Assembly: GCA_016930055.1 (NCBI GenBank)
Contig: JAFGHP010000091.1
Coordinates: 2,187-66,186 of the forward strand
DNA: 64,000 nt
DNA from: Candidatus Bathyarchaeota archaeon
GTDB lineage: Archaea > Thermoproteota > Bathyarchaeia > TCS64
Direction of reading: 5' to 3'
A program made the translations under genes and the position numbers. How positions within the stretch are numbered: position 1 is the first letter of the stretch; every line of letters starts with the position of its first letter. Below, one piece after another: positions 1-64,000 of the stretch. The notes under the pieces were generated by a model that was not told where the DNA came from, made no database searches, and worked only from the letters and a program-made list of their open reading frames with translations.

Positions 1-1057
1 CTTCGATTAATTTCTGCGTCACGCGCCATTTACTTGAAGGAATTTTGTTAAATGTACCTGTCCCTGAGCAGGGTGGATCAAGAATAATAAGATTAACTTC
101 TTCGGTAGGAATCTTATAATCACTAGTAGCATCAACTAGCATTGATTCTGCGTTAGTTACTCCCATCTTATTTATAAGTCTCTTCCATGAGGCAAGCCTC
201 CTTGAATTTGAGTCAATTGATATAATCTTGCCCTGGTTACTCATAATTGCAGCGAGATGACTTGTTTTAACACCGGGGGCAGCACAGACATCAAGTACAA
301 TATCATTTTGTTTAGGTGCAGCAACCTCACTCACAAGTATACTAGCTTTATCCTGAAGAATGAAAATACCCTCCCTATAGGGTTTAGTGCTTGTTAGACC
401 CGTTGAGTCTCCGAGTAAACAATAAGTGTGATTGAGTTCAGGTACAACCTTAAACTGAAAACCTTTGCTTGTAAGCCAATTAATGACTGCATCGTCTCCT
501 TTCAATTGATTTACACGAACGTATTTGGGGGCGTCAATTGGCTGGATAAGATCAGCTGCAGTTTGTTCATCAAAGGTTCTATAAAGATAATTCACATACC
601 AAAGGGGAAGGAAGTTTTTATACGCTAATTTTTCCTCCCTGCTTAGTTGACCCCAAGGAATTTTTAGAGATGAAATCAGATTAATAGTAGTCAATATTGA
701 TTTGAGTTTTTTATCATCTAAAACATTCCTTATTTGATTAATAAACTGTTGACTTTCAATGTGAGAACATTCAGTATAGTGTATCATATAGGTGTAGAGT
801 CTAAGAAAACTCCTAAGACCAACTTCTAAACGCTCAAGAAGATGTGATTCAAGAGTTAAGTTGATCAGGTAGTCAATTGTATTTTTCCTTTTTAATACAG
901 CGTATAGAATATTACTTGCTTGGTTTGAGACTTCGTTGTTCTTGATTTTGAGCTTTTTGAATGTCTTTCTGAGCGCTGAGTCTTCATTCTTTCCATCCAA
1001 CTCAACCCAGTTGAGAGCTTCAAGAGCTACAAACCAAGCTTCACTCAAAATAGTCAC
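1..1057 (-). CDS. NOL1/NOP2/Sun-family RNA cytosine-C5 methyltransferase, truncated at the window start. It begins with a GTG start near 1057. The C-terminus and stop codon lie outside the window.
   Basis: The reverse-strand translation gives a NusB-like N-terminus (VTILSEAWFVALEALNWV...). The SAM motif DVCAAPGVKTS and the catalytic motif ILDPPCSGTGT are both present. The ORF track omits it because the stop is off-window. Confidence 0.75.
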   Translation of the reverse strand, partial: MTILSEAWFVALEALNWVELDGKNEDSALRKTFKKLKIKNNEVSNQASNILYAVLKRKNTIDYLINLTLESHLLERLEVGLRSFLRLYTYMIHYTECSHIESQQFINQIRNVLDDKKLKSILTTINLISSLKIPWGQLSREEKLAYKNFLPLWYVNYLYRTFDEQTAADLIQPIDAPKYVRVNQLKGDDAVINWLTSKGFQFKVVPELNHTYCLLGDSTGLTSTKPYREGIFILQDKASILVSEVAAPKQNDIVLDVCAAPGVKTSHLAAIMSNQGKIISIDSNSRRLASWKRLINKMGVTNAESMLVDATSDYKIPTEEVNLIILDPPCSGTGTFNKIPSSKWRVTQKLIE

Positions 1058-1163
1058 TGATCTATTAGAATGTAATAATGGAGGTATAGAATAAATATTA
1101 ATATTTGAAGTTTTAATCTGTGTTTAAGTTATTCTATATGCGAAAATATTGAATAATTTTAAT

Positions 1164-1418
1164 TTAATAAGGTATACTCCAATGGCTAAATCTATCATTA
1201 GATACCCAAAATCCACCTATTTGTTTAACTTTTTTATTAAATCTACTCCACTCCGATCTTGTCAACCTTTGTGGCTTAACAGTAATATAACCTGACTTTT
1301 GCATTAGTACAGTGACTTTAGTCATCAAGTCTTGGGGTAGATAACTTTTTACCTCTATAAGTATTGATTTTGAAGACCCAATTTTGTAGCTTTTTTTTAG
1401 ATCATTTATTTGATACAT
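1164..1418 (-). CDS. Hypothetical small protein of 84 aa.
   Basis: ORF only. No motif recognised. Confidence 0.35.
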   Translation of the reverse strand: MYQINDLKKSYKIGSSKSILIEVKSYLPQDLMTKVTVLMQKSGYITVKPQRLTRSEWSRFNKKVKQIGGFWVSNDRFSHWSIPY

Positions 1419-1444
1419 TTTAGTTACTTTCCATACGACAGATA

Positions 1445-1966
1445 TTAACCACTTTTAGATAAAAATCCCCGCGCTTTCTTTGAGATCTGGCGTCTATCTC
1501 TTCTTCCAGTAATGATCTCGTTATGTTTTAAAACTCTTTGAATGCTTTTATCAAGCTTCATTATAGCTAAATACTCTTTTTTTGATCCCATAATTAAGTT
1601 AAGCTCGGGTTTATAATAGTTAATCATGTTTTCGAAGGTCTTCTCTTGAATAGTTTTCCCTGTCATGAGATGGAACCTTTTTTCTCTTGCATTACTTATT
1701 AACTGTTTTTTCTTTAATAAACGTGATTCCCGGTCTATGTAAGCCTGTTTGAGTTCAGAGTCTCTATTGTACTTCATGTACTTGATATCTTTCAATACCC
1801 TCCATCTATCAACCCCCATTTTTTCAGCAATCTCTAATGGTGTTAGATCTTGGTCAATTCCTTCTAGGATCATCATTCGACGCTCTTCTGGACTACTTAT
1901 TTCATTTATCATTTTTCTTTCATCTCCTCCTAAATAAAAAACTATTAATCGTAAACTCCTCACCAA
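1445..1966 (-). CDS. HTH-domain protein with a sigma-70 region-4-like or terminase-small-like helix-turn-helix. Possibly derived from a mobile element.
   Basis: The segment SSPEERRMMILEGIDQDLTPLEIAEKMGVDRWRV resembles a region-4-type HTH. The rest of the protein is basic and Lys/Arg-rich. Confidence 0.4.
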   Translation of the reverse strand: MVRSLRLIVFYLGGDERKMINEISSPEERRMMILEGIDQDLTPLEIAEKMGVDRWRVLKDIKYMKYNRDSELKQAYIDRESRLLKKKQLISNAREKRFHLMTGKTIQEKTFENMINYYKPELNLIMGSKKEYLAIMKLDKSIQRVLKHNEIITGRRDRRQISKKARGFLSKSG

Positions 1967-2026
1967 CTCTATTTAATGGTATATGTGAGGAAAGGTCGAA
2001 TCCCTTATACCCATTTTTAACCTAAT

Positions 2027-2181
2027 TATTTCATGTCTAAATTTATCTCTGTGACCCACTTCTCAACAGCTTCTTCGACAGCTTTCGAGAGGTCGCCTTT
2101 TTTTCCACCAAATCTCTCAATCGTTTTAAACCTTAGTTTCTTCTCAAGCTCGTCCGTGATTAATACACTGATTCGACCCAT
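2027..2181 (-). pseudogene. Ribbon-helix-helix (CopG/RHH) small protein that appears interrupted by a frameshift in a T6/A6 homopolymer.
   Basis: As sequenced the frame gives MGRISVLITDELEKKLRFKTIERFGGKK.... After a +1 shift in the A6 tract at about 2095-2100 it continues GDLSKAVEEAVEKWVTEINLDMK. Together that is a clean beta-alpha-alpha RHH pattern. Confidence 0.3.
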
Positions 2182-2914
2182 CTTTATCTCAACTTTAATT
2201 TTTTAACCAGCACTCGCTAGATATTCTTCCAGTAAGCAAAGTAGTTTATTTTCAGAGTTTCTTTTCTTCTTGTTTTCATTCATCATTCACCTTGCTTATC
2301 CACAAGTACAATTATGTGTATAATCACTTATAAAGATATGTTACTAGATCAATAAGAAAATATGTGTTTATTGGATTTATTTATTTTTTAACGTCTTTTG
2401 ACGTAATTAAAAGCTTTAAGATAAATATTAGAAACTTTAGTTAATAAATGGAGAAGAACATCAATTGGACATTTTTAGCTGGATTCTTATAGCCTTCGGA
2501 ATTATAATTGGAGTACTAATAGTCAGAGAACAAATAACAAAGAGGATGATGAAGAAGAGCTCAACTAATGGTATTAGATAGAATAACTATAAGGATCAGT
2601 GACTTGTTAAAAAACCAAGTTATAAGGTTTCAAGACCTAAAAATTAATTATGATATAGTAATAAATATGGATCCTATCTGGGAAAAGGTCGAAAGCATTA
2701 TTGTCTGAGGCTTAGCTTCATATGAGATGAGAGATATCTTAATAGTGATCTGTTCAAGAGAAAAAGGTTCAATATACACAGAGGTTGTCTGAGAGCTGGA
2801 ACGACCAAGATTTAATAGTCAGCATCAAAGGTTGTTAATTCATCAAACTTGTAAATAAATAATAAATATCAATTTTACTACGGTTTCTGTAGACCTTATG
2901 GAGAAGATTTAGGT

Positions 2915-3274
2915 TTGAGTGCATATGACTTATCCATTAAAAAAGTAGCTGAGACATCTGAAATACCTATAGGAAAAATGAAGGTTGTTAAGATGAAAGA
3001 GAAGGACATACTTGTAGCTAATGTTAACGGAAATTTCTATGCGATAGATAATCACTGTACCCATGAAGGTGGAAACCTTTCTAAAGGTTCACTAGATGGT
3101 AATATTGTAACCTGTCCTCTTCATGGTTCAAAATTTGATGTAACCACTGGAAAAGACCTCTCTAAACCCAAATCCTGGTTCCAAACACACAAAACCATAG
3201 ACACAAAAACTTATGAAGTAAAAGTTAAGGGAAATGACATTCTAGTATACCAACGAAGTTCATGGGGTGTGTAA
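2915..3274 (+). CDS. Rieske [2Fe-2S] domain protein.
   Basis: The CTHEGG box and the CPLHGSKF box are the CxH...CxxH Rieske ligands. Confidence 0.8.
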   Translation: MSAYDLSIKKVAETSEIPIGKMKVVKMKEKDILVANVNGNFYAIDNHCTHEGGNLSKGSLDGNIVTCPLHGSKFDVTTGKDLSKPKSWFQTHKTIDTKTYEVKVKGNDILVYQRSSWGV

Positions 3275-3683
3275 TACTATATCGATAAATAAGTCAATTA
3301 ACAAGATTGTTTTCTCCACCCATCCTTAATAATTCCTTTTTTGGTTTTGGGTTATAATTTTTATTTTTTTTTATTTATATTAAATAGTGAGATAAGCTAT
3401 TAATTACAAAATTTATTTAATAAGCTACTTAATTGTTGAAGTGAATCATAATTAATACTTAGCAATTTACATAATATTTATTGTTAAGATAATTTTTGGG
3501 TGCCTTTATAAAGTATCCAATAAAATAAGTATATTCAAAACCCCTGTTGAAAAACGGTAAAAAAAGGGTTAAAATCTTAAAACAGCATAAAAAACATGCT
3601 CACGAAGAGGAAGATCCCTGATAACATGGATTGAAATAGAGATATGCTTAAAGACGAGGGGGGACATGTCCCTTTAGACTTTA

Positions 3684-3971
3684 ATGTTAACTAGTAAGCA
3701 AAGACAGAATCTTAAAAGTTTGGCTCATTCATTGGATCCAGTTATTCGTATTGGTAAGAATGGTTTAACAGAGCAGAGTTTAGTTACTATTGAAAAAGCG
3801 TTAGCTGATCATCAGTTGATTAAGATAAAATTTCTTGATTTTAAAGATGAGAAAAATAATTTTATTAAAAGTATTGAAGAGCGTACTGATGCGGTGCTTA
3901 TAGAGGTTATAGGAAATGTAGTAATTTTATTTAAGGAAAATCCAGACTCTGAGAAGCAACTAATTTATTAA
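3684..3971 (+). CDS. YhbY/CRM-domain RNA-binding protein.
   Basis: KQRQNLKSLAHSLDPVIRIGKNGLT... is the CRS1/YhbY signature. Confidence 0.7.
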   Translation: MLTSKQRQNLKSLAHSLDPVIRIGKNGLTEQSLVTIEKALADHQLIKIKFLDFKDEKNNFIKSIEERTDAVLIEVIGNVVILFKENPDSEKQLIY

Positions 3972-4023
3972 ATTATTAGGTTACAATTTTAAATAACTCA
4001 AGTATATTTTAAATGAATATTTA

Positions 4024-4491
4024 ATGAAGTTCGACCAAAAAGACTTGAAAATCATTCGAAGTTTGCAGCGTGATGCTAGAATAAATTTTGCCGAAATAGC
4101 CAAAGAATGTGATGTTTCTATAGATACGGTGATTAAACGTTTTAATCGGCTTAAAAAAAATGGTATAGTTAAGGGAACAACGATTCTTATTAATCCTAGA
4201 TTACTAAATTTTGAATGTATAGCTAGTTTCGAGGTTGATGTAGATCCAGGAGAGTTAGCATCGGTTATAGTACAAGTGAGGGAACAACCGGGAATAATAT
4301 TTTGTACTGCTACTGTTGGGATGCATAATATGTTTGCTGTTTCACTACAGAAATCAATGAAGGACCTGAGTAGTTTAAAGGAAAATCTGAAAGCCCTTAC
4401 CCATGTTCGAGATATTCAGACCAGTATTTGGGTTGAGGAAATTTTGCTGTGCCCACAAAATTTTGAGTTAGATAAACTTACAAAGAGGTGA
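4024..4491 (+). CDS. Lrp/AsnC-family transcriptional regulator.
   Basis: N-terminal HTH (LDxxDxxILxxLQxDAR-like segment) followed by a RAM domain. It sits in tandem with the next gene. Confidence 0.85.
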   Translation: MKFDQKDLKIIRSLQRDARINFAEIAKECDVSIDTVIKRFNRLKKNGIVKGTTILINPRLLNFECIASFEVDVDPGELASVIVQVREQPGIIFCTATVGMHNMFAVSLQKSMKDLSSLKENLKALTHVRDIQTSIWVEEILLCPQNFELDKLTKR

Positions 4492-4495
4492 TTTT

Positions 4496-4954
4496 TTGGA
4501 AGATGTAGATAAAAAAATTTTGGAAGAACTAACAAAAGATGCTAGAACAAGTTTCAGAAAAATCGCTAAAATGATTGATAAATCTCCTGATACAATTATT
4601 AATCATTACGAAAAATTAAAAAAAATCGGTCTGATTAGGGGGTCTACTATCATTGTTAATCCTCAAAGAATAAATTATGAAGGTATGGCCGCTTTCCAGA
4701 TTGATGTTTCAACTGATAAAACTAAAAAAATTGACATAAATAATATTCTTGATACATTGATTAAAATGCCAAACATTATAATGGCTACAAAAACTGTTGG
4801 TGACCATGATCTTTTAGCTATTGGTGTAATTCATGATTTTGATCATTTGATGAAGATAAATGAAGAGATATCTGAGATTAAAGGAATAAAAAACATTCAA
4901 ACATCTCTTTGGGCTAGTGGTGAAGAGATTTGTTCAAAATATTTTATTGTTTAA
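4496..4954 (+). CDS. Lrp/AsnC-family transcriptional regulator, second copy.
   Basis: Same architecture as the preceding gene, with a 4-nt gap between them. Confidence 0.85.
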   Translation: MEDVDKKILEELTKDARTSFRKIAKMIDKSPDTIINHYEKLKKIGLIRGSTIIVNPQRINYEGMAAFQIDVSTDKTKKIDINNILDTLIKMPNIIMATKTVGDHDLLAIGVIHDFDHLMKINEEISEIKGIKNIQTSLWASGEEICSKYFIV

Positions 4955-5546
4955 ATGCAGCCATAACTGTATATCCACTTTTCTTTTCAAGAACTTCATA
5001 ACTTCCAAAGTATTTTACTAAGTAATCAGACAATCTTTTTCCACCTTTATTAGATTGAACCACCAATTGTAAACTTCCTTTGGGTTCTAGATGAGAATCT
5101 GCACCATATATTAAAGGCTCAATAACTTTTTTCATTCCGGAAGATATTGGTGGATTACTTAATACAACATTAAAAAGAATATTTTTGACAGGCTCATAAA
5201 GGTCACCCTGTAATATCTTAATTTTATTTAAATCATTTAGTTTAATATTTTCATTTGTTAATTCAATTGCCCTCATATTCAAATCAGTCATCCAAATATT
5301 GAGGTCAGGATTTAATTTGGCTGCAACAATACCTATTGGACCATATCCACATCCAATATCTAATAAATTACCTTTTTTAGGTAAAACCATTGTTTCAATC
5401 AGTATTCTAGTCCCATTATCAATTCTTTTAGGACTGAAAACCCCTGAATTTGTTATAAACTGAAAACTGTTACCACGCAATGTACATTTTAAAAGACCTC
5501 GCCTCTCTTTCGAAGTAGGTTTTATTGTGTAATAATGTTCAGACAC
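4944..5546 (-). CDS. Class I SAM-dependent methyltransferase with a small MTS domain, RsmC/MJ0882-like.
   Basis: Motif I is DIGCGYGPIG. The NPP motif is VVLSNPPI. Confidence 0.7.
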   Translation of the reverse strand: MSEHYYTIKPTSKERRGLLKCTLRGNSFQFITNSGVFSPKRIDNGTRILIETMVLPKKGNLLDIGCGYGPIGIVAAKLNPDLNIWMTDLNMRAIELTNENIKLNDLNKIKILQGDLYEPVKNILFNVVLSNPPISSGMKKVIEPLIYGADSHLEPKGSLQLVVQSNKGGKRLSDYLVKYFGSYEVLEKKSGYTVMAAFKQ

Positions 5547-5549
5547 GGG

Positions 5550-6530
5550 TCACCACGTTTTAGGGTATGTTCCTCTTATCATTATCACTCTTTCAGGCGA
5601 TGCAGCTATACCATGATCTGCTTTAAGCATATCATCACTTGACATTTCTGCACGCATTAATGATATTGCTTCGTCTCTTTGAGTCATAACTGCTACTAGT
5701 CCATTAAGTTCAATTCCAGACTCGAACCTGAGAATTCCTGGCATCGCTAGTTGTGCACCAGTACAAATTGCTTCAACTGCGGAATCTCGAATCCATATAT
5801 GAGGCAATAAACTCAAAGCATCTTCAATTGGATAAATCATTTTCATTAAAGGTTTTTCATCACCTTCTTTCATTAAATCTAAAGCATCAACTAAGTCATA
5901 AAACGTAACAGCTTGAGACTCAATAAAAGGACCACTTCTTGTACGTCTCAATTCATGCATATGAGCACCACAACCCAAAAGTTCTCCAACATCTGCACAT
6001 AGTTTTCTTATATATGTACCACTTTGGCAACTTACCTTAAATAACCAGTTTCTACCATCACCCTCCAAATAATCAATGTTATAAATTGTTCTTATCCTAA
6101 GACGTCTACTTACAGCTGATCTAAGGGGAGGCCTTTGATATATTTCACCGATAAATAGTTTAAGAGTATTAACCACCTGGTTTTCGCTTACATTTTCATG
6201 CGTTCGCATTATTGTCACATATTCTTTTCCAGAGTCTAATAATGCTTGAACAATTTTTGTTGAATCCTCAAGACACACAGGTAGAACACCGGTTACATTA
6301 GGATCTAATGTACCACCATGACCCACATGATCTATCTCCATTAATTTCTTAATCCACGCAGCAACTTCGTGACTTGTTGGTCCAGGTACTTTATCAATAA
6401 TTATCAACCCACGTTTTATTTTTTGCTGAAGATTACGTTGCTCAGGAGGAAGACCCAAATTTAAATTAACATCTTCTTCTGCACGTGCATAAATCGTTCT
6501 TTTATTCTCCCAAGCAGGTTTAATTAACAT
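5550..6530 (-). CDS. cbf5: tRNA/rRNA pseudouridine synthase Cbf5, of the TruB family with a PUA domain.
   Basis: HVGHGGTLDP is the TruB catalytic Asp motif. A C-terminal PUA region is present and the length fits. Confidence 0.9.
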   Translation of the reverse strand: MLIKPAWENKRTIYARAEEDVNLNLGLPPEQRNLQQKIKRGLIIIDKVPGPTSHEVAAWIKKLMEIDHVGHGGTLDPNVTGVLPVCLEDSTKIVQALLDSGKEYVTIMRTHENVSENQVVNTLKLFIGEIYQRPPLRSAVSRRLRIRTIYNIDYLEGDGRNWLFKVSCQSGTYIRKLCADVGELLGCGAHMHELRRTRSGPFIESQAVTFYDLVDALDLMKEGDEKPLMKMIYPIEDALSLLPHIWIRDSAVEAICTGAQLAMPGILRFESGIELNGLVAVMTQRDEAISLMRAEMSSDDMLKADHGIAASPERVIMIRGTYPKTW

Positions 6531-6658
6531 CTATATCGAAACCAGAATTGCCACCCACATCTATAAGCATGGCGAAATTTTTAATAAAAAACTACTATGA
6601 TCAAGCTTTTAAACGAAAACATAATTAACAAAATCAATAAAAAATTTAAAAAAATTAA

Positions 6659-7429
6659 TCATTTAGAAATTTTTGTATGTAGTTTAGGTTCCCCCTTGAT
6701 TTTCTTAACTAATTTTAATGCACTTTCAACTGCCTCATCGGGACCATCAATAAGAAAAATTTTACAACCTTCTGCACCTTCGATTCCTCCTCCACCTATT
6801 GGTATAACTTCAACCCCAAAAAGTTCTTTAAAAGCTTCCATTTCGGTAATAACAACACCTTGAATTACCATCATTCCACATTTTAAATTCAATGATACAT
6901 CGATTTTGGTTTTTCCTATTCGAGGAACAATGCTATCTAAACTTATTGGAACTAGCTTCTCAAGACCTGCTGGGATAATGGTTGTTACACCATTTGCAGT
7001 TAAATGACCCCAAACAGATCCTATGGTTCCCCCACCTACGCCGTTAAGTAAGATTCCAGCTGCCCCAAAAGGATCTATTGCATTTGCGCCTTTAATAAAA
7101 ACATCATTTAGTCCCATTTTTGCAGCGTATTCACATAATTCACTGTTTTTAACAGTCTTACTTTTCCCTTTCTCTATCACATATGGATCAAGACGAGACT
7201 TAGGGTCCGTAATGTTTAACCCATTCTCTGTGACAACACCTGCTGTATACAACCCTTTTTCTTTAATTTCCTTCTCAAGAAGCTCTTCTACAACATAAGC
7301 ATTTGTTGTACCTGTAGCAATAACCACTATTCCTTCCTCTTTTGCTATCTGGATTAAATCCATTTGAGCAATCGCCTTAGCTATTAATCTTTTACCTTCA
7401 GCAGGCGTGAGTGAAACTTCCGCTAACAA
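6659..7429 (-). CDS. Conserved hypothetical protein with glycine-rich loops.
   Basis: Gly-rich loops GVGGGTIGSVWG and IPIGGGGIEG are present. No family confidently recognised. Confidence 0.4.
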   Translation of the reverse strand: MLAEVSLTPAEGKRLIAKAIAQMDLIQIAKEEGIVVIATGTTNAYVVEELLEKEIKEKGLYTAGVVTENGLNITDPKSRLDPYVIEKGKSKTVKNSELCEYAAKMGLNDVFIKGANAIDPFGAAGILLNGVGGGTIGSVWGHLTANGVTTIIPAGLEKLVPISLDSIVPRIGKTKIDVSLNLKCGMMVIQGVVITEMEAFKELFGVEVIPIGGGGIEGAEGCKIFLIDGPDEAVESALKLVKKIKGEPKLHTKISK

Positions 7430-7658
7430 TCAGTTTCCTCCAAATATGATTTTAAAAGGGAAAGAGACCATAAAAACTTAGCTGAAGAAATATTTTACAA
7501 AAATAAAAGGGAAAAATTGTTGTAATACCATAAGACCAAGATAATATGTGACATTATTGTTCACTGTCCCTAATTGAGTTAAACTCGTTAAGATGGGATC
7601 GTTTTTTCCCTTGTATTGTCCCTAGAGAGTCAATGTAAACAGACGAAAAAAAGTAGCA

Positions 7659-8456
7659 TTATACAGCATTTTGCTCGGCTAATGCTTCAGAAAAAATTTC
7701 ACCAAATTCTGTTAAACTAATCACTTTCATTTTACTACCTTTCTCAGCATCGATTAAACCCTTAAGTTCTAGTCTATTCACTATTCGGCTAAACCTGTTC
7801 CTTAAAGTACTTGAAGCAGCTTTATAACCGAACCATCTAATGATGTCACTAATTGATTCAGCTTCTCCTCCATTTTCACGTAAAAGAACCAACAATTTTT
7901 TTTCACGTTCCCATTCTTTTTCCTCATGTTTAGTACTAGGTTCTAGTCTATATCCTGGGAGCTGAATTTCTGTTGGCTCTCTACTAGGTTGGTTTCTTGC
8001 ATTTTCGAACCAAATATTGAATTTTTCGTCCCCAATTTGACCATTGACATACCAAGCAGGTTTATCTGATGAAACAGAATAAACACGGGCATTTCTAAAC
8101 ATAAGAGCCACAGTTAAGGCTACGCCCTGTGTAATATTAGTAGTACTTGTAACATCAATTAATACTTCTTCACCTGCTGCTCTTGCTTTACTAACCACAC
8201 TGTATAATACTTTGAATGCAGATCTATGATTCATTGGGTCATACCCAAGCATTTCTGGGTCCAGAATTTCGAGTTTATCTTTTAATTCTTCAGCGTTTTT
8301 ATGACTCATGTAACTAAATACACCCGTTTCATCATTTGCTTGAACATTACTATATAGTAAATACAAGTTAGTAATTCCATGTATTTTGCTCCAATAGCGT
8401 ATTCCATCAAAATGGCGACGGAAATAAGTACCTACAAGACAGATGATGATTGTCAT
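7659..8456 (-). CDS. Putative transcriptional regulator with an N-terminal Rossmann-like sensor domain (possibly CARF-like) and a C-terminal winged HTH.
   Basis: The C-terminus LLVLLRENGGEAESISDIIRWFGY...RLELKGLIDAEKG is wHTH-like. The layout resembles Csa3, but no CRISPR is nearby. Confidence 0.4.
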   Translation of the reverse strand: MTIIICLVGTYFRRHFDGIRYWSKIHGITNLYLLYSNVQANDETGVFSYMSHKNAEELKDKLEILDPEMLGYDPMNHRSAFKVLYSVVSKARAAGEEVLIDVTSTTNITQGVALTVALMFRNARVYSVSSDKPAWYVNGQIGDEKFNIWFENARNQPSREPTEIQLPGYRLEPSTKHEEKEWEREKKLLVLLRENGGEAESISDIIRWFGYKAASSTLRNRFSRIVNRLELKGLIDAEKGSKMKVISLTEFGEIFSEALAEQNAV

Positions 8457-8709
8457 ATTTGATCAGGTTTCTCCTGATTTTAATGAATTAAATATAATAC
8501 TGGATTAATATATAAGTTATTCTAGACATTATATATTTATTTGTATATTATTACATTTATTTAAGACAATCATCATTATTATCATATAATATTTAATTGT
8601 TCTAAAAAACATTATTATTAGTATTATAAAATTAATAATTATATTTAATTAGAACGATTATCGAATATTTTCCTATCTAGTTTAATGTTCTCCATCGGAG
8701 GTACTATAA

Positions 8710-8982
8710 ATGACACAAACAAACTCTGCTTTAAGGATTTACTCCCTTCCTGATTGTCCAAAATGTGATGTTTTAAAAAAATGGTTAAAGAATCAAGATA
8801 TAATTTTTGAAAGCAAATGGTTTGATACGGAAGCTCAGACAGAGTTTGTTATGAAAAATATGTTTGGAAACCCCCCTATTTTAGAGTTAAATGAAAAATG
8901 TGTATCTGCAGAGGAAATGTTTCCTGAGGGGATATTAAATGAAATTGTTGTGAGGGAGCTGCTTGGGATTGAAGAAGGGTAA
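8710..8982 (+). CDS. NrdH/glutaredoxin-like redoxin.
   Basis: The DCPKCD active-site motif sits in a thioredoxin-fold-sized protein. It lies immediately upstream of nrdD. Confidence 0.6.
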   Translation: MTQTNSALRIYSLPDCPKCDVLKKWLKNQDIIFESKWFDTEAQTEFVMKNMFGNPPILELNEKCVSAEEMFPEGILNEIVVRELLGIEEG

Positions 8983-9001
8983 AGATCTACCCCCAGGTCA
9001 A

Positions 9002-11227
9002 ATGGCTATTGATCAATTCTACAAAGCTGAAAGGCTTTATAGAGGCATGCCAATGGTTCGAACTACTGATGGCTATCTTGTACCTTGGGATAAAAACAGA
9101 ATTATTGAACAACTTCAAAGAGAAACAGCATTAGCTAAAACAATGTTTGATATGGAGCCTTTAAACGGGCTTAAAGCTGAAAAGGTAGCTAACGCTGTTG
9201 AGAAGCGTATCAGATTAATTAAACCAAAATATGTCTCTGGTCCTATGATTAGAGAAATTGTTAACAATGTTTTACTCGATTGGAGTGAACAGGAGGGTAT
9301 GCCTGAATTACAAATATATCGTAATATTCTTACTCGTGTTGGTGTACCCGTGCCTGATGCGTACGAAATTGACACAGGTACAGGATTTGAATCAAAAGAA
9401 AACGCTAACCTCCAACCTAATCCAGAGACGGTTCATAAGAAGAAAGCAGACAGGTTAAGCAAAGAACAATATCTCCTCTTAATGGATCCCACATTAGCTA
9501 CAGCACACCATCAAGGAGATATTCATATTCATACACTCGAATATTTTGGGTCCAGACCTTTTTGCCAAGATTGGGATCTCCGATATTTCCTTTATTATGG
9601 TTTGATACCTGATGGGTCAGGATTCCGTAGTAGTGTTGCAGGCCCAGCAAAACAACCCGAAGTAGCTATTTTACATAGTGTAAAAGTGCTTGCTGCAGGA
9701 CAAACAAACTTCAGTGGAGGCCAAGGGTTCATGTACTATACAATGTTCTTGGCACCCTTTTTAAGAGGTCTTCCGTATGAAAGGGTAAAACAACTTGCTC
9801 AAATGATGTTTTATGAACTTACTCAAACTTATGTTACTCGTGGAGGCCAATTAGTTTTTAGTAACATCCAACTTCCAATGGGAGTGCCAAAAATATGGCA
9901 AAATGTTCCAGTAGTAATGAAAGGTCGTGTTGGACCCGATACTTATGGAAGTTATGAAGATGAAGTTCAGACATTTTTCAGAGCAATAACAGAGGTTTCT
10001 TTGGAAGGTGATTTCTGGGGTAAACCCTTCAACTTCCCTAAAAACGAAAATTATGTTTCACCTGAATTCTTTAAACCAGAATATGATGACCTTTGGATGC
10101 TGGTTCATAAAAGTGTAGGTAAATTTGGTGCCCCCTATTTTGATAACATGCTTCCAACATATCGTGGTTATGGTAATGGAATAAGTTGCTACCAATGTTG
10201 CGCATATCAATTCGCTAACACACCACAAACTGATCCTAAATTTCATGAAAAATTGTATTTTGAGGAGGGGCAACATTTCAGCATGGGAGGATGGCAAGTA
10301 GTTTCAATTAACATGCCTCGTCTCGCATACCGAGCTAATGGTGATTATGATAAATTATTAGAAGCAGCTCAAGAAAATATGAGATTAGCCGTAGAAGTCT
10401 TTAAAGCAAAACAAAATTGGATGCATAAAGCAATCGATAATAAAATGGTTCCTTTTGCCACTCAAACTCCGCGTGACCCAGTAACAGGTAAACTTGCTCC
10501 ACCTGCTGTTGATTTCAGTGAGCTTGTAAGTGTAATAGGAGTTGTTGGTATAAATGAAATGTTACAACATTTCACTGGAAAAGAATTACATGAAAGTGAC
10601 GACTCAGTTCGAGTAGCTATTAAGCTGCTTCTAGATATGGAAAAATACCGAAAAGGACTTGAAATGAGAAATGGCTTCAAAATTATGTTAGCTAGAACTC
10701 CTGCAGAAAGTACTGCTCAAACTTTTGCTATCAGCGATTTAGTTTCACCACAATACAAAAAATATGCACAGAAAGTAGTAAAAGGTGATGTTGAAGGTAG
10801 TTTAGCTTTAGTGAAGGGAAAAAGAGATTTACCTGTATATTATAGCAATGGAACACATACATATGTAGGTGCAAAAATTTCTCTTGGCAAAAAATTGGAT
10901 ATTGAACACAAATTCTTCCCTATTTTAAGTGGAGGAAATATTTTCCATGCTTGGCTTGGAGAATCATGCAGTGACCCAGAAGCACTTTATAAATTAACAC
11001 AAAGGATTTGCAGAAATACCCAAATAGGTTACTTTAGCTATACTAAAGATCTTACAGTTTGTAGTAAATGTCAGTCTACAAACACAGGCTTACTACAAAA
11101 TTGTCCCACATGCGGATCAGACAGTGTTAAATGGTGGAGTCGAATTACTGGTTATTATACTGATGTTACGGGTTGGAATGAAGGAAAACGTCAAGAATTA
11201 ATGGATCGTTATAGAGTAACAATATAA
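9002..11227 (+). CDS. nrdD: Anaerobic ribonucleoside-triphosphate reductase, class III.
   Basis: The C-terminal glycyl-radical motif is SRITGYY. A Zn ribbon CSKCQ...CPTCGS and a CCAYQF segment are present. I prefer the ATG at 9002 over the TTG at 8963 chosen by the ORF tool. Confidence 0.9.
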   Translation: MAIDQFYKAERLYRGMPMVRTTDGYLVPWDKNRIIEQLQRETALAKTMFDMEPLNGLKAEKVANAVEKRIRLIKPKYVSGPMIREIVNNVLLDWSEQEGMPELQIYRNILTRVGVPVPDAYEIDTGTGFESKENANLQPNPETVHKKKADRLSKEQYLLLMDPTLATAHHQGDIHIHTLEYFGSRPFCQDWDLRYFLYYGLIPDGSGFRSSVAGPAKQPEVAILHSVKVLAAGQTNFSGGQGFMYYTMFLAPFLRGLPYERVKQLAQMMFYELTQTYVTRGGQLVFSNIQLPMGVPKIWQNVPVVMKGRVGPDTYGSYEDEVQTFFRAITEVSLEGDFWGKPFNFPKNENYVSPEFFKPEYDDLWMLVHKSVGKFGAPYFDNMLPTYRGYGNGISCYQCCAYQFANTPQTDPKFHEKLYFEEGQHFSMGGWQVVSINMPRLAYRANGDYDKLLEAAQENMRLAVEVFKAKQNWMHKAIDNKMVPFATQTPRDPVTGKLAPPAVDFSELVSVIGVVGINEMLQHFTGKELHESDDSVRVAIKLLLDMEKYRKGLEMRNGFKIMLARTPAESTAQTFAISDLVSPQYKKYAQKVVKGDVEGSLALVKGKRDLPVYYSNGTHTYVGAKISLGKKLDIEHKFFPILSGGNIFHAWLGESCSDPEALYKLTQRICRNTQIGYFSYTKDLTVCSKCQSTNTGLLQNCPTCGSDSVKWWSRITGYYTDVTGWNEGKRQELMDRYRVTI

Positions 11228-11280
11228 CTACATACACAACTTTTACTAACCAATAATAACATTTCATTTTATCGATTGAA

Positions 11281-12411
11281 TTGTTATATGCGGGTTTTAA
11301 TGTACAAGATCTACCTACACCAGTACTTCTTCTTGACTTGGAAAAATTTAATTGGAATATAGAGAAAATGTTTGCTTTCTCAAAAAAAGTTGGTGTAAAC
11401 ATACGTCCTCATGCTAAAACGTTCAAATCAGCTGCTATTTGTAACCGGCTCATAGAAGCAGGGGCAATTGGGATTATGACACAAAAGTTGAGTGAAGCAG
11501 ATGTATTATTGAACAGTGGAATACTTTATGGAAATAAGAATATATTAATTAGTCAAGAACTTACAGACCCTAGCAAAATAGAATGTTTAGTTGGATATAA
11601 TGTTGCTATGGAAGAGGGAAAAGTATTAACAAGTCTCGATGATTTACGTGAAGCTGAAATTATTAATAAAATAGCTGAACGTTGGGGTACAAAGCAGCAT
11701 GTTATTATAGAAATGAGTCATGGACGTTGTGGAACACCACCAGGACAACCAACAGTTGATTTAGCTAAGAAGATCCAAAAAATGCCTAGTCTCGTTTTTA
11801 GAGGTATTTATGGTTATGAAAATCCTGTAAAACAAGAAGTAGCATTACAAAGGAATAAACAAACAGTAGATACAGCTAATATGATACGTGAAGCAGGTAT
11901 TCCCGTAGAAATAGTAAGTGCTGGAAGTACAGCAACATATGAAGTTACTGGAACATACCCAGGGATAACCGAAATTGAACCGGGAAGCTTCGTTTTTGGG
12001 GTTGGCCCAGAAGGCTCAGGATACGGATGGAAGGCAGAAAATAACGTCTACTTCAAAAATAGTTTAAGTGTTCTTACTTCGATTATTAGCACCACTCATG
12101 AAGATAGAGTAGTAACTGACGCTGGTTCAAAAGTTTTTGGTGCACCAAACACAGGTGTGGTTCCTCCAGTTTTAGCTTACATGAATAACGAAAGAATAGG
12201 CTTTGAAAGAGCAGGATTCAGTGAAGAACACTGTACATTACAATTTAAGGAAGGTAGTGAAGAACGTAAAAAACTTCATTGGGGACAAAAAATTTCTTTA
12301 ACACCAAACCATTGCTGTACTACAGTTAACCAACACGAAAAAATATTTGTAATAAAAAACAACAAAGTAGTCACAGTGTGGCCAATCACTGCTCGCGGAA
12401 TGTATCTATAA
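11281..12411 (+). CDS. PLP-dependent enzyme of the D-serine dehydratase-like / D-threonine aldolase family, with an alanine-racemase-type domain.
   Basis: RPHAKTFK is the PLP-Lys motif. There is no in-frame ATG, so I take the TTG start. Confidence 0.7.
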   Translation: MLYAGFNVQDLPTPVLLLDLEKFNWNIEKMFAFSKKVGVNIRPHAKTFKSAAICNRLIEAGAIGIMTQKLSEADVLLNSGILYGNKNILISQELTDPSKIECLVGYNVAMEEGKVLTSLDDLREAEIINKIAERWGTKQHVIIEMSHGRCGTPPGQPTVDLAKKIQKMPSLVFRGIYGYENPVKQEVALQRNKQTVDTANMIREAGIPVEIVSAGSTATYEVTGTYPGITEIEPGSFVFGVGPEGSGYGWKAENNVYFKNSLSVLTSIISTTHEDRVVTDAGSKVFGAPNTGVVPPVLAYMNNERIGFERAGFSEEHCTLQFKEGSEERKKLHWGQKISLTPNHCCTTVNQHEKIFVIKNNKVVTVWPITARGMYL

Positions 12412-12454
12412 TAGCATTAATATCTAAATCAAACAATTTTAATTAGGAAACAAA

Positions 12455-12832
12455 ATGAATCCTTATGGTAGTATAACGTTTTTCTATTATAATGACTTGA
12501 AGAAAGCAAATGAATTTTATCAAAATAAGTTACAGTTTACTAAAGTTATTGATGTTGATTTTGCCCAAGTCTATAAAATTTGTGAAGGAGTACATGTTGG
12601 ACTCGTAGATGGTCAAAGGGGAAGTATTAGACCATCAATCGATAAACCAGTAATGTTGAGTCTCTTTGTACAAGATTTAAATGAATGGTATAAAAGAATC
12701 AAGGAAAAAGGAGTAGAAATTTCTAAACCGGTTGAACCTCCTTATTTGAAAATACGTGTTTCAATGTTTAAAGATCCAGAGGGGTATATTATAGAATTAT
12801 TAGAATGGATAATGAAGCCTTACGGTAAATAA
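12455..12832 (+). CDS. VOC/glyoxalase-family protein.
   Basis: Size and pattern fit a beta-alpha-beta-beta-beta module; the identification is heuristic. Confidence 0.6.
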   Translation: MNPYGSITFFYYNDLKKANEFYQNKLQFTKVIDVDFAQVYKICEGVHVGLVDGQRGSIRPSIDKPVMLSLFVQDLNEWYKRIKEKGVEISKPVEPPYLKIRVSMFKDPEGYIIELLEWIMKPYGK

Positions 12833-12878
12833 AACTATATAAACGAATCCTTTTTTTGGTCAAAATCTATTTTTAAGT

Positions 12879-13457
12879 ATGCAACTCTCAGGCAAATATA
12901 TTTTCAAATATTTAATCACTTTATTTGCCACAACATATTTTTTTTATATTATCCCCAGTAGCTGGATTGAACAATTGACAGCGGGGTCTTCGGTTTTTTT
13001 ATTACGCTTTTTTAATTTTAATTCTAATTGGTTATTTGAAGAGGGTATTACTTATTTAACATTAGAGGGACAACGTATGGTTTCCGTTATAATTATTCGT
13101 GAATGCACAGCACTAAATGTAATAGGAATAATGATTGGTTTAATTTTACCTTTAAAAGTTGGTTTATATCAAAAAACTAAGGGTATGGTTTTTTCAGTAG
13201 TAACATTATTTTTATTAAATATTCCTAGAATCGTCTTAACTTTATATTTGACAGCTTATGATGTTGCTCCTTTTACCTTATTAGACAATCGCAATCTTGA
13301 AACGTTTCATTATCCGATTAGCTTTCTATTTGGTGTAATAGGCGTAATCTTTGTTACACTATCGTTAAATCGATGGATTATTCCCGAACTTGGTGAAACT
13401 TTGATTGATTTTGTGAATTATTTTCAGATAAAATTATGTAATTATAACACTTCATAG
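12879..13457 (+). CDS. Exosortase/archaeosortase-family membrane protein, short form.
   Basis: Polytopic TM protein. IIIRECTALNVIG resembles the sortase Cys box, and Arg and Asn positions are present. Confidence 0.5.
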   Translation: MQLSGKYIFKYLITLFATTYFFYIIPSSWIEQLTAGSSVFLLRFFNFNSNWLFEEGITYLTLEGQRMVSVIIIRECTALNVIGIMIGLILPLKVGLYQKTKGMVFSVVTLFLLNIPRIVLTLYLTAYDVAPFTLLDNRNLETFHYPISFLFGVIGVIFVTLSLNRWIIPELGETLIDFVNYFQIKLCNYNTS

Positions 13458-13605
13458 AAAGTTCAAAAATAAATTTACTATTTAAATAATTCATCAGTAA
13501 TATACAATTCAGAATTATTATTTGAGATCGGTGTTAAAAATAATACAAACTCAATACACGTGATGCAGAACTGATTTATTCATACCTATGTAATATTGAT
13601 CTGAC

Positions 13606-14310
13606 ATGAATAAGGAAATTCAGGGGATCCTCTTTGATTTTGGGGGAACATTATATGACTATTATCCAGCGAATTCTGTCATTTGGTCACGTATAGCAAA
13701 AAGACTAGGCGCAGAAATCCCACCAGATGATCCACGTATTTGGATAGGGATGCGAAAACAATCTATTGAAGCTACTAAGCGAGCCAAGCCCTTTTCTACG
13801 CTGTCACGCGAAGAGATACACACATTGAATCTTCATGTCCTCGCTGCTATGGGTATTGACGAAAAAGGAACAATTGAAATAATTAGTGAGGAATTTAATA
13901 AAAGAGGACACGGATATCGGATCAATCCTGAAAGTAAAGAAACACTTGAAAAAATTTACTCAATTGGCCTAAAAATTGGCCTAGTATCTAATTGTCCTTC
14001 AAAATTTGGGAAACCTCGACGAATGATCATCGAAGAAGATGGAATATCACATTATTTTTGTGCAATAATTCTCTCGGGTGAAGTAGGATATGAAAAACCT
14101 GAAAAAGAGATTTTTAATATTGCATTAGACTCGCTTGGACTACATGACGCTTCAAAGGTCATGATCGTCGGGGATTCTCTTTTAGCTGACGTAATAGGTG
14201 CACAAAATGCTGGGTTAATTCCTGTTCTCTATGACCCATTGGGCTTTCACTCCGGAGAGAATGTTATTACGATCCAAAAATTATCAGAAATATTCAGGTA
14301 TCTGAAGTAA
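13606..14310 (+). CDS. HAD-superfamily hydrolase.
   Basis: FDFGGTL is the DxG motif I. VGDSLLADVIGAQNAG is motif IV. Confidence 0.8.
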   Translation: MNKEIQGILFDFGGTLYDYYPANSVIWSRIAKRLGAEIPPDDPRIWIGMRKQSIEATKRAKPFSTLSREEIHTLNLHVLAAMGIDEKGTIEIISEEFNKRGHGYRINPESKETLEKIYSIGLKIGLVSNCPSKFGKPRRMIIEEDGISHYFCAIILSGEVGYEKPEKEIFNIALDSLGLHDASKVMIVGDSLLADVIGAQNAGLIPVLYDPLGFHSGENVITIQKLSEIFRYLK

Positions 14311-14398
14311 TGTAGATTTGGATTTAGGGATTAAATGTTGAACCCTTTTTTAGATAAAATTATAAAGAATATTTTAGGTTTTAATTAATGAAAAGACA

Positions 14399-14701
14399 TT
14401 AAGTCTTTTTCTTGGAGGTCTTTTTGTCTGGTTGGAGAGTTATACTAATAACTGAGACGTTTCTTGTGCCGCCTGTATCTCCGGGAAGTTCTTCTGTTCC
14501 TATTTCGATTATAGGTTTACTTACTCCAGAGAGGAATTTGTTTCTGCATATCTCAGCGACGTCTACAGCACTACTTATTGCTTGACCTCGTGCTTTCAAA
14601 ACAACTCCTTCTCCACCATTAGTATTGTATGCGGTTAGTACTGCAAGTACATAATTCATGGCTGGTTTGTTACCGATGTAAATGATGCTTTCTTCACTCA
14701 T
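14399..14701 (-). CDS. alba: Alba DNA/RNA-binding protein.
   Basis: [16 protein letters not shown]...[19 protein letters not shown] is the Alba signature. Confidence 0.9.
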
Positions 14702-14855
14702 AAAGTATCATTTTAGTTTTACCTATTAGATATAAAAATGTTCAGACAAAAAGAAGCAAAATAATAAAGAATATCTGAAAAACCCATTTAAACAAATGGT
14801 TTTAATCAAGTTTTTCGTAAGGTTAACATGCTTAATTAATAATAATAAAATAGTG

Positions 14856-15458
14856 ATGAGTATGTTTCAGAGAATAACAACATATTTTGAAGAAGGCGGA
14901 AATGAAAATACAGAGGAAACAATTAATGCAACTATTAAGGCATTAAAAGAATTAGAGATTAAGAAAGTTGTAGTAGCAAGTACAAGTGGTGATTCTGGTG
15001 TTAAAGTCGCTGAATCTTTAAAAAATTTTGATATAAAAGTAATAGTGGTTGGTCATCAATATGGTTTCACAACCCCTCCTCAGAAATTCAAAACTGAAAA
15101 TTTAAAACGTTTAAAAGAATTGGGGGCTGAAGTATATCTTGGTTCAGATGTCTTAACTAATAGTATAAGACAAAGAGAACGTCTTGGTCATAGTAGCTTG
15201 AGTATAATAACTCAAATTTTATCTACTTTAAAATTAAAAGTTAACATTGAAATAGTATTAAAAGCAACTGACGCAGGTCTATTATCTCCTGGTGAAAGAT
15301 GCGTTAGTTTAGCTGGAAGCCATTCTGGTTTAGATACTTCAGTAGTTTTTGATGCAAACCAAACAGCAAACATACTAGAAATTAAAATGAGAGAAATCAT
15401 TGCTATACCTATTACTAGAGAAAAAGCGAATGCAACATATATGCAAAACAGAAAATAA
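14856..15458 (+). CDS. Conserved hypothetical protein, possibly pyruvate-kinase C-terminal alpha/beta-domain-like.
   Basis: ORF only. The tool's start at 14796 adds a hydrophobic leader, and the internal Met at about 14856 is the more likely start. Confidence 0.4.
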   Translation: MSMFQRITTYFEEGGNENTEETINATIKALKELEIKKVVVASTSGDSGVKVAESLKNFDIKVIVVGHQYGFTTPPQKFKTENLKRLKELGAEVYLGSDVLTNSIRQRERLGHSSLSIITQILSTLKLKVNIEIVLKATDAGLLSPGERCVSLAGSHSGLDTSVVFDANQTANILEIKMREIIAIPITREKANATYMQNRK

Positions 15459-15558
15459 TAATAAAATCACTAAAATAAGTGATGTCAGAATAAACAAGAA
15501 ATCAATTTTTTAAAAATTTTAAGTTAAAAGTTTTATTCAGTAAGAATATAAATAGATT

Positions 15559-16011
15559 ATGTTAATTGAAGAGAAGTTAATTCAACTCGGATTAAAACTA
15601 CCAGAACCGCCCGACCCAAAAGGTAACTATGTTGGTACAAAATTTGCAGGAAACACTGCTTATAGTTGTGGTCAAGGACCTTTTTCAACTACTAAAAGGG
15701 GTTTAATAGGAAGAGATCTTACACTAGATGAAGGCTATAAAGCAGCTCAAGAAACTTGTTTAAATTGTCTTGCTCAACTAAAGAAGCATTTAGGTAGTTT
15801 AGATCGAATCAAGCAAATTCTTCATGTAGTTGGCTATATCAATAGTGCAGAAGGTTTTATGGATCAACCAAAAGTATTGAATGGGTACACTGATCTTTTA
15901 GTTAAATTATATGGAGATCCTGAAGGAAAACCAGCAAGAGCAGCGATACCTGTTCATCATCCAGGTTGGATAGCTGTAGAAGCTTATATGGTCGTTGAAT
16001 TGGTTAATTGA
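15559..16011 (+). CDS. RidA/YjgF-family protein.
   Basis: The N-terminal P.P.G.Y...G...Y.SGQ pattern and the C-terminal PARAAIPV...VEA pattern both fit. Confidence 0.65.
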   Translation: MLIEEKLIQLGLKLPEPPDPKGNYVGTKFAGNTAYSCGQGPFSTTKRGLIGRDLTLDEGYKAAQETCLNCLAQLKKHLGSLDRIKQILHVVGYINSAEGFMDQPKVLNGYTDLLVKLYGDPEGKPARAAIPVHHPGWIAVEAYMVVELVN

Positions 16012-16305
16012 AAAATTTATTAATATTAAATATTTTTTAAAATGTGTTAAAATATGAGATGATTAATCCGCTCTTTAATTAAACCTATTTCACAAAGATA
16101 TAGGGGATATAGTCCAATAATGGGTAGTTTTTTAAATGATTTGAACAAAATAGAAGAATACTTATAACAAAGAAATATTTCTGAAGCAAAGGTCTCAACT
16201 TCTAATCTCTAAAATTTATTGAATCAATATAGAGAACATATATTTGATTTATTAAACAAATTCGATAAAATAAAATAGAAATAGATGAATTGATATAAAA
16301 TTTTT

Positions 16306-16608
16306 TTATCTTCTCTGCATGCCATTAGCAATCATTAACAAAGCTATAACAATTAGGAACAATGGCCATAACTTATCCCATGATAACCACGGATATACAT
16401 CACCTAATAAGGAAGCGACTCCAATTAATAAAATGAATACACCAATAATTATTGTCCAAGTAGTACCTGATCTTCCACCGAAACAAACATCATTTTGATC
16501 ATATCTCCTTGTTTGACGATAAGATTGTGGAGTTAATGAGGCTCCACAGTTACTACAATTTAATGCATCATCAGGATTTTCTTTTCCACATTTTGTACAG
16601 TATACCAT
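16306..16608 (-). CDS. Zinc-ribbon membrane protein.
   Basis: N-terminal CTKCG...CSNCG ribbon followed by two TM helices. It is the last gene of the rSAM operon. Confidence 0.5.
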   Translation of the reverse strand: MVYCTKCGKENPDDALNCSNCGASLTPQSYRQTRRYDQNDVCFGGRSGTTWTIIIGVFILLIGVASLLGDVYPWLSWDKLWPLFLIVIALLMIANGMQRR

Positions 16609-16657
16609 TTCGTATCATATGGTATGAATTAACATCTCTTATGAAAAGATTACTACT

Positions 16658-17317
16658 TTAATCATCTTTAATAAAAGACTCTGCACATTTTAAACCACAA
16701 TTGGTACATATTTTTATATGTTCTTCATTAGAAAGGATTATTCTTGTTAATATAAGAAAAACGGTTAAAGCTAGAAAATAAGCTTCAACAAATACATTGC
16801 TTAATAAAACTTCAGTACCTAATAACGTTAGAAAAGCACCGATCACAAAACCAACATTCAAGAAAAAATGTAAAAAAGGATTATCGCTATCGATTTGATA
16901 TTGAAGTAGGCCAAACAATATTAAAAAAGAACCTAATAAAGGGTATATAAATCCAGACTCTATGTTGAATTTTTTTATTATTAAAAACAAACTTAAAATT
17001 ATTGAAATTGTTCCACCAGTTGCTAAACCTAAACAACCAGCACAATATTTTTTCCCAATAATTTTTATGGTATGCGAAAAAAAATATTGACAGTTTGGAT
17101 GATGACCTGAGTAATTTATATTACTTCTAATAATAACTCCTTTCGACAAAGAAGGATAAAATGCTAAAATAGTTCCAATCATGCAAATTAAGATAAAAAT
17201 AATCCAAATTATTTGTCTTTCAAATAATGGACTAACTAAATATTTGTTATTAAACAACATTATCCAAAGAAGTAGTAATCCAGATATTGAGATAGCTAAC
17301 GATTGTTTTCCTCTCAA
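16658..17317 (-). CDS. DUF2085-like polytopic membrane protein with conserved Cys/His motifs.
   Basis: HHPNCQYFFSH and CAGCLGLATGG are conserved. There is a C-terminal CTNCGLKC box. Confidence 0.5.
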   Translation of the reverse strand: MRGKQSLAISISGLLLLWIMLFNNKYLVSPLFERQIIWIIFILICMIGTILAFYPSLSKGVIIRSNINYSGHHPNCQYFFSHTIKIIGKKYCAGCLGLATGGTISIILSLFLIIKKFNIESGFIYPLLGSFLILFGLLQYQIDSDNPFLHFFLNVGFVIGAFLTLLGTEVLLSNVFVEAYFLALTVFLILTRIILSNEEHIKICTNCGLKCAESFIKDD

Positions 17318-17318
17318 A

Positions 17319-17888
17319 TTACTTCATCTTCAAGATTTTTTCTTTAATTAGTCTAGTAAAATTAGGTACAATAAATGGTGTCTGGTGTTTATAGATTCTA
17401 TATTCTTCACCAAAACGAACTTCAAGATGGGGTTCTTCTCGTAACTTTACTATTAATATGTTTAACATAACTATTGTTAATGGAATAATAATTGACATTG
17501 TTAATGATTGAAACATGATTCCCATACCACACGGCAGCATTGAATAACCTAAAATCATTGGATTACGAGTATAAGCATAAAGGCCTGTAGTCACTAACTT
17601 TTTTGATTGAGAATTACTCTGCAACTCTCCCCAAGGTAGCCCATAACCTAAGTTATACAATAAACGTGTTGATTTAAGTCCAATAAATAACCCTGAAAAA
17701 AAAATTAATGTACCAAATATTAAATTATAAGGAAAATTCGGAAATTTTGGTAATCTAAATAATTCATCTAAAAAAGAACCTAATGAAAAAGTGATTATTG
17801 GAGCAAAAACAAATATTAAAAGATAAAGAATTAGCGTACTTTTTTTAATTTTAGGTAATTCCATAGAATTTATACGCATATTCTTCAA
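17319..17888 (-). CDS. Isoprenylcysteine carboxyl / phospholipid methyltransferase-family (ICMT/PEMT) membrane methyltransferase.
   Basis: LVTTGLYAYTRNPMILG...EEPHLEVRFGEEYRIYKHQTP is the ICMT signature. Confidence 0.7.
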   Translation of the reverse strand: MKNMRINSMELPKIKKSTLILYLLIFVFAPIITFSLGSFLDELFRLPKFPNFPYNLIFGTLIFFSGLFIGLKSTRLLYNLGYGLPWGELQSNSQSKKLVTTGLYAYTRNPMILGYSMLPCGMGIMFQSLTMSIIIPLTIVMLNILIVKLREEPHLEVRFGEEYRIYKHQTPFIVPNFTRLIKEKILKMK

Positions 17889-17889
17889 C

Positions 17890-19332
17890 CTAGAATAAAT
17901 TCTGTAATCTTGTGATAATAGCTTGTTTAGCTAAGTATTGATAAGTACGACGTACATATAAGTTATCAGATGTAATTCCTCGGTATCTTCTTGACCAATT
18001 TCCGAAAAAATCATTATAACAGCGATGTAATTCCTCTTGAACTTCATTTCGAGAAAGTGTTTCTGTAGGCATTATAGCATGTATCATATCATAGTTTGCC
18101 CAATTTTTATCTTCAATCCAATTATTTTGTTTTGCTTTTTCAAATATTTCTGTGCCAGGATAGGGGGTTAGAACCATAAAAGTAGCTAAATCAGGATCTA
18201 ACCAATCAGCATAATCTCTTAAAATTTGTATTGATTCTTTTGTATCTTTTCTATTTCCGATTATAAAAGTTCCTTGACTAAATATACCATTTTTTCTAAG
18301 TAATTCAACGGTTTCTTTTGCTACGGATTTATTAATACCAGTTCTTCTAAACGCTTTTAAAATATCAGTATCAGAAGTATCAAAACCTAATAACATCCAT
18401 ACATTACCAGATTTTCTTATTTTAGGTAACAATTCAGAGTTTTTAATTATATCATCGCACCTAGCTTGGCAGAACCATGATATTTCTAATCCTCTTTCAA
18501 GAATTAAATCACAAATTTTACTTGTTCTTTTATCTAAAGTAAAGTAATCGTCAGTAAACCAAAAAAATTTGCTACCAAACTGGGTATATATCTTTTCAAT
18601 TTCGTCAACAATCCTTTCAGGTGATTTTTGTCTATGGGTCTGTTTCCAAAAAGGTGATTGAGTACAGTAAGTACAATTATAACTGCATCCTCTTGATCCC
18701 TCAATTATTGCAAATGGTACACTTTTATCAGCCATTAAAGAGAAATAATATCCATTCATATGTTTTTTAACAAAATGGTAACCAGGATAAGGTAAAGAGT
18801 TAAGATCAGGTATTAATGGTCTGTCAGGTGTACTAATAATTTCATTATTTAATCTATAAGTGATTCCTAAAACATCCTTTTTTTCTTTACCGTTTTTAAT
18901 CATTTCAATAACTTCTTTTAAGGTCTCTTCTCCTTCACCACGAATAATATAATCAATTTCAGGATATGTTTCAAGACTTTCTTCAGGCAAAGCAGAGAAA
19001 TGTTGTCCACCTACAATTGTGATTATTTTGGGATCAATTTTTTTTGCTATCTGTGCTACTCTAGCTGATAAATAGACATTACATGTTGAAAGCCCACTTG
19101 GAGCAATAACATCTGGTTTCTCTGATTTTATTTTATTTTCTAAATCAGTCCAATTAAAGCCTTCAGCTTGGCTATCAATAACTTTGATATCGACATCATT
19201 ACATTTTTCTTCTAAATATGCAGCTAAAGTTAAAATTCCAAAAGGGGGAGGAATATATTGACCCATAACAAACCAAAAATCCTTTGGTGGTTCAATGAAA
19301 AGGACTCTCAATATTTTACACCTAATATACAT
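17890..19332 (-). CDS. B12-binding-domain radical SAM protein, class B.
   Basis: An N-terminal cobalamin-binding Rossmann domain is followed by the EGSRGCSYNCTYC CxxxCxxC motif. Confidence 0.85.
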   Translation of the reverse strand: MYIRCKILRVLFIEPPKDFWFVMGQYIPPPFGILTLAAYLEEKCNDVDIKVIDSQAEGFNWTDLENKIKSEKPDVIAPSGLSTCNVYLSARVAQIAKKIDPKIITIVGGQHFSALPEESLETYPEIDYIIRGEGEETLKEVIEMIKNGKEKKDVLGITYRLNNEIISTPDRPLIPDLNSLPYPGYHFVKKHMNGYYFSLMADKSVPFAIIEGSRGCSYNCTYCTQSPFWKQTHRQKSPERIVDEIEKIYTQFGSKFFWFTDDYFTLDKRTSKICDLILERGLEISWFCQARCDDIIKNSELLPKIRKSGNVWMLLGFDTSDTDILKAFRRTGINKSVAKETVELLRKNGIFSQGTFIIGNRKDTKESIQILRDYADWLDPDLATFMVLTPYPGTEIFEKAKQNNWIEDKNWANYDMIHAIMPTETLSRNEVQEELHRCYNDFFGNWSRRYRGITSDNLYVRRTYQYLAKQAIITRLQNLF

Positions 19333-19380
19333 TAATCAAGATATTTTCACACAATAAATGTTTCCAGATAACCTAAGTAG

Positions 19381-20253
19381 TTAATTGTAAATAATTTCAC
19401 CATTTTTCGAAATAGTAGCTTTTGCATACCTTAGAGCCCAACAACTAATAACAACACCAACTGGTAAACTAGCAGGGTGTCTAGCAGTAAACTCAACATG
19501 TAAATCCAAAACAGTTGGACCTTCACCTAAACCCATCGCACCAATCTCAAGTTGATTCAATTTTGTTAAAAGTTCCTCCTCTATGGCAGCTATATTTGAA
19601 TTACTATTTCTTTTTTTGAATGGTTTTAATAATGCTTTTTTTGCTAGTAACATACAAAGATCTTCACTACCACCAACACCGACACCAACAAAATATGGGG
19701 GACATCCTAAAGAACCTGCATCTGCAACTGCTTCTATAATAAATTTTTTCACACCAACAATGCCTAAACCAGGTTTAATCATTTTATGCACAGATACATT
19801 ACTACTTCCTCCCCCTTTAGGCATAACAATAATCTCTAATTTATCTCCGGATACTAGCTCTAAATAAATTATGGGAATATTTCCATCTTCACTAGTATTA
19901 TCACCCGTATTACCTTTGAATATGTCTACAGAGTTCGGTCGAAGAGGAATTTTTTCAGTCGCTCTTCTTGTAGCTGTTCTAAGGATTTTTTTAAGGTTAG
20001 AACGAATCGGAAAATCGTCGCCTAAAGTTATAATATATGATATTACACCAGTATCTTGGCAAATAGGGCATTCAGATTTTTTTGCTAGTTCGGAATTTGT
20101 TATCATACTTCTTAATTGTGCTTGACCAACTGCTCCATTTGTTGTAGTCAATATTTTTTTTAATTCTTCTAAGAATTCCGTAGGTAGTTCAGTAACTGAT
20201 TTTTTTAATAATTCAACAGCCGTATCTTCAACTATTTTTTCAAGGTTAATCAT
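19381..20253 (-). CDS. fumA: Class I (Fe-S) fumarate hydratase / tartrate dehydratase, alpha subunit.
   Basis: The ECPICQDTG cluster motif is present, and the length and surrounding pattern fit the FumA N-terminal domain. Confidence 0.8.
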   Translation of the reverse strand: MINLEKIVEDTAVELLKKSVTELPTEFLEELKKILTTTNGAVGQAQLRSMITNSELAKKSECPICQDTGVISYIITLGDDFPIRSNLKKILRTATRRATEKIPLRPNSVDIFKGNTGDNTSEDGNIPIIYLELVSGDKLEIIVMPKGGGSSNVSVHKMIKPGLGIVGVKKFIIEAVADAGSLGCPPYFVGVGVGGSEDLCMLLAKKALLKPFKKRNSNSNIAAIEEELLTKLNQLEIGAMGLGEGPTVLDLHVEFTARHPASLPVGVVISCWALRYAKATISKNGEIIYN

Positions 20254-20846
20254 TTCATTTCACTGATCAGTTTTTCTTTTTTATTGTTTACATTACTCAG
20301 AATTTTTGCAGTAAGATTAGAACCATGTGAATCTATGGTGACAATCATTGGTCCAAAGTTTTCCACTTCATATACCCATAAACATTCAGGCATCCCCAAT
20401 TCGTCCAACCAATAATAATTTTTAACTTTTTTTATTCCCTGAGCTGCTAATAATGCGGCACCACCTGTAAAAGAACCATAAATACAACCAAATTTTCGAC
20501 ACGCATTAACTGTACGTTCACCCATACCGCCTTTCCCTATAAGTACTGAAGGACGATAATATTCAATAAAAAGATCTTCAAACATCTCCATTCTATCACT
20601 AGTTGTTGGACCAGCAGCTACAACTTTCCATTCATTTTCTGTTTTCTTCATTATTGGTCCACAATGAAAAATTGCTAATCCTTTAAATTCGATTGGTGAC
20701 CTATTTCCTGATTCGTATAGTTCAATTGCTTTTTTATGAGCTTCATCACGAGCCGTTACAATTGTTCCAGAAATAAAAAAAACATCACCAATTTCGAGTT
20801 TCCTTACTTCAAATTCAGGTATAGGAGTCATTAAATGATATTCCAT
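20250..20846 (-). CDS. fumB: Class I fumarate hydratase, beta subunit.
   Basis: GTIVTARDEAHKK...IFHCGP fits the beta subunit. It overlaps fumA by 4 nt, suggesting translational coupling. Confidence 0.8.
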   Translation of the reverse strand: MEYHLMTPIPEFEVRKLEIGDVFFISGTIVTARDEAHKKAIELYESGNRSPIEFKGLAIFHCGPIMKKTENEWKVVAAGPTTSDRMEMFEDLFIEYYRPSVLIGKGGMGERTVNACRKFGCIYGSFTGGAALLAAQGIKKVKNYYWLDELGMPECLWVYEVENFGPMIVTIDSHGSNLTAKILSNVNNKKEKLISEMK

Positions 20847-21081
20847 GTTTTAATCGTCAGAAATATAATTATACTTTAAGATTATGAGTTTTCTTATTAG
20901 AAAAGAAATTAAATTAATGGGATAACTGTTTTAAATCATTAATTGTCTATAAAGTCTACATAATTTTTAAGGATTTTTAATTATTTATTTTAGTTGAACA
21001 ACGTTAGAATATAATAAAGTTAATTGCTTACTCTTATTCTAATGAAAAAATATAAAATCTTGTAGTTAAAGGGGGTATAAG
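20847..21081. promoter_or_regulatory. Divergent AT-rich intergenic promoter region between fumB on the minus strand and the hdrC-like / frdABhdrA operon on the plus strand.
   Basis: 235 bp, about 80% AT. A GGGGGT Shine-Dalgarno sits 6 nt before the ATG at 21082. No specific TATA/BRE is assigned. Confidence 0.3.
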
Positions 21082-21501
21082 ATGTCTTCTGAAAACTCGG
21101 GGCAAATCCTTAAAATAAATGCGGAAAATAAAGAATTTAAAGAAAAAATTCAAGATTTAAGCGGAGAAAAAATTGACCTATGTTTCCAGTGTGGAGCATG
21201 TAGTTCAGGATGTCCAATGGTACAAGAGATGGATTATTTACCATCAAAAATTATTAGAATGTCTCAATTAGGTTTAAAAGAAGTTTTATCAAGTAAAACT
21301 ATTTGGGTCTGTACAACTTGCTTTAATTGTGAAGTTAGATGCCCAAGAGGAATAGACATAGCAAATGTAATGGAAGCTATTCGTCAGGTGGTTTTAAGAC
21401 AAAAGTTTGACAAAGTTAACATCGATATGCTTACACCAGAGGAACTTAGAGAACTCCCCCAAATTGCTATAGTCAGTAATCTTAGGAAACTTACAGCGTG
21501 A
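21082..21501 (+). CDS. HdrC-like 4Fe-4S dicluster protein.
   Basis: CFQCGACSSGCP and CTTCFNCEVRCP are the two cluster motifs. Confidence 0.75.
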   Translation: MSSENSGQILKINAENKEFKEKIQDLSGEKIDLCFQCGACSSGCPMVQEMDYLPSKIIRMSQLGLKEVLSSKTIWVCTTCFNCEVRCPRGIDIANVMEAIRQVVLRQKFDKVNIDMLTPEELRELPQIAIVSNLRKLTA

Positions 21502-21507
21502 TGTACT

Positions 21508-22410
21508 ATGAGGTTAGCATATTATCCAGGATGTACACTTAAAACAACTGCAAAAAGTTTTGATATCTCAACATTAGAAAGCTCTAAAACATTAGGTATT
21601 GATCTGATTGAACCTGAGAGGTGGAATTGCTGTGGAACAGTTCATGCCCTCTCTAAAGATGATGTTATGCACCATTTGGCACCAATCCGTAATTTACTCA
21701 GGATAGAAGAAATGAAAAAGACAGGTATTGTTGAAGAGAGTAAAGTAATAACTGTTTGTGCAATGTGTTACAATACCCTGAAAAGAGCTAATCTAGTTTT
21801 TAATTCTGATTCCGATAAAGTAAAAAAAATTAATGAAAACATGGAAAACGAATCTTCAGTTTATAACGGATCTGTACAAGTGGAGCATTTATTGGAAACA
21901 ATAAAACATCAAGGATGGGATAACCTTAGAAATAAGGTCAAAATTCCATTAAAAGATCTTAAAGTTGCACCATATTATGGATGCTTATTATTAAGACCAA
22001 GAGGTCTAGGCATAGATAATGCCGATAAACCATCAATAATGGAAGATATGATAAGAGCATTGGGTGCTGAACCCATAGACTTTGCTTATAAACAAAAATG
22101 TTGTGGAAGTTATCATACAGTATTTATGAAAGAAAGGGTAGCTGATTTAAGTTATAAAATATTAAATCAAGCAAAAATTGCTGGCGCAGAAATAATAGTT
22201 ACTGCTTGTCCTCTATGTGAATTTAATTTAAGTCATCGGCAAACAGAAATTATTAAAAATAGAAGTGAGTTTAAAGAATTCCCAGTTATATACTTCACCC
22301 AATTAATAGCTTTAGCATTAGGGCTAAAAGAGGATTCAATGGTTTTTGGGGAAAATAAAACTGACCCAAGACCTCTCTTCAAGTATAAGGGTTTTTTAAA
22401 GGAGATATAA
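21508..22410 (+). CDS. HdrB-like protein with two CCG domains; an SdhE/TfrB-type subunit.
   Basis: The two Cys-rich repeats are YYPGC...CCGT...CAMC and YYGC...CCGS...CPLCEF. Confidence 0.8.
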   Translation: MRLAYYPGCTLKTTAKSFDISTLESSKTLGIDLIEPERWNCCGTVHALSKDDVMHHLAPIRNLLRIEEMKKTGIVEESKVITVCAMCYNTLKRANLVFNSDSDKVKKINENMENESSVYNGSVQVEHLLETIKHQGWDNLRNKVKIPLKDLKVAPYYGCLLLRPRGLGIDNADKPSIMEDMIRALGAEPIDFAYKQKCCGSYHTVFMKERVADLSYKILNQAKIAGAEIIVTACPLCEFNLSHRQTEIIKNRSEFKEFPVIYFTQLIALALGLKEDSMVFGENKTDPRPLFKYKGFLKEI

Positions 22411-22412
22411 AA

Positions 22413-23102
22413 ATGTCAAAAAACAACAACGATTTTGTTACCATCTATGTAATGGGAAAAAAACAGAAAGTTCCAGCAGACCTCACAATAATGAAAGCAA
22501 TGGAATATGCAGGTCATCAATTTATTAGAGGATCAGGTTGTAGAGGAGGCTTCTGTGGAGCATGTGCAACAGTATATAGAATGAGGGGAAGTTACAAACT
22601 TCAAGGAGCCCTAGCTTGTCAGAAACAAGTTGAAGAGGGAATGATTATTGCTCAGATTCCTTTTAGTCCATCTGAAAAAATTACTTATAAATTAAATGAA
22701 ATTAAAGCAAATGCAAATACTTTCCTAGAATATTTCCCTGAAATTGCTCGATGTTTGTCATGCAATACTTGTACAAAAGCATGTCCTCAAGATATTATGG
22801 TAATGGATTATGTACAAGCAGCTCTTCGAGGCGACATCAAATTAGCTGCAAAGTTAAGTTTTGATTGTTTAGGATGTGGCTTATGTGCAATGAGGTGCCC
22901 TGCAGAGATTGTGCCTTATAATATTGGGCAATTAGCTAGAAGACTTGAATCAAAATATATTGAAGGACCAACAGAGCAAGTGCTTTCAAGATGTGAAGAA
23001 ATTAAAGAAGGAAAATATGACAAAGAAATTGAATCTCTCAAAAATGCTGACAAAGAGACTTTAATTAAACTCTATAATTCAAGGGAGATGAAAAATGAAT
23101 GA
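22413..23102 (+). CDS. frdB: Succinate dehydrogenase / fumarate reductase iron-sulfur subunit.
   Basis: The 2Fe-2S box is CRGGFCGACA. The 4Fe-4S boxes are CLSCNTCTKACP and CLGCGLCAMRCP. Confidence 0.85.
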   Translation: MSKNNNDFVTIYVMGKKQKVPADLTIMKAMEYAGHQFIRGSGCRGGFCGACATVYRMRGSYKLQGALACQKQVEEGMIIAQIPFSPSEKITYKLNEIKANANTFLEYFPEIARCLSCNTCTKACPQDIMVMDYVQAALRGDIKLAAKLSFDCLGCGLCAMRCPAEIVPYNIGQLARRLESKYIEGPTEQVLSRCEEIKEGKYDKEIESLKNADKETLIKLYNSREMKNE

Positions 23103-24751
23103 GTGATTTTAAAAGTGGTTATCCTGAATATATGCAAGAAAGCCTAAAAAAAGTATCAGAAACAAGATCTAGTAGATTTGGTAAAGAATTTACTCCAATG
23201 ACTGCAGAACAACGTATACAAATACTAGAAAAATTTCATCCAGATTGGAAACCTCAAATGAAACGAGGTTTAAAAATTGGGCCAAGTAAGGGTATGTTGA
23301 TACCTCATGAGGTAGCTGACATTATTGAATCTCATTCAATGATAAAACATGATGAAATTGATCTAACTAAAATCGATTATGATTTAGATGTTTTAATTAT
23401 TGGGGGAGGAGGGGCAGGTCTAAGTGCTGGCATATTAGCAAAAGAGTCAGGTATACCAGCTGATAAAATTCTACTTGTTCAAAAACTGAGACTAGGGGAC
23501 GCAAACAGTAAAATGGCTCAAGGCGGAATTCAAGCTGCAGACACCTCAATAGATAACCCTGCAATTCATTACCTTGATGTAATTGGGGGAGGACACTATG
23601 CAAATAAACCTGACCTTGTTGAAGCTTTAGTAAAAGACGCTCCGGATGTAATAAAATGGCATGAATCTCTAGGAGTTATGTATGATAAAAATCCTGATGG
23701 TACAATGTTAGAGATTGCGGGAGGAGGAACAAGCAGGAACAGAATGCACAGTTGCAAAGATTATACAGGGCTTGAACTCACTCGTGTGGTTCTTGATGAA
23801 TTTATTAATAAAGAAATAGGATACACAGAATTCACAAGTGCTGTAGAATTATTAATGGATGATAAAGAACAGGTTGCTGGAGCTGTATTATACGATTTAG
23901 AGACAAAAGAATATCATATCGCTAGATCAAAAAGCACAATTTTAGCTACAGGAGGTTTCGGTAGATTACACATCCAAGGATTTGCCACAACTAATCATTA
24001 TGGTGCAACTGGTGATGGTATAGTTATGGCGTATCGTACAGGCGCAATTTTAAGGGATTTGGATTCGACCCAATATCATCCTACAGGCGCAGCTTTTCCA
24101 GAACAAATTGTTGGACAACTAGCAACAGAAAAATTACGTGGTAGAGGAGCACAACCAGTTAACAAATATGGAGAACTTTTTGTATACCATTTAGAACCAA
24201 GAGACATCGAGTCAAGTAGCTATATTCGAGAATGTTATGAAAGAGATAACGGAATAGTTACTCCGACAGGAATGAAAGCAGTTTGGCTTGATACACCCAT
24301 GATAGAAAAAGTAAATGGATCTGGAACAATAGAAAGAGAGTTTGCTGCAATGTTCCGAAATTTTAACAGATGGGGAATAGATATTAGAAAAGAACCCATG
24401 CTTGTCTTTCCAACACTTCATTACCAGAACGGTGGAGTAGAAATAAACGCAAACACGGAAACAAATATTGCTGGGCTTCTTTGTGCGGGTGAAGTCTGCG
24501 GAGGAGTACATGGGAAAAACCGTTTAATGGGAAATAGTCAACTCGAAATCTATGTTTTTGGGCGTAGAGCGGGAAGAGCTGCTGCTAAAAGAGCTTCAAA
24601 AACCAATTTGGGTGAACTGAATCTTAACCATGTTAAAAGATATGATAAATGGCTTGAAGAAGCAGGTATAATTACTGAAAGAAAAAGTCCAATAATATTA
24701 CCTGAATATCGTGGCGAAAAAACACTGAGTCACCAGTTAAAAATTATGTAG
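23099..24751 (+). CDS. frdA: Fumarate reductase / succinate dehydrogenase flavoprotein subunit. It carries a roughly 95-aa N-terminal extension. The FAD site lacks the His that would link FAD covalently.
   Basis: VLIIGGGGAGLSAG is the FAD Rossmann motif. Ser-Lys-Met-AQGGI occupies the place of Ser-His-Thr. The active-site region HYLD...GGHY is present. The start overlaps frdB by ATGA. Confidence 0.85.
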   Translation: MSDFKSGYPEYMQESLKKVSETRSSRFGKEFTPMTAEQRIQILEKFHPDWKPQMKRGLKIGPSKGMLIPHEVADIIESHSMIKHDEIDLTKIDYDLDVLIIGGGGAGLSAGILAKESGIPADKILLVQKLRLGDANSKMAQGGIQAADTSIDNPAIHYLDVIGGGHYANKPDLVEALVKDAPDVIKWHESLGVMYDKNPDGTMLEIAGGGTSRNRMHSCKDYTGLELTRVVLDEFINKEIGYTEFTSAVELLMDDKEQVAGAVLYDLETKEYHIARSKSTILATGGFGRLHIQGFATTNHYGATGDGIVMAYRTGAILRDLDSTQYHPTGAAFPEQIVGQLATEKLRGRGAQPVNKYGELFVYHLEPRDIESSSYIRECYERDNGIVTPTGMKAVWLDTPMIEKVNGSGTIEREFAAMFRNFNRWGIDIRKEPMLVFPTLHYQNGGVEINANTETNIAGLLCAGEVCGGVHGKNRLMGNSQLEIYVFGRRAGRAAAKRASKTNLGELNLNHVKRYDKWLEEAGIITERKSPIILPEYRGEKTLSHQLKIM

Positions 24752-24759
24752 GGATTAAA

Positions 24760-27132
24760 ATGTCTTACAGCCCTAAAATCGGAGTTTGGTTATGTGAATG
24801 TGGCGGAAATATAGGTGATGTAGTAGACACTCAAAAAGTAATGGATGAGATAAAAAATCAAGTTCAATTTGTAAAACGTGAACGATACTTATGTAGTAAA
24901 CCAAGTATAGACACAATTAAAGAGATAATCAAAAACGAGAAACTAGAAAGAATAGTTTTAGCTTGTTGTACTCCAAAAATGCATAGAGAAACTTTTTTAA
25001 AAAATGTGATAGAAGAAGGAATAAACCCAGCGTTTCTCGAAATAGTAAATGTTCGTGAACAATGTAGCTGGGTTCATAAAAAAGATCCTGAAGGAGCTAC
25101 TTTGAAAAGTCTGGATCTTATAAAAGGAGCTATATCTCGAATTAAGGAATCAAAAGAGTTACACACAAAACAAATGCATGTCACACAAGAAGTACTAGTC
25201 ATTGGAGGAGGAGTTGCAGGTATTACAACTAGTCTAAGGTTAAGTGAATATGGGCTGAAAGTTCATTTAATTGAAAAAAGTCCAAGCATTGGGGGGCATA
25301 TGATCCAATACCCCAAAGTGTTCCCAACTCTAGACTGCAGTCAATGCATTTTGACACCAAAAATGGCTAGTATAGCTCAGAGCAGTAATATCAATCTCAA
25401 AACATATTCTGAAGTAAAAGAAGTTACCGGGTCACCGGGTAATTTTAATGTAAAAATTTGGGTTAAACCAAGAGGTGTAGATGTCGAAAAATGTATAGGA
25501 TGTGGGGAATGTAGTAGAGTCTGTCCTGTAGAAGCTCCTTCGGAATATGATGAAAGAATTGGAAAAAGGAAAGCAGCCTACATTCCTTTTCCTCAAAGCG
25601 TACCTAGCGTTTATACAATTGATTTTGATAATTGTGTCAGATGTGGTCTTTGTGCAGCGAATTGCCCTCGAGAAGCAATTGACCTCAATGATGAAGGGAA
25701 AATTGAGGAATTAAATGTTGGTGCAATAGTCTTAGCAACAGGTTTTGAATTATTTGATTTAACAAATTTAGTCAATTATGGTTATGGAAGATATCCTAAT
25801 GTAATTACTAGTCTAGAAATGGAACGTATACTAGATGTTAATGGCCCAACAGGAAGCCAGTTGATTGTTCCTAAGACAGGTAGACAAGTTAAAAGTGTTG
25901 TATATGTTTTATGTGCTGGAAGTAGGGACACAGAGGTTGGTCAACCATACTGTAGTAGAGTCTGTTGTCTTTACAGCATGAAGCAAGCTCAACTATTAAG
26001 AGATAGAGGAGTTGATGTCTGGATAAATTATATCGATATACGTTCTCCAGGACGAAGATACGAAGAATTTTATCGTTTAACGCAAGAAAAAGGTGTAAAT
26101 TTTGTTAAAGGAAAAGTAACAGAAATTGAACCAAATGGAGAACAAGTATTAGTAAGATCAGAGGAAATGATGTTAAATAAAATGATGGAAAATGTTGTTG
26201 ACTTAGTAGTTCTTTCACCACCAATCATTAGTTCAGAAGATACAGCTAAGCTATCTGAAATGCTTAAAGTACCAATAGATGAAGACAAGTTCGTTTTAGA
26301 AAAACATCCTAAACTTGATCCAGTGGCTACTAAAAGAGACGGTGTATTTGCAGCTGGTGCAGTTATTGGACCCAAAGACATTCAGTCAACAACTGCAGAA
26401 GCAGAAGGAGCTGCCATGAAAGTAGTTAATTTTCTAGGTATGGCAAGAATAATTGAAGCAAATAAGGCATATTTAGCTAGAAATGAACTATGCGATGGGT
26501 GTGGTAAATGTAAAAAAATATGCCCAGAATCAGCAATTACAATTGTTGAGGATAAACCGGTTTTTAATGAGATTACCTGTTCTGGTTGTGGGGCATGTAT
26601 ACCTGAATGCCCACAAAACGCTCTTGATCAAGAAGGTTTAACTGACATCCAAATTCAAACCCAAATTAAAGGCATATTAAATGATACGAAAGCACCACTA
26701 AAAATAATTGCATTTGTCGAAAAAGAAGTTGTTTACACTGCAATTGATTTAGCAGGACTAGCCAGATTAAGTTATGCTAGTAGTATAAGAATAATTCCTA
26801 TGCCTTCTTTAGCTAGAATCAAATTAGAGCATATACTCTATGCTTTTTCTTATGGTGCAGATGGTGTAATGATGTTAGAAGCTCCTATACATGAAGGCCC
26901 ATATGGGAATGCTCATAAAATTTCAGAGGAAAGAGCTGAAGAATATAAATGGGCTTTAGAAGATTATGAGATAGATAGTAGTAGATTATGGTATAGTAGA
27001 GTATATGTTCCTGATTGGAGAAAACTAGAACGAATTTTTAACACGTTTCATGAAATGGTAGAATCGGAAGACCCAATCGAAGGAAACCAAAGAGGAAAAA
27101 TACTAAAAAATTTATTAAAAATAAAAGATTAA
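24760..27132 (+). CDS. hdrA: Heterodisulfide reductase subunit A-like flavoprotein with a C-terminal cysteine-less MvhD-like domain.
   Basis: An N-terminal Cys domain (IGVWLCECGG) is followed by an FAD domain (VIGGGVAGITT). An inserted ferredoxin and a C-terminal ferredoxin (CDGCGKCKKICP, CSGCGACIPECP) are present. The tail aligns to MvhD with all Cys substituted. Confidence 0.85.
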   Translation: MSYSPKIGVWLCECGGNIGDVVDTQKVMDEIKNQVQFVKRERYLCSKPSIDTIKEIIKNEKLERIVLACCTPKMHRETFLKNVIEEGINPAFLEIVNVREQCSWVHKKDPEGATLKSLDLIKGAISRIKESKELHTKQMHVTQEVLVIGGGVAGITTSLRLSEYGLKVHLIEKSPSIGGHMIQYPKVFPTLDCSQCILTPKMASIAQSSNINLKTYSEVKEVTGSPGNFNVKIWVKPRGVDVEKCIGCGECSRVCPVEAPSEYDERIGKRKAAYIPFPQSVPSVYTIDFDNCVRCGLCAANCPREAIDLNDEGKIEELNVGAIVLATGFELFDLTNLVNYGYGRYPNVITSLEMERILDVNGPTGSQLIVPKTGRQVKSVVYVLCAGSRDTEVGQPYCSRVCCLYSMKQAQLLRDRGVDVWINYIDIRSPGRRYEEFYRLTQEKGVNFVKGKVTEIEPNGEQVLVRSEEMMLNKMMENVVDLVVLSPPIISSEDTAKLSEMLKVPIDEDKFVLEKHPKLDPVATKRDGVFAAGAVIGPKDIQSTTAEAEGAAMKVVNFLGMARIIEANKAYLARNELCDGCGKCKKICPESAITIVEDKPVFNEITCSGCGACIPECPQNALDQEGLTDIQIQTQIKGILNDTKAPLKIIAFVEKEVVYTAIDLAGLARLSYASSIRIIPMPSLARIKLEHILYAFSYGADGVMMLEAPIHEGPYGNAHKISEERAEEYKWALEDYEIDSSRLWYSRVYVPDWRKLERIFNTFHEMVESEDPIEGNQRGKILKNLLKIKD

Positions 27133-27204
27133 CGAAATAAAATTTTTTATTTAAAAATTAACCCCATAACAACTATTATATGTTCAAAAATTTTAGAGAA
27201 ATAC

Positions 27205-28542
27205 ATGAGTAACTCCGTAGAAGAAGAATTATTGAAAAAGGCTCAAAAATGGAGTTCAGTAGCTTCTCCTCTTCATAAATTTTATTCAGGAAAAGTTGAA
27301 GTAATGCCCAAATGCATTATTAATAGTCTAAATGATTTTAATATTTGGTATACTCCTGGAGTAGCTCAAGTTTGTCAGGAGATTGAAAAAGATAAAGAAA
27401 AAGCATATGATTACACAAGTAAATGGAATTATGTTGCAGTAGTGAGTGACGGAACACGTGTACTTGGTCTTGGAGATATAGGCTCCCATGGTAGTTTACC
27501 TGTGATGGAGGGTAAAGCACTTTTATTCAAATACTTAGGAGGGGTTGATGCTTTTCCTATTTGTTTAGGTACAAAAAATCCTGATGAAATAATTCAAGCA
27601 GTAAAATGGATCGAACCAAGTTTTGGCGGAATAAATCTAGAAGATCTTTCAAGCCCAAAATGTTTCTACATATTGGACAATCTTAGAAAAGAGATGCCTA
27701 TACCAGTTTGGCATGATGATCAGCAAGGTACAGCTGCAGTAATTCTTGCAGGTGCAATTAACGCACTTAAATTGGTGGGTAAAAAACTAAAAGAGGCTCG
27801 TTTTACTATTGTAGGTGCGGGAGCTGCAAATACTCGTACTTTTTATGTTTTACAAGCAGCAGGTGTTGATACAAAAAATATTATGATAACTGACAGTTCT
27901 GGGATTTTGAGTTATACAAGAGACGATTTGAAGGGAAGTTATAAATGGGATTTGGCTTTAAAATCGAATCCTGAGGGATTAGAAGGAGATATTAGAGACG
28001 CTGTTAAAGGAAGCGATATTCTAATTGCTGCAAGCCGATCAGGCCCTAACACAATATTGAAAGAGGATCTAAAGGAAATGGCATCAAATGCTATAGTTTT
28101 TGCTTGTGCAAATCCAATTCCAGAAATATGGCCATGGGAAGCAAAGAAAGCAGGGATTAGAGTGTTTGCTACGGGTCGAAGCGACTTTCCTAATCAAGTA
28201 AATAATAGTCTTGTATTTCCAGCTATATTTAGAGGAGCATTGGATGTAAGAGCCAAAACGATAAGCGATGAAATGTGTATATCTTCAGCCATAGCTTTAG
28301 CAAAATATGCAGAAGATAAAGGGTTACATGAGGAGTATATTATACCAAAAATGGATGAGTGGGAAATATATCCTATCCAAGCTACTGAAACAGGATTGAC
28401 AGCCATTAATCAAGGTTTATCAAGAAGAAAATTATCTAGAGAAGAATTATTTAATAATTCACAAAATATTATAAAAAGAACTCAAGACATAGTTAAACTT
28501 TTAATAAAAAACGAATTTATCAAACCTCTTCCTTCAATTTAA
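27205..28542 (+). CDS. NAD(P)-dependent malic enzyme.
   Basis: [12 protein letters not shown] and TIVGAGAAN are the NAD-site motifs, and the length is right. Confidence 0.85.
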
Positions 28543-28777
28543 TAAGAGTTTATTCAGTTACTACAATATCAAATAAAAATATCATTAATTCAATAATTAG
28601 TCTCTAAGAATCTAAAACTAGATATACTACAATTTCACGGATAGTGTAAAATAAACTTGGAGAAGAAAAATTGATTCAAATAAAAACAAAATATGAGGTT
28701 AAAAGAAATACTAGAAAATTTTTAAACACTAAAAACAGTTTGGATTAATACAATAATATTAGCTATGAGGTCATCTA

Positions 28778-31777
28778 ATGAAACCTGTCCTAGTTATTGG
28801 CGGTGGCATCACTGGTATCCAGACTTCTTTGGATCTAGCAAATAGAGGAATTAAAGTTCACCTTATAGAAAAAACATCAAGTATAGGAGGAGTAATGTCC
28901 CAACTTGATAAAACTTTTCCTACAAACGATTGCTCAATGTGTATTCTAGCTCCCAAAATGATCGAGTGTTCCCGAAATGAAAACATAAAGATTCACACTA
29001 TGAGTGAAGTCATTGAAATAAAAGGGGAAGCAGGGGATTTTAAAGTAAAAATAATCGAACACCCTAGGTCTGTTGATGTCGAGAAATGCACTGGTTGCGG
29101 TATTTGTTCAGAGAAATGCCCCATTAAAGTAAGAAGCGAGTATCAATCTGGAACAGGTTATCGTAAAGCAATATATTTACCATTTCCACAAGCTGTTCCA
29201 CTTATCGCAACTATTGATAGAACTAATTGTTTATGGTTTAGTAAAGAGATTTGTCGAATATGTGAAAAATTTTGTCCATCTAAGGCAATTAATTATGATC
29301 AAGTAGAAACTATCTCTGAAATTGAAGTTGCTAGTATTGTTTTAGCACAAGGAGCTGAAGCTTTTAATCCAGAGGTATTAACTGAGTATGGTTATGGGGT
29401 TTATCCCAACGTAGTAACTTCTTTGGAATTTGAACGCATTATGAGTGCAACTGGTCCTTTTAATGGTCAAATCTTACGTTCAAGTGATAAAATTAAACCA
29501 AAAAAAATTGCTTTTTTACAATGTATTGGTAGCAGAGATAGTAGAGTAGGGAATTCGTATTGCAGTAGTGTTTGTTGTATGTATGCAATTAAAGAAGCAG
29601 TTATAGCTCAAGAACATGATCCTAATTTAGATACCACAATTTTCTTTATTGATATTAGGGCATTTGGTAAAGAATTTGAAGACTATTACACTCAAGCTGA
29701 AAAGGGAAATAAAATTAGATTTATAAGAAGTAGAATATCAAGTATCGAAGAAATTCCAGAAACAAAAAATCTTGAAATATCATATGAATCAAATGGAGAA
29801 ATTAAGAAAGAAATTTTTGATATGATAATTTTAAGCGTAGGTTTAGAACCTCCTAAAGAATTGAATAATTTTTCACTATCTATTGATTTAAAGTTAAATA
29901 AATATGGATTTGTACAAACAGAGAATTTTTCGCCAGTCGATACTTCATTACCAGGAATATATGTTGCTGGTGTTTTAAGCGGACCAAAAGATATTCCAGA
30001 TAGTATTTCTCAAGCATCAGCAGCAGCTGTAAGAGCTGCAAGTAATTTAAGGATAGAATATGAAGAAACTAATTATTCAATTTATCAAGAAAAAAATGTT
30101 GAAGATAAAATTCCTAGAATAGGTGTATTTGTTTGTCATTGTGGTACAAATATTGGTAGCGTTGTAGATGTCCCTAGTGTCGTTGAATATGTAAAAAATC
30201 TTCCAAATGTTATATACGCTGAAGAAAATTTATTCACATGCAGCCAAGACACGCAGAAAAAGATAATTCATTTAATTAAAGAACATGAACTGAACAGAAT
30301 TGTAGTAGCAAGTTGTTCACCAAGAACTCATGAAGCTCTTTTCCAAGCTACTTTACAGGAAGCAGGGTTAAATCCATATTTATTTGAAATGGCGAATATC
30401 CGAGATCAATGTAGCTGGGTACACATGCATGAACATGAGAAAGCCACTCAGAAAGCTAAAGATCTTGTAAGAATGGCAATATCTAAAGCTAGGTTATTAA
30501 AACCGTTAACAAAACCTGTAACAAATGTAACACAATCTGCTTTAGTAATTGGTGGAGGCATTAGTGGTATTACTGCTGCTCTGGAGATTGCTGACCAAGG
30601 TTATTTAGTCCATTTAGTAGAAAAAGAAGGTGAATTGGGCGGTAATTTTAAGAAAATAAAATATCTGCCTTCAGGTGATGATCCTGAAAAGTTCCTGAAA
30701 AATTTAAAATCACAAGTTAGTGAAAATAAAAATATAATAACGCATCTTAATTCAAAAATTAATAGTATTTTCGGTTATTTAGGAAATTTTGAATCTGTAA
30801 TCAGTAAAGATAAAGAAACAACCCGGATAAAACATGGCGTAGTTATTGTAGCAACGGGTGGTCTAGAATATAAACCCAAAGAATATCTATATGGTACCCC
30901 AGGTATTATAACCCAATTAGAATTTGAAGAATTATTAAGCAAAAGCTACAAACCAGAAAGCATTGTAATGATACAATGTGTGGGTAGCCGGTGTGAAGAA
31001 CGTAGTTATTGTAGTCGTATATGTTGTACAGGTGCAATAAGTAATGCTTTAAAAGCTAAGGAATTAAATCCTGATTCTGAAATATTTATTTTATTTAAAG
31101 ATATTAGAACCTATGGCTTCAAAGAAGATTATTATAGAGAAGCTGCAGAAAAGGGAATAATTTTCATTAGATATGATGACGAAAATAAACCAGAAGTAAG
31201 TAATGATGGTAAAATAAAAATTAATGTTTTAGATCCTGTACTTAAACAAAAACTAGTTATAAACCCTGAAGTATTAGTTTTAAGCTCAGCAATTATACCA
31301 CAAGAAGATTCAAAAGAATTATCAGGGATTTTAAAAGTGCCACTTAGTAAAGATGGCTTCTTTTTAGAAGCTCACATGAAGTTAAGGCCTCTTGATTTCG
31401 CTACTGAAGGAATATTTTTGTGTGGCCTTGCCCATGCACCAAAAACAATTGATGAATGTATTAGTCAAGCTCTTGGTGCTGCAGCTCGCTCCATAACAAT
31501 TCTAAGTAAAAAAGAAATTGAAACTGAAGGAGTCATAGCGATAGTAGATGAAAAAATTTGTTGTGGATGTCAATTATGTCTAAATGTCTGTGAATATAAT
31601 GCAATTGAGATTAGAAATATAGAGGGTAAAATGCGAAGCCATATTATTCCTGAAATTTGTAAAGGATGTGGAGTATGTGCTGCAACATGCCCGAGTGGAG
31701 CTATTACAATTGGGCATTTCACCGATGATGAGATTTTAAGTCAAATAAAAAATGCTTTCAAAGAGGTAATTGCATGA
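28778..31777 (+). CDS. hdrA: Tandem-duplicated HdrA-like flavoprotein of 999 aa.
   Basis: There are two FAD Rossmann motifs, LVIGGGITGIQT and LVIGGGISGITA. An internal HdrA N-domain (IGVFVCHCGTN) and ferredoxin boxes are present. Confidence 0.85.
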   Translation: MKPVLVIGGGITGIQTSLDLANRGIKVHLIEKTSSIGGVMSQLDKTFPTNDCSMCILAPKMIECSRNENIKIHTMSEVIEIKGEAGDFKVKIIEHPRSVDVEKCTGCGICSEKCPIKVRSEYQSGTGYRKAIYLPFPQAVPLIATIDRTNCLWFSKEICRICEKFCPSKAINYDQVETISEIEVASIVLAQGAEAFNPEVLTEYGYGVYPNVVTSLEFERIMSATGPFNGQILRSSDKIKPKKIAFLQCIGSRDSRVGNSYCSSVCCMYAIKEAVIAQEHDPNLDTTIFFIDIRAFGKEFEDYYTQAEKGNKIRFIRSRISSIEEIPETKNLEISYESNGEIKKEIFDMIILSVGLEPPKELNNFSLSIDLKLNKYGFVQTENFSPVDTSLPGIYVAGVLSGPKDIPDSISQASAAAVRAASNLRIEYEETNYSIYQEKNVEDKIPRIGVFVCHCGTNIGSVVDVPSVVEYVKNLPNVIYAEENLFTCSQDTQKKIIHLIKEHELNRIVVASCSPRTHEALFQATLQEAGLNPYLFEMANIRDQCSWVHMHEHEKATQKAKDLVRMAISKARLLKPLTKPVTNVTQSALVIGGGISGITAALEIADQGYLVHLVEKEGELGGNFKKIKYLPSGDDPEKFLKNLKSQVSENKNIITHLNSKINSIFGYLGNFESVISKDKETTRIKHGVVIVATGGLEYKPKEYLYGTPGIITQLEFEELLSKSYKPESIVMIQCVGSRCEERSYCSRICCTGAISNALKAKELNPDSEIFILFKDIRTYGFKEDYYREAAEKGIIFIRYDDENKPEVSNDGKIKINVLDPVLKQKLVINPEVLVLSSAIIPQEDSKELSGILKVPLSKDGFFLEAHMKLRPLDFATEGIFLCGLAHAPKTIDECISQALGAAARSITILSKKEIETEGVIAIVDEKICCGCQLCLNVCEYNAIEIRNIEGKMRSHIIPEICKGCGVCAATCPSGAITIGHFTDDEILSQIKNAFKEVIA

Positions 31778-32190
31778 CGGATTTTGAGCCAAAAATTATT
31801 GGTTTTTTATGCAATTGGTGTAGTTACGCTGGAGCAGATCTTGCAGGAGTAAGTAGGTTTCAATATCCACCAAATATGAGACAAATCAGAGTAATGTGTA
31901 GTGGACGAATTCATCCAAGTTTTATCCTTCAAGCTTTCAAAGAAGGAGCAGATGGAGTGCTTGTTGCTGGTTGCCATACACCAAACGATTGCCATTATAT
32001 TTCTGGAAATTTTAAAACAGAACGCCGTGTAGCTATTCTAAAAAAATTATTAGAACAATTAGGCTTAGAACCAGAAAGGCTTAGACTTGAATGGATTAGC
32101 GCGTCTGAAGGCGAAAAATTTTCCAAAACAGTATTAGAAATGACTAATGAGCTCCGAAAACTTGGACCAAGCCCAATCAAAGAGGAGTAA
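31774..32190 (+). CDS. mvhD: Methyl-viologen-reducing hydrogenase delta subunit.
   Basis: IIGFLCNWCSYAGADLAG...CSGRI...GCHTPNDCHY is the MvhD signature. Confidence 0.85.
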   Translation: MTDFEPKIIGFLCNWCSYAGADLAGVSRFQYPPNMRQIRVMCSGRIHPSFILQAFKEGADGVLVAGCHTPNDCHYISGNFKTERRVAILKKLLEQLGLEPERLRLEWISASEGEKFSKTVLEMTNELRKLGPSPIKEE

Positions 32191-32192
32191 AA

Positions 32193-32696
32193 ATGACTGA
32201 AATAATTTTTAATGAAGATACAAAACGTTTCAGAGATAGTATCCTAAAAATTGGTGGGGCTGAAAGGCTCATGTTATGTTATCAGTGTGGTACATGCACT
32301 AATGATTGCCCGGTAGCCAAACGTATTGAAGAGTTCCGTCCCAGAAATATTGCTAGATTAGCTATGTTTGGCCAGAAACAACAATTGTTTTCAAGCGATC
32401 TTTTGTGGCTTTGTGCAGGATGTTATACATGTTATGAACACTGTCCCCAAAAAGTACATGTTTCTGAGATAATATCAGCACTAAGAAGATTAGCATTTAT
32501 TGAAGGAAAAATACATCCAACAATAAAATCTCTGTTAACAGCATTATCGCGTTATGGTTATATTATGGAAATAGGAGAATTTGAAAATGAACTTAGAGAA
32601 GAAGAAAATTTACCACCAGCACCTGAACCTGCAATTAATGAAATCTCAACAATAATGGAAAAAACTGGAACATTAAAAAAAGTTGGAGGGAACTAA
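32193..32696 (+). CDS. hdrC: Heterodisulfide reductase subunit C.
   Basis: CYQCGTCTNDCP and CAGCYTCYEHCP are the two cluster motifs. Confidence 0.85.
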   Translation: MTEIIFNEDTKRFRDSILKIGGAERLMLCYQCGTCTNDCPVAKRIEEFRPRNIARLAMFGQKQQLFSSDLLWLCAGCYTCYEHCPQKVHVSEIISALRRLAFIEGKIHPTIKSLLTALSRYGYIMEIGEFENELREEENLPPAPEPAINEISTIMEKTGTLKKVGGN

Positions 32697-33567
32697 TTTT
32701 CTAAAGTATGCGTTTTTTGTAGGATGCACAACTCTTGGTCGTCTCCCTGGATACGAAAAATCTACTCGTAAACTTGCTGCAACACTTGGAATAGAATTGG
32801 TTGACATGCCTAATTCAAGTTGTTGTGGTACAACATATATGGAAGGAGTCGATGAATTAACTGCTTTAAGTTTAGCAGCAAGAAACATATGCATTGCAGA
32901 GGATATGGGCTTAAACATTTTAACAATATGTAATGGATGTACTGAAACTTTAACAAAAACTAATAAAATATTAAAAGAAAATCCTGAAAAATTAAAAAAA
33001 GTAAATGAAATACTTAAAGATACAGGAAGAGAATTTAAAGGAACAGTTGAAATAAAGCATCTATTAAGAATTTTAAAAGAAGACTATGGTTTAGAAAATT
33101 TAAAGAAAGCTATTGTTAAACCCTACAAAAGTCTAAAGGTAAGCACCCATTATGGATGCCATTTACTGAGACCATCAGATGTCATGAGTTATGATGATCC
33201 CAATCAACCAACTTCAATGGATGAAATCATTGAAATAACAGGGGCAAAAAGCGTTCAATATCCCGGAAAAATGGATTGCTGTGGAGGCCCGATTATGGGA
33301 ATAAGAGAAGACGTAACTTGGGCTATGGGACTAGAAAAGATTGAGGTTGTTAACAAATATGCCCAAGCACTGGTCACATCATGTCCCTTCTGTTTTATTT
33401 CCTATGAAAGAGCTCAATTGATGATTGACAACCAAAAAAAGTTACCAATTATACATCTCCCACAAATTTTGGGACTCAGCTTAGGTTTATCTGAAGAGGA
33501 TATAGGATTAAGGGATAACAAAATAGATTCTTCTTTTTTAAAAAATAATTTGGAGGCTCGAAAATAA
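32683..33567 (+). CDS. hdrB: Heterodisulfide reductase subunit B, with two CCG domains.
   Basis: The two repeats are FFVGC...SCCGT...CNGC and THYGCH...DCCGG...CPFCF. Confidence 0.85.
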   Translation: MEGTNFLKYAFFVGCTTLGRLPGYEKSTRKLAATLGIELVDMPNSSCCGTTYMEGVDELTALSLAARNICIAEDMGLNILTICNGCTETLTKTNKILKENPEKLKKVNEILKDTGREFKGTVEIKHLLRILKEDYGLENLKKAIVKPYKSLKVSTHYGCHLLRPSDVMSYDDPNQPTSMDEIIEITGAKSVQYPGKMDCCGGPIMGIREDVTWAMGLEKIEVVNKYAQALVTSCPFCFISYERAQLMIDNQKKLPIIHLPQILGLSLGLSEEDIGLRDNKIDSSFLKNNLEARK

Positions 33568-34532
33568 ATAAATTAAACTTTGGTTTTTACTGGGCTGCAA
33601 GTTGTGGAGGATGCGAAATCGCAGTTTTAGATATAGATGAAAAAATTCTTGAAATATTGGAGATAGCGGATATTGTTTTCTGGCCAGTTGCCATGGATAT
33701 CAAATATAAAGAAGTTGAAAATATGTTGGATGGTTACATTGATGTATGTTTCTTCAATGGAGCAATTCGAAATTCAGAACAAGAATATCTAGCAAAATTA
33801 TTGAGAAGGAAATCAAAAATCTTGATCGCTTTCGGAGCTTGTGCACAGTTAGGAGGAATCCCAGGATTAGCAAACATATTTAGTGCAGAAGAAATCTTCG
33901 AAACAATATATCATAGCACTCCTTCAACCAACAATACTTTAAAAATTGAACCGAATGAATCAACAAAAATTGTCGAAGGCATATTAGAGCTACCAACATT
34001 TTATGATGAAGTTAAACCTCTCGATAAAATTGTGCAAGTTGATTATTATATTCCAGGATGTCCACCACCACCTAAATTGATTATTCAAGCAGTAGAAGCA
34101 ATAAGATCGAATAAACTTCCTCCAAAAGGGAGTATTCTTGCACCAGAAATAGCGGTTTGTGATGAATGCCCTAGAAAAAAAGAAGATAAAAAAATTTCAG
34201 AGATTAAAAGGGTGTTAGATTTTGTACCAGATTCTGAAAAATGTCTTTTAGAACAGGGTATAATATGCATGGGACCAGCAACTAGGGGTGGATGCGATGC
34301 TAAATGTATTCAAGCAAACATGCCATGTACAGGATGTGGTGGACCTTGTCCAAACATAGAGGAGCAAGGAGCAGCAATGATTAGTGCTCTGAGTACGGTT
34401 TTAGGAATAGGAGAAGAAAAAGACGAAAATTATTCAGTTAATAATTTAATTTCGCAACTCAAGGATCCATTAGGAACTTTCTATAAGTATACTTTACCAT
34501 CATCAATAATTAAAAAAAGGTATAAAAAATGA
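33564..34532 (+). CDS. mvhG: [NiFe] hydrogenase small subunit of the F420-non-reducing Mvh type. The start codon appears to be ATA, so the coordinate is uncertain.
   Basis: The N-terminal NFGFYWAASCGGCEIAVLD box lies upstream of the TTG the ORF tool used. Distal cluster motifs CMGPATRGGCDAKC and CTGCGGPCP are present. Confidence 0.8.
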   Translation: MNKLNFGFYWAASCGGCEIAVLDIDEKILEILEIADIVFWPVAMDIKYKEVENMLDGYIDVCFFNGAIRNSEQEYLAKLLRRKSKILIAFGACAQLGGIPGLANIFSAEEIFETIYHSTPSTNNTLKIEPNESTKIVEGILELPTFYDEVKPLDKIVQVDYYIPGCPPPPKLIIQAVEAIRSNKLPPKGSILAPEIAVCDECPRKKEDKKISEIKRVLDFVPDSEKCLLEQGIICMGPATRGGCDAKCIQANMPCTGCGGPCPNIEEQGAAMISALSTVLGIGEEKDENYSVNNLISQLKDPLGTFYKYTLPSSIIKKRYKK

Positions 34533-35986
34533 AAACAATTACAATTGATCCAATTACTAGGCTTGAAGGCCATGGAAAAATAACCATCTTCCTAAATAAA
34601 GAAGGAGATGTTGAGAACGCGTTTCTTCAGATTCCGGAATTACGTGGATTCGAAAAATTCTGTGAAGGAAGGCGTGCTGAGGATATGCCAATAATCACTC
34701 CAAGAATATGTGGTGTATGTCCTGTAGCTCATCATTATGCTGCAACTAAGGCGCTTGACGCTGCATTCGAAGTGAAACCAACTGAAACCGCTAAGAAACT
34801 TAGGGAATTAATGTATATGGGTTATATTATTTATGATCATATTCTTCATTTCTATTTTCTTGGAGGACCAGACTTTATTGTTGAACCAGGTTCCCCTGCT
34901 ACTGAAAGAAATGTCTTTGGTGTATTTAAAAAAGTTGGATTAGATGTCGGTAAAGAAGTTATTAAACACCGTGCATATGGACAAAAAATTACTGAAATTA
35001 TTGGAGGTAAAGCAACTCACCCAACTTGTGGGATCCCAGGAGGTATAAGTAAAGGTTTAACAGAAGATGAACGCATCAAAATTGAAGACATGGCAAAAAG
35101 CAGCATCAATTTTTCTAAATTTACCTTAGAAATTTTTGATAAAATTATTTTAAAAAATTCTAATTATCTAGATTTAATAAATGATAATTCCTTTAAATTA
35201 GATTCATACAACATGGGTTTAGTAGATTCTTATAATAATGTCAATTTTTATGAAGGCGTTCTTCGAGTAACGGATCAAAAAGATCATGAAATTAGTAGAT
35301 TTAAAGCAGAAGATTACCTAAATCATATTGAAGAGCATGTAGAGTCTTGGACATATAGCAAGTTTGTTTATTTAAAAAAAATTGGTTGGAAAGGGCTTAT
35401 TGCTGGAACTGAAAGTGGTGTATATAGAGTAGGTCCACTAGGAAGATTAAATGTAGCAGAAGGTTTTGCTACTCCTCTAGCAAATAATGAGTATAAGCGG
35501 ATGTTCAAAACATTTGGCGTAAAACCTATACAATCAACTTTAGCGTTTCATTGGGCTCGAATAATAGAGCTGCTTTATGCCTCAGAAAGAGCTTTAGAAT
35601 TGGTTCTAGATAAAAACATTACAAATACAGATTTAAAGAATCCAATAGGTAAACCAAGTGAAGGAGTAGGAGTTGTGGAAGCTGCAAGGGGTGTCTTAAT
35701 CCATCACTATAAACTTGACAATGAAGCGATCATTAAAAAAGCTAACCTCATTGTAGCGACAACAAACAACTACGCTGATATTTGTATTAGTATACGTGAT
35801 GCAGCTAGGAAAGTTATTCAAAAAGGGAAGGTTTCTGAGGGACTTTTAAATCAAATAGAAATGGCTTTCAGAGCATATGATCCATGTTTTGGATGTAGTA
35901 CTCATAGTCTACCAGGTAATAGTCCCCTTACTGTAATGATATATAATTCTGAGAAAAAATTAATTAAAGAATTAAAGAGGAATTAG
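34529..35986 (+). CDS. mvhA: [NiFe] hydrogenase large subunit.
   Basis: The N-terminal RICGVCPVAHH and the C-terminal DPCFGCSTHS are the Ni-Fe ligand boxes. A C-terminal tail is present for protease cleavage. Confidence 0.9.
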   Translation: MKTITIDPITRLEGHGKITIFLNKEGDVENAFLQIPELRGFEKFCEGRRAEDMPIITPRICGVCPVAHHYAATKALDAAFEVKPTETAKKLRELMYMGYIIYDHILHFYFLGGPDFIVEPGSPATERNVFGVFKKVGLDVGKEVIKHRAYGQKITEIIGGKATHPTCGIPGGISKGLTEDERIKIEDMAKSSINFSKFTLEIFDKIILKNSNYLDLINDNSFKLDSYNMGLVDSYNNVNFYEGVLRVTDQKDHEISRFKAEDYLNHIEEHVESWTYSKFVYLKKIGWKGLIAGTESGVYRVGPLGRLNVAEGFATPLANNEYKRMFKTFGVKPIQSTLAFHWARIIELLYASERALELVLDKNITNTDLKNPIGKPSEGVGVVEAARGVLIHHYKLDNEAIIKKANLIVATTNNYADICISIRDAARKVIQKGKVSEGLLNQIEMAFRAYDPCFGCSTHSLPGNSPLTVMIYNSEKKLIKELKRN

Positions 35987-35989
35987 TTT

Positions 35990-36430
35990 TTGCGAGGACT
36001 AGTTATTGGAATAGGAAACATTCTAAGAACAGATGATGGTGTTGGATTACATACTTTAAAAAAAATAAAGAAGATTCTACCAGACTTTGATACCGTTGAT
36101 GTAGGTTTAGGGAGTATAGAAATTCTTGATCATATACAGGGTTATGATTTGATTTTCATTATTGATGCAATTGAAACTGGTGGAAAACCGGGTACAGTGT
36201 ATAAAATAGATCTTTCAAAAAATCAAGTTCCCCCAGAAATAAATTATAGTCATGGAATCGATATAGTTACAACATTAAAATTAGGGCAATTATTTGTAGA
36301 TAAACTCCCAAAAATAATTTTGTTAGCTGTAGAAGCTGAAGATGTTTTAACATTCAGTGAAGAATTAACACCGAAAGTAAAAAAAGCAATCAAAGAAATT
36401 ATAAAAGAAATTAATAATTATAGTAAATAA
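35990..36430 (+). CDS. Hydrogenase maturation endopeptidase of the HycI/FrhD/HyaD family.
   Basis: GIGNILRTDDGVG fits, the size fits, and it sits directly after the large subunit. TTG start. Confidence 0.75.
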   Translation: MRGLVIGIGNILRTDDGVGLHTLKKIKKILPDFDTVDVGLGSIEILDHIQGYDLIFIIDAIETGGKPGTVYKIDLSKNQVPPEINYSHGIDIVTTLKLGQLFVDKLPKIILLAVEAEDVLTFSEELTPKVKKAIKEIIKEINNYSK

Positions 36431-36538
36431 TATTTAATATTAAAAATGTTTGAAAAATAACCATCTTTTTATTAAAAGCTATTTTATTCAAGTTTTAAAG
36501 CGCTAAATTATTATTATCTTCAAGATATAAATGAGTTT

Positions 36539-36970
36539 ATGGTAAGAATCGAAGGCAATGAATTCCCTGATGATCTTTATTATCACAGAGAACATATGTG
36601 GATTAAAAATGAAGGTTCAATGATTCGAGTCGGATACAATGATTGGGCTCAACAAACCGCCGGAAAAATTTTAAGTCTTAAAGCCAGAAAAGCTGGAGCA
36701 AATATTGATGCAGGAAAAACATTAGGCAGCATTGAAAGTGGAAAATGGGTAGGAAGTTTAAAACTACCAGTTTCTGGTGAGTTAGTACAAATAAATCAAG
36801 AAGTACTTAAAGATCCTTCACTGATTAACAAAGATCCTTACGGTGAAGGTTGGGTTGCATTAATAAAACCCTCAAAATTAGCTGAGGAAATAAAAAACCT
36901 AATTCCTGGAAAAGATAAAGCAACCTTAGAGGCATGGCTTAAAGAAGAAAAAGTGAAGAATAAGCAATAG
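36539..36970 (+). CDS. GcvH-like lipoyl-carrier protein.
   Basis: Aligns along its length with glycine-cleavage H protein. The lipoyl-Lys region is SIESGKWVGSLKLPVSGELV, and the C-terminus contains DPYGEGW. Confidence 0.8.
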   Translation: MVRIEGNEFPDDLYYHREHMWIKNEGSMIRVGYNDWAQQTAGKILSLKARKAGANIDAGKTLGSIESGKWVGSLKLPVSGELVQINQEVLKDPSLINKDPYGEGWVALIKPSKLAEEIKNLIPGKDKATLEAWLKEEKVKNKQ

Positions 36971-37056
36971 GTTGGATAACTTTAGAAGAATGGCGCTTAC
37001 TTGATCTAGGTTATGTTGAGCCCTTTATTGCTCAAACATTCTATGAAGCAGTTGCT

Positions 37057-38061
37057 ATGACTGTGGAGAAAGAGGAGAGTCCAAACACACTAATTTTGTT
37101 ACTACCAGCATCCCCTTACGCATGTATTGGATACCATCAAGATCTTGAAAAAGAAATAGATTTACAATATTTAAAGAAGAAACAAATTCCAGTTATTAGA
37201 AGAAGCCAAGGAGGAGGAGCTACCTACTTAGATAGTAACCAGATTTTTTATCAAATAATCTCTAAAAAAAGTCAGGTTATCCCAAAAAAAATTAATGAAT
37301 TGTTCGAAAAAATGTTAAAAGTAACAGTAGAGACCTATCGAGCCCTTGGAGTACCTGCAGAGTTTAAACCTTTAAATGATGTAATTGTTAACGGAAAAAA
37401 AATTTCAGGGAATGGAGCCAGCAGTCATTCCTCCACAACGATTCTTGTTGGGAATATTATTATAGATTTAAATTATGAGCAAATGGCGCGGGTTCTAAAA
37501 GTATCTGATGAGAAATTTAGAGATAAAATAGCTAAAAGTATGGTGGAGTGGGTTACTAGTTTAAAGCGTGAATTAGATGTAATTCCTTCAGTTGAAATAA
37601 TTAAAGAAAAATATAAGGAAATGTTCCAAAAACAATTAGGTCTTAAATTAATCAAAGCTAGTCCTACAAATGAAGAGTGGAAAATTTTTAATGAACAGAT
37701 TCTACCTCAGAATCTTAGTTATGAATGGTTATATATGGAGCCCCCAATTTCCTTAAAAAGTAGAAGCATAAAAATAGCTCATGAGGTAAAAATAGTCGAA
37801 GTCGAGTATAAAGTTGCGAAACTTATACGAATAAGAGCTGAAATTTTTGGGGAATATATTACGAATATTCAAATACGTGGAGATTTTTTTGTTGTACCTA
37901 AAGAGTCAATAAAAATTCTTGAAGAAAAACTAGTTGGGTGTAAAATCGATGATATGAATATTAAAAAAGTTATTGAAGATTTTTATAAACACAATAATGT
38001 TGATACTCCCGGGATCACTTCAAGAGATTTTATTCAAGCAATTTTAAAAATAAATAAGTGA
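37057..38061 (+). CDS. lplA: Lipoate-protein ligase A-family protein, with catalytic and C-terminal domains.
   Basis: RRSQGGGATYLD is the BPL/LPL catalytic motif. Confidence 0.8.
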   Translation: MTVEKEESPNTLILLLPASPYACIGYHQDLEKEIDLQYLKKKQIPVIRRSQGGGATYLDSNQIFYQIISKKSQVIPKKINELFEKMLKVTVETYRALGVPAEFKPLNDVIVNGKKISGNGASSHSSTTILVGNIIIDLNYEQMARVLKVSDEKFRDKIAKSMVEWVTSLKRELDVIPSVEIIKEKYKEMFQKQLGLKLIKASPTNEEWKIFNEQILPQNLSYEWLYMEPPISLKSRSIKIAHEVKIVEVEYKVAKLIRIRAEIFGEYITNIQIRGDFFVVPKESIKILEEKLVGCKIDDMNIKKVIEDFYKHNNVDTPGITSRDFIQAILKINK

Positions 38062-38143
38062 TTAAAATAATCTAAAAAAATTTATTAAATAATATTTGAT
38101 TAGAAAATTATTTAACATCTAAAGTTTAAGATGGTTTGTTAGT

Positions 38144-38662
38144 ATGTCAAGCGTTCAAATGATTCTAATTAAAACAGAACTTGGAGATATTAAAGCAGAA
38201 ATAAACCTTGAAAAAGCCCCAATCACATCTACAAATTTCTTACGATATGTAGATAACAGACTCTATGATGGTACAACTTTTTTTAGGGCAGTTACAAAAG
38301 AAGCGTCTTTCCCAAACCAAAATGTACCAATCGAAGTTATTCAAAGTGGTCAAGTACCCAAAGAAAAAGAATATCCACCTATTGAACATGAGACCACAGA
38401 AAAAACAGGTCTAAAACATGTTGAAGGCGCAATTTCAATGTCTAGAGGAAAACCAGGTAGTGCAACGTCAAGTTTCTTTTTCTGTTTAAGGGACGAACCT
38501 GAGTTAGATTATGGTGGACAAAGAAATGCTGATGGGCAAGGTTTTTCAGCTTTCGGAAAGATAGTTTCTGGAATAGAAGTAGCTAAAAAAATACATGAAC
38601 AACCTAGGGAAGGGCAGAGATTAAAGCTACCAATAGGTATAATTTCTATTTCAAGAATCTAA
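38144..38662 (+). CDS. Cyclophilin-type peptidyl-prolyl isomerase, divergent.
   Basis: The blocks KAPITSTNFLRYV...YDGTTFFRAV, GAISMSRG and FSAFGKIVSG match cyclophilin. Confidence 0.7.
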   Translation: MSSVQMILIKTELGDIKAEINLEKAPITSTNFLRYVDNRLYDGTTFFRAVTKEASFPNQNVPIEVIQSGQVPKEKEYPPIEHETTEKTGLKHVEGAISMSRGKPGSATSSFFFCLRDEPELDYGGQRNADGQGFSAFGKIVSGIEVAKKIHEQPREGQRLKLPIGIISISRI

Positions 38663-39114
38663 TTTTTGATTAAATCTTTTATTTTTCCGATCTTTTCAAT
38701 TTTTTCTGGTTTATTATTAAAAATTAAATGTAGATAAATTTCTGTATCAATATGGTTTGGTAATGAGAATAGAAATTCTTTATCACCGAAGTATATTGCT
38801 TCAATTACTAAAGGGAGTTCTCGTTTAAAGATGACTTCTCGAAAATTTTCTGTTCCAAATATTAAACCTCCACTTATATGACAATAAAGATGTAATTTAT
38901 AGTAATTGTCATCTTGGATAAATTCAGCTAAAACCTCATCACGCATTAATCGTGTATATAATCCTGAAATTTGTTTATTATTATATTCTGACGCTATTGT
39001 TAGATATAAGTCGCCACTTAAGTCAGAATGTGTTAAAGTATATTTACGATTAGCGTTAAAACCAAGTTCTTTATTTATTGTTACATGAAGTTTTTGTGGG
39101 TTTAATCTATTCAA
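38659..39114 (-). CDS. Hypothetical protein.
   Basis: ORF only. Confidence 0.3.
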   Translation of the reverse strand: MNRLNPQKLHVTINKELGFNANRKYTLTHSDLSGDLYLTIASEYNNKQISGLYTRLMRDEVLAEFIQDDNYYKLHLYCHISGGLIFGTENFREVIFKRELPLVIEAIYFGDKEFLFSLPNHIDTEIYLHLIFNNKPEKIEKIGKIKDLIKN

Positions 39115-39176
39115 TCTATGAAAGATTAGTAACAGCGGTTAATATTTAATATCCAAAAATTAAAAGATTAGTGAAA

Positions 39177-41033
39177 TTATATTCTGAGTTTTTTTAGAGC
39201 TTCATCAACGTCTTCAAGTCCTAAAGATTTTAATTCAGTTGAAGTAGGTATACCTTTTTCATCCCAGCCCATAGCTTCATATGCGTCTTTTCTTTCAATC
39301 ATCAATTGGTCTCTATTAGGGGCAGAGCCTTTAAAGGGTCCACTAGGTAATGGGATATACCATCTAGGGGGATTATCATCGTGGATTTCTGGTTCCCAGA
39401 ATAAATCTGGTCCACCTAGCAATAGAACGGCGCGTTGTATCTGTATTATTCTTCTACCATTGATATTAGTCCATTCTTCTGCATTCATATCCCAACCTGT
39501 TACTGCTTTATAGAAGTCCCATTCAATATTTCTTAATCCTGAGGGCCCAGATATTGTGCAATAAACTAAGGAGTCTCCTATTGCGCTTCTGGCTTCACTC
39601 ATAGGAGGCCTAGGGATTGAAGTATGATCACCACCCTGAACTGAAAGTGCGTAGCCCAGATAAGGGAAGTGAGATCCGGTTCTAATTCCATGTGCACCAA
39701 CTTCTATTCCTTTATATTGAATAGCATATTGCAGTGCATCAACATTCTTCATCTTTGATATTTCTATAGCTGCCCTGTAAGTTCCTTCTGCTAAGATATT
39801 ACCAATTCCTCTACGTTCAACGATAAGTTTAACTAAATCTGTCATTGCTTGAGGATCCCCCCATCTGGGTTCAATCCCATCAAAATCTTCTTTAGTTAAT
39901 ATACCCCTCTGGAAAAGTTCTGCAGCAAAACCAATTGTGTTAGCTGAGTTTATGCCACTCATACCAACATCATCTATTAAACTAGACATATATACAACTC
40001 CATCAGGATCAAAAATCCCTAAGTTTGTACCACAATATGCTTCAAGTTCATAATCAGGACTATCTGTAATTGCACCTTTCAAGGGTCCAACTTTTACTAC
40101 ACTTATTTTCATACAGGATTTACAGCACCCATAATCACTCCAAAAACGCTTTACCCAGTTTCTAGTTTCATATTGTACTATCCCCATACTTTTTTTGTTG
40201 TGCCATTCTTCCTGCCAGTTTCTAACTGGTTCAGCACTACTTTGGGCACCTGTAGAATACCCCATCGAAGCAGTTCCCCAGTTACGTTCTTGGGGATTAG
40301 AAAATTGAGTACTCCAACATTTATGAATAAGTTCAGTAAGCATTTTCTGATCATATACATCAGGTAATTTACCAGTTCCTTTAGCTACAAGCGCTTTAAG
40401 ATTTTTTGAGCCCATTACTGCACCATAACCACCGTAGCCACAAGCGTGAGTCCATTTCTGCATAATTGCTGCGTTTCTAACTAAATTTTCCCCGGCTTGA
40501 CCAATATATAGTAGAGCAGGTTCTTTCCATAAACCATAGTTTGGTTTTCTTTTCTGAAGAAGCTCTCTTACTTCTTTATTTACTTCTTTTATAGTATTTT
40601 TTCCATCTAACCCCCATAGTTTTGAGGCATCTCTAATTTCAACGCCGTCATCAGTTACGAGAAGATATACCGGCGTCTCAGATTTACCTTTAACAATAAT
40701 ACCATCATAACCAGCACATTTCAGTTCCATTGGAAATTCACCCGCAGCAGTAGAACCAACAATTCCATTCGAAAGAGGAGATTTTCCTGTGCAACAAATC
40801 CTCATACCATAAATATATCCAGTTAAAGGCCCTGTAAGTGCAAGTAGTAAATTATCTGGACCCAAGGGATCAATGGTCTGCCATTTTGATCCTAAACGAT
40901 CCCATAATATTTTTACACCTAGACCTCGTCCACCAACATATTCTTTTAAAATTTTTTCATTTATATGTAAATCAGAAATTTTACTTATCGAAAGATCTAC
41001 TTCAGCAATTTTTCCAGTGTATCCATATGTCAT
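39177..41033 (-). CDS. aor: Tungsten-containing aldehyde:ferredoxin oxidoreductase-family protein.
   Basis: The N-terminus YGYTGKIAEVDLS...GGRGLGVKIL closely matches AOR. 618 aa. Confidence 0.85.
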   Translation of the reverse strand: MTYGYTGKIAEVDLSISKISDLHINEKILKEYVGGRGLGVKILWDRLGSKWQTIDPLGPDNLLLALTGPLTGYIYGMRICCTGKSPLSNGIVGSTAAGEFPMELKCAGYDGIIVKGKSETPVYLLVTDDGVEIRDASKLWGLDGKNTIKEVNKEVRELLQKRKPNYGLWKEPALLYIGQAGENLVRNAAIMQKWTHACGYGGYGAVMGSKNLKALVAKGTGKLPDVYDQKMLTELIHKCWSTQFSNPQERNWGTASMGYSTGAQSSAEPVRNWQEEWHNKKSMGIVQYETRNWVKRFWSDYGCCKSCMKISVVKVGPLKGAITDSPDYELEAYCGTNLGIFDPDGVVYMSSLIDDVGMSGINSANTIGFAAELFQRGILTKEDFDGIEPRWGDPQAMTDLVKLIVERRGIGNILAEGTYRAAIEISKMKNVDALQYAIQYKGIEVGAHGIRTGSHFPYLGYALSVQGGDHTSIPRPPMSEARSAIGDSLVYCTISGPSGLRNIEWDFYKAVTGWDMNAEEWTNINGRRIIQIQRAVLLLGGPDLFWEPEIHDDNPPRWYIPLPSGPFKGSAPNRDQLMIERKDAYEAMGWDEKGIPTSTELKSLGLEDVDEALKKLRI

Positions 41034-41560
41034 TTTGTTAATTCCTCTCCCTTTTCTCCGTAAAGGTTTATAGCAATATTTTTGGTAAGTTCTTCTGGAT
41101 TGATAGAATAAAGATCATAATTAATTGATGTACTTCTAGTTCCCATCATAATGCATCCATAGCTACATGCTTTAACACATTCAGGTTCTCCACCACAAAG
41201 ATCACAAATCACTATATGGTTTTTTTCTGGATGCATGTGTGGGACTTGTCCAGGGCATGCTTTTATACAAGCACCACAAGCTATGCATTTTTCTTCATCT
41301 ACAATAACTGCTCCCGTTTTCTCATCAACCGATAAAGCTTTTGTAGGGCAAACTCCAACACAGGGATAATCACTACATTGGGTGCATACATGTGGAACTT
41401 CTGCACCTGGTACCAACATGAACACTCTAATCCTGGAGGACTCGGGCCAGATACGTCCCTCGTGTTTAAGACTGCAAGCTATTTCACATAGTCTACAACC
41501 ACTACACTTTAAATAATCTCTAACAATCCAAGGTTTCTGAATAGGCATTGGTCTGCTCAA
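41030..41560 (-). CDS. 4Fe-4S poly-ferredoxin-like electron-transfer subunit, AorA-type partner of AOR.
   Basis: Four Cys boxes are present: CSGCRLCEIAC, CTQCSDYPCVGVCP, CIACGACIKACP and CDLCGG..CVKAC. It overlaps aor by 4 nt. Confidence 0.75.
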   Translation of the reverse strand: MSRPMPIQKPWIVRDYLKCSGCRLCEIACSLKHEGRIWPESSRIRVFMLVPGAEVPHVCTQCSDYPCVGVCPTKALSVDEKTGAVIVDEEKCIACGACIKACPGQVPHMHPEKNHIVICDLCGGEPECVKACSYGCIMMGTRSTSINYDLYSINPEELTKNIAINLYGEKGEELTK

Positions 41561-41651
41561 ATCTATAATCTATGTATTTACCAATCATGGAATATGGACT
41601 TTTCCATTAATAATGCAATAAATTTTTAATTTTAAGACTCTGAGAATTAAT

Positions 41652-41894
41652 TTGGAAAGGTTGATTGAATTAACTATTCGTCTTTATGGCGATTTAAAAA
41701 ATAAGTTACAAATTAAAAATAAATTAATTATTAATTTAGAATCAAATTTAAAAATAATTGATTTAATCAAAAAATTAGACTTAACCCAAGACGATGTTTT
41801 TGTAACATTAGTAAATAGTAAAGCAGTAAATTTTGAATATAAATTAAAAGAAGGCGATATAATAGACATTTTTCCATCCTTAATTGGAGGCTAG
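41652..41894 (+). CDS. MoaD/ThiS/SAMP-type ubiquitin-like sulfur carrier ending in Gly-Gly.
   Basis: 80 aa, predicted beta-grasp, with a C-terminal ...FPSLIGG-stop. TTG start. Confidence 0.55.
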   Translation: MERLIELTIRLYGDLKNKLQIKNKLIINLESNLKIIDLIKKLDLTQDDVFVTLVNSKAVNFEYKLKEGDIIDIFPSLIGG

Positions 41895-42000
41895 TGTAAA
41901 ACCATATTATAATTAAAGAAATTTTTACATTTTTGACAGTTTTTTAGGTTTAATTATATTTTTAGTCGCAACAAATTTATCGTAATTCAAACATATTTTA

Positions 42001-43200
42001 TTGATGTCTGTAAAAGATCTTGTTAGAAATGAATTAAAGCAACGTGTCCAAGTTTCATCAACAAGGCAGAGATATGTTGATCCACCTAATATGATTAGTT
42101 TGGCAGCGGGTGACCCAAACTTTCTATTGCCAGACTATATTGCTGATGCTATAAGTGCTGCAATAAAGGGTGGATGTAACCATTATTGTTTTGGTGATGA
42201 AGCCGAATTAAAAGAAGCTATAAGCAATTATTACAGTAAATATGGTTATAAAGCTCCACCAAACCTTATTACGATCACAAGTGGTGGAAACCCCAGCTTA
42301 AATCAAGCCTATGCAGCGATATTAAATGCAGGAGATGAAAACATAACCCCTGATCCCTCTTATGGTGGGGGTGGAGGAATGATGCGGTATCTTTCTGTTA
42401 AGAATGTGCATGCACCAATGAAAAAAGTAAACGGACTTTTCCGTATAGATCTTGAAGCCCTTAAGAAAGCAATTACCCCAAAAACTAAGTCGTTATATCT
42501 TGATAATCCGGGAAACCCATCAGGAGCAGTTTTTACTAAAGAAGAACTCAAAGGAATAGCTGATTTAGCAATTGATCATAACTTTTTTGTTGTTTCTGAT
42601 GAAACATATTCAGAATATGTTTGGGATGGTCACAAACACGAATGCTTAATTGCTATACCCGGAATGGAAAATAGAACTCTAGTATGTATGGCAATGACAA
42701 AAATGTATTCATGGGCAGGAATGAGAACAGGTTGGGTTATTACAGGTCCAGAATTAGCACCATATGTTGCTAGTGCTCCTTCGGGATCAGTCTCTTGGCC
42801 AATACAAAAAGGGGCAGTAAAAGCTCTAACTGAAGGCTATGAATATGTAGAAACAATCAAAAAAGAATATGAAGAAAGATTAGATTATGCAACTAAAAGG
42901 TTAAACGAACTCCCAGGAATCAAATGTACTAAACCTGAGGGCGCTTTCTATCTATTTCCAGATATTTCAGGTACAGGAATGACATCACAAGAATTCGGTG
43001 AAAAGTTACGTGAAGAAGAAGCAATACGCATTTCAGGTAGCATGTATGGTCCAGGGAATGCTAAAGGACATATACGTCTATCAATGATAGTTCCATTATC
43101 TTACCAAAAGACTCCTTCATGGTATGAAGTAACAAAAGACAAAACTTTAGAATCAGCTATGGATCGCATAGAAAAATTTGTTAAAAGACATGTAAAATAA
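42001..43200 (+). CDS. Class I/II PLP-dependent aminotransferase, aspartate/aromatic-type.
   Basis: NPGNPSG and the PLP-Lys box TKMYSWAGMRTGW are present. Confidence 0.85.
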   Translation: MMSVKDLVRNELKQRVQVSSTRQRYVDPPNMISLAAGDPNFLLPDYIADAISAAIKGGCNHYCFGDEAELKEAISNYYSKYGYKAPPNLITITSGGNPSLNQAYAAILNAGDENITPDPSYGGGGGMMRYLSVKNVHAPMKKVNGLFRIDLEALKKAITPKTKSLYLDNPGNPSGAVFTKEELKGIADLAIDHNFFVVSDETYSEYVWDGHKHECLIAIPGMENRTLVCMAMTKMYSWAGMRTGWVITGPELAPYVASAPSGSVSWPIQKGAVKALTEGYEYVETIKKEYEERLDYATKRLNELPGIKCTKPEGAFYLFPDISGTGMTSQEFGEKLREEEAIRISGSMYGPGNAKGHIRLSMIVPLSYQKTPSWYEVTKDKTLESAMDRIEKFVKRHVK

Positions 43201-43532
43201 AGTCCCTTTAATTTTTTTTATTATATTTAATTATAGTTTATTCAATGGAAAATTTCTAATAAACTGAACGATTTTTTTACATTTTAGAAAAAATATTTAA
43301 AAATATTCTATTAATTGAAAATATGTTTTTCTGTAAATAAAATATTTTAAACATTTAAAAATCGAATTAATCTAAAAAGTTTTTAAATATAAAGAAAAAT
43401 ACATGAATAATTAAAAAATAATTAATAAAAAAGTATAGAAATTACTCATATTTTTAAATTTAATAGGAGTAGTGATACAGTTTAAAAGTCCATAACATCT
43501 TTAAGAATCAGTCATTATTAAATTTTTATGTA

Positions 43533-44261
43533 ATGACTATAATTCATAAAAAGCATAGAGGTATTACATCTCTTGTAATTATAGTTTTTATGTTAGTGTT
43601 TTTATCTTCTGCTTCAGCTGTCTACCTATTTACTGATGTTTTTAAACCTAAAAATGAAGAAATGACTGGTTCATCATTAGATTCTATTAAAGTTTTAAAT
43701 GATGCTTTCAATGATCTTGAAAAAAGTGGATGTACTATTGTTGAAGTGGAATCAATGCCAAGTGGTTCAATAGAATTGTTAAATTCATATTCAGATTTTA
43801 AAAATTCGCTAAAAACACAAACAGTATATTGTTTTGCCGAATCAAATAGATGTTCCATTTTTTTTGAAAAAGATAATAAAATATTTGTATGGTCTCCTCA
43901 AAAATGGGAAAAAATAAAGTTAATTAAAGAAAGTTGCGACCTTCAGACTCCAGGTTGGTTAATAACACTAGAAATTAAAAATTCCGGTAACGGTCCCATA
44001 CAAATTTCAAAAATTTATGTAGCAGGCGACGAAATTGCTGGTATTAATTTTAATACTGATAATTATGTCCCACTTTCTACTTCTTGTACTATTAAAAATA
44101 ATGTGAGTTTAGAACCTAATGAAAAAATTATTTTAGAAATTAGAGTAAGTAATTATTATAAATATCTCAAAATTGGCTCAGTGTGTGAAATAAAAATATA
44201 TACAATATCAGGTTACTCTATTAAAAGAATAATAAATTTTGTATCAAATAATAATAACTAA
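43533..44261 (+). CDS. Putative type IV pilin-like surface protein with a class III signal-peptide-like N-terminus.
   Basis: N-terminal basic stretch HKKHRG followed by a hydrophobic helix ITSLVIIVFMLVF. Confidence 0.35.
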   Translation: MTIIHKKHRGITSLVIIVFMLVFLSSASAVYLFTDVFKPKNEEMTGSSLDSIKVLNDAFNDLEKSGCTIVEVESMPSGSIELLNSYSDFKNSLKTQTVYCFAESNRCSIFFEKDNKIFVWSPQKWEKIKLIKESCDLQTPGWLITLEIKNSGNGPIQISKIYVAGDEIAGINFNTDNYVPLSTSCTIKNNVSLEPNEKIILEIRVSNYYKYLKIGSVCEIKIYTISGYSIKRIINFVSNNNN

Positions 44262-44337
44262 TCATTCTTATGAAATTTCATAATATATATTTTCTATCCA
44301 TAATAGGTTAATTAAAGGATTTATTAAATTTTCATTA

Positions 44338-45504
44338 ATGAGACAGAAATTATTGTTAGTAATCGGATTATTGCTTGGAGTTCTATTAACAATCGCCTGC
44401 TCTAATTTTATTGATACTAATGTTTTTAATTTTAATGGGAAAAAAGTAAATGAACTCACAGAAATTAATGAGATTTTAACAAATGAATTAAATTATCTTA
44501 GAGAACAATATGAAGAACTTTTAGAAAATTATACTCAACTCCAGTTAAAATATTATATGAACATTAGTCAAGAGGATAAAAGTTTAATAAATAATGAATT
44601 AATTTATGAAGGAAAAGGCATTAATAGAAATTATTCTTGGTATTTTAATTATAATAAATGGACATTATCATTGTCAATTCCTGAAGAATTATATATTTAT
44701 TATAAAACTCTATCAAGAACCCCTTCCTCAGATTATTCCATATATGTTACACATCCTTATGATGATGTATATATTGACTTATTGTTAGTAAAATTAAATG
44801 AAATATCTGTTTTAAATGGGTTTTCTGATTTTAATAAAATTGGTTTAGTAATTTCATTTATTCAAAGCCTTCAATATACATCTGATTCAATATCTACTGG
44901 ATATGATGAATACCCACGTTACCCAATAGAGACTTTAGTAGATTATGGTGGAGACTGTGAGGATACATCAATTTTAGCAGCAGCACTTTTTAAAGCTCTG
45001 GGAAAAGAAGTCGTTTTATTAATGTTGCCAAATCATCTTGCAGTGGGAATTGCTGAAGTAACAAGTCAAGGATATTATTACCAATATAATGGAAAAGACT
45101 ACTATTATCTGGAAACAACTGGTGAAGGCTGGGATATTGGAGAATTACCTGAAGAATATCAAGAGTCTACAGCTAAAATTTTTGAACTTCTTCCTATACC
45201 TGTTATTTTTCATACTTGGGTTTCAACTTGGGAATTCTCAAAAATAATACTTACAATAACAGTTGAAAACTTAGGAACAGCTATAGCTCAAAATTATTAT
45301 GTTGAAGCAGGCTTTGATGCAGGTAATGATTCTTGGTGGAATTCTCAGAAAAGCCAGTATTTTAATATAACAATTGATGGAAAAATTAAATTAACATTAG
45401 TTCTTCAACCACCTAAAAATCAATATACAAGACTAATTGTACAGATTTTAAATTCAGAGAGTAAATGTGTTGATATCAGTTACTCTAAATGGTTTACTAC
45501 TTAA
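44338..45504 (+). CDS. Transglutaminase-like (papain-fold) domain lipoprotein.
   Basis: Signal peptide with a lipobox-like LLTIAC. DYGGDCEDTS carries the Cys of the core, and PNHLAVG the His. Confidence 0.6.
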   Translation: MRQKLLLVIGLLLGVLLTIACSNFIDTNVFNFNGKKVNELTEINEILTNELNYLREQYEELLENYTQLQLKYYMNISQEDKSLINNELIYEGKGINRNYSWYFNYNKWTLSLSIPEELYIYYKTLSRTPSSDYSIYVTHPYDDVYIDLLLVKLNEISVLNGFSDFNKIGLVISFIQSLQYTSDSISTGYDEYPRYPIETLVDYGGDCEDTSILAAALFKALGKEVVLLMLPNHLAVGIAEVTSQGYYYQYNGKDYYYLETTGEGWDIGELPEEYQESTAKIFELLPIPVIFHTWVSTWEFSKIILTITVENLGTAIAQNYYVEAGFDAGNDSWWNSQKSQYFNITIDGKIKLTLVLQPPKNQYTRLIVQILNSESKCVDISYSKWFTT

Positions 45505-45519
45505 TCTAAATCATTTTGT

Positions 45520-48500
45520 TTAAGTTAAAACAAATAAATCATTATTAAAAATTATTTTACCCTCACTTATCATATCTTCGAGAATATTTGAAATTGTTTC
45601 AAATGTTTTCTGAGTTTTTTTTATTTTATAAATTTTTAGCGTTTGTTGAATTAATGAGTTTATACCTAATCCTAAACTGTGTTCTAATATTTTTTCAATA
45701 GCTATCATAATTTCTTCAGGTGCAATATACTCAATTTTACGAATTGTATTTTTTCTTCCCTCTTTGGGGATTCTAAGTTTAGCTATTTTATTTTTTGATG
45801 CCCACAAAAAATCTTCACTTTTAAAGATTTTATCTTTTTTTATTAACTCGTTAAGAGTATTATAAAAAATATTTTTATGTTTAAAAGTTACTGGTTTGAC
45901 TTTTAAAAGATTATTTGAACGTTTATAAGCTAATTCTTGATGTATTGGTTCTTCTACTTCAACTAATTTTGGTAATAATTGTAAAATTTCTTGTTTATAA
46001 AAGCGTTCATAAAGGGTTTTTTGATCTTTTTTTATTTTATTAAATGTAATTTTTGGAGTAATATCAGTTATAACATATTCTACTGCTCCTGGTAGTTTAG
46101 AACTTTCAAGTTCTGTAATTATTTTATAATTGATTTTATTTATTGTTTCTTTTTTGTTTTTACTAATATTTAATTTTCTGATATTTCTTGATTCTTCAGC
46201 TTGTTTTAATGCTTGAGAAAGACGATCTATTTCAGAAGAATGTCTTATAACCCATTCTGGTGACCAAATTCTATAAATGTTCCAACCCATATTTTCCAAT
46301 ATTTGTATTCTTAACCGATCTCTATCTCTTACAGTTGGAATGGATGAATAGTATTCTCCATCAATTAAAATTCCTAAAATGTATTTTTCTGGCTCTTCTT
46401 TAATTTTCACACCAATATCTATTTTAAGTCTACTTTCACCAATATTTGTAACAGCTACATATCCAAGTTTCCGTATCTCTTCTACAACTTCTTTTTCAAT
46501 ATCTGTCACGTCTTCGGGTTTAGATATTATTGCATTGAACCTTTTTTGTAGTTGAGTCTCAGCATATTGTAAATATTCATGTAAGCATTTTATACCTAAA
46601 GAATTTGTAGAATTAACATTAATATCGCTTGATTTAATTGAACTAACAAGAATTACTTTTTCTTTTGCTCGAGTAATTGCTACATTTAAGCGACGTTCAC
46701 CACCTTCTTTGTTTAATGGACCAAAATTAAGGGTCATAATTTTATTTTTATCGTAACCGTATCCTACGCTAATTATCATTACATCTCTTTCATCACCTTG
46801 AACATTCTCAAGATTCTTAACGAAAAAACCTTGTAACCTATCTTCTTGAATGAATTTTCCATAGTCACCATTATTTTTTAAACGGTTTTCAATTTCATCT
46901 TTAACACAGTTCATCTGGTTTATGCTAAATGTTACAACTCCTAGAGACTTATTAGGAGTTTTTTTAAAGTGATTGAACACTAAATCTGCGACAACCTCAG
47001 CTTCAGTGAAATTAGTTCTAGTTCCTCCTCGATCATATAAGCCATTTTGAACATGAACAAAGTCTATACCTAAATCTTCTCCTTGATGTATTGCTGAAGG
47101 AAAGAGAATTAATTTTCCATCATAAAATTTGTTATTTGAAAAAGAAATTAAAGAATCATGTTTGCTTCGATAATGCCATTGTAACATTTTAGTTGGTAAG
47201 CCAATTGACATACACTCATCAAGTACACTATCATAGACACCGATATCTTCACTATTTTCATCCCAATCATTATCTGTATCAGCTACATATTGGAAGAATG
47301 GGGTAGGAGGAAGTTGTTTATTATCTCCAGCAACTATTAGACAGTCTCCTCTATAAATTGCTCCAACAGAGTCTTCAGTGAATATTTGTGATGCTTCATC
47401 AAATATGACTAAATCAAAATGTAATCTTTCGGGAATAACGAATTGACTTACACTTATTGGACTCATTAATAAACAGGGTTTTAATTTTCGTATAAGATTA
47501 GGTATTTTATCAAAAAGATGACGTATAGGCATTTGTCTCCTTTTCTTTGCAGCTTCTCTCAGGAGAATGCTGATTTCAGAATCTGATGCTTCTACAAAAA
47601 TACCCTGAGGTTTATTTGTATTAGCAATTTCAATAATCTTATTTGGAGATGTTTCAATTAAGACTTTATCAAGATTAATAAAATCCTGAACAATATAATT
47701 GTGATCTTTAACTCTAAAATTTTTTAAATTAATATCGTCTTCAAGAAATTGTGTAAGCAAACCATTAAAAATTGATTTCTTAAAAACATCAACAATAATA
47801 TTTTTATCAATTTTTTTCTCGTAAATCTGTGTTAAAAACTGATCAAATCCTTCATCACATAGTTTTTTGGATGTATCATTAAAATCAACCCAGTATTGAA
47901 GATCGTCTATTCTTGATAAAAATTGATCTGCCACATTAAGAACTTCATATAAATACAAATCATTTGGATTATTATTCCAAAATTGTTTTGTAAAACGATA
48001 ATTTAATTCGTTAATTGATTGTTTAATTAATTTTAGATTCTGTTCTAATTTCAATTGGATCCTATTTAATGAAGGATCTGTAACTTTTTGTATTAGTTCA
48101 TTTGAAGGAGGAGAATCTAATAATAATAAAAAGCTGCGGGTCCAATCAATGCTTTCAATAACTTTTGTCCAATCTGTAGAAATTCCGTGATAAAGATTTC
48201 CATAAATTTGCTTTAAACTAAACGTTTTTTTAGCTTCATCAGATTCAAAGTCTTGTATTTTTTCTGTTTTTTTGAGGTCATCAATCAATTGGTTAAAACT
48301 TGAAGGTAAATCAGATATTTTAGTAATTAAAGCTGGCTGACTTGTATTATTTAAAATCTTAAGAAGCAGATTAAGTTCTGTTGCCCATTTTTCTAATTCA
48401 TATAGGCTTGCTTCAGTTAAGGGGGTATTGGTATTAGGGATTTTTATTGGTAATAATTCTTTTAGATTTTTTTTATCAGCCATCCAAGAATTCAGATTAC

Positions 48501-51096
48501 TTTTCAGTGTTTTTACTTGTTCTAATAATTCTTTTTTTGGAACTGTGCCTACACATATATTATCACGTAGTTTTTTTGAAGCTCTAGTTTTTTTCAGAAT
48601 TTTAAGAATATATTTTGCGTTTTTAATAGCTTCCTCTATACTTTGGAATTTTATATTCTCTTTACTATAATAAACTCCTAGAATTTTTTTATTTATTTCT
48701 TGTTCTTTTTCAACCTTCTCGTAGAGTTTCTTTAATTCTTTTACTGAAATTAAATCTTGAATTATTGAATCAGGTATATTACCGTTTTTAGTAACTTTAG
48801 ATATTTCTTCTTTAATTCTGTAATATGAAGGTCTGAAATATCTAAAGAGTGATGACCCTGGTCCTTCTAGATATGCAATTATGTTTTCGAGGTCAAGATC
48901 TAGTATATTATCTTTATAAATATCTAATTTTTTTTCTAATTCATTTTTACGATCATGATCTTTCTTTATGTTTTGATAGATGTTTTCAACTTTTTTTATA
49001 GTTGATCGTTCCAGCCAACTTGGTTCAGGTTTATTTGGAGATTCGCATAGTTCAGTTAATTTTAAGATTTTTCTAATTTGATTGATAGAAAGATCATCTG
49101 TTTTTAAATCTAAATTATAAATAATGTTTTGTGTTGAATTTATCCAAAAAGGTATATATTTTAAAGTATTTTGGAGAAAATTCATTAAATTAACTATATC
49201 TTTCAATAAACCTCCATCATCATGTTTAGGATTTTGGAGGAGGTGCTTTGCATTAATCCAAGCTTCTAAAATTTTGTCTGAAGACCCTTTAGGTAATGAA
49301 CGAAATCTACTATCATATTTATTTTCTAGATCTTTTCTTAAAGTCCAGTATTGGTCCCACTCAATTTTAGTTTTTTCTGTTTCTTGTTTAAGTTTGAATA
49401 AATCAGTGGTTGTTAACCATTCGGTTGGTGGGTATGGAGTTGAATTTATTAAATTTGCTAGCCTTTGAAGTTTATCATATTCTTCAATTTTTTCAGGGAG
49501 TTCCAAATTAAGTATTGAACAGAATTCTTCAGTTTCTAATAGTAGAGAATTCGATGATGCAATTATTGTGGTGAGAAGATTAACCCAATCAGAACGTACC
49601 TCATTAGAATATTTCTGTACTTTCGCATCTTTCCATGGGAAAGAAGATCCCTCCTCAATAACTATCCAACTGTTTGCTAACCTTCTTACTTGTTCTTCTA
49701 AAATAAAAAATGTTTTTTGATTAAATTTATCGAAATCAGTGTATCCGGAGGGTATTTCTGGAATATGTCTTAATTTAGTAAGTTCATTTAAAATTTGATA
49801 AGCTGAATAATTTGATGGGTCCCTTAATTTGTGGAGGGAGGTAACATATTCATTCAATTGTATTTTACGAGTTTTTAATCTCTCAATATCTTCGGGTGAA
49901 CTAATTTTACCAGGTTTTAGATGCTCAGTTAGTACTCTGTTTAATTCATTAATAACCTCACGTTTATTTGCTTTGTAACTATGAAGTTCTAGGCAATATT
50001 CCTCAAGGTTTCTATCTTTTAACCTATTATACACTACTTCTAATGCAGCCATTTTTTCACTTACGAATAGAACGCTTTTACCTGCAGCAACGTATTCAGA
50101 GATAATATTTGCTATTGTCTGACTTTTTCCCGTTCCTGGTGGTCCATGCATAATGAAAGATTGACCTTGAAGAGCATATTGTATACATAGTTGTTGACTA
50201 CTATCAGCGTCAAGAATTTGATAGGTTTTATTTAGATCATTTTTTTGGTCTAAGTCTTCAATTTTGGGTAAATTTTTTTTAATTAAACCTTCAATGGGAA
50301 TTTTTGATAAGGATTTTATTATTGGGTGTTTCTCTATTAAATTAAAATTTTCTGTAAGATCTTGATATATTGCTAATTTTGAAAAAGAAAATAAACCTAA
50401 GTAACAAGAATTTTCAATTATCCAATTATATTCATTTAAAATTTGCTTTAAATTTATCAAATAAAACGAAGGTTGGAATTCATCATTCTCGTTTATTAAA
50501 GGGGGAAGATTAATATCATAATCATATTTTAGTTTAAGTTTCAAAGCAGGATTTACTATAAGATCTTCTTCTACTGGAGGGACTTTTATTTTGTATGGAG
50601 ATCTTGTTGATTCTTTAATTAACTCAATAGGAGTCATTAAAATTGGTGAAAACGTTTCTTGTTTACTTTCCTTATCAATCCATTTTAAGATTCCATATGT
50701 AATATAAAGAATTCTTATTCCTCTCTCCGTGTATTCAGAGGAAGATCGTCGTTTTAAATTCTTCAAGATCCTATCAATTTGTGTTGCATCAGACCATCCA
50801 GGAAGTAGAACTAAATTTTTCCTAGGTTTACTTTTATCTGAATAAAAATTATTAAGTGGTGGTTGCCATAGTTCCCAATCTTTTTCTTTTATTATTAATC
50901 TATCAAATATAATATCTATATCAGGTGATACAATGTTTATAGTTGAGGTTTTTGTTGGTTGAAAATATATTGATCTATTTCTCCTTGAAAGATCTATTAG
51001 CTTTAATTTCCATTCATCAATTCGTTTAGCAACCTGTTGAGGTTCTTGGGATAGTAATGCAACCACCTCTAGAAACGGAATAGTTATTCTCACCAA
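45520..51096 (-). CDS. Giant protein of 1858 aa with four regions. They are an N-terminal DUF4011-like region, a Upf1-like SF1 helicase (AAA_11/AAA_12), a Vsr/DUF559 endonuclease-like domain and a C-terminal DUF3320-like region. The architecture is Hhe-like.
   Basis: Walker A is HGPPGTGKSQT. Motif II/III-like blocks are VAGDNKQLPP and GDERDVMIISVGYG, and VAITRAKEKVILV follows. A downstream block (...GYVAVTNIGESRLKIDIGV...MGWNIYRIWSPEWV) is Vsr/DUF559-like. Confidence 0.8.
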   Translation of the reverse strand: MVRITIPFLEVVALLSQEPQQVAKRIDEWKLKLIDLSRRNRSIYFQPTKTSTINIVSPDIDIIFDRLIIKEKDWELWQPPLNNFYSDKSKPRKNLVLLPGWSDATQIDRILKNLKRRSSSEYTERGIRILYITYGILKWIDKESKQETFSPILMTPIELIKESTRSPYKIKVPPVEEDLIVNPALKLKLKYDYDINLPPLINENDEFQPSFYLINLKQILNEYNWIIENSCYLGLFSFSKLAIYQDLTENFNLIEKHPIIKSLSKIPIEGLIKKNLPKIEDLDQKNDLNKTYQILDADSSQQLCIQYALQGQSFIMHGPPGTGKSQTIANIISEYVAAGKSVLFVSEKMAALEVVYNRLKDRNLEEYCLELHSYKANKREVINELNRVLTEHLKPGKISSPEDIERLKTRKIQLNEYVTSLHKLRDPSNYSAYQILNELTKLRHIPEIPSGYTDFDKFNQKTFFILEEQVRRLANSWIVIEEGSSFPWKDAKVQKYSNEVRSDWVNLLTTIIASSNSLLLETEEFCSILNLELPEKIEEYDKLQRLANLINSTPYPPTEWLTTTDLFKLKQETEKTKIEWDQYWTLRKDLENKYDSRFRSLPKGSSDKILEAWINAKHLLQNPKHDDGGLLKDIVNLMNFLQNTLKYIPFWINSTQNIIYNLDLKTDDLSINQIRKILKLTELCESPNKPEPSWLERSTIKKVENIYQNIKKDHDRKNELEKKLDIYKDNILDLDLENIIAYLEGPGSSLFRYFRPSYYRIKEEISKVTKNGNIPDSIIQDLISVKELKKLYEKVEKEQEINKKILGVYYSKENIKFQSIEEAIKNAKYILKILKKTRASKKLRDNICVGTVPKKELLEQVKTLKSNLNSWMADKKNLKELLPIKIPNTNTPLTEASLYELEKWATELNLLLKILNNTSQPALITKISDLPSSFNQLIDDLKKTEKIQDFESDEAKKTFSLKQIYGNLYHGISTDWTKVIESIDWTRSFLLLLDSPPSNELIQKVTDPSLNRIQLKLEQNLKLIKQSINELNYRFTKQFWNNNPNDLYLYEVLNVADQFLSRIDDLQYWVDFNDTSKKLCDEGFDQFLTQIYEKKIDKNIIVDVFKKSIFNGLLTQFLEDDINLKNFRVKDHNYIVQDFINLDKVLIETSPNKIIEIANTNKPQGIFVEASDSEISILLREAAKKRRQMPIRHLFDKIPNLIRKLKPCLLMSPISVSQFVIPERLHFDLVIFDEASQIFTEDSVGAIYRGDCLIVAGDNKQLPPTPFFQYVADTDNDWDENSEDIGVYDSVLDECMSIGLPTKMLQWHYRSKHDSLISFSNNKFYDGKLILFPSAIHQGEDLGIDFVHVQNGLYDRGGTRTNFTEAEVVADLVFNHFKKTPNKSLGVVTFSINQMNCVKDEIENRLKNNGDYGKFIQEDRLQGFFVKNLENVQGDERDVMIISVGYGYDKNKIMTLNFGPLNKEGGERRLNVAITRAKEKVILVSSIKSSDINVNSTNSLGIKCLHEYLQYAETQLQKRFNAIISKPEDVTDIEKEVVEEIRKLGYVAVTNIGESRLKIDIGVKIKEEPEKYILGILIDGEYYSSIPTVRDRDRLRIQILENMGWNIYRIWSPEWVIRHSSEIDRLSQALKQAEESRNIRKLNISKNKKETINKINYKIITELESSKLPGAVEYVITDITPKITFNKIKKDQKTLYERFYKQEILQLLPKLVEVEEPIHQELAYKRSNNLLKVKPVTFKHKNIFYNTLNELIKKDKIFKSEDFLWASKNKIAKLRIPKEGRKNTIRKIEYIAPEEIMIAIEKILEHSLGLGINSLIQQTLKIYKIKKTQKTFETISNILEDMISEGKIIFNNDLFVLT

Positions 51097-51547
51097 ATAA
51101 GACTTTATTTTATGTCAAAAAGTATTTAGGAATAGTTTTTATAATCAAATGTTTAAATTCTATTATTTTATGTATAAAATATTGATGTATTCATATAATA
51201 TTTGGTATAAATTTACTTAATATGCAAAAAAGTGGTAAATATTTACTAAAGATTTTGTTTTAATTATTTTATTTTTTCTTAAAACAATATTTAAATTAAT
51301 TTATGAAGTTTAAACATAAATACGTTTTTATTATCAAAAAAAATATGTTAAAATGATTATTAATTTTATTTTGAATTTATATAATTGTATAAATTTTTCA
51401 GCTTATCAAATAATTGATAAAAAAAAGTATCTTGTTATTTTTAAATTAATTAGATTTTTTTTTAATTTATTTATTTTTAAAATTTTTAAAATACTAGCAA
51501 GTCTTTTAACTATTATATGCTTGTGATTGTTAGAGAGGTAAAATCTA
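51097..51547. promoter_or_regulatory. Divergent AT-rich intergenic region of about 450 bp between the Hhe-like gene on the minus strand and tldD on the plus strand.
   Basis: Greater than 85% AT. A GAGAGGT Shine-Dalgarno sits before the tldD ATG. Confidence 0.3.
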
Positions 51548-52990
51548 ATGCAAGAATTAGCTGAAAAAGGGTTAGATAAAGCGTTAAAATTAGGAGTTGA
51601 ATATGCAGATGTAAGAGTTATTGAAAGTGAACGAAGAACTATCAGTGTAAAAGATGGTAAACCAGATAAGCTTTCACATACCCTAGGTTCAGGTTTTGGA
51701 GTAAGAGCAATTGTTAATGGTGGGTGGGGATTTGCTGGTTCACGGGAAATGACCCAAGAAGCAATCCATAAAACTGTTGAACAAGCATTTAGAATAGCGA
51801 AAGCAAGTGCTTTAACCACTAAGAAAAAAGTAAAATTAGTTGAAGTACCCTCAATAACGGCATCATATGAAACCAAAATAGTTAAAGATCCTATTTCAGT
51901 TCCTTTAGAGGAAATACTTGAAATCTTGATCTCAGCTGATCGTTCTTTTAGAGATAAAAGTCCTCATGTTAGATCAACTTCTAGTCAAATAGATGCTAGG
52001 AGAGAAGTTAAATATACATTGACATCAGAGGGAACACGGATTTCACAAAAAATTTACTTATGTGGTGGTGAAGGTAGAGGAATAGTTAGAGGAAATGGAC
52101 AAACCCAAAAAAGGACATATGAAATTAATTATGGTTCAAGAGGTTATGAAAACATTGAAGAAGTAGACCTGTCTGCTCGTGCATCTCAAGCAGCTATAGA
52201 AGCGGAGTCCTTACTTTATGCAGAGGTTTGTCCTACAGAAACCAAATCAGATATAATATTAGATGATTCAAACCTAGCATTACAAATTCATGAAACCATA
52301 GGTCATGGTTCAGAACTTGACCGTGTTCTTGGTACAGAAGTCGATTATGCAGGAATGAGTTTCTTAACACCAGATAAAAAAGGAAATTTCAGATATGGTT
52401 CAAAATACGTAAATTTTGTGGCTGATGCAACTATTGAAGGAGCTGCAGGTTCTTTTGGTTTTGATGACGAAGGAGTACCTGCTAAAATGGTTGATCTTGT
52501 AAAGAATGGTATTTTTGTTGGTTATCAGTCTTCAAGAGAAACTGCTGCTGAGATAGGTGATAAAACGAGTAGTGGAGCAATGAAGGCTTCATCTCCTTTA
52601 AATCTTCCTTTAGTTAGAATGACAAACATTAATCTCCTCCCTGGAGAATGGAAAAGTGAAGAAATTATTGAAGACACAAAAGAAGCTATTTTGATGCGTG
52701 GACAAAACTTGTATTCTGTAGATCAGATGCGTCTAAATTTTCAATTTGGTCCGGAGATAGGTTGGTTAATTAAAAACGGCGAAATAACTAAAGTAATAAG
52801 AAATCCCAGTTATACAGCGATGAGTTATGATTTTTGGGGAAGTGTCGATGCTGTAGCGAAAGATGACTGGAAAATGTATTCTGTGAATGGTTGTGCAAAA
52901 GGAAAACCCGTCCAAGGAATAATTGTAGGACATGGGGGTAGTTGCACCCGATTTAGAAATATCAGAGTAGGAGTTAAGGGAGGTAATTGA
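51548..52990 (+). CDS. tldD: TldD-family metalloprotease.
   Basis: HETIGHGSELD is the HExxxH motif. The N-terminal domain is of PmbA/TldD type. Confidence 0.85.
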   Translation: MQELAEKGLDKALKLGVEYADVRVIESERRTISVKDGKPDKLSHTLGSGFGVRAIVNGGWGFAGSREMTQEAIHKTVEQAFRIAKASALTTKKKVKLVEVPSITASYETKIVKDPISVPLEEILEILISADRSFRDKSPHVRSTSSQIDARREVKYTLTSEGTRISQKIYLCGGEGRGIVRGNGQTQKRTYEINYGSRGYENIEEVDLSARASQAAIEAESLLYAEVCPTETKSDIILDDSNLALQIHETIGHGSELDRVLGTEVDYAGMSFLTPDKKGNFRYGSKYVNFVADATIEGAAGSFGFDDEGVPAKMVDLVKNGIFVGYQSSRETAAEIGDKTSSGAMKASSPLNLPLVRMTNINLLPGEWKSEEIIEDTKEAILMRGQNLYSVDQMRLNFQFGPEIGWLIKNGEITKVIRNPSYTAMSYDFWGSVDAVAKDDWKMYSVNGCAKGKPVQGIIVGHGGSCTRFRNIRVGVKGGN

Positions 52991-54355
52991 ATGAGTTTAT
53001 TAGACATTTCAAAATGGGCTATTGAAGAAGCGATGCGATTAGGGGTCTACCAAGTTGAAGTGACTGCTAATTCTTCGCTAGATACTACAACAAGATTCAC
53101 AAAAAATGCGATACACCAAAATTTAGCATCACATAATCAAAGTTTAAGCGTTAAAGTTATTATGCAGGATAAAAAATCAGGGATATCACTTGTCAATTCA
53201 ATAGATAAGAAGATAATAAAAAGTGGAATAGAAAGAGCAATTAGCATGGCTAAAGTATCATTATCTGATCCAGATTTCAAAACTATGCCTGAACCAAAAA
53301 ATATTACACCAATAAAAGGGATATATTATAATGAAACTGCTGAATATGATCCTGAAGAGAAAGCAAAAAGTGTAAAATTTTTAATTGACACAGCAGCCGA
53401 TTATAATAAAAATATCAAATGGTCAGCAGGTTTATTTACAACCCAAGTAACCAAACTCGCAATAGCTAATTCATTAGGAGTAGGAGTAGAAACAGAATAT
53501 ACCAATTCTTCTATTGAAATTATTACCAAAGCTCAAACTATAGGAACAGAAGGATCAGGATTTGCAGTAGATAGAAAACGAAATGCAAAAGAGATTGATT
53601 TTTATAATGTTGCTTTGAATGCAGCTGAAGATGCAGTAAGTACGATGAACCCAAGAAGAATACCTATAGGAGAATATGAAGCAATTTTTAGGCCTGAAGC
53701 AACTACATTATTTATTGATTATGTAGGTAGCTTAGGTTTTTCAGCTAAAGCATATAATGATGGTCAAAGTTTCTTAATTGGTAAATTAGGTACACAAGTC
53801 TTAAACAATAAACTCACTATATGGGATAATGGAAGAGATCTTTCCACATATATGCCTCAAGCTTTCGATGGTGAAGGAGTACCAAAAAGAGCAATAATGC
53901 TACTTAATGGAGGAGTACCAGAAAATCTGTGTTATGATAATTATACAGCATTAAAATTTGGTAAAGAAAGTACAGGTCACGCACCCATTAGTTTTGGAGG
54001 ACCTCGGGATTCACCTACACCTATACATAAAATTGTAGACAGCGGAGATGCTACTAGTGATGAAATGATTCAAGAAACAAAGAAAGGTGTCTTAATCACT
54101 CGTTTCTGGTATGTTAGAACAATAAGACCAGATCAAGGTACAATTAGCGGTATGACATGTGATGGTATATGGTATATAGAAAATGGTGAAATAAAACACC
54201 CAAGTCAACAAATGAGATTTACGGATTCTTTTGTAAGGGTATTACAAAATATTGATTTAATAGGAAATAAATCAACAGTAAAAGTTACACCTTCGTCTAC
54301 TTTACCAATGTTAAAAACCGCGAACTTTAGGTTTACAGGACATACAGAGTTTTAA
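52991..54355 (+). CDS. TldE/PmbA-family partner protein.
   Basis: Paralog fold lacking the HExxxH motif. It lies immediately adjacent to tldD. Confidence 0.75.
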   Translation: MSLLDISKWAIEEAMRLGVYQVEVTANSSLDTTTRFTKNAIHQNLASHNQSLSVKVIMQDKKSGISLVNSIDKKIIKSGIERAISMAKVSLSDPDFKTMPEPKNITPIKGIYYNETAEYDPEEKAKSVKFLIDTAADYNKNIKWSAGLFTTQVTKLAIANSLGVGVETEYTNSSIEIITKAQTIGTEGSGFAVDRKRNAKEIDFYNVALNAAEDAVSTMNPRRIPIGEYEAIFRPEATTLFIDYVGSLGFSAKAYNDGQSFLIGKLGTQVLNNKLTIWDNGRDLSTYMPQAFDGEGVPKRAIMLLNGGVPENLCYDNYTALKFGKESTGHAPISFGGPRDSPTPIHKIVDSGDATSDEMIQETKKGVLITRFWYVRTIRPDQGTISGMTCDGIWYIENGEIKHPSQQMRFTDSFVRVLQNIDLIGNKSTVKVTPSSTLPMLKTANFRFTGHTEF

Positions 54356-54507
54356 AATAATTTTTTTATTTAAATTTATTTTAAACCATTTTAATTAATT
54401 ATCTATAAAAAATATTGTTTGAAGATTTTTTCATATTTTAAATGATCAAGCTTTTATGCAAAGAGAAATAAAGCCAATATAACAAATTATTTTAAAGGTA
54501 ATTAAAT

Positions 54508-56289
54508 TTGGTTTCAGTAATGAAATGGGATCTTTCAACTCTTATTGATAATTCTGATACAAGCTATATCTTGAACAAATTTGAAGATATGAATATAGAA
54601 GCTGTTAAAATAAATCAAAAATATAAAGGTAAGATATCAAGTTTTAATGCTGAAGAACTTTTAAATTTGTTACTGGAACAAGAGAGATACACAATAAATT
54701 TTGAAGGTGAAGTACTTTATAGTCAACTTCTATACTCTGCAAATTCACTAGATCATAAAGCTAAACAGCTAAATGAAGCAGTTAAAAACACTTTGACGAA
54801 AGTAGGTCAAGAATTAGCTTTCATCGAAATCGAGCTTGGTAATTTAATTAAAAATAAAATAGAAATAATCGATGAACCAATATTAATTGAATATAAACAT
54901 TATCTCGAAAAAATAAATAGAAAAACTCCTCACTTATTAACAGAGGAAGAAGAAAAAATAGTTATTTCTAAAGATTTGAATGGAATAAATGCTTGGAGTC
55001 AGCTTCAGGGAGATTGGTTAAGTACACGTCGTTTCAAAATCATTATTGAAGGAATAGAAAAAATTCTAACTTATGGTGAAATCATCAGTTTATATCAAAG
55101 TAAAAATCGTGAGCTTAGAAAAGAAGCGAATAAAATTGTTTATGAAAAACTAGGTGAAGATGAAATTTTATGGGCAACAGCAATACGATCTGTATGTAAT
55201 GATCATCTTTTAATGTGTAATTTACGTAAATTTCCATCACCATTAACTCAAAGTTTGATAGCTAACGATGTAAAAGAAGAAGAAATCAATGCTTTGCTTA
55301 ATGTAATTGAAAAAAATGTCCAAATTTATAAAAGGTATCTAAATATTAAAGCAAAAATAATGGGTTTACCAAAACTTGGTAATTGGGATATAATAGCACC
55401 TTTACCCAATGGCTATGAGAAAGATTACTCATGGGAAGAAAGCAGACTGATAGTTACAGAAGCTTACAAGAAGTTTGATCCTGAGTGGGGTTTATGGATC
55501 GAAGAAATGTATAATCAAAAACATTTAGATGGTGAACCAAGAGATGGAAAACAAAGTGGTGCTTTTTGTGCAACATGGTTAAGTGGTAAATCAGCATATG
55601 TTTTACAAACTTTTAACAATAAAATTGGTGATGTTTATACTCAAGCACATGAACTCGGTCATGCAATCCATGCTTATCTTGGAACCCGTAATCAAAGTCC
55701 ATTAAATAATGAAATTGGTAGTTGTATTGCAGAGTGTGGAAGTGTATTTGGAGAACTTTTACTTACTGATAAGTTATTAGAAGAGGCAAAAACGAGGGAG
55801 GAAAAACAATCTATTCTAGCTAGTGTTTTAGATGAGTTTGGAATGGCAGCATTCCAAGTATCTGCAAGATTTTGGTTCGAGCAAAGTATATATGATTCAA
55901 TTAAAAAAGGAGTTTTTTTGGATGGAGAAACCGTAGCTGAATTATGGACATCAGCAAGAAACAAAATATATGGTGATACAGTTGAGTGGCTACCTGAAAT
56001 GAAATGGGAATGGACTATGAAACAACACTACTATATTCCTAATTATAGATTCTATAATTATCCATATGTATTTGCTCAATTGTTTGTTTTTTCATTATAT
56101 AGGATCTATAAAGAACAGGGTCCAATATTTTTGCCTAAAATGAGAACACTCTTAGCGGCAGGAAGCAGCAGATCTCCAGAAGATTTAGCTAAAGAACTTG
56201 GTTTTGATATAACTCAAGAAGAATTCTGGAATAAAGGTATAAAACAAGCAGAAGAATTTATGGATCAGTTAGAAGAAACCTTGGTTTAA
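54508..56289 (+). CDS. pepF: M3B oligoendopeptidase F-family protein.
   Basis: TQAHELGHAIH is the HExxH motif. About 590 aa. Confidence 0.8.
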   Translation: MVSVMKWDLSTLIDNSDTSYILNKFEDMNIEAVKINQKYKGKISSFNAEELLNLLLEQERYTINFEGEVLYSQLLYSANSLDHKAKQLNEAVKNTLTKVGQELAFIEIELGNLIKNKIEIIDEPILIEYKHYLEKINRKTPHLLTEEEEKIVISKDLNGINAWSQLQGDWLSTRRFKIIIEGIEKILTYGEIISLYQSKNRELRKEANKIVYEKLGEDEILWATAIRSVCNDHLLMCNLRKFPSPLTQSLIANDVKEEEINALLNVIEKNVQIYKRYLNIKAKIMGLPKLGNWDIIAPLPNGYEKDYSWEESRLIVTEAYKKFDPEWGLWIEEMYNQKHLDGEPRDGKQSGAFCATWLSGKSAYVLQTFNNKIGDVYTQAHELGHAIHAYLGTRNQSPLNNEIGSCIAECGSVFGELLLTDKLLEEAKTREEKQSILASVLDEFGMAAFQVSARFWFEQSIYDSIKKGVFLDGETVAELWTSARNKIYGDTVEWLPEMKWEWTMKQHYYIPNYRFYNYPYVFAQLFVFSLYRIYKEQGPIFLPKMRTLLAAGSSRSPEDLAKELGFDITQEEFWNKGIKQAEEFMDQLEETLV

Positions 56290-56421
56290 TAATAATATAA
56301 TTTTTAAATAATTCATTTTTAAACATAATTAAATTACCTTTTTGAAACCAATTGTTTAAATATATAAAAGTGACATTTGAAGGAACCAAATTTCAAAGAT
56401 TTTGTATATTGAGGAAATAAT

Positions 56422-57711
56422 TTGACAGAAACGAAAAAAGAGATTGGGATAGGAATTCTCAGAGGAAACCTTTTCTGGCTTGTTATTTGTCAATGCATTT
56501 GGCAATTTACTGTTAATATTCCTCGTCCATATTTACCATTATATATTAAATTATTAGGAGGCACTTCCGCAGATATTGGATTAACTAACTCAATGGCTAC
56601 TCTAGCTGGTTTATTTTTATATCCATTAGGAGGATTCATAGCAGATAAAACTGGCCGAGTGAAAATTGTTGGAATAGCAACAATTTTTTATGCTTTTAGT
56701 TTCATACCATTTGCTTTTGCACAAAACTGGCAAACTCTAGCTGCAGCTAGTTTCTTTCAACAATTAGTATTATTTTACGCTCCAATACTAACTGTTTTAC
56801 AAGCTGATTCTATGCCAGCAGGAATGAGAAGCCAGGGTTTCGCTATCGCTATGTCAATTCCTGCTGCATTGGGAATAATTTCACCTTATGTGGGAGGATA
56901 TTTAGTCGATACATTAGGTATTGGTCGCGCAATGAATATTACATACCTAGTCGGTTTCGGTGCAGGACTTCTAGTAGCTGTATTAAGATGGGTTAAACTT
57001 ACTGAAACATTGGATGTTTCAAATATAGAGAAAATTAATTTCAGAAACATACCAAAATTACTTATAGATTCTTATAAAAGTTTTTTTGAGACAATTAAGT
57101 GGATGCCTACAGCAATTCGAGACTTAGCAATATTACAAATGTTAAAGGTATTCTTTGTTGGTATCGCAGGATCATTTTGGATAGTATATGCAACAGATAT
57201 TATTGGATTATCCGCATATTGGTGGGGATTAACATCAGCAATCTCTGGAACAGCTAGGTTATTATTTTCTTATCCTGTGGGTAGAGTTCTTGATCGTGTA
57301 GGAAGAAGTAAATTAATTAAACCAGCTTTATTGATTACACCTTTTATGCCATTATACTTTTTACAAATTGTAGATCACTATCAACTAATATTTTTAGTTA
57401 TACTTATGGCAGGAGTTAACGCATTCCTAATGCCTGGTTTCCAGTCACTTCTTGCAGATTATACTCCACGAGAAAGAAGAGGTCGCGTTACATCTGCTGT
57501 TGGTGGTGGACAATTTTATGTGGATATCAGAGGTGGACAATTGGGTGGAGGCATGCTTCTATTTATTCCTCAAGCAATTGCTCAGTTTATAAGTGGACAA
57601 TTGTATAGTACAAATCCGACCTATCCATTCTATGCAATGTCTTTGGGACTATTAATTACAACAATATGGGCTTGGATAAAGGTTAAAGATCCTGAGAAAC
57701 TATTTGTTTAA
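56422..57711 (+). CDS. MFS transporter.
   Basis: Twelve TM segments predicted by eye. GGFIADKTGR is motif A. Confidence 0.75.
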   Translation: MTETKKEIGIGILRGNLFWLVICQCIWQFTVNIPRPYLPLYIKLLGGTSADIGLTNSMATLAGLFLYPLGGFIADKTGRVKIVGIATIFYAFSFIPFAFAQNWQTLAAASFFQQLVLFYAPILTVLQADSMPAGMRSQGFAIAMSIPAALGIISPYVGGYLVDTLGIGRAMNITYLVGFGAGLLVAVLRWVKLTETLDVSNIEKINFRNIPKLLIDSYKSFFETIKWMPTAIRDLAILQMLKVFFVGIAGSFWIVYATDIIGLSAYWWGLTSAISGTARLLFSYPVGRVLDRVGRSKLIKPALLITPFMPLYFLQIVDHYQLIFLVILMAGVNAFLMPGFQSLLADYTPRERRGRVTSAVGGGQFYVDIRGGQLGGGMLLFIPQAIAQFISGQLYSTNPTYPFYAMSLGLLITTIWAWIKVKDPEKLFV

Positions 57712-57779
57712 AGAAATATTTAAAAAAATAAATTAGTCAAAAATTTATGAATTTAGACAACAAATTTGTATTGATATAA

Positions 57780-58211
57780 TTAATTAACAACTACATTTTC
57801 TAAATCAAAATATCTTTTGGCTAAAAACCTGATTTTTTTAATATTTTCTCCATTTTTACCGATAGCTATGCCTTTATCTTTAGGATCCACATTTACCATT
57901 GCTATTTTGTGACCGTCCATTCGATCGACTAATCTAATATCCTTTACTTTAGCAGGTTTCAATGCATTACGTAGGAATTTGTCTGGGTCTTCCATATATT
58001 CAAAAATCTCAACTTGTTTATTGGTCATTGAACGGAAACGTCTTATTTTATCTCCACCTTTCCCAACAGCAAGTCCGACTTCACCTTTTCTAACAGTAAA
58101 AAGAATTGTTTCTCCATCAATAATACAGTCCACTATGGTGGCTCCTGTCATATTTTGTAAAAGTTGTATAAACTTCATCTCATTTTCTGTAATTTTTACA
58201 TTACTAAGCAT
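57780..58211 (-). CDS. nusA: Archaeal NusA-like transcription termination factor with two KH domains.
   Basis: GKGG and GKNG KH loops are present. Its position downstream of rpoA and rpl30e is the expected one. Confidence 0.8.
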   Translation of the reverse strand: MLSNVKITENEMKFIQLLQNMTGATIVDCIIDGETILFTVRKGEVGLAVGKGGDKIRRFRSMTNKQVEIFEYMEDPDKFLRNALKPAKVKDIRLVDRMDGHKIAMVNVDPKDKGIAIGKNGENIKKIRFLAKRYFDLENVVVN

Positions 58212-58212
58212 C

Positions 58213-58527
58213 TTATTTTTTCACCAAATCAAGAATTTTAGAGTCACCAGGTTCGGTTATCACCATAGCAGATACTGGAAAAGGTTTTCCACATAATGTA
58301 CCCAAATCAATACTATCTTTTGGATGTGCCATTATAGGCGTATTGGAAAGTTTTCCATAATTCAAAATAGTCTCCCGCATTTTAATCGGGCAGTTGTTGC
58401 TGACTATTGCCAGCTTTGCTCTACCTCTACGCAACTCCCGTACTGAAACTTTAGATCCTACCTGGACCTTCCCAGTGGAGAGTGCGAGTCTCAGCTCATT
58501 ATCTATGCTACTCATCGCGTTTTCCAC
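58213..58527 (-). CDS. rpl30e: Ribosomal protein L30e.
   Basis: LALSTGKVQVGSK...RGRAKLAIVSNNCP...LCGKPFPVSAMVI is the L30e signature. It overlaps the rpoA 3' end by 20 nt. Confidence 0.85.
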   Translation of the reverse strand: MENAMSSIDNELRLALSTGKVQVGSKVSVRELRRGRAKLAIVSNNCPIKMRETILNYGKLSNTPIMAHPKDSIDLGTLCGKPFPVSAMVITEPGDSKILDLVKK

Positions 58528-61500
58528 CCATTGTCATAAACAATTCCACGCTACCTGTTCCAAGGGGCATGGATTGTCCTACAATAATATTTTCGATTAC
58601 ACCTTTAAGGGGATCGATTTCTCCACGTAAAGCAGCGGCTACAAGGTGTTGTATGGTTAACTCGAATGCTGCACGAGCTAGTACACTGCTTTTTTCTCCA
58701 CTTATTCCATGTCTACCAATTTGTTGGACTTCGCCAGTTTTTGTCATAATATCTGATACAAGCATTACGTGTCTAACATCAACGTCTAGTCCTTGTTCTT
58801 CCAGAACTGCGTGTGCTTCTTTTATTAATGAGTTCCTTGCTGCTTCTATTCCAAGTATTTCAGCTATTTCGTGTATGTTATTAGTTGTTGTTCTTAGAGG
58901 ATCTACACCTTCAATATTTATAACGCCCTCAAGGTTGCTTCCATCGGTTCGGATTATCCATTCTCCTTCTTCTTGTACTGTTAAAACACGTTTTATTTCA
59001 GGAATTCCACGTATTTTAAATGCCATTACTGATTGTATTAGTAATTCTGGGTTTCCTGTTTTCTCTTCATCTAAACTTATTAGATATGTTCCATCACTTT
59101 GTTTTTCGAATTTTGTGGTTATTGCATCTTCAACATCTTTTTCAGAAATTCCTAATGAACTCATTCGTTCAGAATCAAAACTAATTTTTATTCCATTTAA
59201 ATTAAAATCAACATTTATTTCGTCAACGACGTCGTCAATTGTAGTATAAGTAAGTTTTTGTGCTACTTCTCGAGCTAGTTTTTCGCTCTTTCTGTGTCTC
59301 ATATCTAGGTGTATAGTCATTACAGGTGTTGATGGAGTTCTTCTAGCATCAACGATCTCAATTAAACGCGGTAACCCAAGAGTAACATTCTGTTCTGCAA
59401 CACCAGCATAATGGAAGGTACGTAGTGTCATTTGAGTACCGGGTTCTCCGATGCTTTGAGCTGCAAGAATTCCTACTGCTTCACCTGGTTCTACAAGACT
59501 ATAATCATAGTTTTTAAGAACAGCTTCGAGTACTTCGTTTAAACCTGATTCTGTCATTTCTGCTGTTGATAACTCTTTTTTAAGAGAATCTATCACACTT
59601 GGTGGTAATTGTCTTAGTAATTCAGTTATCTTATTTTCAATGAATTCATTGGAAACAGTTTTACCTTTTTTCATTGTTATTTTAATTCGATCTATTAATT
59701 GTGTTGTATTTACTGCTTTACCATGGTCACTTTTACTTGGATCTATCCCATCTTCACCATATTTGAATTGAATAATATCACCGATACTATTCCTTACTGT
59801 TCCATCGTATTCTACTCTAAGGTGTTCTAAAGCGTTGATTAATCTACGTTGCATGTATCCACTTTGTTGTGTTCTTACTGCAGTATCAACTAATCCTTCT
59901 CGTCCACCCATGCTATGGAAAAAGTATTCTAAAGGAGTTAATCCATCTCTATAACAATTATATACAAACCCTCTTGCTTGTGGTGTTGCATCATCATCTT
60001 TAAAATGGCTCAGTGTTCTATTCTCGTATCCCCTCATTATTCGTTTACCACGAATAGCTTGTTGACCAACACTACCCATCATCTGACCAATGTTTAAGCT
60101 ACTACCACGAGCACCACTTCTTGTCATTATTATTCCAGCGTTACCCATTCCGAGTCCTTGTTCAACTGTTTCGCCTGCTTTGTCACGAGCTTGTGCTAAT
60201 TCATTCATGACTTTTATTTCAAAGGTTTCTTGAAGGCTTTGACCGGGTAGTCGATCTAGTTGCCCAGTAGAGTATTGTTCGATAAGATTCTCAACACTTC
60301 GCTCCATTTTTCTCATTACATTATTAATCGTGTTTCTTTCTTTTTCTGGAATAATTAACTCATCCATACTGTAACTGAATCCATGAATACTTAAGAAACT
60401 GTTAATTAATCTAGTAATGCTGTTGAGGAAATCATGACCAATGTCTGTACCGTAGTCTTTAATGATTCTATGGAAAATTGTTTCTGCTCGTTCAGCTCCA
60501 ATGGAGTTTTTATCAATAACTCCTGTCAATAGTTCTCCACTATCAATCATTACATAAGCATCATATTCACATTGTTCTCTGGCACATATTGGGCAATGGC
60601 GACAAATATTCGCGCGACTAACAAAACTGAAGTCCTTTGGTAAAAATAGACTAAAGATTTGTTTCCCAGTCCATAAATGTTCTGGGATTTTAACATGAGG
60701 TTCAGGAATTTCTCCTTTATATCCTGCATGAGCTAAAAGTTTTCCAACATCTGATGCAGTTAATAAAGTATCTTTTCGTGTTAACAGATATGCACCACTT
60801 ATGAAGTCCTTTGTAGCTCCAATGATTGGTGCCCCATACCTTGGAGATAGAATTTGGTCTTGTACCTGCATTAAGAGCCTTGATTCAGTCTGAGCTTCTT
60901 TACTTTGAGGTATGTGGAGATTCATTTCGTCTCCATCAAAATCTGCGTTGTAAGGTGGGCATACAGCTAAGTGCATTCTGAAAGTCTTGTATGGTAAAAC
61001 ACGAACTCTATGAGCCATTATGCTCATTCTATGGAGCGAAGGCTGCCTATTGAAAAGAGCGATATCACCATCCTTAAGATGACGTTCGACTATAAATCCA
61101 GGTTCAAGAGTATCTGCAATCCCGCTTCTTTCAGTTACAAATTCTAGACGTATCCTTTTTTGGTCAGGTCTTATAACATATAGGGCACCAGGATGCTTAT
61201 ATGGTCCATTGATCACGAGACGTTTCATTTCTTCACTATTACGTGATGTAACAATGTCAGGAACTGTTAACCTAACTGCAATAGCTACAGGCACACCAAC
61301 CTCATTGATATCTAAATTAGGATCGGGACTTATTACGGTACGAGCAGAATAGTCTACACGTTTACCTGAAAGATTACCTCTAAACCTACCTTCTTTTCCT
61401 TTTAGTCTCTGAGCAAGACTTTTTAGTGTTCTTCCACTTCGATGTCTAGCTGGAGGAATACCTGATACTTCATTATTGAAATATGTTGTAACATGGTATT

Positions 61501-62368
61501 GTAATAGTTCTGATAGATCTTCAATTATTAATGTGGGGGCACCAGCATCAATATTTTCTCGTAATCTTTGATTAATTCTAATGATATCTACAAGTTTATG
61601 TGTTAAATCATCTTCAGCTCTAATACCTGACTCAAGAATTATACTTGGACGAACATCTACAGGCGGTACTGGTAATACCTGTAAAATCATCCATTCAGGT
61701 CGAGCTACTTCTGGCTCAAAATCTAGAATGGTTAAGTCTTCATCAGGTATTCTTTCAAACCATTCCCTTATCATATTAGCGGTTAATCTTCTAGCGGATT
61801 CATCACTTTCATCTGCTTCAAGTTCTGAATTCTCTACAATTTCCTCTTCTTCTCCAGTTTCTGATTCATAGAATGTAGTTGGTTTAGCAAATTTTATGTT
61901 AGTTTGAAGCATACCACAATGCGGACACTCTTTACCCCTTTTATATTTCTTAGCTTGTTTAAGGATCTCATTTATTGTTTCATCACTAACTTTTCCAAAA
62001 AGTTTTAGATCCTCTTCTTTTCTTTTAAGGAAAAATTCGATTTCTTCGTCTTTGAGAAGAACTCTCCCACAACCACGACATGTAGCAGTTAATAGACGAT
62101 ATATTTGTTTAGCAAATTCAACGTGAATAACAGGAACAGCCAATTCAATGTGACCAAAATGACCAGGGCAATTAATCGCAATATTTCCACATGTTTGGCA
62201 ACGTTGCCTAGGTTCTAAGGTCCCTAAACGGTGATCCATTAAACCACTAGCAATTGGTGCACCATCTTCATCATAAGTATCCGATGTTTGTATTTCAACA
62301 GCTGATAGTTTTCTAATTTCATCAGGTGGAAGTAAACCAAATTTAATTGCATCAATTAATTTACTCAT
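58508..62368 (-). CDS. rpoA: DNA-directed RNA polymerase largest subunit, with A' and A'' fused in one ORF of 1286 aa.
   Basis: Clamp Zn motifs sit at the N-terminus. The NADFDGDEMN active site is present. Reading continues through the usual A'/A'' split point into VEPGEAVGILAAQSIGEPGTQMTLRTFHYAGV with no stop. Confidence 0.9.
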   Translation of the reverse strand: MSKLIDAIKFGLLPPDEIRKLSAVEIQTSDTYDEDGAPIASGLMDHRLGTLEPRQRCQTCGNIAINCPGHFGHIELAVPVIHVEFAKQIYRLLTATCRGCGRVLLKDEEIEFFLKRKEEDLKLFGKVSDETINEILKQAKKYKRGKECPHCGMLQTNIKFAKPTTFYESETGEEEEIVENSELEADESDESARRLTANMIREWFERIPDEDLTILDFEPEVARPEWMILQVLPVPPVDVRPSIILESGIRAEDDLTHKLVDIIRINQRLRENIDAGAPTLIIEDLSELLQYHVTTYFNNEVSGIPPARHRSGRTLKSLAQRLKGKEGRFRGNLSGKRVDYSARTVISPDPNLDINEVGVPVAIAVRLTVPDIVTSRNSEEMKRLVINGPYKHPGALYVIRPDQKRIRLEFVTERSGIADTLEPGFIVERHLKDGDIALFNRQPSLHRMSIMAHRVRVLPYKTFRMHLAVCPPYNADFDGDEMNLHIPQSKEAQTESRLLMQVQDQILSPRYGAPIIGATKDFISGAYLLTRKDTLLTASDVGKLLAHAGYKGEIPEPHVKIPEHLWTGKQIFSLFLPKDFSFVSRANICRHCPICAREQCEYDAYVMIDSGELLTGVIDKNSIGAERAETIFHRIIKDYGTDIGHDFLNSITRLINSFLSIHGFSYSMDELIIPEKERNTINNVMRKMERSVENLIEQYSTGQLDRLPGQSLQETFEIKVMNELAQARDKAGETVEQGLGMGNAGIIMTRSGARGSSLNIGQMMGSVGQQAIRGKRIMRGYENRTLSHFKDDDATPQARGFVYNCYRDGLTPLEYFFHSMGGREGLVDTAVRTQQSGYMQRRLINALEHLRVEYDGTVRNSIGDIIQFKYGEDGIDPSKSDHGKAVNTTQLIDRIKITMKKGKTVSNEFIENKITELLRQLPPSVIDSLKKELSTAEMTESGLNEVLEAVLKNYDYSLVEPGEAVGILAAQSIGEPGTQMTLRTFHYAGVAEQNVTLGLPRLIEIVDARRTPSTPVMTIHLDMRHRKSEKLAREVAQKLTYTTIDDVVDEINVDFNLNGIKISFDSERMSSLGISEKDVEDAITTKFEKQSDGTYLISLDEEKTGNPELLIQSVMAFKIRGIPEIKRVLTVQEEGEWIIRTDGSNLEGVINIEGVDPLRTTTNNIHEIAEILGIEAARNSLIKEAHAVLEEQGLDVDVRHVMLVSDIMTKTGEVQQIGRHGISGEKSSVLARAAFELTIQHLVAAALRGEIDPLKGVIENIIVGQSMPLGTGSVELFMTMGGKRDE

Positions 62369-64000
62369 TTATTCCACATCCTTAGCTAATTGTAAATTTG
62401 GAGAAAGACAGAGGCTTTGCATCTCCTGTAAAAGTAATTTAAACGCATAACTTATAGTAACAGCTTCGATTTCTCCTTTACCATCGCAGATTGGACAAAT
62501 ATATTTTCGTTGACGTTGATCAAAATAAGCTTGTTTTCCACATTTTTCACATACATAGATAGTATATGCATCAGATTCTTCCAGTAATCGATCTTTCAAT
62601 AACATTGCAGCTCCGTGACCTACTAAACAGTCACGTTCCATTTCTCCGAATCTCAGTCCACCGCCACGTGCTCTACCTTCGGTAGGTTGTCGAGTGAGCA
62701 TTTGTACTTGACCTCGAGCTCGGGCATGGATTTTGTCAACAACCATATGATGTAATTTTTGATAATATACTACTCCTATGAAAATCTCTGTATCAAATAC
62801 TTTTCCACTTTGTCCATCATACATTATTTCTCTTCCACCAGGGTGGAATCCGAGTTCAGTAAGAATCTCTGCTAAAGTTTTTGCATCCTCGTTATCAAAA
62901 GGAGTTCCATCAACCGATTCTCCTCGTACTGAAGCTGTTTTCCCAGCTAAACTTTCCATAAATTGACCTACAGTCATACGGCTTGGAAATGCATGTGGAT
63001 TAATTATGATATCAGGTATTGTACCATGTACACTAAAAGGCATATCTACTTGGGGAACCAACATTCCTATAACTCCTTTTTGACCATGGCGACTAACGAA
63101 TTTATCCCCTAATTCGGGTATTCTATTACTTCGAACTTTAACTTTGATTAATTGACTACCTTCAATATCTTTTGTAATAAAAACTCCATCAACAGTACCA
63201 TCCTCTGTAGGTCTTACTCCTACAGAAGTATCCCTTAATTGTGGACCACGAACCTCGAGGGTTCCATATTCTTCCATGAAACGGGGAGGACTAGTTCTTC
63301 CTATCAGTACATCTCCACCTTTTACTTCTGCTTCCATGGCAATTAGACCATCACTTTCTAAGTGCCTATAAGATTCAGCTCCATGATAACCTCTAATTCC
63401 TTCTTCAGGAATAGTAAGACGGTCTTTAGCTCCTCCAAGATACTGTTTACATTCTGCTTTATACATACGGAAGAAACTGCTATGACCTAAACCTCGTTCA
63501 ACCGCGCTTTTATTAAAAATGATTGCATCTTCCATATTGTAACCACTGCTACTTAAGACAGCAACTACAAAGTTTTGACCAGCAGGTCTATCATTATAAC
63601 CAATAACATCCATTGGTTTTGTCCTTACAACAGGTTTTTGAGGATAATGAAGTAAATGAGCTCGAGTGTCAGTTCTATCACGATAATTTAATGCATAAAT
63701 TCCAGGAGCCTGTTTAGCCATAGCACCTTGGTAAGTATTGCGCGGTGACTGATTATGTTCTGCATAAGGAATTATTGCTGCAGTAACACCAAGAATAGCA
63801 AATGAACAAATTTCTAAATGGGTATGTTCAGAGCTAAGTTTCTCAGATTCAATTGCGATATAAGCATTCTCTTCTTCTTCCGCGTCAAGATATTCAACAA
63901 TACCTTCTCTAACTAAATCACTCCATTGCCAACGACCTTCTCTCAAATTTCTTAAATGTCTTTGTTTTAATAGACATTTTCCGTCTTGTAGAATGATTAA
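62369..64000 (-). CDS. rpoB: DNA-directed RNA polymerase subunit B, C-terminal part. It may be the B' subunit or the end of an unsplit B. The N-terminus lies beyond the window end.
   Basis: A GDKF..RHGQKG-type region and the C-terminal Zn motif CEKCGK...CPICDG are present. The reading frame stays open to position 64000. Confidence 0.9.
   Translation of the reverse strand, partial: LIILQDGKCLLKQRHLRNLREGRWQWSDLVREGIVEYLDAEEEENAYIAIESEKLSSEHTHLEICSFAILGVTAAIIPYAEHNQSPRNTYQGAMAKQAPGIYALNYRDRTDTRAHLLHYPQKPVVRTKPMDVIGYNDRPAGQNFVVAVLSSSGYNMEDAIIFNKSAVERGLGHSSFFRMYKAECKQYLGGAKDRLTIPEEGIRGYHGAESYRHLESDGLIAMEAEVKGGDVLIGRTSPPRFMEEYGTLEVRGPQLRDTSVGVRPTEDGTVDGVFITKDIEGSQLIKVKVRSNRIPELGDKFVSRHGQKGVIGMLVPQVDMPFSVHGTIPDIIINPHAFPSRMTVGQFMESLAGKTASVRGESVDGTPFDNEDAKTLAEILTELGFHPGGREIMYDGQSGKVFDTEIFIGVVYYQKLHHMVVDKIHARARGQVQMLTRQPTEGRARGGGLRFGEMERDCLVGHGAAMLLKDRLLEESDAYTIYVCEKCGKQAYFDQRQRKYICPICDGKGEIEAVTISYAFKLLLQEMQSLCLSPNLQLAKDVE

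Follow-up and report, generated by a model that had tools for sequence, protein, structure and literature searches.

A widespread archaeal gene module joins a B12-type radical SAM protein to two dedicated membrane proteins

What might a soluble radical SAM protein do when its gene is followed, almost without a gap, by three genes for membrane proteins? The question is raised by a locus in a Bathyarchaeota metagenome-assembled genome, of which one stretch of 64,000 nucleotides (the window) was analyzed. Few organisms of anoxic sediments are as abundant as Bathyarchaeia and Asgard archaea, whose membrane lipids serve as geochemical biomarkers; to our knowledge, several archaeal lipid modifications are without assigned genes. 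An initial annotation described a four-gene minus-strand cluster here, and the cluster is real: the open reading frames match the description, with intergenic gaps of 1, 1, and 49 nt. Comparison across genomes reveals that the genes for the radical SAM protein (rSAM) and for two dedicated membrane partners, CysTM and ZnR, make up a widespread and hitherto undescribed archaeal module.

The gene cluster and its products

The locus consists of the following features.

17890-19332, minus strand: rSAM, 480 amino acids, a predicted soluble class-B-type enzyme with a B12-binding domain and a radical SAM domain
17319-17888, minus strand: ICMT/PEMT-superfamily integral membrane methyltransferase, 189 amino acids (PF04191), a clade-specific accessory that is split from CysTM here
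16658-17317, minus strand: CysTM, 219 amino acids, a Cys/His-rich membrane protein with six transmembrane (TM) helices from an unnamed family, core partner of rSAM
16306-16608, minus strand: ZnR, 100 amino acids, a zinc ribbon plus two TM helices, core partner of CysTM
16262-16305, minus strand: T-rich tract past the ZnR stop codon, TAA then aaaaattttatatcaattcatctatttctattttattttatcg, read from the sequence
19333-19380, minus strand: spacer between the fumarate hydratase alpha gene and rSAM, with an A/T-rich TTTATT element, read from the sequence

Oligo-T tracts can serve as terminators in archaea, and the T-rich tract is probably the end of the transcription unit. The rSAM start is most likely the TTG at 19311; the resulting form of 473 amino acids is identical to GenBank MBN1683590.1. 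Inspection places a GGTG 8 nt ahead of this codon, and the spacer region could possibly provide rSAM with its own promoter and ribosome-binding site. Just 48 nt ahead of rSAM, and likewise on the minus strand, are the fumarate hydratase genes, which adjoin the module in no other locus; tight spacing alone is thus no proof of a functional link.

Hydropathy identifies three of the four products as polytopic integral membrane proteins. rSAM is the soluble one, with no TM segment and a highest 19-residue hydropathy of 1.10. It matches the B12-binding domain PF02310 (81.6 bits against a cutoff of 32.1, residues 26 to 141) and the Radical_SAM core PF04055 (75 bits). All three cysteines of the radical SAM box, C216-SYN-C220-TY-C223, are invariant among 26 orthologues, as are the GGxH residues G108, G109, and H111 in the orthologue alignment, and identity between phyla is 50 to 76%. 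The AF2 model (pLDDT 88.6) was compared with the PDB using Foldseek and matched AprD4, TsrM, OxsB, MgmA, CysS, and TokK, with TM scores of about 0.7 and E values of 1e-19 to 1e-25. Judged by its B12-binding domain, CxxxCxxC motif, and modeled fold, rSAM is a class B enzyme. Since AprD4, the top structural match, presumably has a B12-like domain yet leaves cobalamin unused, cobalamin use by rSAM is a prediction.

Placement of rSAM among curated families is less direct, as it scores below every curated NCBIfam cutoff. The closest model is BchE (TIGR02026), at 252.8 bits against 481.35, with profile positions 1 to 429 of 497 aligned and the last ~70 (430 to 497) unmatched. HpnJ (183.8 bits against 577.6) and HpnR (158.9 against 650) come second and third, and a "lipid biosynthesis B12/rSAM" family is also among the nearest curated models. 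Further matches are to ApyD (151 bits) and the RiPP C-methyltransferase TIGR03975 (94 bits), with weak ones to P-methyltransferase and arsinothricin rSAM models. Identity with BchE was rejected on the basis of a score near half the trusted cutoff, the lack of bacteriochlorophyll context, and nonphototrophic hosts, and identity with HpnJ or HpnR on scores far under both cutoffs. The name "anaerobic Mg-protoporphyrin cyclase," which JGI gives to many rSAM orthologues, is a generic automatic label.

The methyltransferase contains the signature RNPMILG...EEPHLEVRFGEEYRIYKHQTP as originally quoted, scores 50.5 bits against PF04191 PEMT (gathering cutoff of 25), and has at least three hydrophobic helices. 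An alignment with 4A2N, the structure of the archaeal ICMT from Methanosarcina acetivorans (E value of 2.4e-5), spans the TM core as well as the cofactor-binding region at the C terminus (LVxxGxYxxxRxPM, EE..L...FGxEYxxY). Models for prenylcysteine, lipid A phosphate, and methanethiol methyltransferases are also matched in NCBIfam. Assignment to the protein-S-isoprenylcysteine O-methyltransferase equivalog NF040696 was rejected, with 34.6 bits against a cutoff of 160.

CysTM, identical to MBN1683588.1, has six hydrophobic helices and many Cys and His residues, arranged in two clusters (GHHPxC-x5-H-x9-CxGC and H-x3-C-x2-C-x4-C) that are both predicted to face the cytoplasm. Invariant among 35 sequences are C45, G71, H72, H73, P74, C76, H82, C92, G94, and C95 and, in the C-terminal part, R192, S196, H200, C204, and C207. 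Its AF2 model (pLDDT 86.5) has six long helices and a beta-hairpin and finds no match in the PDB (best E value of 0.94). CysTM has no Pfam or NCBIfam match, and the label "DUF2085-like" that it had been given is therefore not borne out: PF09858 is absent from the window protein at an E value of ≤0.01 and is weakly detected in 3 of 35 relatives (best E value, 0.011). These sequence comparisons favor treating CysTM as a family in its own right.

ZnR carries an N-terminal CxxC...CxxC zinc ribbon (PF13240 Zn_Ribbon_1, 33.9 bits against a cutoff of 25, residues 3 to 25), a basic linker ending in (E/D)CFG, and two TM helices. The CxxC pairs are conserved across 67 orthologues, and the CFG motif is found in 66 of the 67 and is doubled in 19. 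A LiaF/LiaI-like TM domain scores 19.8 and 18.9 bits, below the Pfam gathering cutoff of 27. Some loci have tandem ZnR paralogues, and in 68 of 76 metagenome loci ZnR is on the opposite strand, mostly convergent. We found no name, solved fold, or literature for either membrane partner family.

Conservation of the unit across archaea

Among 63 dereplicated genome loci anchored on rSAM, CysTM directly follows in 54, ZnR adjoins in 55, and all three genes are present in 52. The reciprocal view was obtained from 119 metagenome loci anchored on CysTM, in which rSAM lies directly upstream in 45 of the 57 testable for it and ZnR adjoins in 76 of the 84 testable for it. No other neighbor is conserved, the next commonest being found in ≤10 loci. 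As the CysTM family is rare (779 representatives among 1.84 billion proteins) and yet follows rSAM in 54 of 63 loci, this adjacency is far beyond chance. The conserved core is thus rSAM, CysTM, and ZnR, with CysTM and ZnR as the tightest pair; in about 20% of cases the CysTM-ZnR pair is without an adjoining rSAM, and it may consequently have a role of its own. The module is present in at least 363 species-level genomes from Bathyarchaeia, Asgard archaea, Hadarchaeota, Methanomethylicota, and some Methanobacterium, all of them anaerobic lineages. An archaeosortase-like gene at 12879, noted earlier as nearby but separate, indeed never accompanies the set in other loci.

The methyltransferase (PEMT) had been described as one gene of a four-gene operon, but it does not belong to the conserved core. 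PEMT occurs in 18 of the 63 rSAM-anchored genome loci and is confined to one monophyletic clade of the rSAM tree, within Bathyarchaeia, where it is found in 25 of 25 loci. It is normally fused to the N terminus of CysTM, the window genome representing a fission into two genes: the fusion proteins also match PF04191, and the window methyltransferase is 54% identical to the N-terminal half of one of 444 amino acids (locus L001). In three loci (L017, L024, and L027), the gene downstream of rSAM is PEMT alone, in place of CysTM, and nonorthologous ICMT-like genes flank rSAM in two Asgard loci, Hermod L058 and Thor L044. The view of the four genes as a functional unit is therefore sustained by synteny across phyla, by the PEMT-CysTM fusions, and by three of four products being membrane proteins, with the qualification that PEMT stands outside the core.

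Could the arrangement reflect accidental adjacency or inherited synteny with no functional link? The fumarate hydratase genes illustrate how such proximity may arise, but the unit persists across six or more phylum-level groups of archaea amid changing neighbors, and a link is favored both by the gene fusions and by the reciprocal, CysTM-anchored count. This explanation has next to no probability left and is effectively refuted already.

A possible role in membrane lipid tailoring

It is quite conceivable, if still short of probable, that the module encodes a hitherto undescribed, membrane-docked radical SAM complex that acts on a membrane lipid, the substrate being what we infer. In such a complex, CysTM and ZnR would form a membrane receptor with the Cys/His clusters, the zinc ribbon, and the ECFG motif on the cytoplasmic side, as the positive-inside rule predicts, and would dock rSAM at the cytoplasmic membrane face. 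The substrate, most likely an isoprenoid ether lipid (archaeol or GDGT), would be embedded in the membrane; the receptor could present the region close to its glycerol or head group and hold the polar group through the conserved polar helix residues H150, N154, R192, and S196 of CysTM. rSAM would then use radical chemistry to act on an unactivated carbon, whether by cobalamin-dependent methylation or by another type of H abstraction, and the metal sites might be structural (Zn) or serve as an electron relay (Fe-S). In the PEMT clade, the methyltransferase may add a second methyl, to a heteroatom (O, N, or S) of the same substrate.

Several observations point toward a lipid-modifying complex. 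The three-gene unit is conserved from both anchors with no further conserved neighbor, and its one soluble product is encoded among polytopic membrane proteins. The PEMT-CysTM fusions act as Rosetta stones, and the independent ICMT-like genes beside rSAM in L058 and L044, as well as the loci where PEMT is its sole downstream partner, suggest the same association. The characterized ICMT/PEMT relatives matched here all use lipids or lipid-like substrates, the nearest rSAM models include HpnJ, HpnR, and the "lipid biosynthesis B12/rSAM" family, and B12-rSAM enzymes have a known role in archaeal lipid tailoring and are common in Bathyarchaeota. The host range of anaerobic archaeal lineages is also in line with this reading; tetraether lipids are assumed for the uncultured host groups. 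Against it stand the best curated rSAM model, BchE, which is a tetrapyrrole enzyme, and the finding that none of the lipid-biosynthesis genes sought (Tes, Grs, GGR, and prenyltransferases) is a conserved neighbor. Likewise, no requirement for membrane partner genes is reported for the known lipid B12-rSAMs of archaea, some CysTM-ZnR pairs lack an adjoining rSAM, Cys/His-rich membrane proteins would also suit metal handling, and B12 use is predicted. Of the earlier suggestion of a membrane-embedded lipid or lipidated-peptide pathway, the functional unit has stood, while the lipid substrate is a supposition to be weighed against protein, metal, and cofactor substrates. A non-lipid rSAM family amid unconserved neighbors had been named as the outcome that would count against that suggestion. 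That outcome did not arise: the best model, BchE, reaches 253 bits against a cutoff of 481, and the neighbors are conserved.

A protein substrate is unlikely. rSAM might modify its own membrane partner posttranslationally, for instance by methylation or cross-linking of the (E/D)CFG cysteine in ZnR or of Cys/His residues in CysTM, with the ICMT-like enzyme methylating the modified residue, and the module would then be a membrane-protein maturation system. The near invariance of ECFG (66 of 67 ZnR proteins, doubled in 19), the constancy of ZnR as CysTM's neighbor (76 of 84), and the tandem paralogues would agree with such a role, and B12-rSAM peptide and protein methylases do exist: ApyD and TIGR03975 are matched at 151 and 94 bits, and among the structural matches of rSAM is MgmA (9CCB), which methylates a glutamine of MCR. 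However, ZnR mostly faces the other way (68 of 76 on the opposite strand), which is atypical of precursor genes, CysTM-ZnR pairs occur without an adjoining rSAM, and the loci in which PEMT alone replaces CysTM and ZnR beside rSAM are awkward if ZnR is the substrate.

Improbable, in our view, is metal or metalloid handling, whereby a soft metal or metalloid would be held at the membrane by CysTM and ZnR and alkylated by the cobalamin enzyme, together with the methyltransferase in loci that have one. The logic resembles arsenic methylation or mercury methylation by HgcAB, which combines a corrinoid-dependent alkylating enzyme, a membrane domain, and a Cys-rich partner. CysTM has at least 10 conserved Cys/His residues, to which ZnR adds four ribbon cysteines and the CFG cysteine; an ArsR/HTH_5 regulator lies directly upstream in cultured Methanobacterium, and CutA1, CDF and ZIP transporters, and an ABC-3 permease are sporadic neighbors. 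Among 97 loci, though, ArsR occurs in three related ones, CutA1 in five, and CDF, ZIP, and ABC-3 in one each, with no ars or mer genes conserved nearby, and the weak rSAM matches to P-methyltransferase and arsinothricin models, which might be cited in favor, are generic for class B enzymes. We would give equally little weight to cofactor tailoring, in which a hydrophobic cofactor of tetrapyrrole or quinone type would undergo a reaction resembling that of BchE, with a carboxyl methyltransferase in the role of BchM. In chlorophyll biosynthesis, BchM methyl-esterification precedes BchE radical cyclization, a logic that the pairing of PEMT with rSAM parallels, and BchE is the best curated model (253 bits, nearly full length). 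Yet this is about half the trusted cutoff, the cyclase label from JGI is an automatic name, tetrapyrrole and quinone biosynthesis genes are not conserved nearby, and most modules have no PEMT.

Returning to the lipid-modifying complex, a more specific proposal is possible, although somewhat doubtful: a multisubunit, membrane-integrated machine of B12-rSAM, metal-binding 6-TM receptor, and Zn-ribbon anchor that makes an orphan lipid modification of anoxic-sediment archaea. Candidates would be C-methylation of the glycerol backbone to yield butanetriol or pentanetriol tetraethers, or other head-group chemistry, with the ICMT-like subunit perhaps adding a further methyl in one Bathyarchaeia clade. 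If lipid tailoring is correct, the module would represent a new architecture in archaeal lipid biosynthesis, a radical SAM enzyme whose membrane subunits are obligate, would be the first case of an rSAM for archaeal lipids that requires dedicated membrane partners, and could supply a gene marker for an orphan sedimentary lipid biomarker. If the substrate is not a lipid, there would still be an extensive family of metal-binding membrane proteins, as yet unexplained, with a tie to radical chemistry. As the core is present in three cultured Methanobacterium species (M. petrolearium, M. spitsbergense, and strain SMA-27), the module is open to bench study.

Comparison with known systems

Several known systems resemble parts of the module. 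BchE shares with rSAM the two-domain architecture and a near full-length alignment; the module's hosts are instead nonphototrophic anaerobic archaea, with chlorophyll genes absent nearby. HpnJ, which forms the cyclitol ether, and HpnR, the C-3 methylase, are of the same B12-rSAM class and both act on membrane lipids, whereas the module is found in archaeal genomes, where the conserved neighbors include no hopanoid genes. Compared with ICMT/PEMT enzymes, the window methyltransferase has RNPM where ICMT has RHPxY, and the fusion to CysTM that is usual in the module is not described for that superfamily. DUF2085 (PF09858) is, like CysTM, a polytopic membrane protein with a CxxC-type motif at a helix start, but no CysTM member reaches significance. 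HgcAB is a conceptual analogue only, and HgcA is not a radical SAM protein.

A further parallel is with the B12-rSAM enzymes of archaeal lipid tailoring, Grs, Gmm, Ted, and the GDGT methylases, which are common in Bathyarchaeota (PMC11214058; bioRxiv 10.1101/2025.10.20.683597). The GrsA/GrsB ring synthases, the Gmm GMGT methylase, the GDGT methylases, and the Ted tetraether desaturase share their enzyme class with rSAM. All are soluble or peripheral proteins that work at the membrane, as proposed for rSAM. They are reported to be active when expressed alone, whereas rSAM has two fixed membrane-protein partners, of a type not mentioned in the papers on them. Genes found clustered with theirs are grs, gms, or an overlapping gene for an AttH hydratase (hgs); the overlapping gene downstream of rSAM is CysTM or PEMT-CysTM, not AttH/hgs, and no second B12-rSAM lies within ~6 kb in 85 loci. 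Ted homologues were gathered at ≥500 amino acids, against 473 to 480 for rSAM. By these published descriptions, rSAM shows neither the gene context of the group nor the length given for Ted. The distributions are similar, these enzymes being strongly represented in Bathyarchaeota with some in Asgard archaea and Methanobacteriota, and rSAM may belong to the uncharacterized "Gmm2" clade.

The four-gene set and its surroundings in the window

On this contig of a Bathyarchaeota MAG, four consecutive minus-strand ORFs, separated by gaps of 1, 1, and 49 nt, make up the set:

17890-19332, minus strand: soluble B12-domain radical SAM enzyme (rSAM), 480 aa
17319-17888, minus strand: ICMT/PEMT-type membrane methyltransferase, 189 aa
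16658-17317, minus strand: Cys/His-rich membrane protein (CysTM), 219 aa
16306-16608, minus strand: zinc ribbon membrane protein (ZnR), 100 aa

The ORF list bears out the positions and spacing in the initial annotation, and the motifs quoted there, CSYNCTYC and RNPMILG...EEPHLEVRFGEEYRIYKHQTP, are confirmed in the translations. When read from the TTG at 19311, the rSAM (473 aa) is identical to GenBank MBN1683590.1 ("cobalamin-dependent protein"), and the 219-aa CysTM is identical to MBN1683588.1 ("hypothetical protein JW865_08570"). In Pfam, the rSAM matches B12-binding (81.6 bits) and Radical_SAM (75 bits), the methyltransferase matches PEMT above threshold (50.5 bits) with weaker ICMT and DUF1295 matches, and ZnR matches Zn_Ribbon_1 (33.9 bits) with sub-threshold LiaF-type transmembrane (TM) matches. 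Simple hydropathy gives no TM segment for the rSAM, at least three for the methyltransferase, six for CysTM, and two for ZnR. The last two proteins are thus membrane proteins, as had been noted along with their Cys richness, but the label DUF2085-like for the third is not sustained: CysTM has no Pfam match, and matches to DUF2085 are confined to 3 of 35 relatives, at an E-value of 0.011 or weaker.

The ZnR gene, last of the set, is followed by a T-rich tract. Upstream, at a distance of 48 nt, the same strand carries class I fumarate hydratase genes; a functional link through co-transcription was rejected, as these genes are not conserved with the module elsewhere. Energy-metabolism genes flank the module more widely, at 19381-20846 (minus strand) and at 21082-31777 and 34529-35986 (plus strand). 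They include the alpha and beta subunits of the fumarate hydratase, a putative block of Cys-rich, flavoprotein, and Fe-S ORFs (21082-27132), a malic enzyme (27205-28542), a 999-aa FAD/Fe-S oxidoreductase, and a NiFe hydrogenase large subunit, none of which is conserved with the module in other loci. The archaeosortase-family gene on the other side (12879-13457, plus strand) had been regarded as separate, and it never accompanies the module in other loci. At 33.8 bits, its product exceeds the cut-off of 23 set for the exosortase/archaeosortase signature model, with heimdallarchaeosortase as the best named model (41.7 bits; cut-off, 130). A 220-aa protein (14796-15458, plus strand) has weak matches to pyruvate kinase C-terminal and PALP domains only and falls in no NCBIfam family.

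Elsewhere in the window, a 1858-aa protein (45520-51096, minus strand) contains DUF4011 together with Upf1-like helicase domains (AAA_11/AAA_12) and a restriction-endonuclease-like domain, MTES_1575. Its gene is located within 44000-52000 in an island with a GC content of 0.25 to 0.29, against about 0.33 elsewhere, and on account of this low GC the island may be a defence or mobile island. All five Rpb1 domains are carried by one 1286-aa ORF (58508-62368, minus strand), so that RNA polymerase has an undivided subunit A in place of A' and A''; the adjoining ORF (62369-63946, minus strand) contains only the C-terminal Rpb2 domains 5 to 7.

Conservation and composition of the module

Orthologues of the rSAM are numerous at 50 to 76% identity. 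A species-level scan (one genome each) with an alignment of orthologues recovered 363 relatives, and Bathyarchaeia predominate among the best 80 of these, the remainder coming from Thor-, Hermod-, and Promethearchaeota, Hadarchaeota, Methanomethylicota, non-ammonia-oxidising Nitrososphaeria, and a few Methanobacterium. Loci were translated in six frames and searched with profiles of each of the four proteins, and counts were made on 63 dereplicated genome loci with at least 2.3 kb downstream of the rSAM. CysTM lies directly 3' of the rSAM on the same strand in 54 of these, ZnR adjoins in 55 (39 convergent downstream, 12 same-strand downstream, 3 upstream, and 1 both), and all three genes are present in 52. 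All-against-all clustering of the remaining ORFs gave no further conserved neighbour in more than 10 loci: two apparent candidates proved to be antisense shadow ORFs inside the rSAM gene, and other recurring neighbours reflected local synteny between close relatives.

The reciprocal test, a metagenome scan for the CysTM motif GHHPxC-15 residues-CAGC, yielded 119 verified loci. The rSAM is directly upstream of CysTM in 45 of the 57 with enough flank, and ZnR adjoins CysTM in 76 of 84, convergently in 68. Because the CysTM family is so small (779 representatives among 1.84 billion proteins), accidental adjacency is excluded. Co-occurrence across genomes therefore establishes the unit of rSAM, CysTM, and ZnR as real. 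Of the four-gene unit in the initial annotation, the existence of a unit and its membrane character stand, and the composition changes, as the methyltransferase occurs in only 18/63 genome loci and 11/119 metagenome loci.

The loci from other genomes and metagenomes that are referred to individually are as follows:

L006, 3455-4705: methyltransferase and CysTM fused; nearest relative of the window
L011, 1991-3249: methyltransferase and CysTM split, as in the window
L058, just upstream of the rSAM: ICMT-like gene, Asgard
L044, convergent downstream of the rSAM: ICMT-like gene, Asgard
L001, 16798-17428, and L086, 14956-15456: Rce1-like genes
L086, 7612-7980 and 10819-11953, and L088, 7611-7979 and 4667-5797: ArsR/HTH_5 region, cultured Methanobacterium
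L174, 5593-7429, and L096, 729-3451: ZnR-like arrays, in L096 with a GH3-family gene nearby

In a neighbour-joining tree, the 25 loci with the methyltransferase form a single rSAM clade without exception, and the window lies inside it. In most loci of this clade, the methyltransferase and CysTM are one protein of about 400 to 445 aa. The N-terminal half of the 444-aa fusion in L001 is 54% identical to the window methyltransferase and its C-terminal half is 37% identical to the window CysTM; L002 and L006 also carry the fusion. Long CysTM proteins screened for extra fused domains contained this methyltransferase only. At the window junction (17317-17319), the two ORFs are joined as TAA-T-TTG in different frames. 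A sequencing frameshift was rejected as the cause, as no single-base change restores the fusion and GenBank calls two genes, and the split looks like a real gene fission. Its presence in the window and L011, together with the fusion in L006, indicates that this fission occurred recently within the clade.

Other arrangements are also seen. In four loci of the clade (L013, L017, L024, and L027), the methyltransferase alone follows the rSAM; L017, L024, and L027 have neither CysTM nor ZnR, and L013, which is partly masked by Ns, has kept ZnR. Outside the clade, the ICMT-like gene of the two Asgard loci is a different one and has the canonical RHPQ(Y/A)LG motif. In a small clade of Hermod/Promethearchaeota, none of the partners accompanies the rSAM, and some CysTM-ZnR pairs have no adjacent rSAM. 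From these arrangements, rSAM, CysTM, and ZnR are the constant core, with CysTM and ZnR the tightest pair, and an ICMT/PEMT-type enzyme has been recruited to the module more than once.

Two unrelated loci contain an Rce1-like (CAAX protease family) gene at a distance of 5 to 7 kb from the module, and one of the two genes is fused to a double zinc ribbon. With an ICMT-like enzyme, these genes could be read as a curious, though not systematic, echo of eukaryotic CAAX processing.

Three organisms in culture have the complete core: Methanobacterium sp. SMA-27, M. petrolearium, and M. spitsbergense. They were found by a search seeded with a Methanobacterium orthologue and by context look-ups. The gene directly upstream of the rSAM in SMA-27 and M. 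spitsbergense encodes an ArsR-type regulator. In L086 and L088, this ArsR/HTH_5 gene is separated from the rSAM by 21 nt, and LMWPc and DUF166 genes are oriented away from it; the other 85 loci have no such regulator. Together with integrase fragments or IS605 OrfB near the module in the same two organisms, the regulator suggests a regulated, mobile accessory cassette. With three cultured carriers, comparative lipidomics and heterologous expression become straightforward.

The module proteins

HMM classification of the rSAM, as had been proposed, reached no curated family: no NCBIfam equivalog fits, and the nearest models are all far below their cut-offs, led by BchE (253 bits; cut-off, 481), HpnJ (184 bits; cut-off, 578), and HpnR (159 bits; cut-off, 650), followed by ApyD (151 bits), the P-methyltransferase family (138 bits), and the 'lipid biosynthesis B12/rSAM' family (107 bits). 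Sequence matches in the PDB are distant only. The predicted structure is confident (pLDDT, 88.6) and resembles the solved class B enzymes AprD4, TsrM, OxsB, MgmA, CysS, and TokK about equally (TM score, about 0.7). The methyltransferase aligns with the Methanosarcina ICMT structure 4A2N over the TM core and the cofactor-binding C-terminus, and scores 34.6 against the isoprenylcysteine methyltransferase equivalog, below its cut-off of 160.

In CysTM, C45, G71-H72-H73-P74, C76, H82, C92, G94, C95, R192, S196, H200, C204, and C207 are invariant, and C212, H150, and N154 nearly so. The confident AF2 model (pLDDT, 86.5) consists of six long helices, the third preceded by a beta-hairpin, and nothing in the PDB resembles this fold (best Foldseek E-value, 0.94). 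Lys/Arg counts in the model loops place the N-terminus, the Cys/His loop, and the C-terminal Cys cluster on the predicted cytoplasmic side, in agreement with the fusion to the cytoplasmic C-terminus of the ICMT-type domain. ZnR has a conserved CxxC...CxxC ribbon, a basic linker, and two TM helices, and ahead of these helices a CFG motif, usually (E/D)CFG, in 66 of 67 orthologues (duplicated in 19). ZnR-like paralogues with a zinc ribbon and two TM segments form tandem arrays of three or four beside CysTM in L174 and L096. In L096, a Pfam GH3-family (acyl-acid amido synthetase-like) gene is near the CysTM-ZnR pair, and L202 and L205 have an unannotated ORF of about 380 to 410 aa in a similar position.

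Proposed function and relation to known lipid enzymes

Genetically, the soluble class-B-type rSAM is tied firmly to two membrane proteins. Their conserved metal-type residues are predicted from the model to face the cytoplasm, and lipid-type membrane methyltransferases have repeatedly been fused or recruited to the module. In the simplest model, CysTM and ZnR together would act as a receptor in the membrane: they would dock the rSAM and present to it a substrate embedded in the membrane, and the methyltransferase, where present, would act on the same substrate. We tentatively regard an isoprenoid ether lipid as the most likely substrate, because ICMT/PEMT relatives act on lipids or lipid-like substrates, the nearest rSAM models include lipid enzymes, and the same archaeal groups offer good precedents for lipid tailoring by B12-rSAM enzymes. 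Conserved Arg, His, Asn, and Ser within the helices of CysTM would be well matched to a phosphate or glycerol head-group, and the chemistry would accordingly be expected close to the lipid's polar end. The initial interpretation is partly supported, with the lipid substrate as the part that we infer.

The near-invariant ECFG cysteine of ZnR could instead be the target of the rSAM, but a protein substrate of this kind seems unlikely, given that ZnR is mostly on the opposite strand and that some modules have the rSAM and methyltransferase without ZnR. Metal or metalloid chemistry is hinted at by the Cys/His richness of the module proteins and by scattered metal-related neighbours (ArsR, CutA1, CDF, ZIP, and ABC-3); these are sporadic, however (ArsR in 3/97 loci, CutA1 in 5/97, and CDF, ZIP, and ABC-3 in 1/97 each), and we consider such chemistry improbable and reject a metal-homeostasis link as a general feature of the module. 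It is similarly hard to favour a BchE-like cofactor reaction, for which the best HMM match and a BchM/BchE analogy would speak, as gene context gives it no support.

For an isoprenoid ether lipid, one attractive candidate reaction is backbone C-methylation leading to butanetriol or pentanetriol tetraethers. Published work attributes butanetriol tetraethers (BDGTs) to a genus of Bathyarchaeia and to Methanomassiliicoccus. This assignment of function is speculative, because the range of the module is much wider than that of the known BDGT producers; Methanomassiliicoccus is not among the rSAM matches listed, and our literature searches found no link between Baizosediminiarchaeum and radical SAM genes. 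Literature searches that paired radical SAM, DUF2085, ICMT, bchE, and Bathyarchaeota in various ways also gave no description of the module among the papers covered.

Archaeal lipid tailoring leans heavily on radical SAM enzymes, including Tes, GrsA/B, Gms, and the B12-rSAM Gmm (PMC11214058). The known archaeal lipid rSAM enzymes are described as active when expressed alone, and their genes adjoin grs, gms, or an overlapping attH. The rSAM may belong to 'Gmm2', an uncharacterised portion of the Gmm tree in which Bathyarchaeota and Methanomada are likewise well represented. Identity with Ted was rejected by context, and published descriptions of length and neighbours set the two apart, Ted homologues having been collected at 500 aa or more. 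The family here has a length of 473 to 480 aa, a second B12-rSAM within about 6 kb in none of 85 loci, and CysTM or the methyltransferase-CysTM fusion as its 3' neighbour. We rate the rSAM as a probable tailoring enzyme of the B12-rSAM kind whose membrane partners are obligate and had not been named before.

Follow-up and report, generated by a model that had tools for sequence, protein, structure and literature searches.

Fumarate reductase and Hdr-type parts meet in the thiol:fumarate reductase TfrAB, whose subunit TfrB naturally unites FrdB-, HdrC- and HdrB-like parts in one polypeptide and, according to passages of PMC8163825 and PMC6315080, provides a biochemical precedent for thiol-linked fumarate reduction. 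HdrA2 is an HdrA-MvhD fusion that takes F420H2 or reduced ferredoxin directly, and HdrA2B2C2 can reduce heterodisulfide with ferredoxin as electron source and no third partner (PMC5296606). For tubeworm symbionts, a bifurcating fumarate reduction coupled to Hdr has been suggested but never demonstrated, and the authors describing Culexarchaeia suggested GcvH as an Hdr substrate and favoured succinate oxidation (PMC9723716). Furthermore, distant relatives of the FrdAB studied here that belong to reductive TCA (rTCA) clusters have been named "TfrAB" in the literature. The sequence-only reading of the present locus had regarded its architecture as not characterised, which holds for the biochemistry but not for the genomics, where close proposals have already been published.

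An operon of Hdr-type genes and a probable soluble fumarate reductase in Bathyarchaeia

The window, meaning the whole 64,000-nt stretch of DNA analysed here, comes from a Bathyarchaeia archaeon, and an earlier attribution to Asgard archaea is wrong. We found that it contains the Hdr and soluble fumarate reductase operon as initially described, with five co-directional ORFs (hdrC-like, hdrB-like, frdB, frdA and hdrA; proteins MBN1683593-97) on the forward strand (Table 1). The ORF coordinates confirm the tight spacing, with intergenic distances of 6, 2, -4 and 8 nt and a 4-nt overlap (ATGA) between the frdB stop and the frdA start. While all five proteins remain below every curated NCBIfam equivalog cutoff, their Pfam and NCBIfam domain content matches the original HdrC-like, HdrB-like, FrdB-like, FrdA-like and HdrA calls. 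A 19-residue hydropathy scan found a TM-like segment in none of the five operon proteins (0/5; the maximum of 1.66 is a Rossmann strand of FrdA), in agreement with the earlier view of a cytoplasmic enzyme without a membrane anchor.

The divergent fumarase upstream (alpha subunit, NCBIfam PRK06246, 290.6 bits, above the cutoff of 276) and the malic enzyme downstream were likewise correctly assigned. The fumarase spacer presumably holds a shared promoter, and a GGGGG Shine-Dalgarno-like motif precedes the hdrC-like gene; a promoter scan of this spacer gave chance-level results with a bacterial model, which is not applicable to an archaeon. Downstream, 72 nt containing a T-run separate the hdrA stop from the malic enzyme gene, which is probably a separate transcription unit. 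The canonical cluster that follows is an Hdr/hydrogenase system separate from the frd operon. Just beyond it, the window also encodes GcvH and a lipoate ligase.

Table 1. Features of the Frd-Hdr operon and its surroundings (window coordinates)
Feature	Position	Strand	Basis or remark
Class I (Fe-S) fumarate hydratase, alpha	19381..20253	-	Pfam Fumerase, 2e-85
Class I fumarate hydratase, beta	20250..20846	-	Pfam Fumerase_C, 1.7e-43
Divergent spacer, 235 nt	20847..21081	.	AT-rich; read from sequence
HdrC-like 2x[4Fe-4S] ferredoxin subunit, 139 aa	21082..21501	+	Pfam Fer4_8, Fer4_17
HdrB-like subunit, two CCG domains, 300 aa	21508..22410	+	Pfam CCG x2
FrdB-like iron-sulfur subunit, 229 aa	22413..23102	+	plant-type [2Fe-2S] motif and two CxxCxxCxxxCP
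FrdA-like flavoprotein, 550 aa	23099..24751	+	FAD and capping domains; Pfam FAD_binding_2 at 97-480
FrdA N-extension, residues 1-96	23099-23386	+	conserved across phyla
FrdA Asn136, at covalent-FAD His position	23504-23506	+	alignment
FrdA conserved C-tail	residues 531-550		
Full hdrA ORF	24760-27132	+	
HdrA core, residues 1-644	24760..26691	+	alignment to solved HdrA
HdrA C-terminal MvhD/FlpD-like domain	26692..27132	+	Cys-less; Pfam FlpD, 86 bits
Malic enzyme, 445 aa	27205..28542	+	Pfam malic, Malic_M
Canonical hdrA(999 aa)-mvhD-hdrC-hdrB-mvhG-mvhA-hycI cluster	28778..36430	+	Pfam, NCBIfam
Canonical MvhD	31774-32190	+	FlpD, 187 bits

Subunits and cofactor motifs

The HdrC-like protein has HdrC and QmoC as its top NCBIfam matches (HdrC 84.5 bits, below the cutoff of 160), and its cysteines C34, 37, 40, 44, 77, 80, 83 and 87 are all (8/8) kept at 100% among 65 homologs. 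The HdrB-like protein matches solved HdrB structures along its entire length (9sfi_C, 5e-37), with both CCG motifs intact and all ten cysteines (C9, 41, 42, 84, 87, 159, 198, 199, 234 and 237; 10/10) at 100% in 66 homologs. Its identity to the canonical HdrB of the same window is only 31%, and across all phyla surveyed every Frd-adjacent HdrB (64/64) scores higher against the operon protein than against the canonical one; judged by sequence comparison, this "Frd-type" HdrB is a subfamily of its own in every phylum surveyed. In Thermoproteota, the gene directly upstream of frdB encodes an HdrD-like fusion of a dicluster part with 2xCCG.

The FrdB-like protein combines a weak Pfam Fer2 match with a Fer4 (4Fe-4S) dicluster, and all 12 cluster-ligand cysteines (12/12) are at 100% among 71 homologs. 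A comparison with the PDB shows no close similarity to canonical SdhB, and homology to SdhB beyond the cluster motifs is not demonstrable, which we count against the model favoured below. The three separate small proteins tile the TfrB profile, with the FrdB-like one covering positions 20-182 (weakly), the HdrC-like one 118-220 and the HdrB-like one 262-482. Together with FrdA, these proteins form an evolutionarily coherent module.

The FrdA-like flavoprotein has TfrA as its best NCBIfam match (313 bits, below the cutoff of 718), and the C-terminal SdhA domain (Succ_DH_flav_C, PF02910) is absent according to Pfam. The sequence-only reading had Ser-Lys-Met in place of the histidine that binds FAD covalently; the histidine is indeed missing, but the aligned residue is the invariant Asn136, and Ser-Lys-Met are the next three residues (D-A-N-S-K-M-A-Q-G-G). 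The N-terminal extension of about 95 aa proved to be genuine coding sequence, kept across phyla, confidently modelled by AF2 and retained in P0122, a protein in which FrdB and FrdA are naturally fused. Furthermore, the fumarate-site residues H327, T329, E344, R347, R368, H441 and R475 are invariant among homologs, and a Foldseek search with the AF2 model (pLDDT 94.5) returned E. coli FrdA (TM 0.70) and Shewanella Fcc3 as top matches, with fumarate reductases ranking above NadB. The possibility, raised in the sequence-only reading, that FrdA is an L-aspartate oxidase is contradicted by these residues and fold matches, by the coupling to frdB and by synteny with fumarase and malic enzyme; sequence and model together support a fumarate/succinate-type flavoprotein, not NadB.

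HdrA had been described as full, and its core is complete: residues 4-643 align to solved HdrA (8rvu_a, 1.3e-179; 5odc_A), covering an N-domain, a thioredoxin-reductase-like FAD domain, an inserted ferredoxin domain and a C-terminal ferredoxin domain. This alignment preserves all six [4Fe-4S] ligand motifs, and the core shares about 50% identity, judged by eye, with structurally characterised bifurcating HdrA. What that description overlooked is a C-terminal MvhD-like domain, which scores 86 bits against FlpD versus 187 bits for the true MvhD of the window and has no cysteine versus five, all 28 HdrA cysteines being inside the core. None of the Bathyarchaeia and Asgard homologs examined has a cysteine in this domain; elsewhere it has five cysteines (L078) or two (Fermentibacteria and WOR-3). 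It is predicted to carry no [2Fe-2S] cluster and, having lost all five cysteines, would provide no [2Fe-2S] relay from a hydrogenase.

Conservation of the Frd-Hdr linkage

The neighbourhood survey within a 10 kb radius covered 44 informative loci from about 10 phyla of archaea and bacteria. The frdA-hdrA linkage is strongly conserved (42/44) and is not a matter of chance, with at least five different gene orders among the loci; HdrB/C-like genes are present in 41 of the 44, fumarase in 35 and malic enzyme in 30. In Bipolaricaulota the order is hdrA-mvhD-mvhG-mvhA-hdrC-hdrB-frdB-frdA-(2-oxoacid:Fd oxidoreductase)-fumAB-ME, while Thermoproteota loci hold a Tfr-like HdrD-frdB-frdA unit plus a separate hdrC-hdrB-hdrA-mvhD set. 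The family is very abundant and highly conserved in Bathyarchaeia. In one Bathyarchaeia genome (L001), frdA-hdrA is accompanied only by a truncated FrdB, and HdrBC-like genes are missing from the surrounding 10 kb; this hints, against a path wired through HdrBC, that FrdAB may contact HdrA directly. More distant FrdAB relatives are encoded among rTCA genes (aclAB-frdBA-sucCD in Nitrospirota, mdh-frdBA-NuoF-like-korAB in a symbiont), which supports the reductive direction. Some distant FrdA relatives carry the JGI label "L-aspartate oxidase".

Proposed electron path and competing readings

We propose, at about even confidence, that the five operon proteins make up a soluble fumarate reductase that works independently of quinones and in which HdrA is hard-wired to a Tfr-like module. 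We favour this wired model because the genes are packed or overlapping, the cysteine ligands are invariant, the small subunits tile the TfrB profile, the HdrA linkage is conserved, and HdrA has a complete core that is, by eye, about half identical to bifurcating HdrA. A physical complex of the operon proteins is probable. Electrons would run from the FAD and [4Fe-4S] chain of HdrA through the two HdrC-like clusters, the two HdrB-like non-cubane clusters and the three clusters of FrdB, reaching the non-covalent FAD of FrdA, where fumarate would be reduced to succinate; this path, already suggested in the sequence-only reading, has a precedent at each junction in HdrABC structures and the TfrB fusion. 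Malic enzyme (pyruvate + CO2 to malate) and fumarase (malate to fumarate) would complete a reductive TCA branch.

Ferredoxin would be the second redox partner at HdrA, and electron bifurcation or confurcation is no more than plausible. In related bacteria, H2 via MvhADG is the most likely donor and would drive co-reduction of fumarate and ferredoxin. In this Bathyarchaeon that route is probably missing because the MvhD-like domain is Cys-less, which removes the only donor route with structural precedent and argues against three-partner bifurcation here. Since the relay domain lacks a cluster, the donor may be either a hydride carrier (F420H2 or NAD(P)H) that delivers to the HdrA flavin as it does in HdrA2B2C2, in which case electrons would bifurcate, or reduced ferredoxin, in which case they would not.

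The full conservation of both HdrB non-cubane-cluster motifs fits a thiol/disulfide substrate equally well. Accordingly, a split thiol:fumarate reductase might oxidise a dithiol at these clusters, with the operon's HdrA or that of the neighbouring Mvh-Hdr system re-reducing the disulfide. The continuous Fe-S wire would then give way to a thiol that either diffuses or is bound to a protein, the candidates being a small-molecule thiol pair, DsrC-like cysteines and a dihydrolipoyl-GcvH protein. We consider this rather unlikely, while it remains the strongest competitor. Conservation is 100% for both CCG motifs, which make up the catalytic disulfide site of HdrB, TfrB offers the biochemical precedent, and Thermoproteota keep the Tfr-like unit beside a separate Hdr set; with a Cys-less MvhD domain, the HdrB site is the sole candidate for a third port. 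GcvH, the suggested Hdr substrate in Culexarchaeia (PMC9723716), is encoded near the Mvh-Hdr cluster of the window and directly 3' of frdA in Culexarchaeum L057, but the latter is the only such linkage among 84 loci. The single HdrBC pair of the Bathyarchaeia operon would also need to play both roles, and we know of no thiol cofactor in Bathyarchaeia. In a three-port variant, a dithiol near -290 mV could be the bifurcation donor to fumarate and ferredoxin; at a CoM/CoB-like -140 mV this is calculated to be endergonic at standard potentials.

Unlikely, in our view, is a plain ferredoxin:fumarate oxidoreductase in Bathyarchaeia and Asgard archaea, an anabolic enzyme of the reductive TCA branch in organisms without quinones and CoM/CoB, in which the hydrogenase port is lost and HdrA is the ferredoxin-docking entry to a linear, non-bifurcating chain. 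The Cys-less MvhD domain leaves ferredoxin and fumarate as the two obvious ports, HdrA2B2C2 needs no third partner (PMC5296606), the conservation and abundance in Bathyarchaeia suggest a housekeeping role, and relatives occur in an rTCA context. Such a chain would, however, waste about 0.5 V and would not need a full bifurcation-type HdrA with six clusters and an FAD domain, and the clusters of bacterial relatives keep Mvh and a five-Cys MvhD.

The fumarate/succinate couple lies at about +30 mV, which makes succinate oxidation thermodynamically demanding. We regard as improbable a confurcating succinate dehydrogenase, in which this oxidation would be pulled by co-oxidation of reduced ferredoxin towards a disulfide, F420, NAD(P)+ or, in bacteria, protons via Mvh, with succinate passing through fumarate and malate to pyruvate. 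Fumarase and a decarboxylating malic enzyme make a sensible oxidative route too, and Hdr-type reactions are all reversible in principle. FrdA Gln141, which corresponds to Glu49 of E. coli FrdA and to Gln50 of SdhA, is of the SdhA type, a weak pointer that reportedly goes back to work by Maklashina et al. in 2006. Succinate oxidation is also the direction preferred for Culexarchaeia (PMC9723716). However, the reductive TCA clusters that hold distant relatives also encode ATP-citrate lyase and 2-oxoglutarate:ferredoxin oxidoreductase, a 2-oxoacid oxidoreductase that consumes ferredoxin is part of the Bipolaricaulota clusters, H2 formation from succinate and ferredoxin is calculated to require an extremely low H2 partial pressure, and the Cys-less MvhD domain leaves Bathyarchaeia with no donor or acceptor port that we could find. 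Finally, a meaningless adjacency to the hdrA of an unrelated system, or an FrdA acting on L-aspartate or another unsaturated acid, could be read from the sub-cutoff scores of all five proteins and the JGI label, but is very improbable given linkage in about 10 phyla despite rearranged gene orders, frdB-frdA translational coupling and a natural fusion, synteny with fumarase, malic enzyme and rTCA genes rather than nadA or nadC, and the lower rank of NadB in the fold search.

If the wired model is true, it would provide quinone- and coenzyme-M-free anaerobes with a route to fumarate reduction and perhaps also with reduced ferredoxin. The operon module would be the counterpart of TfrAB split into separate polypeptides, and fumarate would take the place that CoM-S-S-CoB has in the methanogen Hdr. 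Related bacteria keep Mvh and a five-Cys MvhD in the cluster, whereas the MvhD-like domain of Bathyarchaeia is Cys-less. Collectively, the Frd-Hdr arrangement is widely conserved, with a function predicted from its sequence.

Operon layout and conservation of the Frd-Hdr linkage

The five co-directional genes described by the sequence-only reading have exactly the coordinates it gave, with gaps of 6, 2, -4 and 8 nt between them, the negative value being an ATGA overlap by which the frdB-like gene is translationally coupled to frdA. Profile searches bore out the divergent class I fumarase alpha and beta genes it had placed upstream, and the malic enzyme (ME) gene it had placed downstream is indeed there, after a 72-nt spacer with a T-run that follows hdrA. 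Its statement that the operon encodes no membrane anchor also holds, since a TM-like segment was found in none of the five operon proteins. In NCBI these proteins (MBN1683593-97) carry generic names only, and each of them misses all curated equivalog cutoffs of NCBIfam. The identical proteins are those of a Candidatus Bathyarchaeota MAG, which places the host in Bathyarchaeia and led us to reject an Asgard origin. Scans for sigma-70 promoters (52 vs 54.5 expected) and for intrinsic terminators (7 vs 6.4 expected) were at chance, the former with a bacterial model and both ill-suited to an archaeon.

Coordinates of the operon, of other features of the window and of features in relative loci (prefixed by the locus label)
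Position	Strand	Feature	Characteristics
16658-19332	-	B12-binding radical SAM enzyme and two small membrane proteins	upstream of the fumarase genes
21082-21501	+	HdrC-like	two-[4Fe-4S] protein; top profile matches HdrC, QmoC
21508-22410	+	HdrB-like	double-CCG; full-length alignment to crystallised HdrB
22413-23102	+	FrdB-like	plant-type [2Fe-2S] motif and two CxxCxxCxxxCP motifs
23099-24751	+	FrdA-like	FAD_binding_2; profile matches ranked TfrA > SdhA/FrdA > NadB
24689-24751		FrdA C-tail	residues 531-550
24760-27132	+	HdrA	residues 4-643 align to solved bifurcating HdrA
26692-27132		MvhD-like domain	C-terminal part of operon HdrA
28778-31777		HdrA of the canonical mvh-hdr cluster	999 aa
31774-32190		true MvhD of the window
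36539-38061		GcvH (36539-36970) and lipoate-protein ligase LplA	directly after the Mvh-Hdr-protease cluster
39177-41033	-	aldehyde:ferredoxin oxidoreductase	downstream of the hydrogenase region
~44000-52000		low-GC stretch	GC 25-29% vs ~33% in the rest of the window
45520-51096	-	1858-aa protein	DUF4011, AAA_11/AAA_12 helicase and REase_MTES_1575 nuclease domains
58508-62368	-	RNA polymerase subunit A	single 1286-aa ORF, Rpb1 domains 1-5
62369-63946	-	ORF beside RNA polymerase A	RpoB domains 5-7 only, reaching towards the window end
L001:9618-14015		frdA-hdrA-ME	complete Bathyarchaeota genome CP070640
L057:4041-4442		GcvH gene	Culexarchaeum
L071:11669-13917		2-oxoacid:ferredoxin oxidoreductase	two subunits (Pfam)
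L082:2-4377, 5478-11659		two frdB-frdA copies on one contig	WOR-3

Around the operon, the radical SAM region and the aldehyde:ferredoxin oxidoreductase are compatible with a ferredoxin-centred anaerobic metabolism, a fit that stops short of establishing a link to the operon. RNA polymerase subunit A is not split into A'/A'', and the low-GC stretch around the 1858-aa protein is a candidate mobile or defence island.

We scanned 185,579 species-representative genomes with peptide patterns of the FrdA subfamily and obtained 128 relatives. We inspected the loci of the best 80 of these together with four long contigs, scoring every ORF against the window proteins, and regarded a locus as informative if it had at least 3.2 kb of upstream and at least 2.6 kb of downstream sequence, a gene being counted if it lay within 10 kb. 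Among the 44 informative loci of this set (best 80 of 128 relatives plus the four contigs), FrdB was present in 43, HdrA in 42 (directly downstream of frdA in 32), HdrB-like and HdrC-like in 41 each, fumarase in 35 and ME in 30. The frdA-hdrA linkage to which the sequence-only reading had drawn attention is therefore conserved, over about ten phyla, and because it persists through rearrangement of gene order, these neighbourhoods provide strong evidence that Frd and Hdr are functionally coupled.

Gene orders found around frdA in the relatives
Lineage	Gene order
Bathyarchaeia and Asgard Borr-/Sifarchaeota	fumAB (divergent) / hdrC-hdrB-frdB-frdA-hdrA / ME
Bipolaricaulota and Thermotogaceae-labelled MAG L070	hdrA-mvhD-mvhG-mvhA-hdrC-hdrB-frdB-frdA-(2-oxoacid:ferredoxin oxidoreductase alpha/beta)-fumAB-ME
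Thermotogae MAG L078	hdrA-hdrC-hdrB-frdB-frdA-ME-fumAB-mvhGA
Fermentibacteria and WOR-3	hdrA-hdrC-hdrB-frdB-frdA
Thermoproteota and Korarchaeia	hdrC-hdrB-hdrA-mvhD, and a few kb on a fused HdrD-like gene (dicluster + 2xCCG) and frdB-frdA

Individual loci depart from these orders. The complete Bathyarchaeota genome (L001) keeps frdA-hdrA-ME intact, its FrdB is a 126-aa dicluster half without the [2Fe-2S] domain, and HdrC/HdrB-like genes and fumarase were not found within 10 kb, a gene content that hints at direct contact of FrdA(B) with HdrA or else at missing parts encoded elsewhere. In L071 the oxidoreductase lies between frdA and fumAB, and four further loci (L055, L059, L060, L070) have a gap of the same size at this place, the Pfam annotation being for L071 only. 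The L071 enzyme is a ferredoxin consumer within an Mvh-Hdr-Frd cluster, echoing the kor-tfr-flx-hdr cluster of tubeworm symbionts. Of the two frdB-frdA copies of the WOR-3 contig, one directly follows hdrA-mvhD and the other hdrA-hdrC-hdrB, and the pair may constitute a natural experiment on alternative wirings. Three loci filed under Desulfaltia, Patescibacteria and Krumholzibacteriaceae (L019, L043 and L054) encode FrdA 68-74% identical to that of the window in the exact Bathyarchaeia order, and given this Bathyarchaeia-level identity and gene order they are probably mis-binned Bathyarchaeia contigs.

The subunits and the Cys-less MvhD-like domain

FrdA is a member of the SdhA/FrdA flavoprotein superfamily, with a FAD_binding_2 domain (PF00890, 7.6e-66), the capping fold and the full catalytic set (HPT-His, Thr-Glu hinge, proton-shuttle Arg, HY-His and NRL-Arg). 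The fumarate-site residues H327, T329, E344, R347, R368 (the proton-shuttle Arg position), H441 and R475 are invariant in an alignment of 29 sequences from many phyla. Two features first noticed from the sequence withstood closer analysis. The His that binds FAD covalently is absent, His44 of E. coli FrdA aligning with Asn136 in the motif D-A-N-S-K-M-A-Q-G-G, and this Asn is invariant in the 29 archaeal and bacterial sequences; the N-terminal extension of about 96 residues is real, being family-wide and rich in invariant residues. In P0122, a natural FrdB-FrdA fusion, the extension follows the Fe-S part and precedes the FAD domain, and a Pfam search with the extension alone assigned no domain, the Gluconate_2-dh3 match (20.5 bits) falling under the cutoff of 23.4.

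At the other end of the protein, Pfam found no PF02910, the helical domain with which SdhA, FrdA and TfrA end, in the window FrdA. The family has a short C-tail that is also rich in invariant residues (P531, L534, P535, E536, Y537, R538, G539, T542, H545 and L547 among close homologs) and that gave no Pfam match when searched alone. In an AF2 model built on a deep alignment (pLDDT 94.5), this tail is the sole low-confidence segment (pLDDT <50); an earlier model from a shallow alignment of 23 sequences at at least 70% identity (pLDDT 53) was not used. The combination of conserved sequence and low model confidence suggests that the C-tail is a peptide that would bind or fold on a partner subunit. 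The top Foldseek match of the model is E. coli FrdA (1kf6_A, TM 0.70), Shewanella flavocytochrome c3 is also among the best structural neighbours, and NadB ranks below the fumarate reductases.

FrdB, with both CxxCxxCxxxCP motifs full, has no significant similarity to PDB SdhB chains, and its second [4Fe-4S] motif stands where a [3Fe-4S] motif is usual, as is reported for type E SdhB. We rejected a membrane-bound complex II of types A-D for FrdAB on the grounds of Asn136 for the His of the covalent 8-alpha-N3-histidyl FAD, no TM segment and no canonical SdhB. Some longer FrdA-like database proteins (P0168, P0178, P0173, P0241) are FMN_bind, tandem-FAD, classical SdhA-SdhB and methyltransferase fusions and were uninformative on Hdr.

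The HdrB-like protein carries two CX31-39CCX35-36CX2C motifs, the ligands of non-cubane [4Fe-4S] clusters, and can be aligned end to end with 9sfi_C, 8rvv_B and 5odc_B. Its ten cluster-ligand cysteines (C9, 41, 42, 84, 87 and C159, 198, 199, 234, 237) are 100% conserved, as are the 8 of HdrC-like and the 12 of FrdB. The score against the HdrB equivalog TIGR03288 is 153.5 bits with a cutoff of 345, and the top NCBIfam match is SdhE (NF042965) at 163.6 bits with a cutoff of 500. The canonical HdrB, whose gene lies 10 kb further downstream in the window, is 31% identical to it, and all the Frd-adjacent HdrBs compared (64/64) are nearer to the Frd-linked HdrB of the window than to the canonical copy. 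Frd-linked HdrB forms a separate "Frd-type" subfamily. This subfamily, together with the fully conserved cluster cysteines, argues that the evolutionary unit is the four-gene module hdrC-hdrB-frdB-frdA, to which HdrA and Mvh genes are joined variably.

The description of the fifth gene as a full HdrA is right for the core, which has the architecture of bifurcating HdrA (N-domain, TrxR-like FAD domain, inserted and C-terminal ferredoxin domains), matches 8rvu_a residues 11-656 (1.3e-179) and keeps the ligand motifs for six [4Fe-4S] clusters. It overlooked an additional C-terminal domain: the last ~145 residues are FlpD/MvhD-like (86 bits) and contain 0 cysteines. The true MvhD of the window has five, in a CX2CX25CX24C… motif, and the corresponding [2Fe-2S] motif of HdrA2 is CX2CX25CX24CX4C (PMC5296606); with 0/5 motif cysteines, the operon HdrA reaches 829 bits against the cutoff of 1100 of the HdrA2 subclass (NF040770). 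None of the ~45 Bathyarchaeia homologs has a cysteine in the MvhD-like domain, nor do the Asgard homologs; there are two in Fermentibacteria and WOR-3, and there are five in the Thermotogae MAG L078, where mvhGA lie in the cluster. Bipolaricaulota and Thermoproteota have a stand-alone 5-Cys MvhD instead of the fused domain. The [2Fe-2S] cluster of MvhD is the relay between hydrogenase and HdrA. Because the domain has no cysteines, it is probably a structural remnant in this organism, and H2 is unlikely to serve as donor via MvhD despite the complete Mvh-Hdr cluster adjoining. The HdrA of that canonical cluster is a tandem or permuted form, less canonical than the Frd-linked HdrA, in the order TrxR-like domain with inserted Fd domain, N-domain, second TrxR-like domain without insert and C-terminal Fd domain.

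Proposed electron path, donor and direction

The best-supported reading, which on the sequence evidence we hold to be evenly poised between right and wrong, is that the operon encodes a soluble five-subunit fumarate reductase in which HdrA is wired to FrdA. Electrons would flow from HdrA through HdrC-like, HdrB-like and FrdB to FrdA; fumarate would stand in for the heterodisulfide, and HdrA would have ferredoxin as its partner. The part of this path that leads from HdrA to HdrC and on to HdrB has its precedent in HdrABC structures. For electron flow between a CCG module of HdrB type and an FrdB/FrdA module, thiol:fumarate reductase (Tfr) is a biochemical precedent. In those bacterial versions that contain Mvh, H2 would drive bifurcation to fumarate and ferredoxin. 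In the Bathyarchaeon, a hydride carrier may donate at the flavin of HdrA, by analogy with HdrA2 and F420H2, or reduced ferredoxin alone may be the donor, without bifurcation.

More tentatively, and with somewhat greater odds of being wrong than right, we hypothesize that fumarate, via a dedicated FrdAB, serves physiologically as high-potential acceptor for a widespread class of HdrABC in organisms without CoM/CoB, which would make these complexes thiol-cofactor-independent, flavin-based bifurcating fumarate reductases that have been rewired in Bathyarchaeia and some Asgard archaea. H2 would drive them in Bipolaricaulota and Thermotogae and NADH in symbionts, while in Bathyarchaeia and some Asgard archaea the MvhD relay would have degenerated to a cluster-less docking domain. 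A new donor mode would follow: either a hydride carrier would act on the flavin of HdrA, or the [2Fe-2S] domain of FrdB would replace MvhD.

A rival to these readings is the model of a thiol shuttle or of three ports, with a genuine dithiol reacting at the conserved active site of HdrB. The active site of HdrB-like is fully conserved, as this model expects, and lipoyl-GcvH provides a lead, with the GcvH and LplA genes directly after the Mvh-Hdr-protease cluster of the window and a GcvH gene directly after frdA in Culexarchaeum; by analogy with the sHdr systems of sulfur oxidisers, a lipoyl protein may be the dithiol substrate of an HdrB. However, GcvH is linked to frdA in 1 of 84 loci only (best 80 of 128 relatives and the four contigs).

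The same complex might also run in reverse, as a confurcating succinate oxidation, and here the context of the relatives favours reduction. Profile searches found distant branches of the family (~36-45% identity, N-extension kept) in Gammaproteobacteria, Chromatiales, symbionts, Nitrospirota and Thermodesulfobacteriota, and their neighbourhoods, aclAB-frdB-frdA-sucCD in a Nitrospirota MAG and mdh-frdB-frdA-NuoF-like-korAB in a lucinid symbiont, are reductive-TCA clusters. These neighbourhoods and the Fd-dependent 2-oxoacid oxidoreductase of the Bipolaricaulota clusters favour fumarate reduction as the likely direction, in the reductive branch from pyruvate/malate via fumarate to succinate. Coincidental adjacency, or an FrdA that is L-aspartate oxidase NadB, is disfavoured by the linkage conserved through rearrangement and by a score of 260.8 bits against the cutoff of 452.75 (TIGR00551), a frdB-like Fe-S partner gene in 43 of the 44 informative loci and the lower fold ranking of NadB.

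Fumarate reduction by an HdrA-wired complex would bear on the true substrate of HdrABC-type complexes in non-methanogens without CoM-S-S-CoB and on the electron donor of anchorless AB-type or Tfr-like fumarate reductases in rTCA and anaerobic organisms. Bathyarchaeia most likely lack CoM and CoB; they are among the most abundant sediment archaea. If fumarate and ferredoxin reduction are coupled, they would gain an extra energy-conserving, Fd-generating step feeding the Wood-Ljungdahl pathway, as would some Asgard archaea and several candidate bacterial phyla; if not, the operon still defines how the reductive TCA branch operates in quinone-free archaea. Contiguous, with five genes and small soluble cytoplasmic subunits, it is a clean target for heterologous expression, and the natural variants with or without functional MvhD and hydrogenase offer built-in comparisons.

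Comparison with known systems

The sequence-only reading did not recognise this architecture as characterised, and our literature search indeed found no biochemical description of this operon or of any Hdr-Frd enzyme; the concept, however, has already been proposed from genomes, as HdrABC-FlxABCD-KorABCD-TfrAB. Tfr has been reported as syntenic to an Hdr-like complex (Adam et al. 2022), SdhA adjoins HdrA2B2C2 and GcvH in Culexarchaeia (PMC9723716), Sifarchaeia genes are annotated as thiol:fumarate reductase in the literature, and the donor of anchorless AB-type or Tfr-like fumarate reductases was left unresolved by a 2026 survey (PMC13147460). Within the reach of our searches, undescribed elements are the contiguous archaeal five-gene operon, the FrdA subfamily with N-extension, Asn136 and no C-terminal domain, the Frd-type HdrBC subfamily, the breadth of the Frd-Hdr(-Mvh) linkage and the graded degeneration of the MvhD relay.

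In the proposed complex, electrons of NADH are bifurcated to TfrAB and ferredoxin/2-oxoglutarate:ferredoxin oxidoreductase (OGOR) (Rubin-Blum et al. 2019, PMC6315080), and its genes are co-expressed (Mitchell et al. 2024, PMC11636981). It shares with our reading HdrA bifurcation to a Tfr-like fumarate reductase and ferredoxin/OGOR, and the gammaproteobacterial FrdA-like protein is a distant branch (~45% identity) with the N-extension. It differs in that NADH enters via FlxABCD and in being bacterial, with genes that are interspersed and not contiguous, and it is a proposal from genomes and transcriptomes only. In the sole symbiont locus examined (L085), the fragment recovered held no Hdr gene, and frdBA lay beside NuoF-like and korAB.

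In the accounts we drew on (PMC13147460, PMC10052474), no multi-subunit soluble Fe-S fumarate reductase of the rTCA cycle has been characterised biochemically other than FrdABCDE of Hydrogenobacter thermophilus (Miura et al. 2008), a five-subunit soluble NADH-dependent enzyme. As described there, it resembles the window system in its five subunits and quinone independence and is set apart by dispersed genes, NADH entry via a dedicated flavoprotein and no HdrA subunit in what those accounts report.

Type E SQR/MFR (SdhABE/MfrABE) likewise pairs an HdrB-like CCG protein (SdhE) with SdhAB, but the window shows neither SdhF nor another subunit for membrane association, nor evidence of a quinone site, and has HdrC-like and HdrA instead; we rejected this type for the operon on the SdhE score (163.6 vs 500 bits) and the missing covalent-FAD His.

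HdrA2B2C2 of Methanosarcina acetivorans has an HdrA with a fused C-terminal MvhD domain, HdrA2 being the best NCBIfam match of the operon HdrA, and takes electrons directly from F420H2 or reduced ferredoxin with no separate donor module (Yan, Wang & Ferry 2017, PMC5296606). HdrA2 keeps the [2Fe-2S] motif, however, and the complex reduces CoM-S-S-CoB and has no Frd module.

With MvhADG-HdrABC of methanogens (5ODC, 8RVU), the window shares the HdrA core end-to-end with all cluster motifs and all cluster ligands of HdrC-like and HdrB-like, and bacterial relatives of the operon have mvhD, mvhG and mvhA. The window adds FrdAB, presumably as the terminal acceptor module replacing CoM-S-S-CoB; its HdrB and HdrC are a separate subfamily, its operon has no hydrogenase gene, and its MvhD-like domain is fused to HdrA and Cys-less.

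TfrAB of Methanothermobacter (Heim et al. 1998) is, as the window system, soluble and without membrane anchor, and likewise pairs a flavoprotein of FrdA type with an Fe-S subunit in which FrdB-like clusters and a double-CCG module of HdrB type are united. CoM-SH and CoB-SH serve thiol:fumarate reductase as electron donors. TfrA (NF004900) is the best NCBIfam match of FrdA, residues 94-518 matching profile positions 6-423 of 546, at 313.3 bits against a cutoff of 718. In contrast to TfrA, the window FrdA has no C-terminal domain (TfrA profile ~424-546) and has the 95-aa N-extension, and HdrA is part of the operon. TfrB is one polypeptide, whereas its window equivalent is three, which reach 33, 36 and 49 bits against the 385 of the TfrB equivalog (NF004898) and yet tile its profile: FrdB over 20-182, HdrC-like over 118-220 and HdrB-like over 262-482. 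This tiling suggests that the four-gene module is a split, divergent counterpart of thiol:fumarate reductase.

Follow-up and report, generated by a model that had tools for sequence, protein, structure and literature searches.

Why would an HdrA protein keep, fused to its C-terminus, a domain of the MvhD family in which none of the cluster-binding cysteines is left, and is this loss related to the fumarate reductase-like genes that lie next to it? The question is raised by a locus in a Candidatus Bathyarchaeota contig (JAFGHP010000091.1), of which a stretch of 64,000 nucleotides, hereafter the window, was analyzed. The gene in question (24760..27132, + strand) encodes an HdrA of 790 aa that ends in an MvhD domain free of Cys, and the same protein, 100% identical, is found on an independent Logan contig (an identical contig from a separate assembly). 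Residues 4-643 match canonical HdrA over its full length, being aligned to residues 11-656 of the solved chain 8rvu_a (E 1e-179), with 5odc_A close behind (E 7e-178). This core (residues 1-640; 24760..26679, + strand) comprises the N-terminal cluster, FAD/TrxR, inserted ferredoxin, and C-terminal ferredoxin domains. Its 28 Cys are all conserved in at least 95% of 55 family members and include C193 and C196, located in FPTLDCSQC, where the equivalent of the trans-ligand Cys197 is present. They supply the Cys ligands for the six [4Fe-4S] clusters of canonical HdrA. The residues E356 and K409, whose contribution to flavin-based electron bifurcation is described in PMC12054007, have Glu and Lys equivalents that align in the window protein (SLEMERIL and CCLYSMKQAQ). 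The best explanation for these features is a core that is otherwise complete and would be competent for bifurcation. The scores against curated NCBIfam models are all below the cut-offs: 829 bits for the best match, the HdrA2 model NF040770 (residues 6-770; cut-off 1100), 705 for NF041891 (cut-off 1300), and 622 for NF041778 (cut-off 1400).

The rest of the protein belongs to the MvhD family. The profile PF02662 (FlpD/MvhD) matches the tail over nearly its entire length (positions 1-120 of 123, E 2.1e-24, 86.3 bits for a cut-off of 22.3), which delimits a domain at residues 649-768 (26704..27063, + strand). BLASTP aligns the tail at 36% identity (E 1e-12) with the true MvhD encoded in the window (31774..32190, + strand; PF02662 187 bits), whose Cys 13, 16, 42, 67, and 73 make it an internal reference for an intact MvhD. 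A sequence-only reading of the window had proposed that the HdrA carries an MvhD-like domain alignable position by position with this protein, and had suggested a comparison with PF02662. Both comparisons bear it out; the stretches it had quoted fall at residues 648-666, 680-687, 699-709, and 714-719. It had also stated that all the Cys of the tail are substituted, and indeed residues 641-790 contain none, for 28 in residues 1-640; in register, the five MvhD Cys correspond to E654, V657, S683, A708, and G713. In the alignments, CNWC is replaced by EKEV (E654 and V657; 26719..26730, + strand) and MCSGR by MPSLAR (S683; 26806..26808, + strand), with a Ser at the position of S683 common to nearly all Cys-less tails. 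GADG and other scaffold residues of MvhD are retained. Many true MvhD domains do without the second Cys (C-x-C-C-C), so that four ligands matter (C13, C42, C67, and C73 of the MvhD encoded in the window), and all four are missing from the HdrA tail.

Among known systems, one of the closest is the HdrA2 of Methanosarcina acetivorans ('type Ia / A2-1', NF040770). It is organized in the same way, a full HdrA being extended at its C-terminus by a PF02662 domain, and the function of its fused MvhD was stated to be unknown (PMC6019823). As the sequence-only reading had stated, the Cys of this fusion are intact: all five are kept (CNWC...MCS...GC...ECHY; Yan et al. 2017, Fig. S3), and the Fe and sulfide contents fit a [2Fe-2S] cluster, whereas the window HdrA has none of them. 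HdrA2 has been characterized with HdrB2C2 only, while the window operon adds frdBA. The tail also shares its fold and Pfam family with MvhD, VhuD, and ElpC of the Mvh-, Fdh-, and Elp-Hdr complexes, but these are separate polypeptides with a [2Fe-2S] cluster next to the bifurcating FAD, whereas the window domain is fused and ligand-free.

The fold itself appears to have been preserved. When modelled with AlphaFold2 from an input alignment that included true MvhDs (pLDDT 91, pTM 0.86), the tail matches in Foldseek the solved chains 5odh_D, 8rvu_F, 5odc_D, and 7bkb_F with TM 0.84-0.90 (0.88 for 5odh_D, rmsd 2.0 Å over 135 columns; 0.90 for 8rvu_F), and no fold other than solved MvhD chains was found at E <1e-8. 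This agrees with the earlier proposal, for which a structure prediction had been suggested, of an MvhD fold kept in a domain that could not hold the [2Fe-2S] cluster, the ligand positions being occupied by E, V, S, A, and G. A second model, of residues 560-790, reaches a pTM of 0.90, and in it the C-terminal ferredoxin domain and the tail are predicted to form a rigid unit. Conservation among the 55 family members is 100% for the eight Cys of this ferredoxin domain (C578-C617), which hold the clusters HA1/HA2 within the canonical input path; this speaks against the explanation that we favor below, as they would be needless in a dead path, unless they serve folding.

The rigid packing of the tail on its own ferredoxin domain points to an intramolecular role, and we therefore regard as quite unlikely that the tail serves mainly oligomerization or regulation, for instance through contacts within an HdrA dimer, as the resemblance to the MvhD-like N-terminal domain of HdrA might suggest. 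What favors such a role is that the MvhD seed profile also matches HdrA N-terminal domains (residues 35-150 of the surveyed protein P0209, residues 46-90 of P0223), and that C193/C196 are conserved, the equivalent Cys197 being the trans-ligand that renders the canonical protein obligately dimeric.

A domain that has lost every cofactor ligand could be a functionless, decaying relic of an HdrA2-type fusion, or an artefact of assembly or annotation, which we consider highly improbable. The tail is as conserved as the catalytic part of the protein: among 55 family sequences, the mean frequency of the majority residue is 0.83 in the tail and 0.83 in the TrxR core, above the 0.73-0.75 of the ferredoxin domains, and only one Cys occurs beyond residue 645. 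With one outlier pair excepted, the 25 closest pairs listed have NG86 dN/dS values of 0.008-0.105 in the tail, for 0.016-0.15 in the core. These values support the conclusion that the tail is not decaying and is under purifying selection as strong as that on the catalytic core. A relic or pseudo-domain is ruled out by dN/dS of 0.01-0.1, a conservation equal to that of the FAD core, and the recovery of 54 full-length in-frame orthologues (776-817 aa). An artefact is ruled out by the identical independent contig and by the presence of the tail in 67 loci, recovered in a scan with two patterns, one of which was the family-specific motif VYVPDWRKL (residues 748-756; 27001..27027, + strand), invariant in the family alignment. 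Such strong purifying selection on a ligand-free domain makes a non-redox role, structural or as an adaptor, its natural reading, and the conservation, dN/dS, and predicted fold together lend support to what the sequence-only reading had suggested in this respect.

The domain could also have gained a new ligand site. The former cluster loop GCHxxDCHY is replaced by the remodelled loop LEAPIHEGPYGNAH (residues 706-719; 26875..26916, + strand), which includes A708 (C67) and G713 (C73). In the close family L, E, A, P, E, P, G, A, and H of this loop are invariant, and H711 nearly so. This His/Glu-rich loop is more conserved than a passive scaffold would require, which also goes against the explanation favored below. 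Its location exactly at the cluster loop invites the idea that E707, H711, E712, and H719, with E654 and S683, bind another metal or cofactor, or accommodate a hydride donor, F420H2 for example. Lumazine synthase bears a weak similarity to the MvhD fold (TM about 0.4-0.5 and E about 1e-3 in Foldseek), and the oxidation of F420H2 by type Ia HdrA has no settled mechanism (PMC12054007). However, the likeness to lumazine synthase is marginal, and the loop is not conserved in the Cys-less tails of methanogens (GEYPDEVMY, GEGSSGDPKK), which leads us to hold a new ligand site as rather unlikely.

We then turn to the partners of this HdrA. Upstream, on the same strand, the operon starts with hdrC1 (21082..21501, + strand), which encodes a short HdrC-like protein with two [4Fe-4S] motifs (TIGR03290 E 7e-24) and is syntenic in about 45 loci. 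It is followed by hdrB1 (21508..22410, + strand), with two CCG domains of the HdrB/SdhE type (two stretches matching PF02754; 164 bits with the SdhE model NF042965, 154 bits with the HdrB model TIGR03288). Next come a FrdB-like Fe-S subunit (22413..23102, + strand) with [2Fe-2S] and dicluster motifs and matches to Fer2 and Fer4, and a FrdA-like flavoprotein (23099..24751, + strand; PF00890 E 8e-66), similar to solved SdhA/FrdA chains (E 1e-54 to 1e-46). A class I fumarate hydratase (alpha and beta subunits, PF05681 and PF05683; 19381..20846, - strand) is encoded divergently and adjoins the operon in most loci. A malic enzyme (27205..28542, + strand; PF00390, PF03949, NF009501 E 9e-92) lies directly downstream of hdrA, a position also kept in most loci. 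The order fumAB, hdrC-hdrB-frdB-frdA-hdrA, malic enzyme is found in about 45 of 67 species-level loci whose flanks are long enough, and the operon itself is conserved in Bathyarchaeia, Borr- and Sifarchaeia. A second Hdr/Mvh cluster follows (28778..36430, + strand), made of a tandem (type II) hdrA of 999 aa, the true mvhD, hdrC2, hdrB2, mvhG, mvhA, and an ORF of 146 aa (35990..36430, + strand) assumed to encode a maturation protease.

One guide to the position of FrdAB in the complex is the soluble, Hdr-related TfrAB of Methanothermobacter, which reduces fumarate. The top NCBIfam match of the FrdA-like protein is TfrA, and the FrdB-like protein, HdrC1, and HdrB1 tile the TfrB profile (positions 20-182, 118-220, and 262-482, respectively). 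HdrC1, HdrB1, FrdB, and FrdA may thus amount to a TfrAB-like thiol:fumarate reductase in four polypeptides. Relative to TfrAB, TfrB is split over three genes, an HdrA is added, and all scores are under the curated cut-offs (313 bits for 718 in the case of TfrA); the FrdA-like protein also has an N-terminal extension of 93 aa, and its profile matches end at about position 423 of 546. That the FrdA-like and Hdr subunits stay under the curated cut-offs of TfrA, TfrB, HdrB, and HdrC counts against the favored explanation, and the substrate assignment consequently rests on gene context. This context, with flanking fumarase and malic enzyme in most loci, supports a putative reduction of fumarate coupled to thiol oxidation. 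The tiling of the TfrB profile makes it most likely that FrdAB is attached to the HdrC/HdrB branch and not to the MvhD entry site.

This placement conflicts with the rationale that the sequence-only reading had given for the loss of Cys, according to which the tail might, for example, compete with or replace MvhD at the electron-entry site when FrdAB takes the place of the hydrogenase; the tiling sets FrdAB on the high-potential branch. More generally, the tail could be an adaptor that evolved to dock FrdAB at the HdrA entry site or to exclude free MvhD, which we find unlikely. MvhD does physically connect different donor modules (Mvh, Fdh, Elp), the window subfamily has its own invariant motifs (EAPEHEGPYG and VYVPDWRKL) and is almost always beside frdBA, and with a true MvhD, a second Hdr, and MvhAG 4.6 kb downstream, telling two HdrA proteins apart could matter. 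Yet in the absence of [2Fe-2S], a partner at the entry site would have no relay to the FAD, and Cys-less tails also occur where frdAB is absent. The survey of HdrA homologues that had been suggested found such tails in Bathyarchaeia, several Asgard lineages, Methanobacterium, Methanobrevibacter, Methanocella, and Methanoperedenaceae. Those of methanogens and Methanoperedenaceae share D/E-[IV]-S with the window tail where the first three Cys used to be, and the two loci of this type that we examined, in Methanobacterium and Methanoperedenaceae, are plain hdrC-hdrB-hdrA operons devoid of frdAB. The window's own motif variant is also present in Baldr- and Odinarchaeota, and in the one Baldrarchaeota operon that was examined, a molybdopterin oxidoreductase is encoded while frdAB is not found within 10 kb. 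These three loci rule out that the trait is specific to the partnership with FrdAB, and the FrdAB-based rationale is only partly supported.

The Cys-less tails cluster together in an NJ tree of the tails, although neither this tree nor that of the core has support values and the latter leaves a single or multiple loss of the Cys unresolved. The long HdrA paralogue of Methanobacteriales (NF041891, 'ferredoxin:CoB-CoM heterodisulfide reductase subunit HdrA') and its relatives in Methanocella and Methanoperedenaceae likewise consist of an HdrA with a Cys-less MvhD-like tail, and four proteins (P0209, P0367, P0404, and P0435) are above the NF041891 cut-off, yet Cys-less. They differ from the window family in the core (FSPEKLAEEC instead of FPTLDCSxC), in the tail, which has a short, variable loop and neither EAPEHEGPYG nor VYVPDWRKL, and in the operons examined, which contain hdrC-hdrB-hdrA only, as opposed to the frdBA-containing operon of the window. 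Methanosarcina is absent from the best 120 matches of the full-length profile search, in which Methanobacteriales, Methanocella, and Methanoperedens are present. An 858-aa 'A2-1' HdrA of Methanosarcina carries, within the first ~400 aa given in Table S2 of PMC12054007, FSPDKLAEEC, the core signature of the Cys-less methanogen clade. Judging from this signature, the HdrA1 of M. acetivorans probably has a Cys-less tail too. A 2025 survey places the Cys-less proteins together with the cluster-bearing HdrA2. Our literature searches, the scope of which did not extend to the HdrA-module review of Appel et al. 2021, found no description of a Cys-less MvhD. The Cys-less HdrA tail is hence widespread, including in cultured methanogens, and undescribed in the literature searched.

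With somewhat more confidence than doubt, we favor the explanation in which HdrA carries, fused in cis, an MvhD module that is structural and redox-silent, and in which the HdrC/HdrB branch bears FrdAB, forming a split thiol:fumarate reductase. In solved Hdr complexes, the C-terminal ferredoxin domain is part of the mobile arm that bears MvhD. The tail, rigid with this domain, would keep the connector fold while being unable to bind [2Fe-2S], and would probably occupy the position of MvhD, with FrdB touching HdrC1. The domain would then be kept for architecture, for the cohesion of the arm and/or to occupy or present the MvhD surface. In Mvh-, Fdh-, and Elp-Hdr complexes, the [2Fe-2S] cluster of MvhD is the last relay that electrons pass on their way to the bifurcating FAD; PMC12350162 describes this relay as adjacent to the FAD, with MvhD as the connector for the Mvh, Fdh, and Elp modules. 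Lacking the ligands, the window HdrA is expected not to be fed by the canonical MvhD route. The most likely wiring would run from the HdrA FAD through the HdrA [4Fe-4S] cluster to HdrC1, then to HdrB1 or FrdB, and finally to the FrdA FAD and fumarate. Fumarate would be the high-potential acceptor, supplied from malate by the adjacent fumarase, the inserted ferredoxin domain would be the place where electrons are exchanged with ferredoxin, and any mid-potential donor would need to react directly with the FAD or close to it, in the way that F420H2 does in HdrA2. Loss of a cofactor site in a retained module has precedents in Hdr supercomplexes, in ElpA, which lacks molybdopterin, and in a Cys-less Molybdop clade beside type II hdrA, although these scaffolds are of a different family and their cofactor-less state was already described.

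In the literature, MvhD is a [2Fe-2S] electron connector, and the HdrA-MvhD fusions have been described with that cluster. A large conserved clade devoid of the ligands is a natural experiment, in which the fused domain would not be there for electron transfer. This would rewire the metabolic models of methanogens, ANME-2d, Bathyarchaeia, and Asgard archaea, with no input of H2, formate, or Elp-type electrons through MvhD. It also provides a simple sequence test, as zero versus four ligand Cys would divide 'A2-1 / type Ia' between two groups of different function. The Frd-linked operon, for its part, points to a possible ferredoxin-coupled reduction of fumarate in uncultured sediment archaea. 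A bolder proposal, possible but doubtful, is that hdrC-hdrB-frdB-frdA-hdrA encodes a fumarate reductase, as yet undescribed, that carries out flavin-based electron bifurcation and in which the MvhD connector, now redox-dead and with a remodelled His/Glu loop, took up a new job, either the docking of a partner or a new ligand or donor site. On this view, and more widely, the fused MvhD of a large clade of HdrA, cultured methanogens included, would work in the absence of its [2Fe-2S] cluster.

The ORF at 24760..27132 (+) encodes a 790-aa protein, HdrA*, and Logan SRR13394437, a public contig independent of the window, encodes an identical protein with the same neighbours. Residues 4-643 align over their full length with the HdrA chains of solved structures (8rvu_a, E 1e-179; 5odc_A, E 7e-178). 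The sequence-only reading had described the remaining tail as an MvhD-like domain in which every cluster-binding Cys is replaced. The Pfam profile of FlpD/MvhD (PF02662) matches residues 649-768 over 120 of its 123 positions (E 2.1e-24), and the tail is 36% identical (E 1e-12) to the stand-alone MvhD of the window (31774..32190), a canonical protein (187 bits) with Cys at positions 13, 16, 42, 67, and 73. The tail was modelled with AlphaFold2 (pLDDT 91, pTM 0.86), and a fold search of the PDB with this model gave strong matches to MvhD chains alone (5odh_D, 8rvu_F, 5odc_D, and 7bkb_F; TM 0.88 and rmsd 2.0 Å for 5odh_D, TM 0.90 for 8rvu_F), the next matches reaching only E ~1e-3. The five Cys of MvhD are in register with E654, V657, S683, A708, and G713 of HdrA*, which has 28 Cys up to residue 640 and none after. 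Hence, both the homology and the complete replacement of the ligands were confirmed, and the domain very probably lacks a cluster while keeping a predicted MvhD fold, as had been proposed.

An HdrA-MvhD fusion with intact Cys was correctly named as HdrA2 of Methanosarcina: the M. acetivorans protein has all five MvhD Cys in a published alignment (Yan et al. 2017), whereas HdrA* has none, and the iron and sulfide contents of purified HdrA2 are consistent with a [2Fe-2S] cluster. Since the second Cys is absent from many true MvhD domains (C-x-C-C-C), it is dispensable, and only four ligands count. An exhaustive profile search gave 885 matches at E up to 1e-3. Among its best 150 representatives, 86 have all four ligand Cys and 36 have none, 11 are fragments with Cys at every ligand position covered, another 11 are fragments without any, and 6 show a mixed pattern. 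Three JGI fragments (P0125, P0127, P0132) are HdrA tails with a mixed pattern, D-C-S-C-S at the five positions, which may mark a transition between tails with and without Cys, or a different site.

A scan with two tail motifs in one genome per GTDB species identified 67 loci, from which we obtained 54 full-length orthologues (776-817 aa), all with the tail in frame and with a single Cys in total across their tails. Conservation of the MvhD-like domain, as the mean frequency of the majority residue, equals that of the FAD/TrxR core (0.83 for both) and exceeds that of the two ferredoxin domains (0.73-0.75). Among the 25 closest pairs listed, NG86 dN/dS ranges from 0.008 to 0.105 in the tail and from 0.016 to 0.15 in the core, aside from one outlier pair that probably involves a frameshifted sequence. 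These values, with the conserved reading frame, rule out that the tail is a relic. All 28 core Cys are conserved at 95% or more, among them the eight Cys in the C-terminal ferredoxin domain and those of the CSxC motif that contains the trans-ligand of the N-terminal cluster. Together with the counterparts of E356 and K409, which align with solved HdrA, this makes the core look like a working, bifurcation-type HdrA.

The survey for Cys-less tails was positive in Bathyarchaeia, Asgard lineages, methanogens, and Methanoperedenaceae. The close family (tails 65-73% identical) is mostly from Bathyarchaeia, with members in Borrarchaeum, Sifarchaeum, Baldrarchaeota, and Odinarchaeota. One complete archaeal-type operon lies in a MAG labelled bacterial (Candidatus Desulfaltia, contig DATKWY010000225.1), probably by a binning error, or else by transfer. 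More distant Cys-less tails, fused to HdrA proteins of 770-800 aa, have Asp/Glu, Ile/Val, and Ser in place of the first three Cys ("VPS" for "MCS"). They form >100 clusters at 90% identity and come from Methanobacterium, Methanobrevibacter, Methanocella conradii, M. arvoryzae, Methanoperedenaceae, and one Nitrososphaerales MAG. A neighbour-joining tree of the tails (without support values) places all Cys-less tails together, apart from the Cys-bearing ones; the corresponding core tree, also without support values, is not resolved. Four distant Cys-less proteins score above the curated cut-off of the NCBIfam model NF041891 ("ferredoxin:CoB-CoM heterodisulfide reductase subunit HdrA"). The Methanobrevibacter HdrAs of ~770 aa that we recovered are all Cys-less; a 2025 survey of 1,152 HdrA sequences puts the 770-aa proteins of this genus in class A2-1, with HdrA2, and its table includes a Methanosarcina "A2-1" HdrA whose core bears the signature of the methanogen clade with Cys-less tails (PMC12054007). 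The NF041778 profile runs through the tail of Cys-less proteins and ends around position 715-720 for a Cys-bearing relative of HdrA2 (P0097). This signature and the extent of the NF041778 alignments suggest that Methanosarcina HdrA1 probably also has a Cys-less tail. The architecture, a variant of the HdrA-MvhD fusion already described, is widespread and included in curated protein families. Our literature search, which did not cover one relevant review, turned up no paper that mentions the missing ligands.

The window subfamily is distinguished by an invariant loop, L-E-A-P-x-H-E-G-P-Y-G-x-A-H (residues 706-719), where MvhD has the cluster loop GCHxxDCHY, and by a second motif, VYVPDWRKL; in contrast, the methanogen Cys-less tails have short variable loops. 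The order hdrC-hdrB-frdB-frdA-hdrA* is kept in ~45 loci with enough flanking sequence, including those of the Asgard genera Borrarchaeum and Sifarchaeum, between a divergent class I fumarase upstream and malic enzyme downstream. FrdA-like (23099..24751 (+)) matches TfrA best, at 313 bits and under its cut-off, and a single TfrB profile is tiled by FrdB-like (positions 20-182), HdrC1 (118-220), and HdrB1 (262-482), encoded at 21082..23102 (+). The four proteins therefore look like a thiol:fumarate reductase in four parts with an HdrA attached. HdrB1 obtains equally high scores with HdrB and with SdhE, the subunit of type-E fumarate reductases that has CCG domains (named "membrane anchor" in NCBIfam). 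FrdA-like has a 93-aa N-terminal extension, and its matches to the TfrA and SdhA profiles stop near position 423 of 546, so it apparently lacks its usual C-terminal domain.

The sequence-only reading had suggested, as one example of an adaptor role, that the Cys-less tail competes with or replaces MvhD at the HdrA electron-entry site when the partner is FrdAB rather than the hydrogenase. Partnership with FrdAB does not account for how the trait arose, since the Methanobacterium and Methanoperedenaceae loci examined have it in a plain hdrC-hdrB-hdrA operon and the Baldrarchaeota locus examined (L054) lacks frdAB. Baldrarchaeota and Odinarchaeota tails share the motifs of the window subfamily (EAPEHEGP and VYVPDWRKL in L054). 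In L054, a 652-aa FdhA-like molybdopterin oxidoreductase (4280..6238 (+)), with no FdhB nearby, precedes hdrC-hdrB-hdrA*, and a GcvH-like lipoyl carrier and two thioredoxins (10508..10984 (-) and 12080..13878) adjoin it downstream.

The window also encodes a 999-aa type II tandem HdrA with two TrxR/FAD modules (28778..31777 (+)), followed by the true MvhD, HdrC2, HdrB2, MvhG, MvhA, and a 146-aa ORF. Several related loci have a similar cluster after the malic enzyme gene (including L005, L007, L012, L018, and L068). Directly 3' of the cluster in the window is a lipoate-protein ligase gene (37057..38061 (+)). Lipoate and GcvH-like genes near hdr genes recall the sHdr-LbpA systems of sulfur oxidisers, and HdrB in these non-methanogens may act on a protein-bound dithiol. 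The window, with a G+C content of ~33%, is both archaeal and anaerobic: it encodes an RNA polymerase subunit B fragment with Rpb2 domains 5-7 only (split RpoB), Cbf5, anaerobic ribonucleotide reductase, and aldehyde:ferredoxin oxidoreductase with a ferredoxin (jointly 62369..63946 (-), 5550..6530 (-), 8963..11227 (+), and 39177..41560 (-)), and the operon has its closest relatives in Bathyarchaeia.

In solved Mvh-, Fdh-, and Elp-Hdr complexes, MvhD/ElpC is a mobile-arm connector whose [2Fe-2S] cluster is the last relay to the bifurcating FAD (PMC12350162). Because its ligands are absent, this relay could not exist in HdrA*. The model of residues 560-790 (pTM 0.90) predicts that the tail packs rigidly against the C-terminal ferredoxin domain, which would fit a tail standing in for MvhD in cis. 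We thus lean towards a structural module at the MvhD site, a domain kept for architecture in an HdrA that would not be fed through the MvhD route. A passive scaffold accounts neither for the invariant His/Glu loop nor for the conserved HA1/HA2 cluster Cys, which leaves room for the tail to be an adaptor that docks a partner or to contain a new site for a metal or ligand. Electrons would most likely pass between ferredoxin, at the inserted ferredoxin domain, and the FAD, and between the FAD and fumarate through HdrC1, then HdrB1 or FrdB, then FrdA. Any mid-potential donor would react directly at the flavin, by analogy with F420H2 and HdrA2. Fumarate is a reasonably likely high-potential acceptor on the HdrC/B branch, and, of the contexts of the Cys-less tail, the Frd-linked operon shared by Bathyarchaeia and Asgard archaea is the most interesting.
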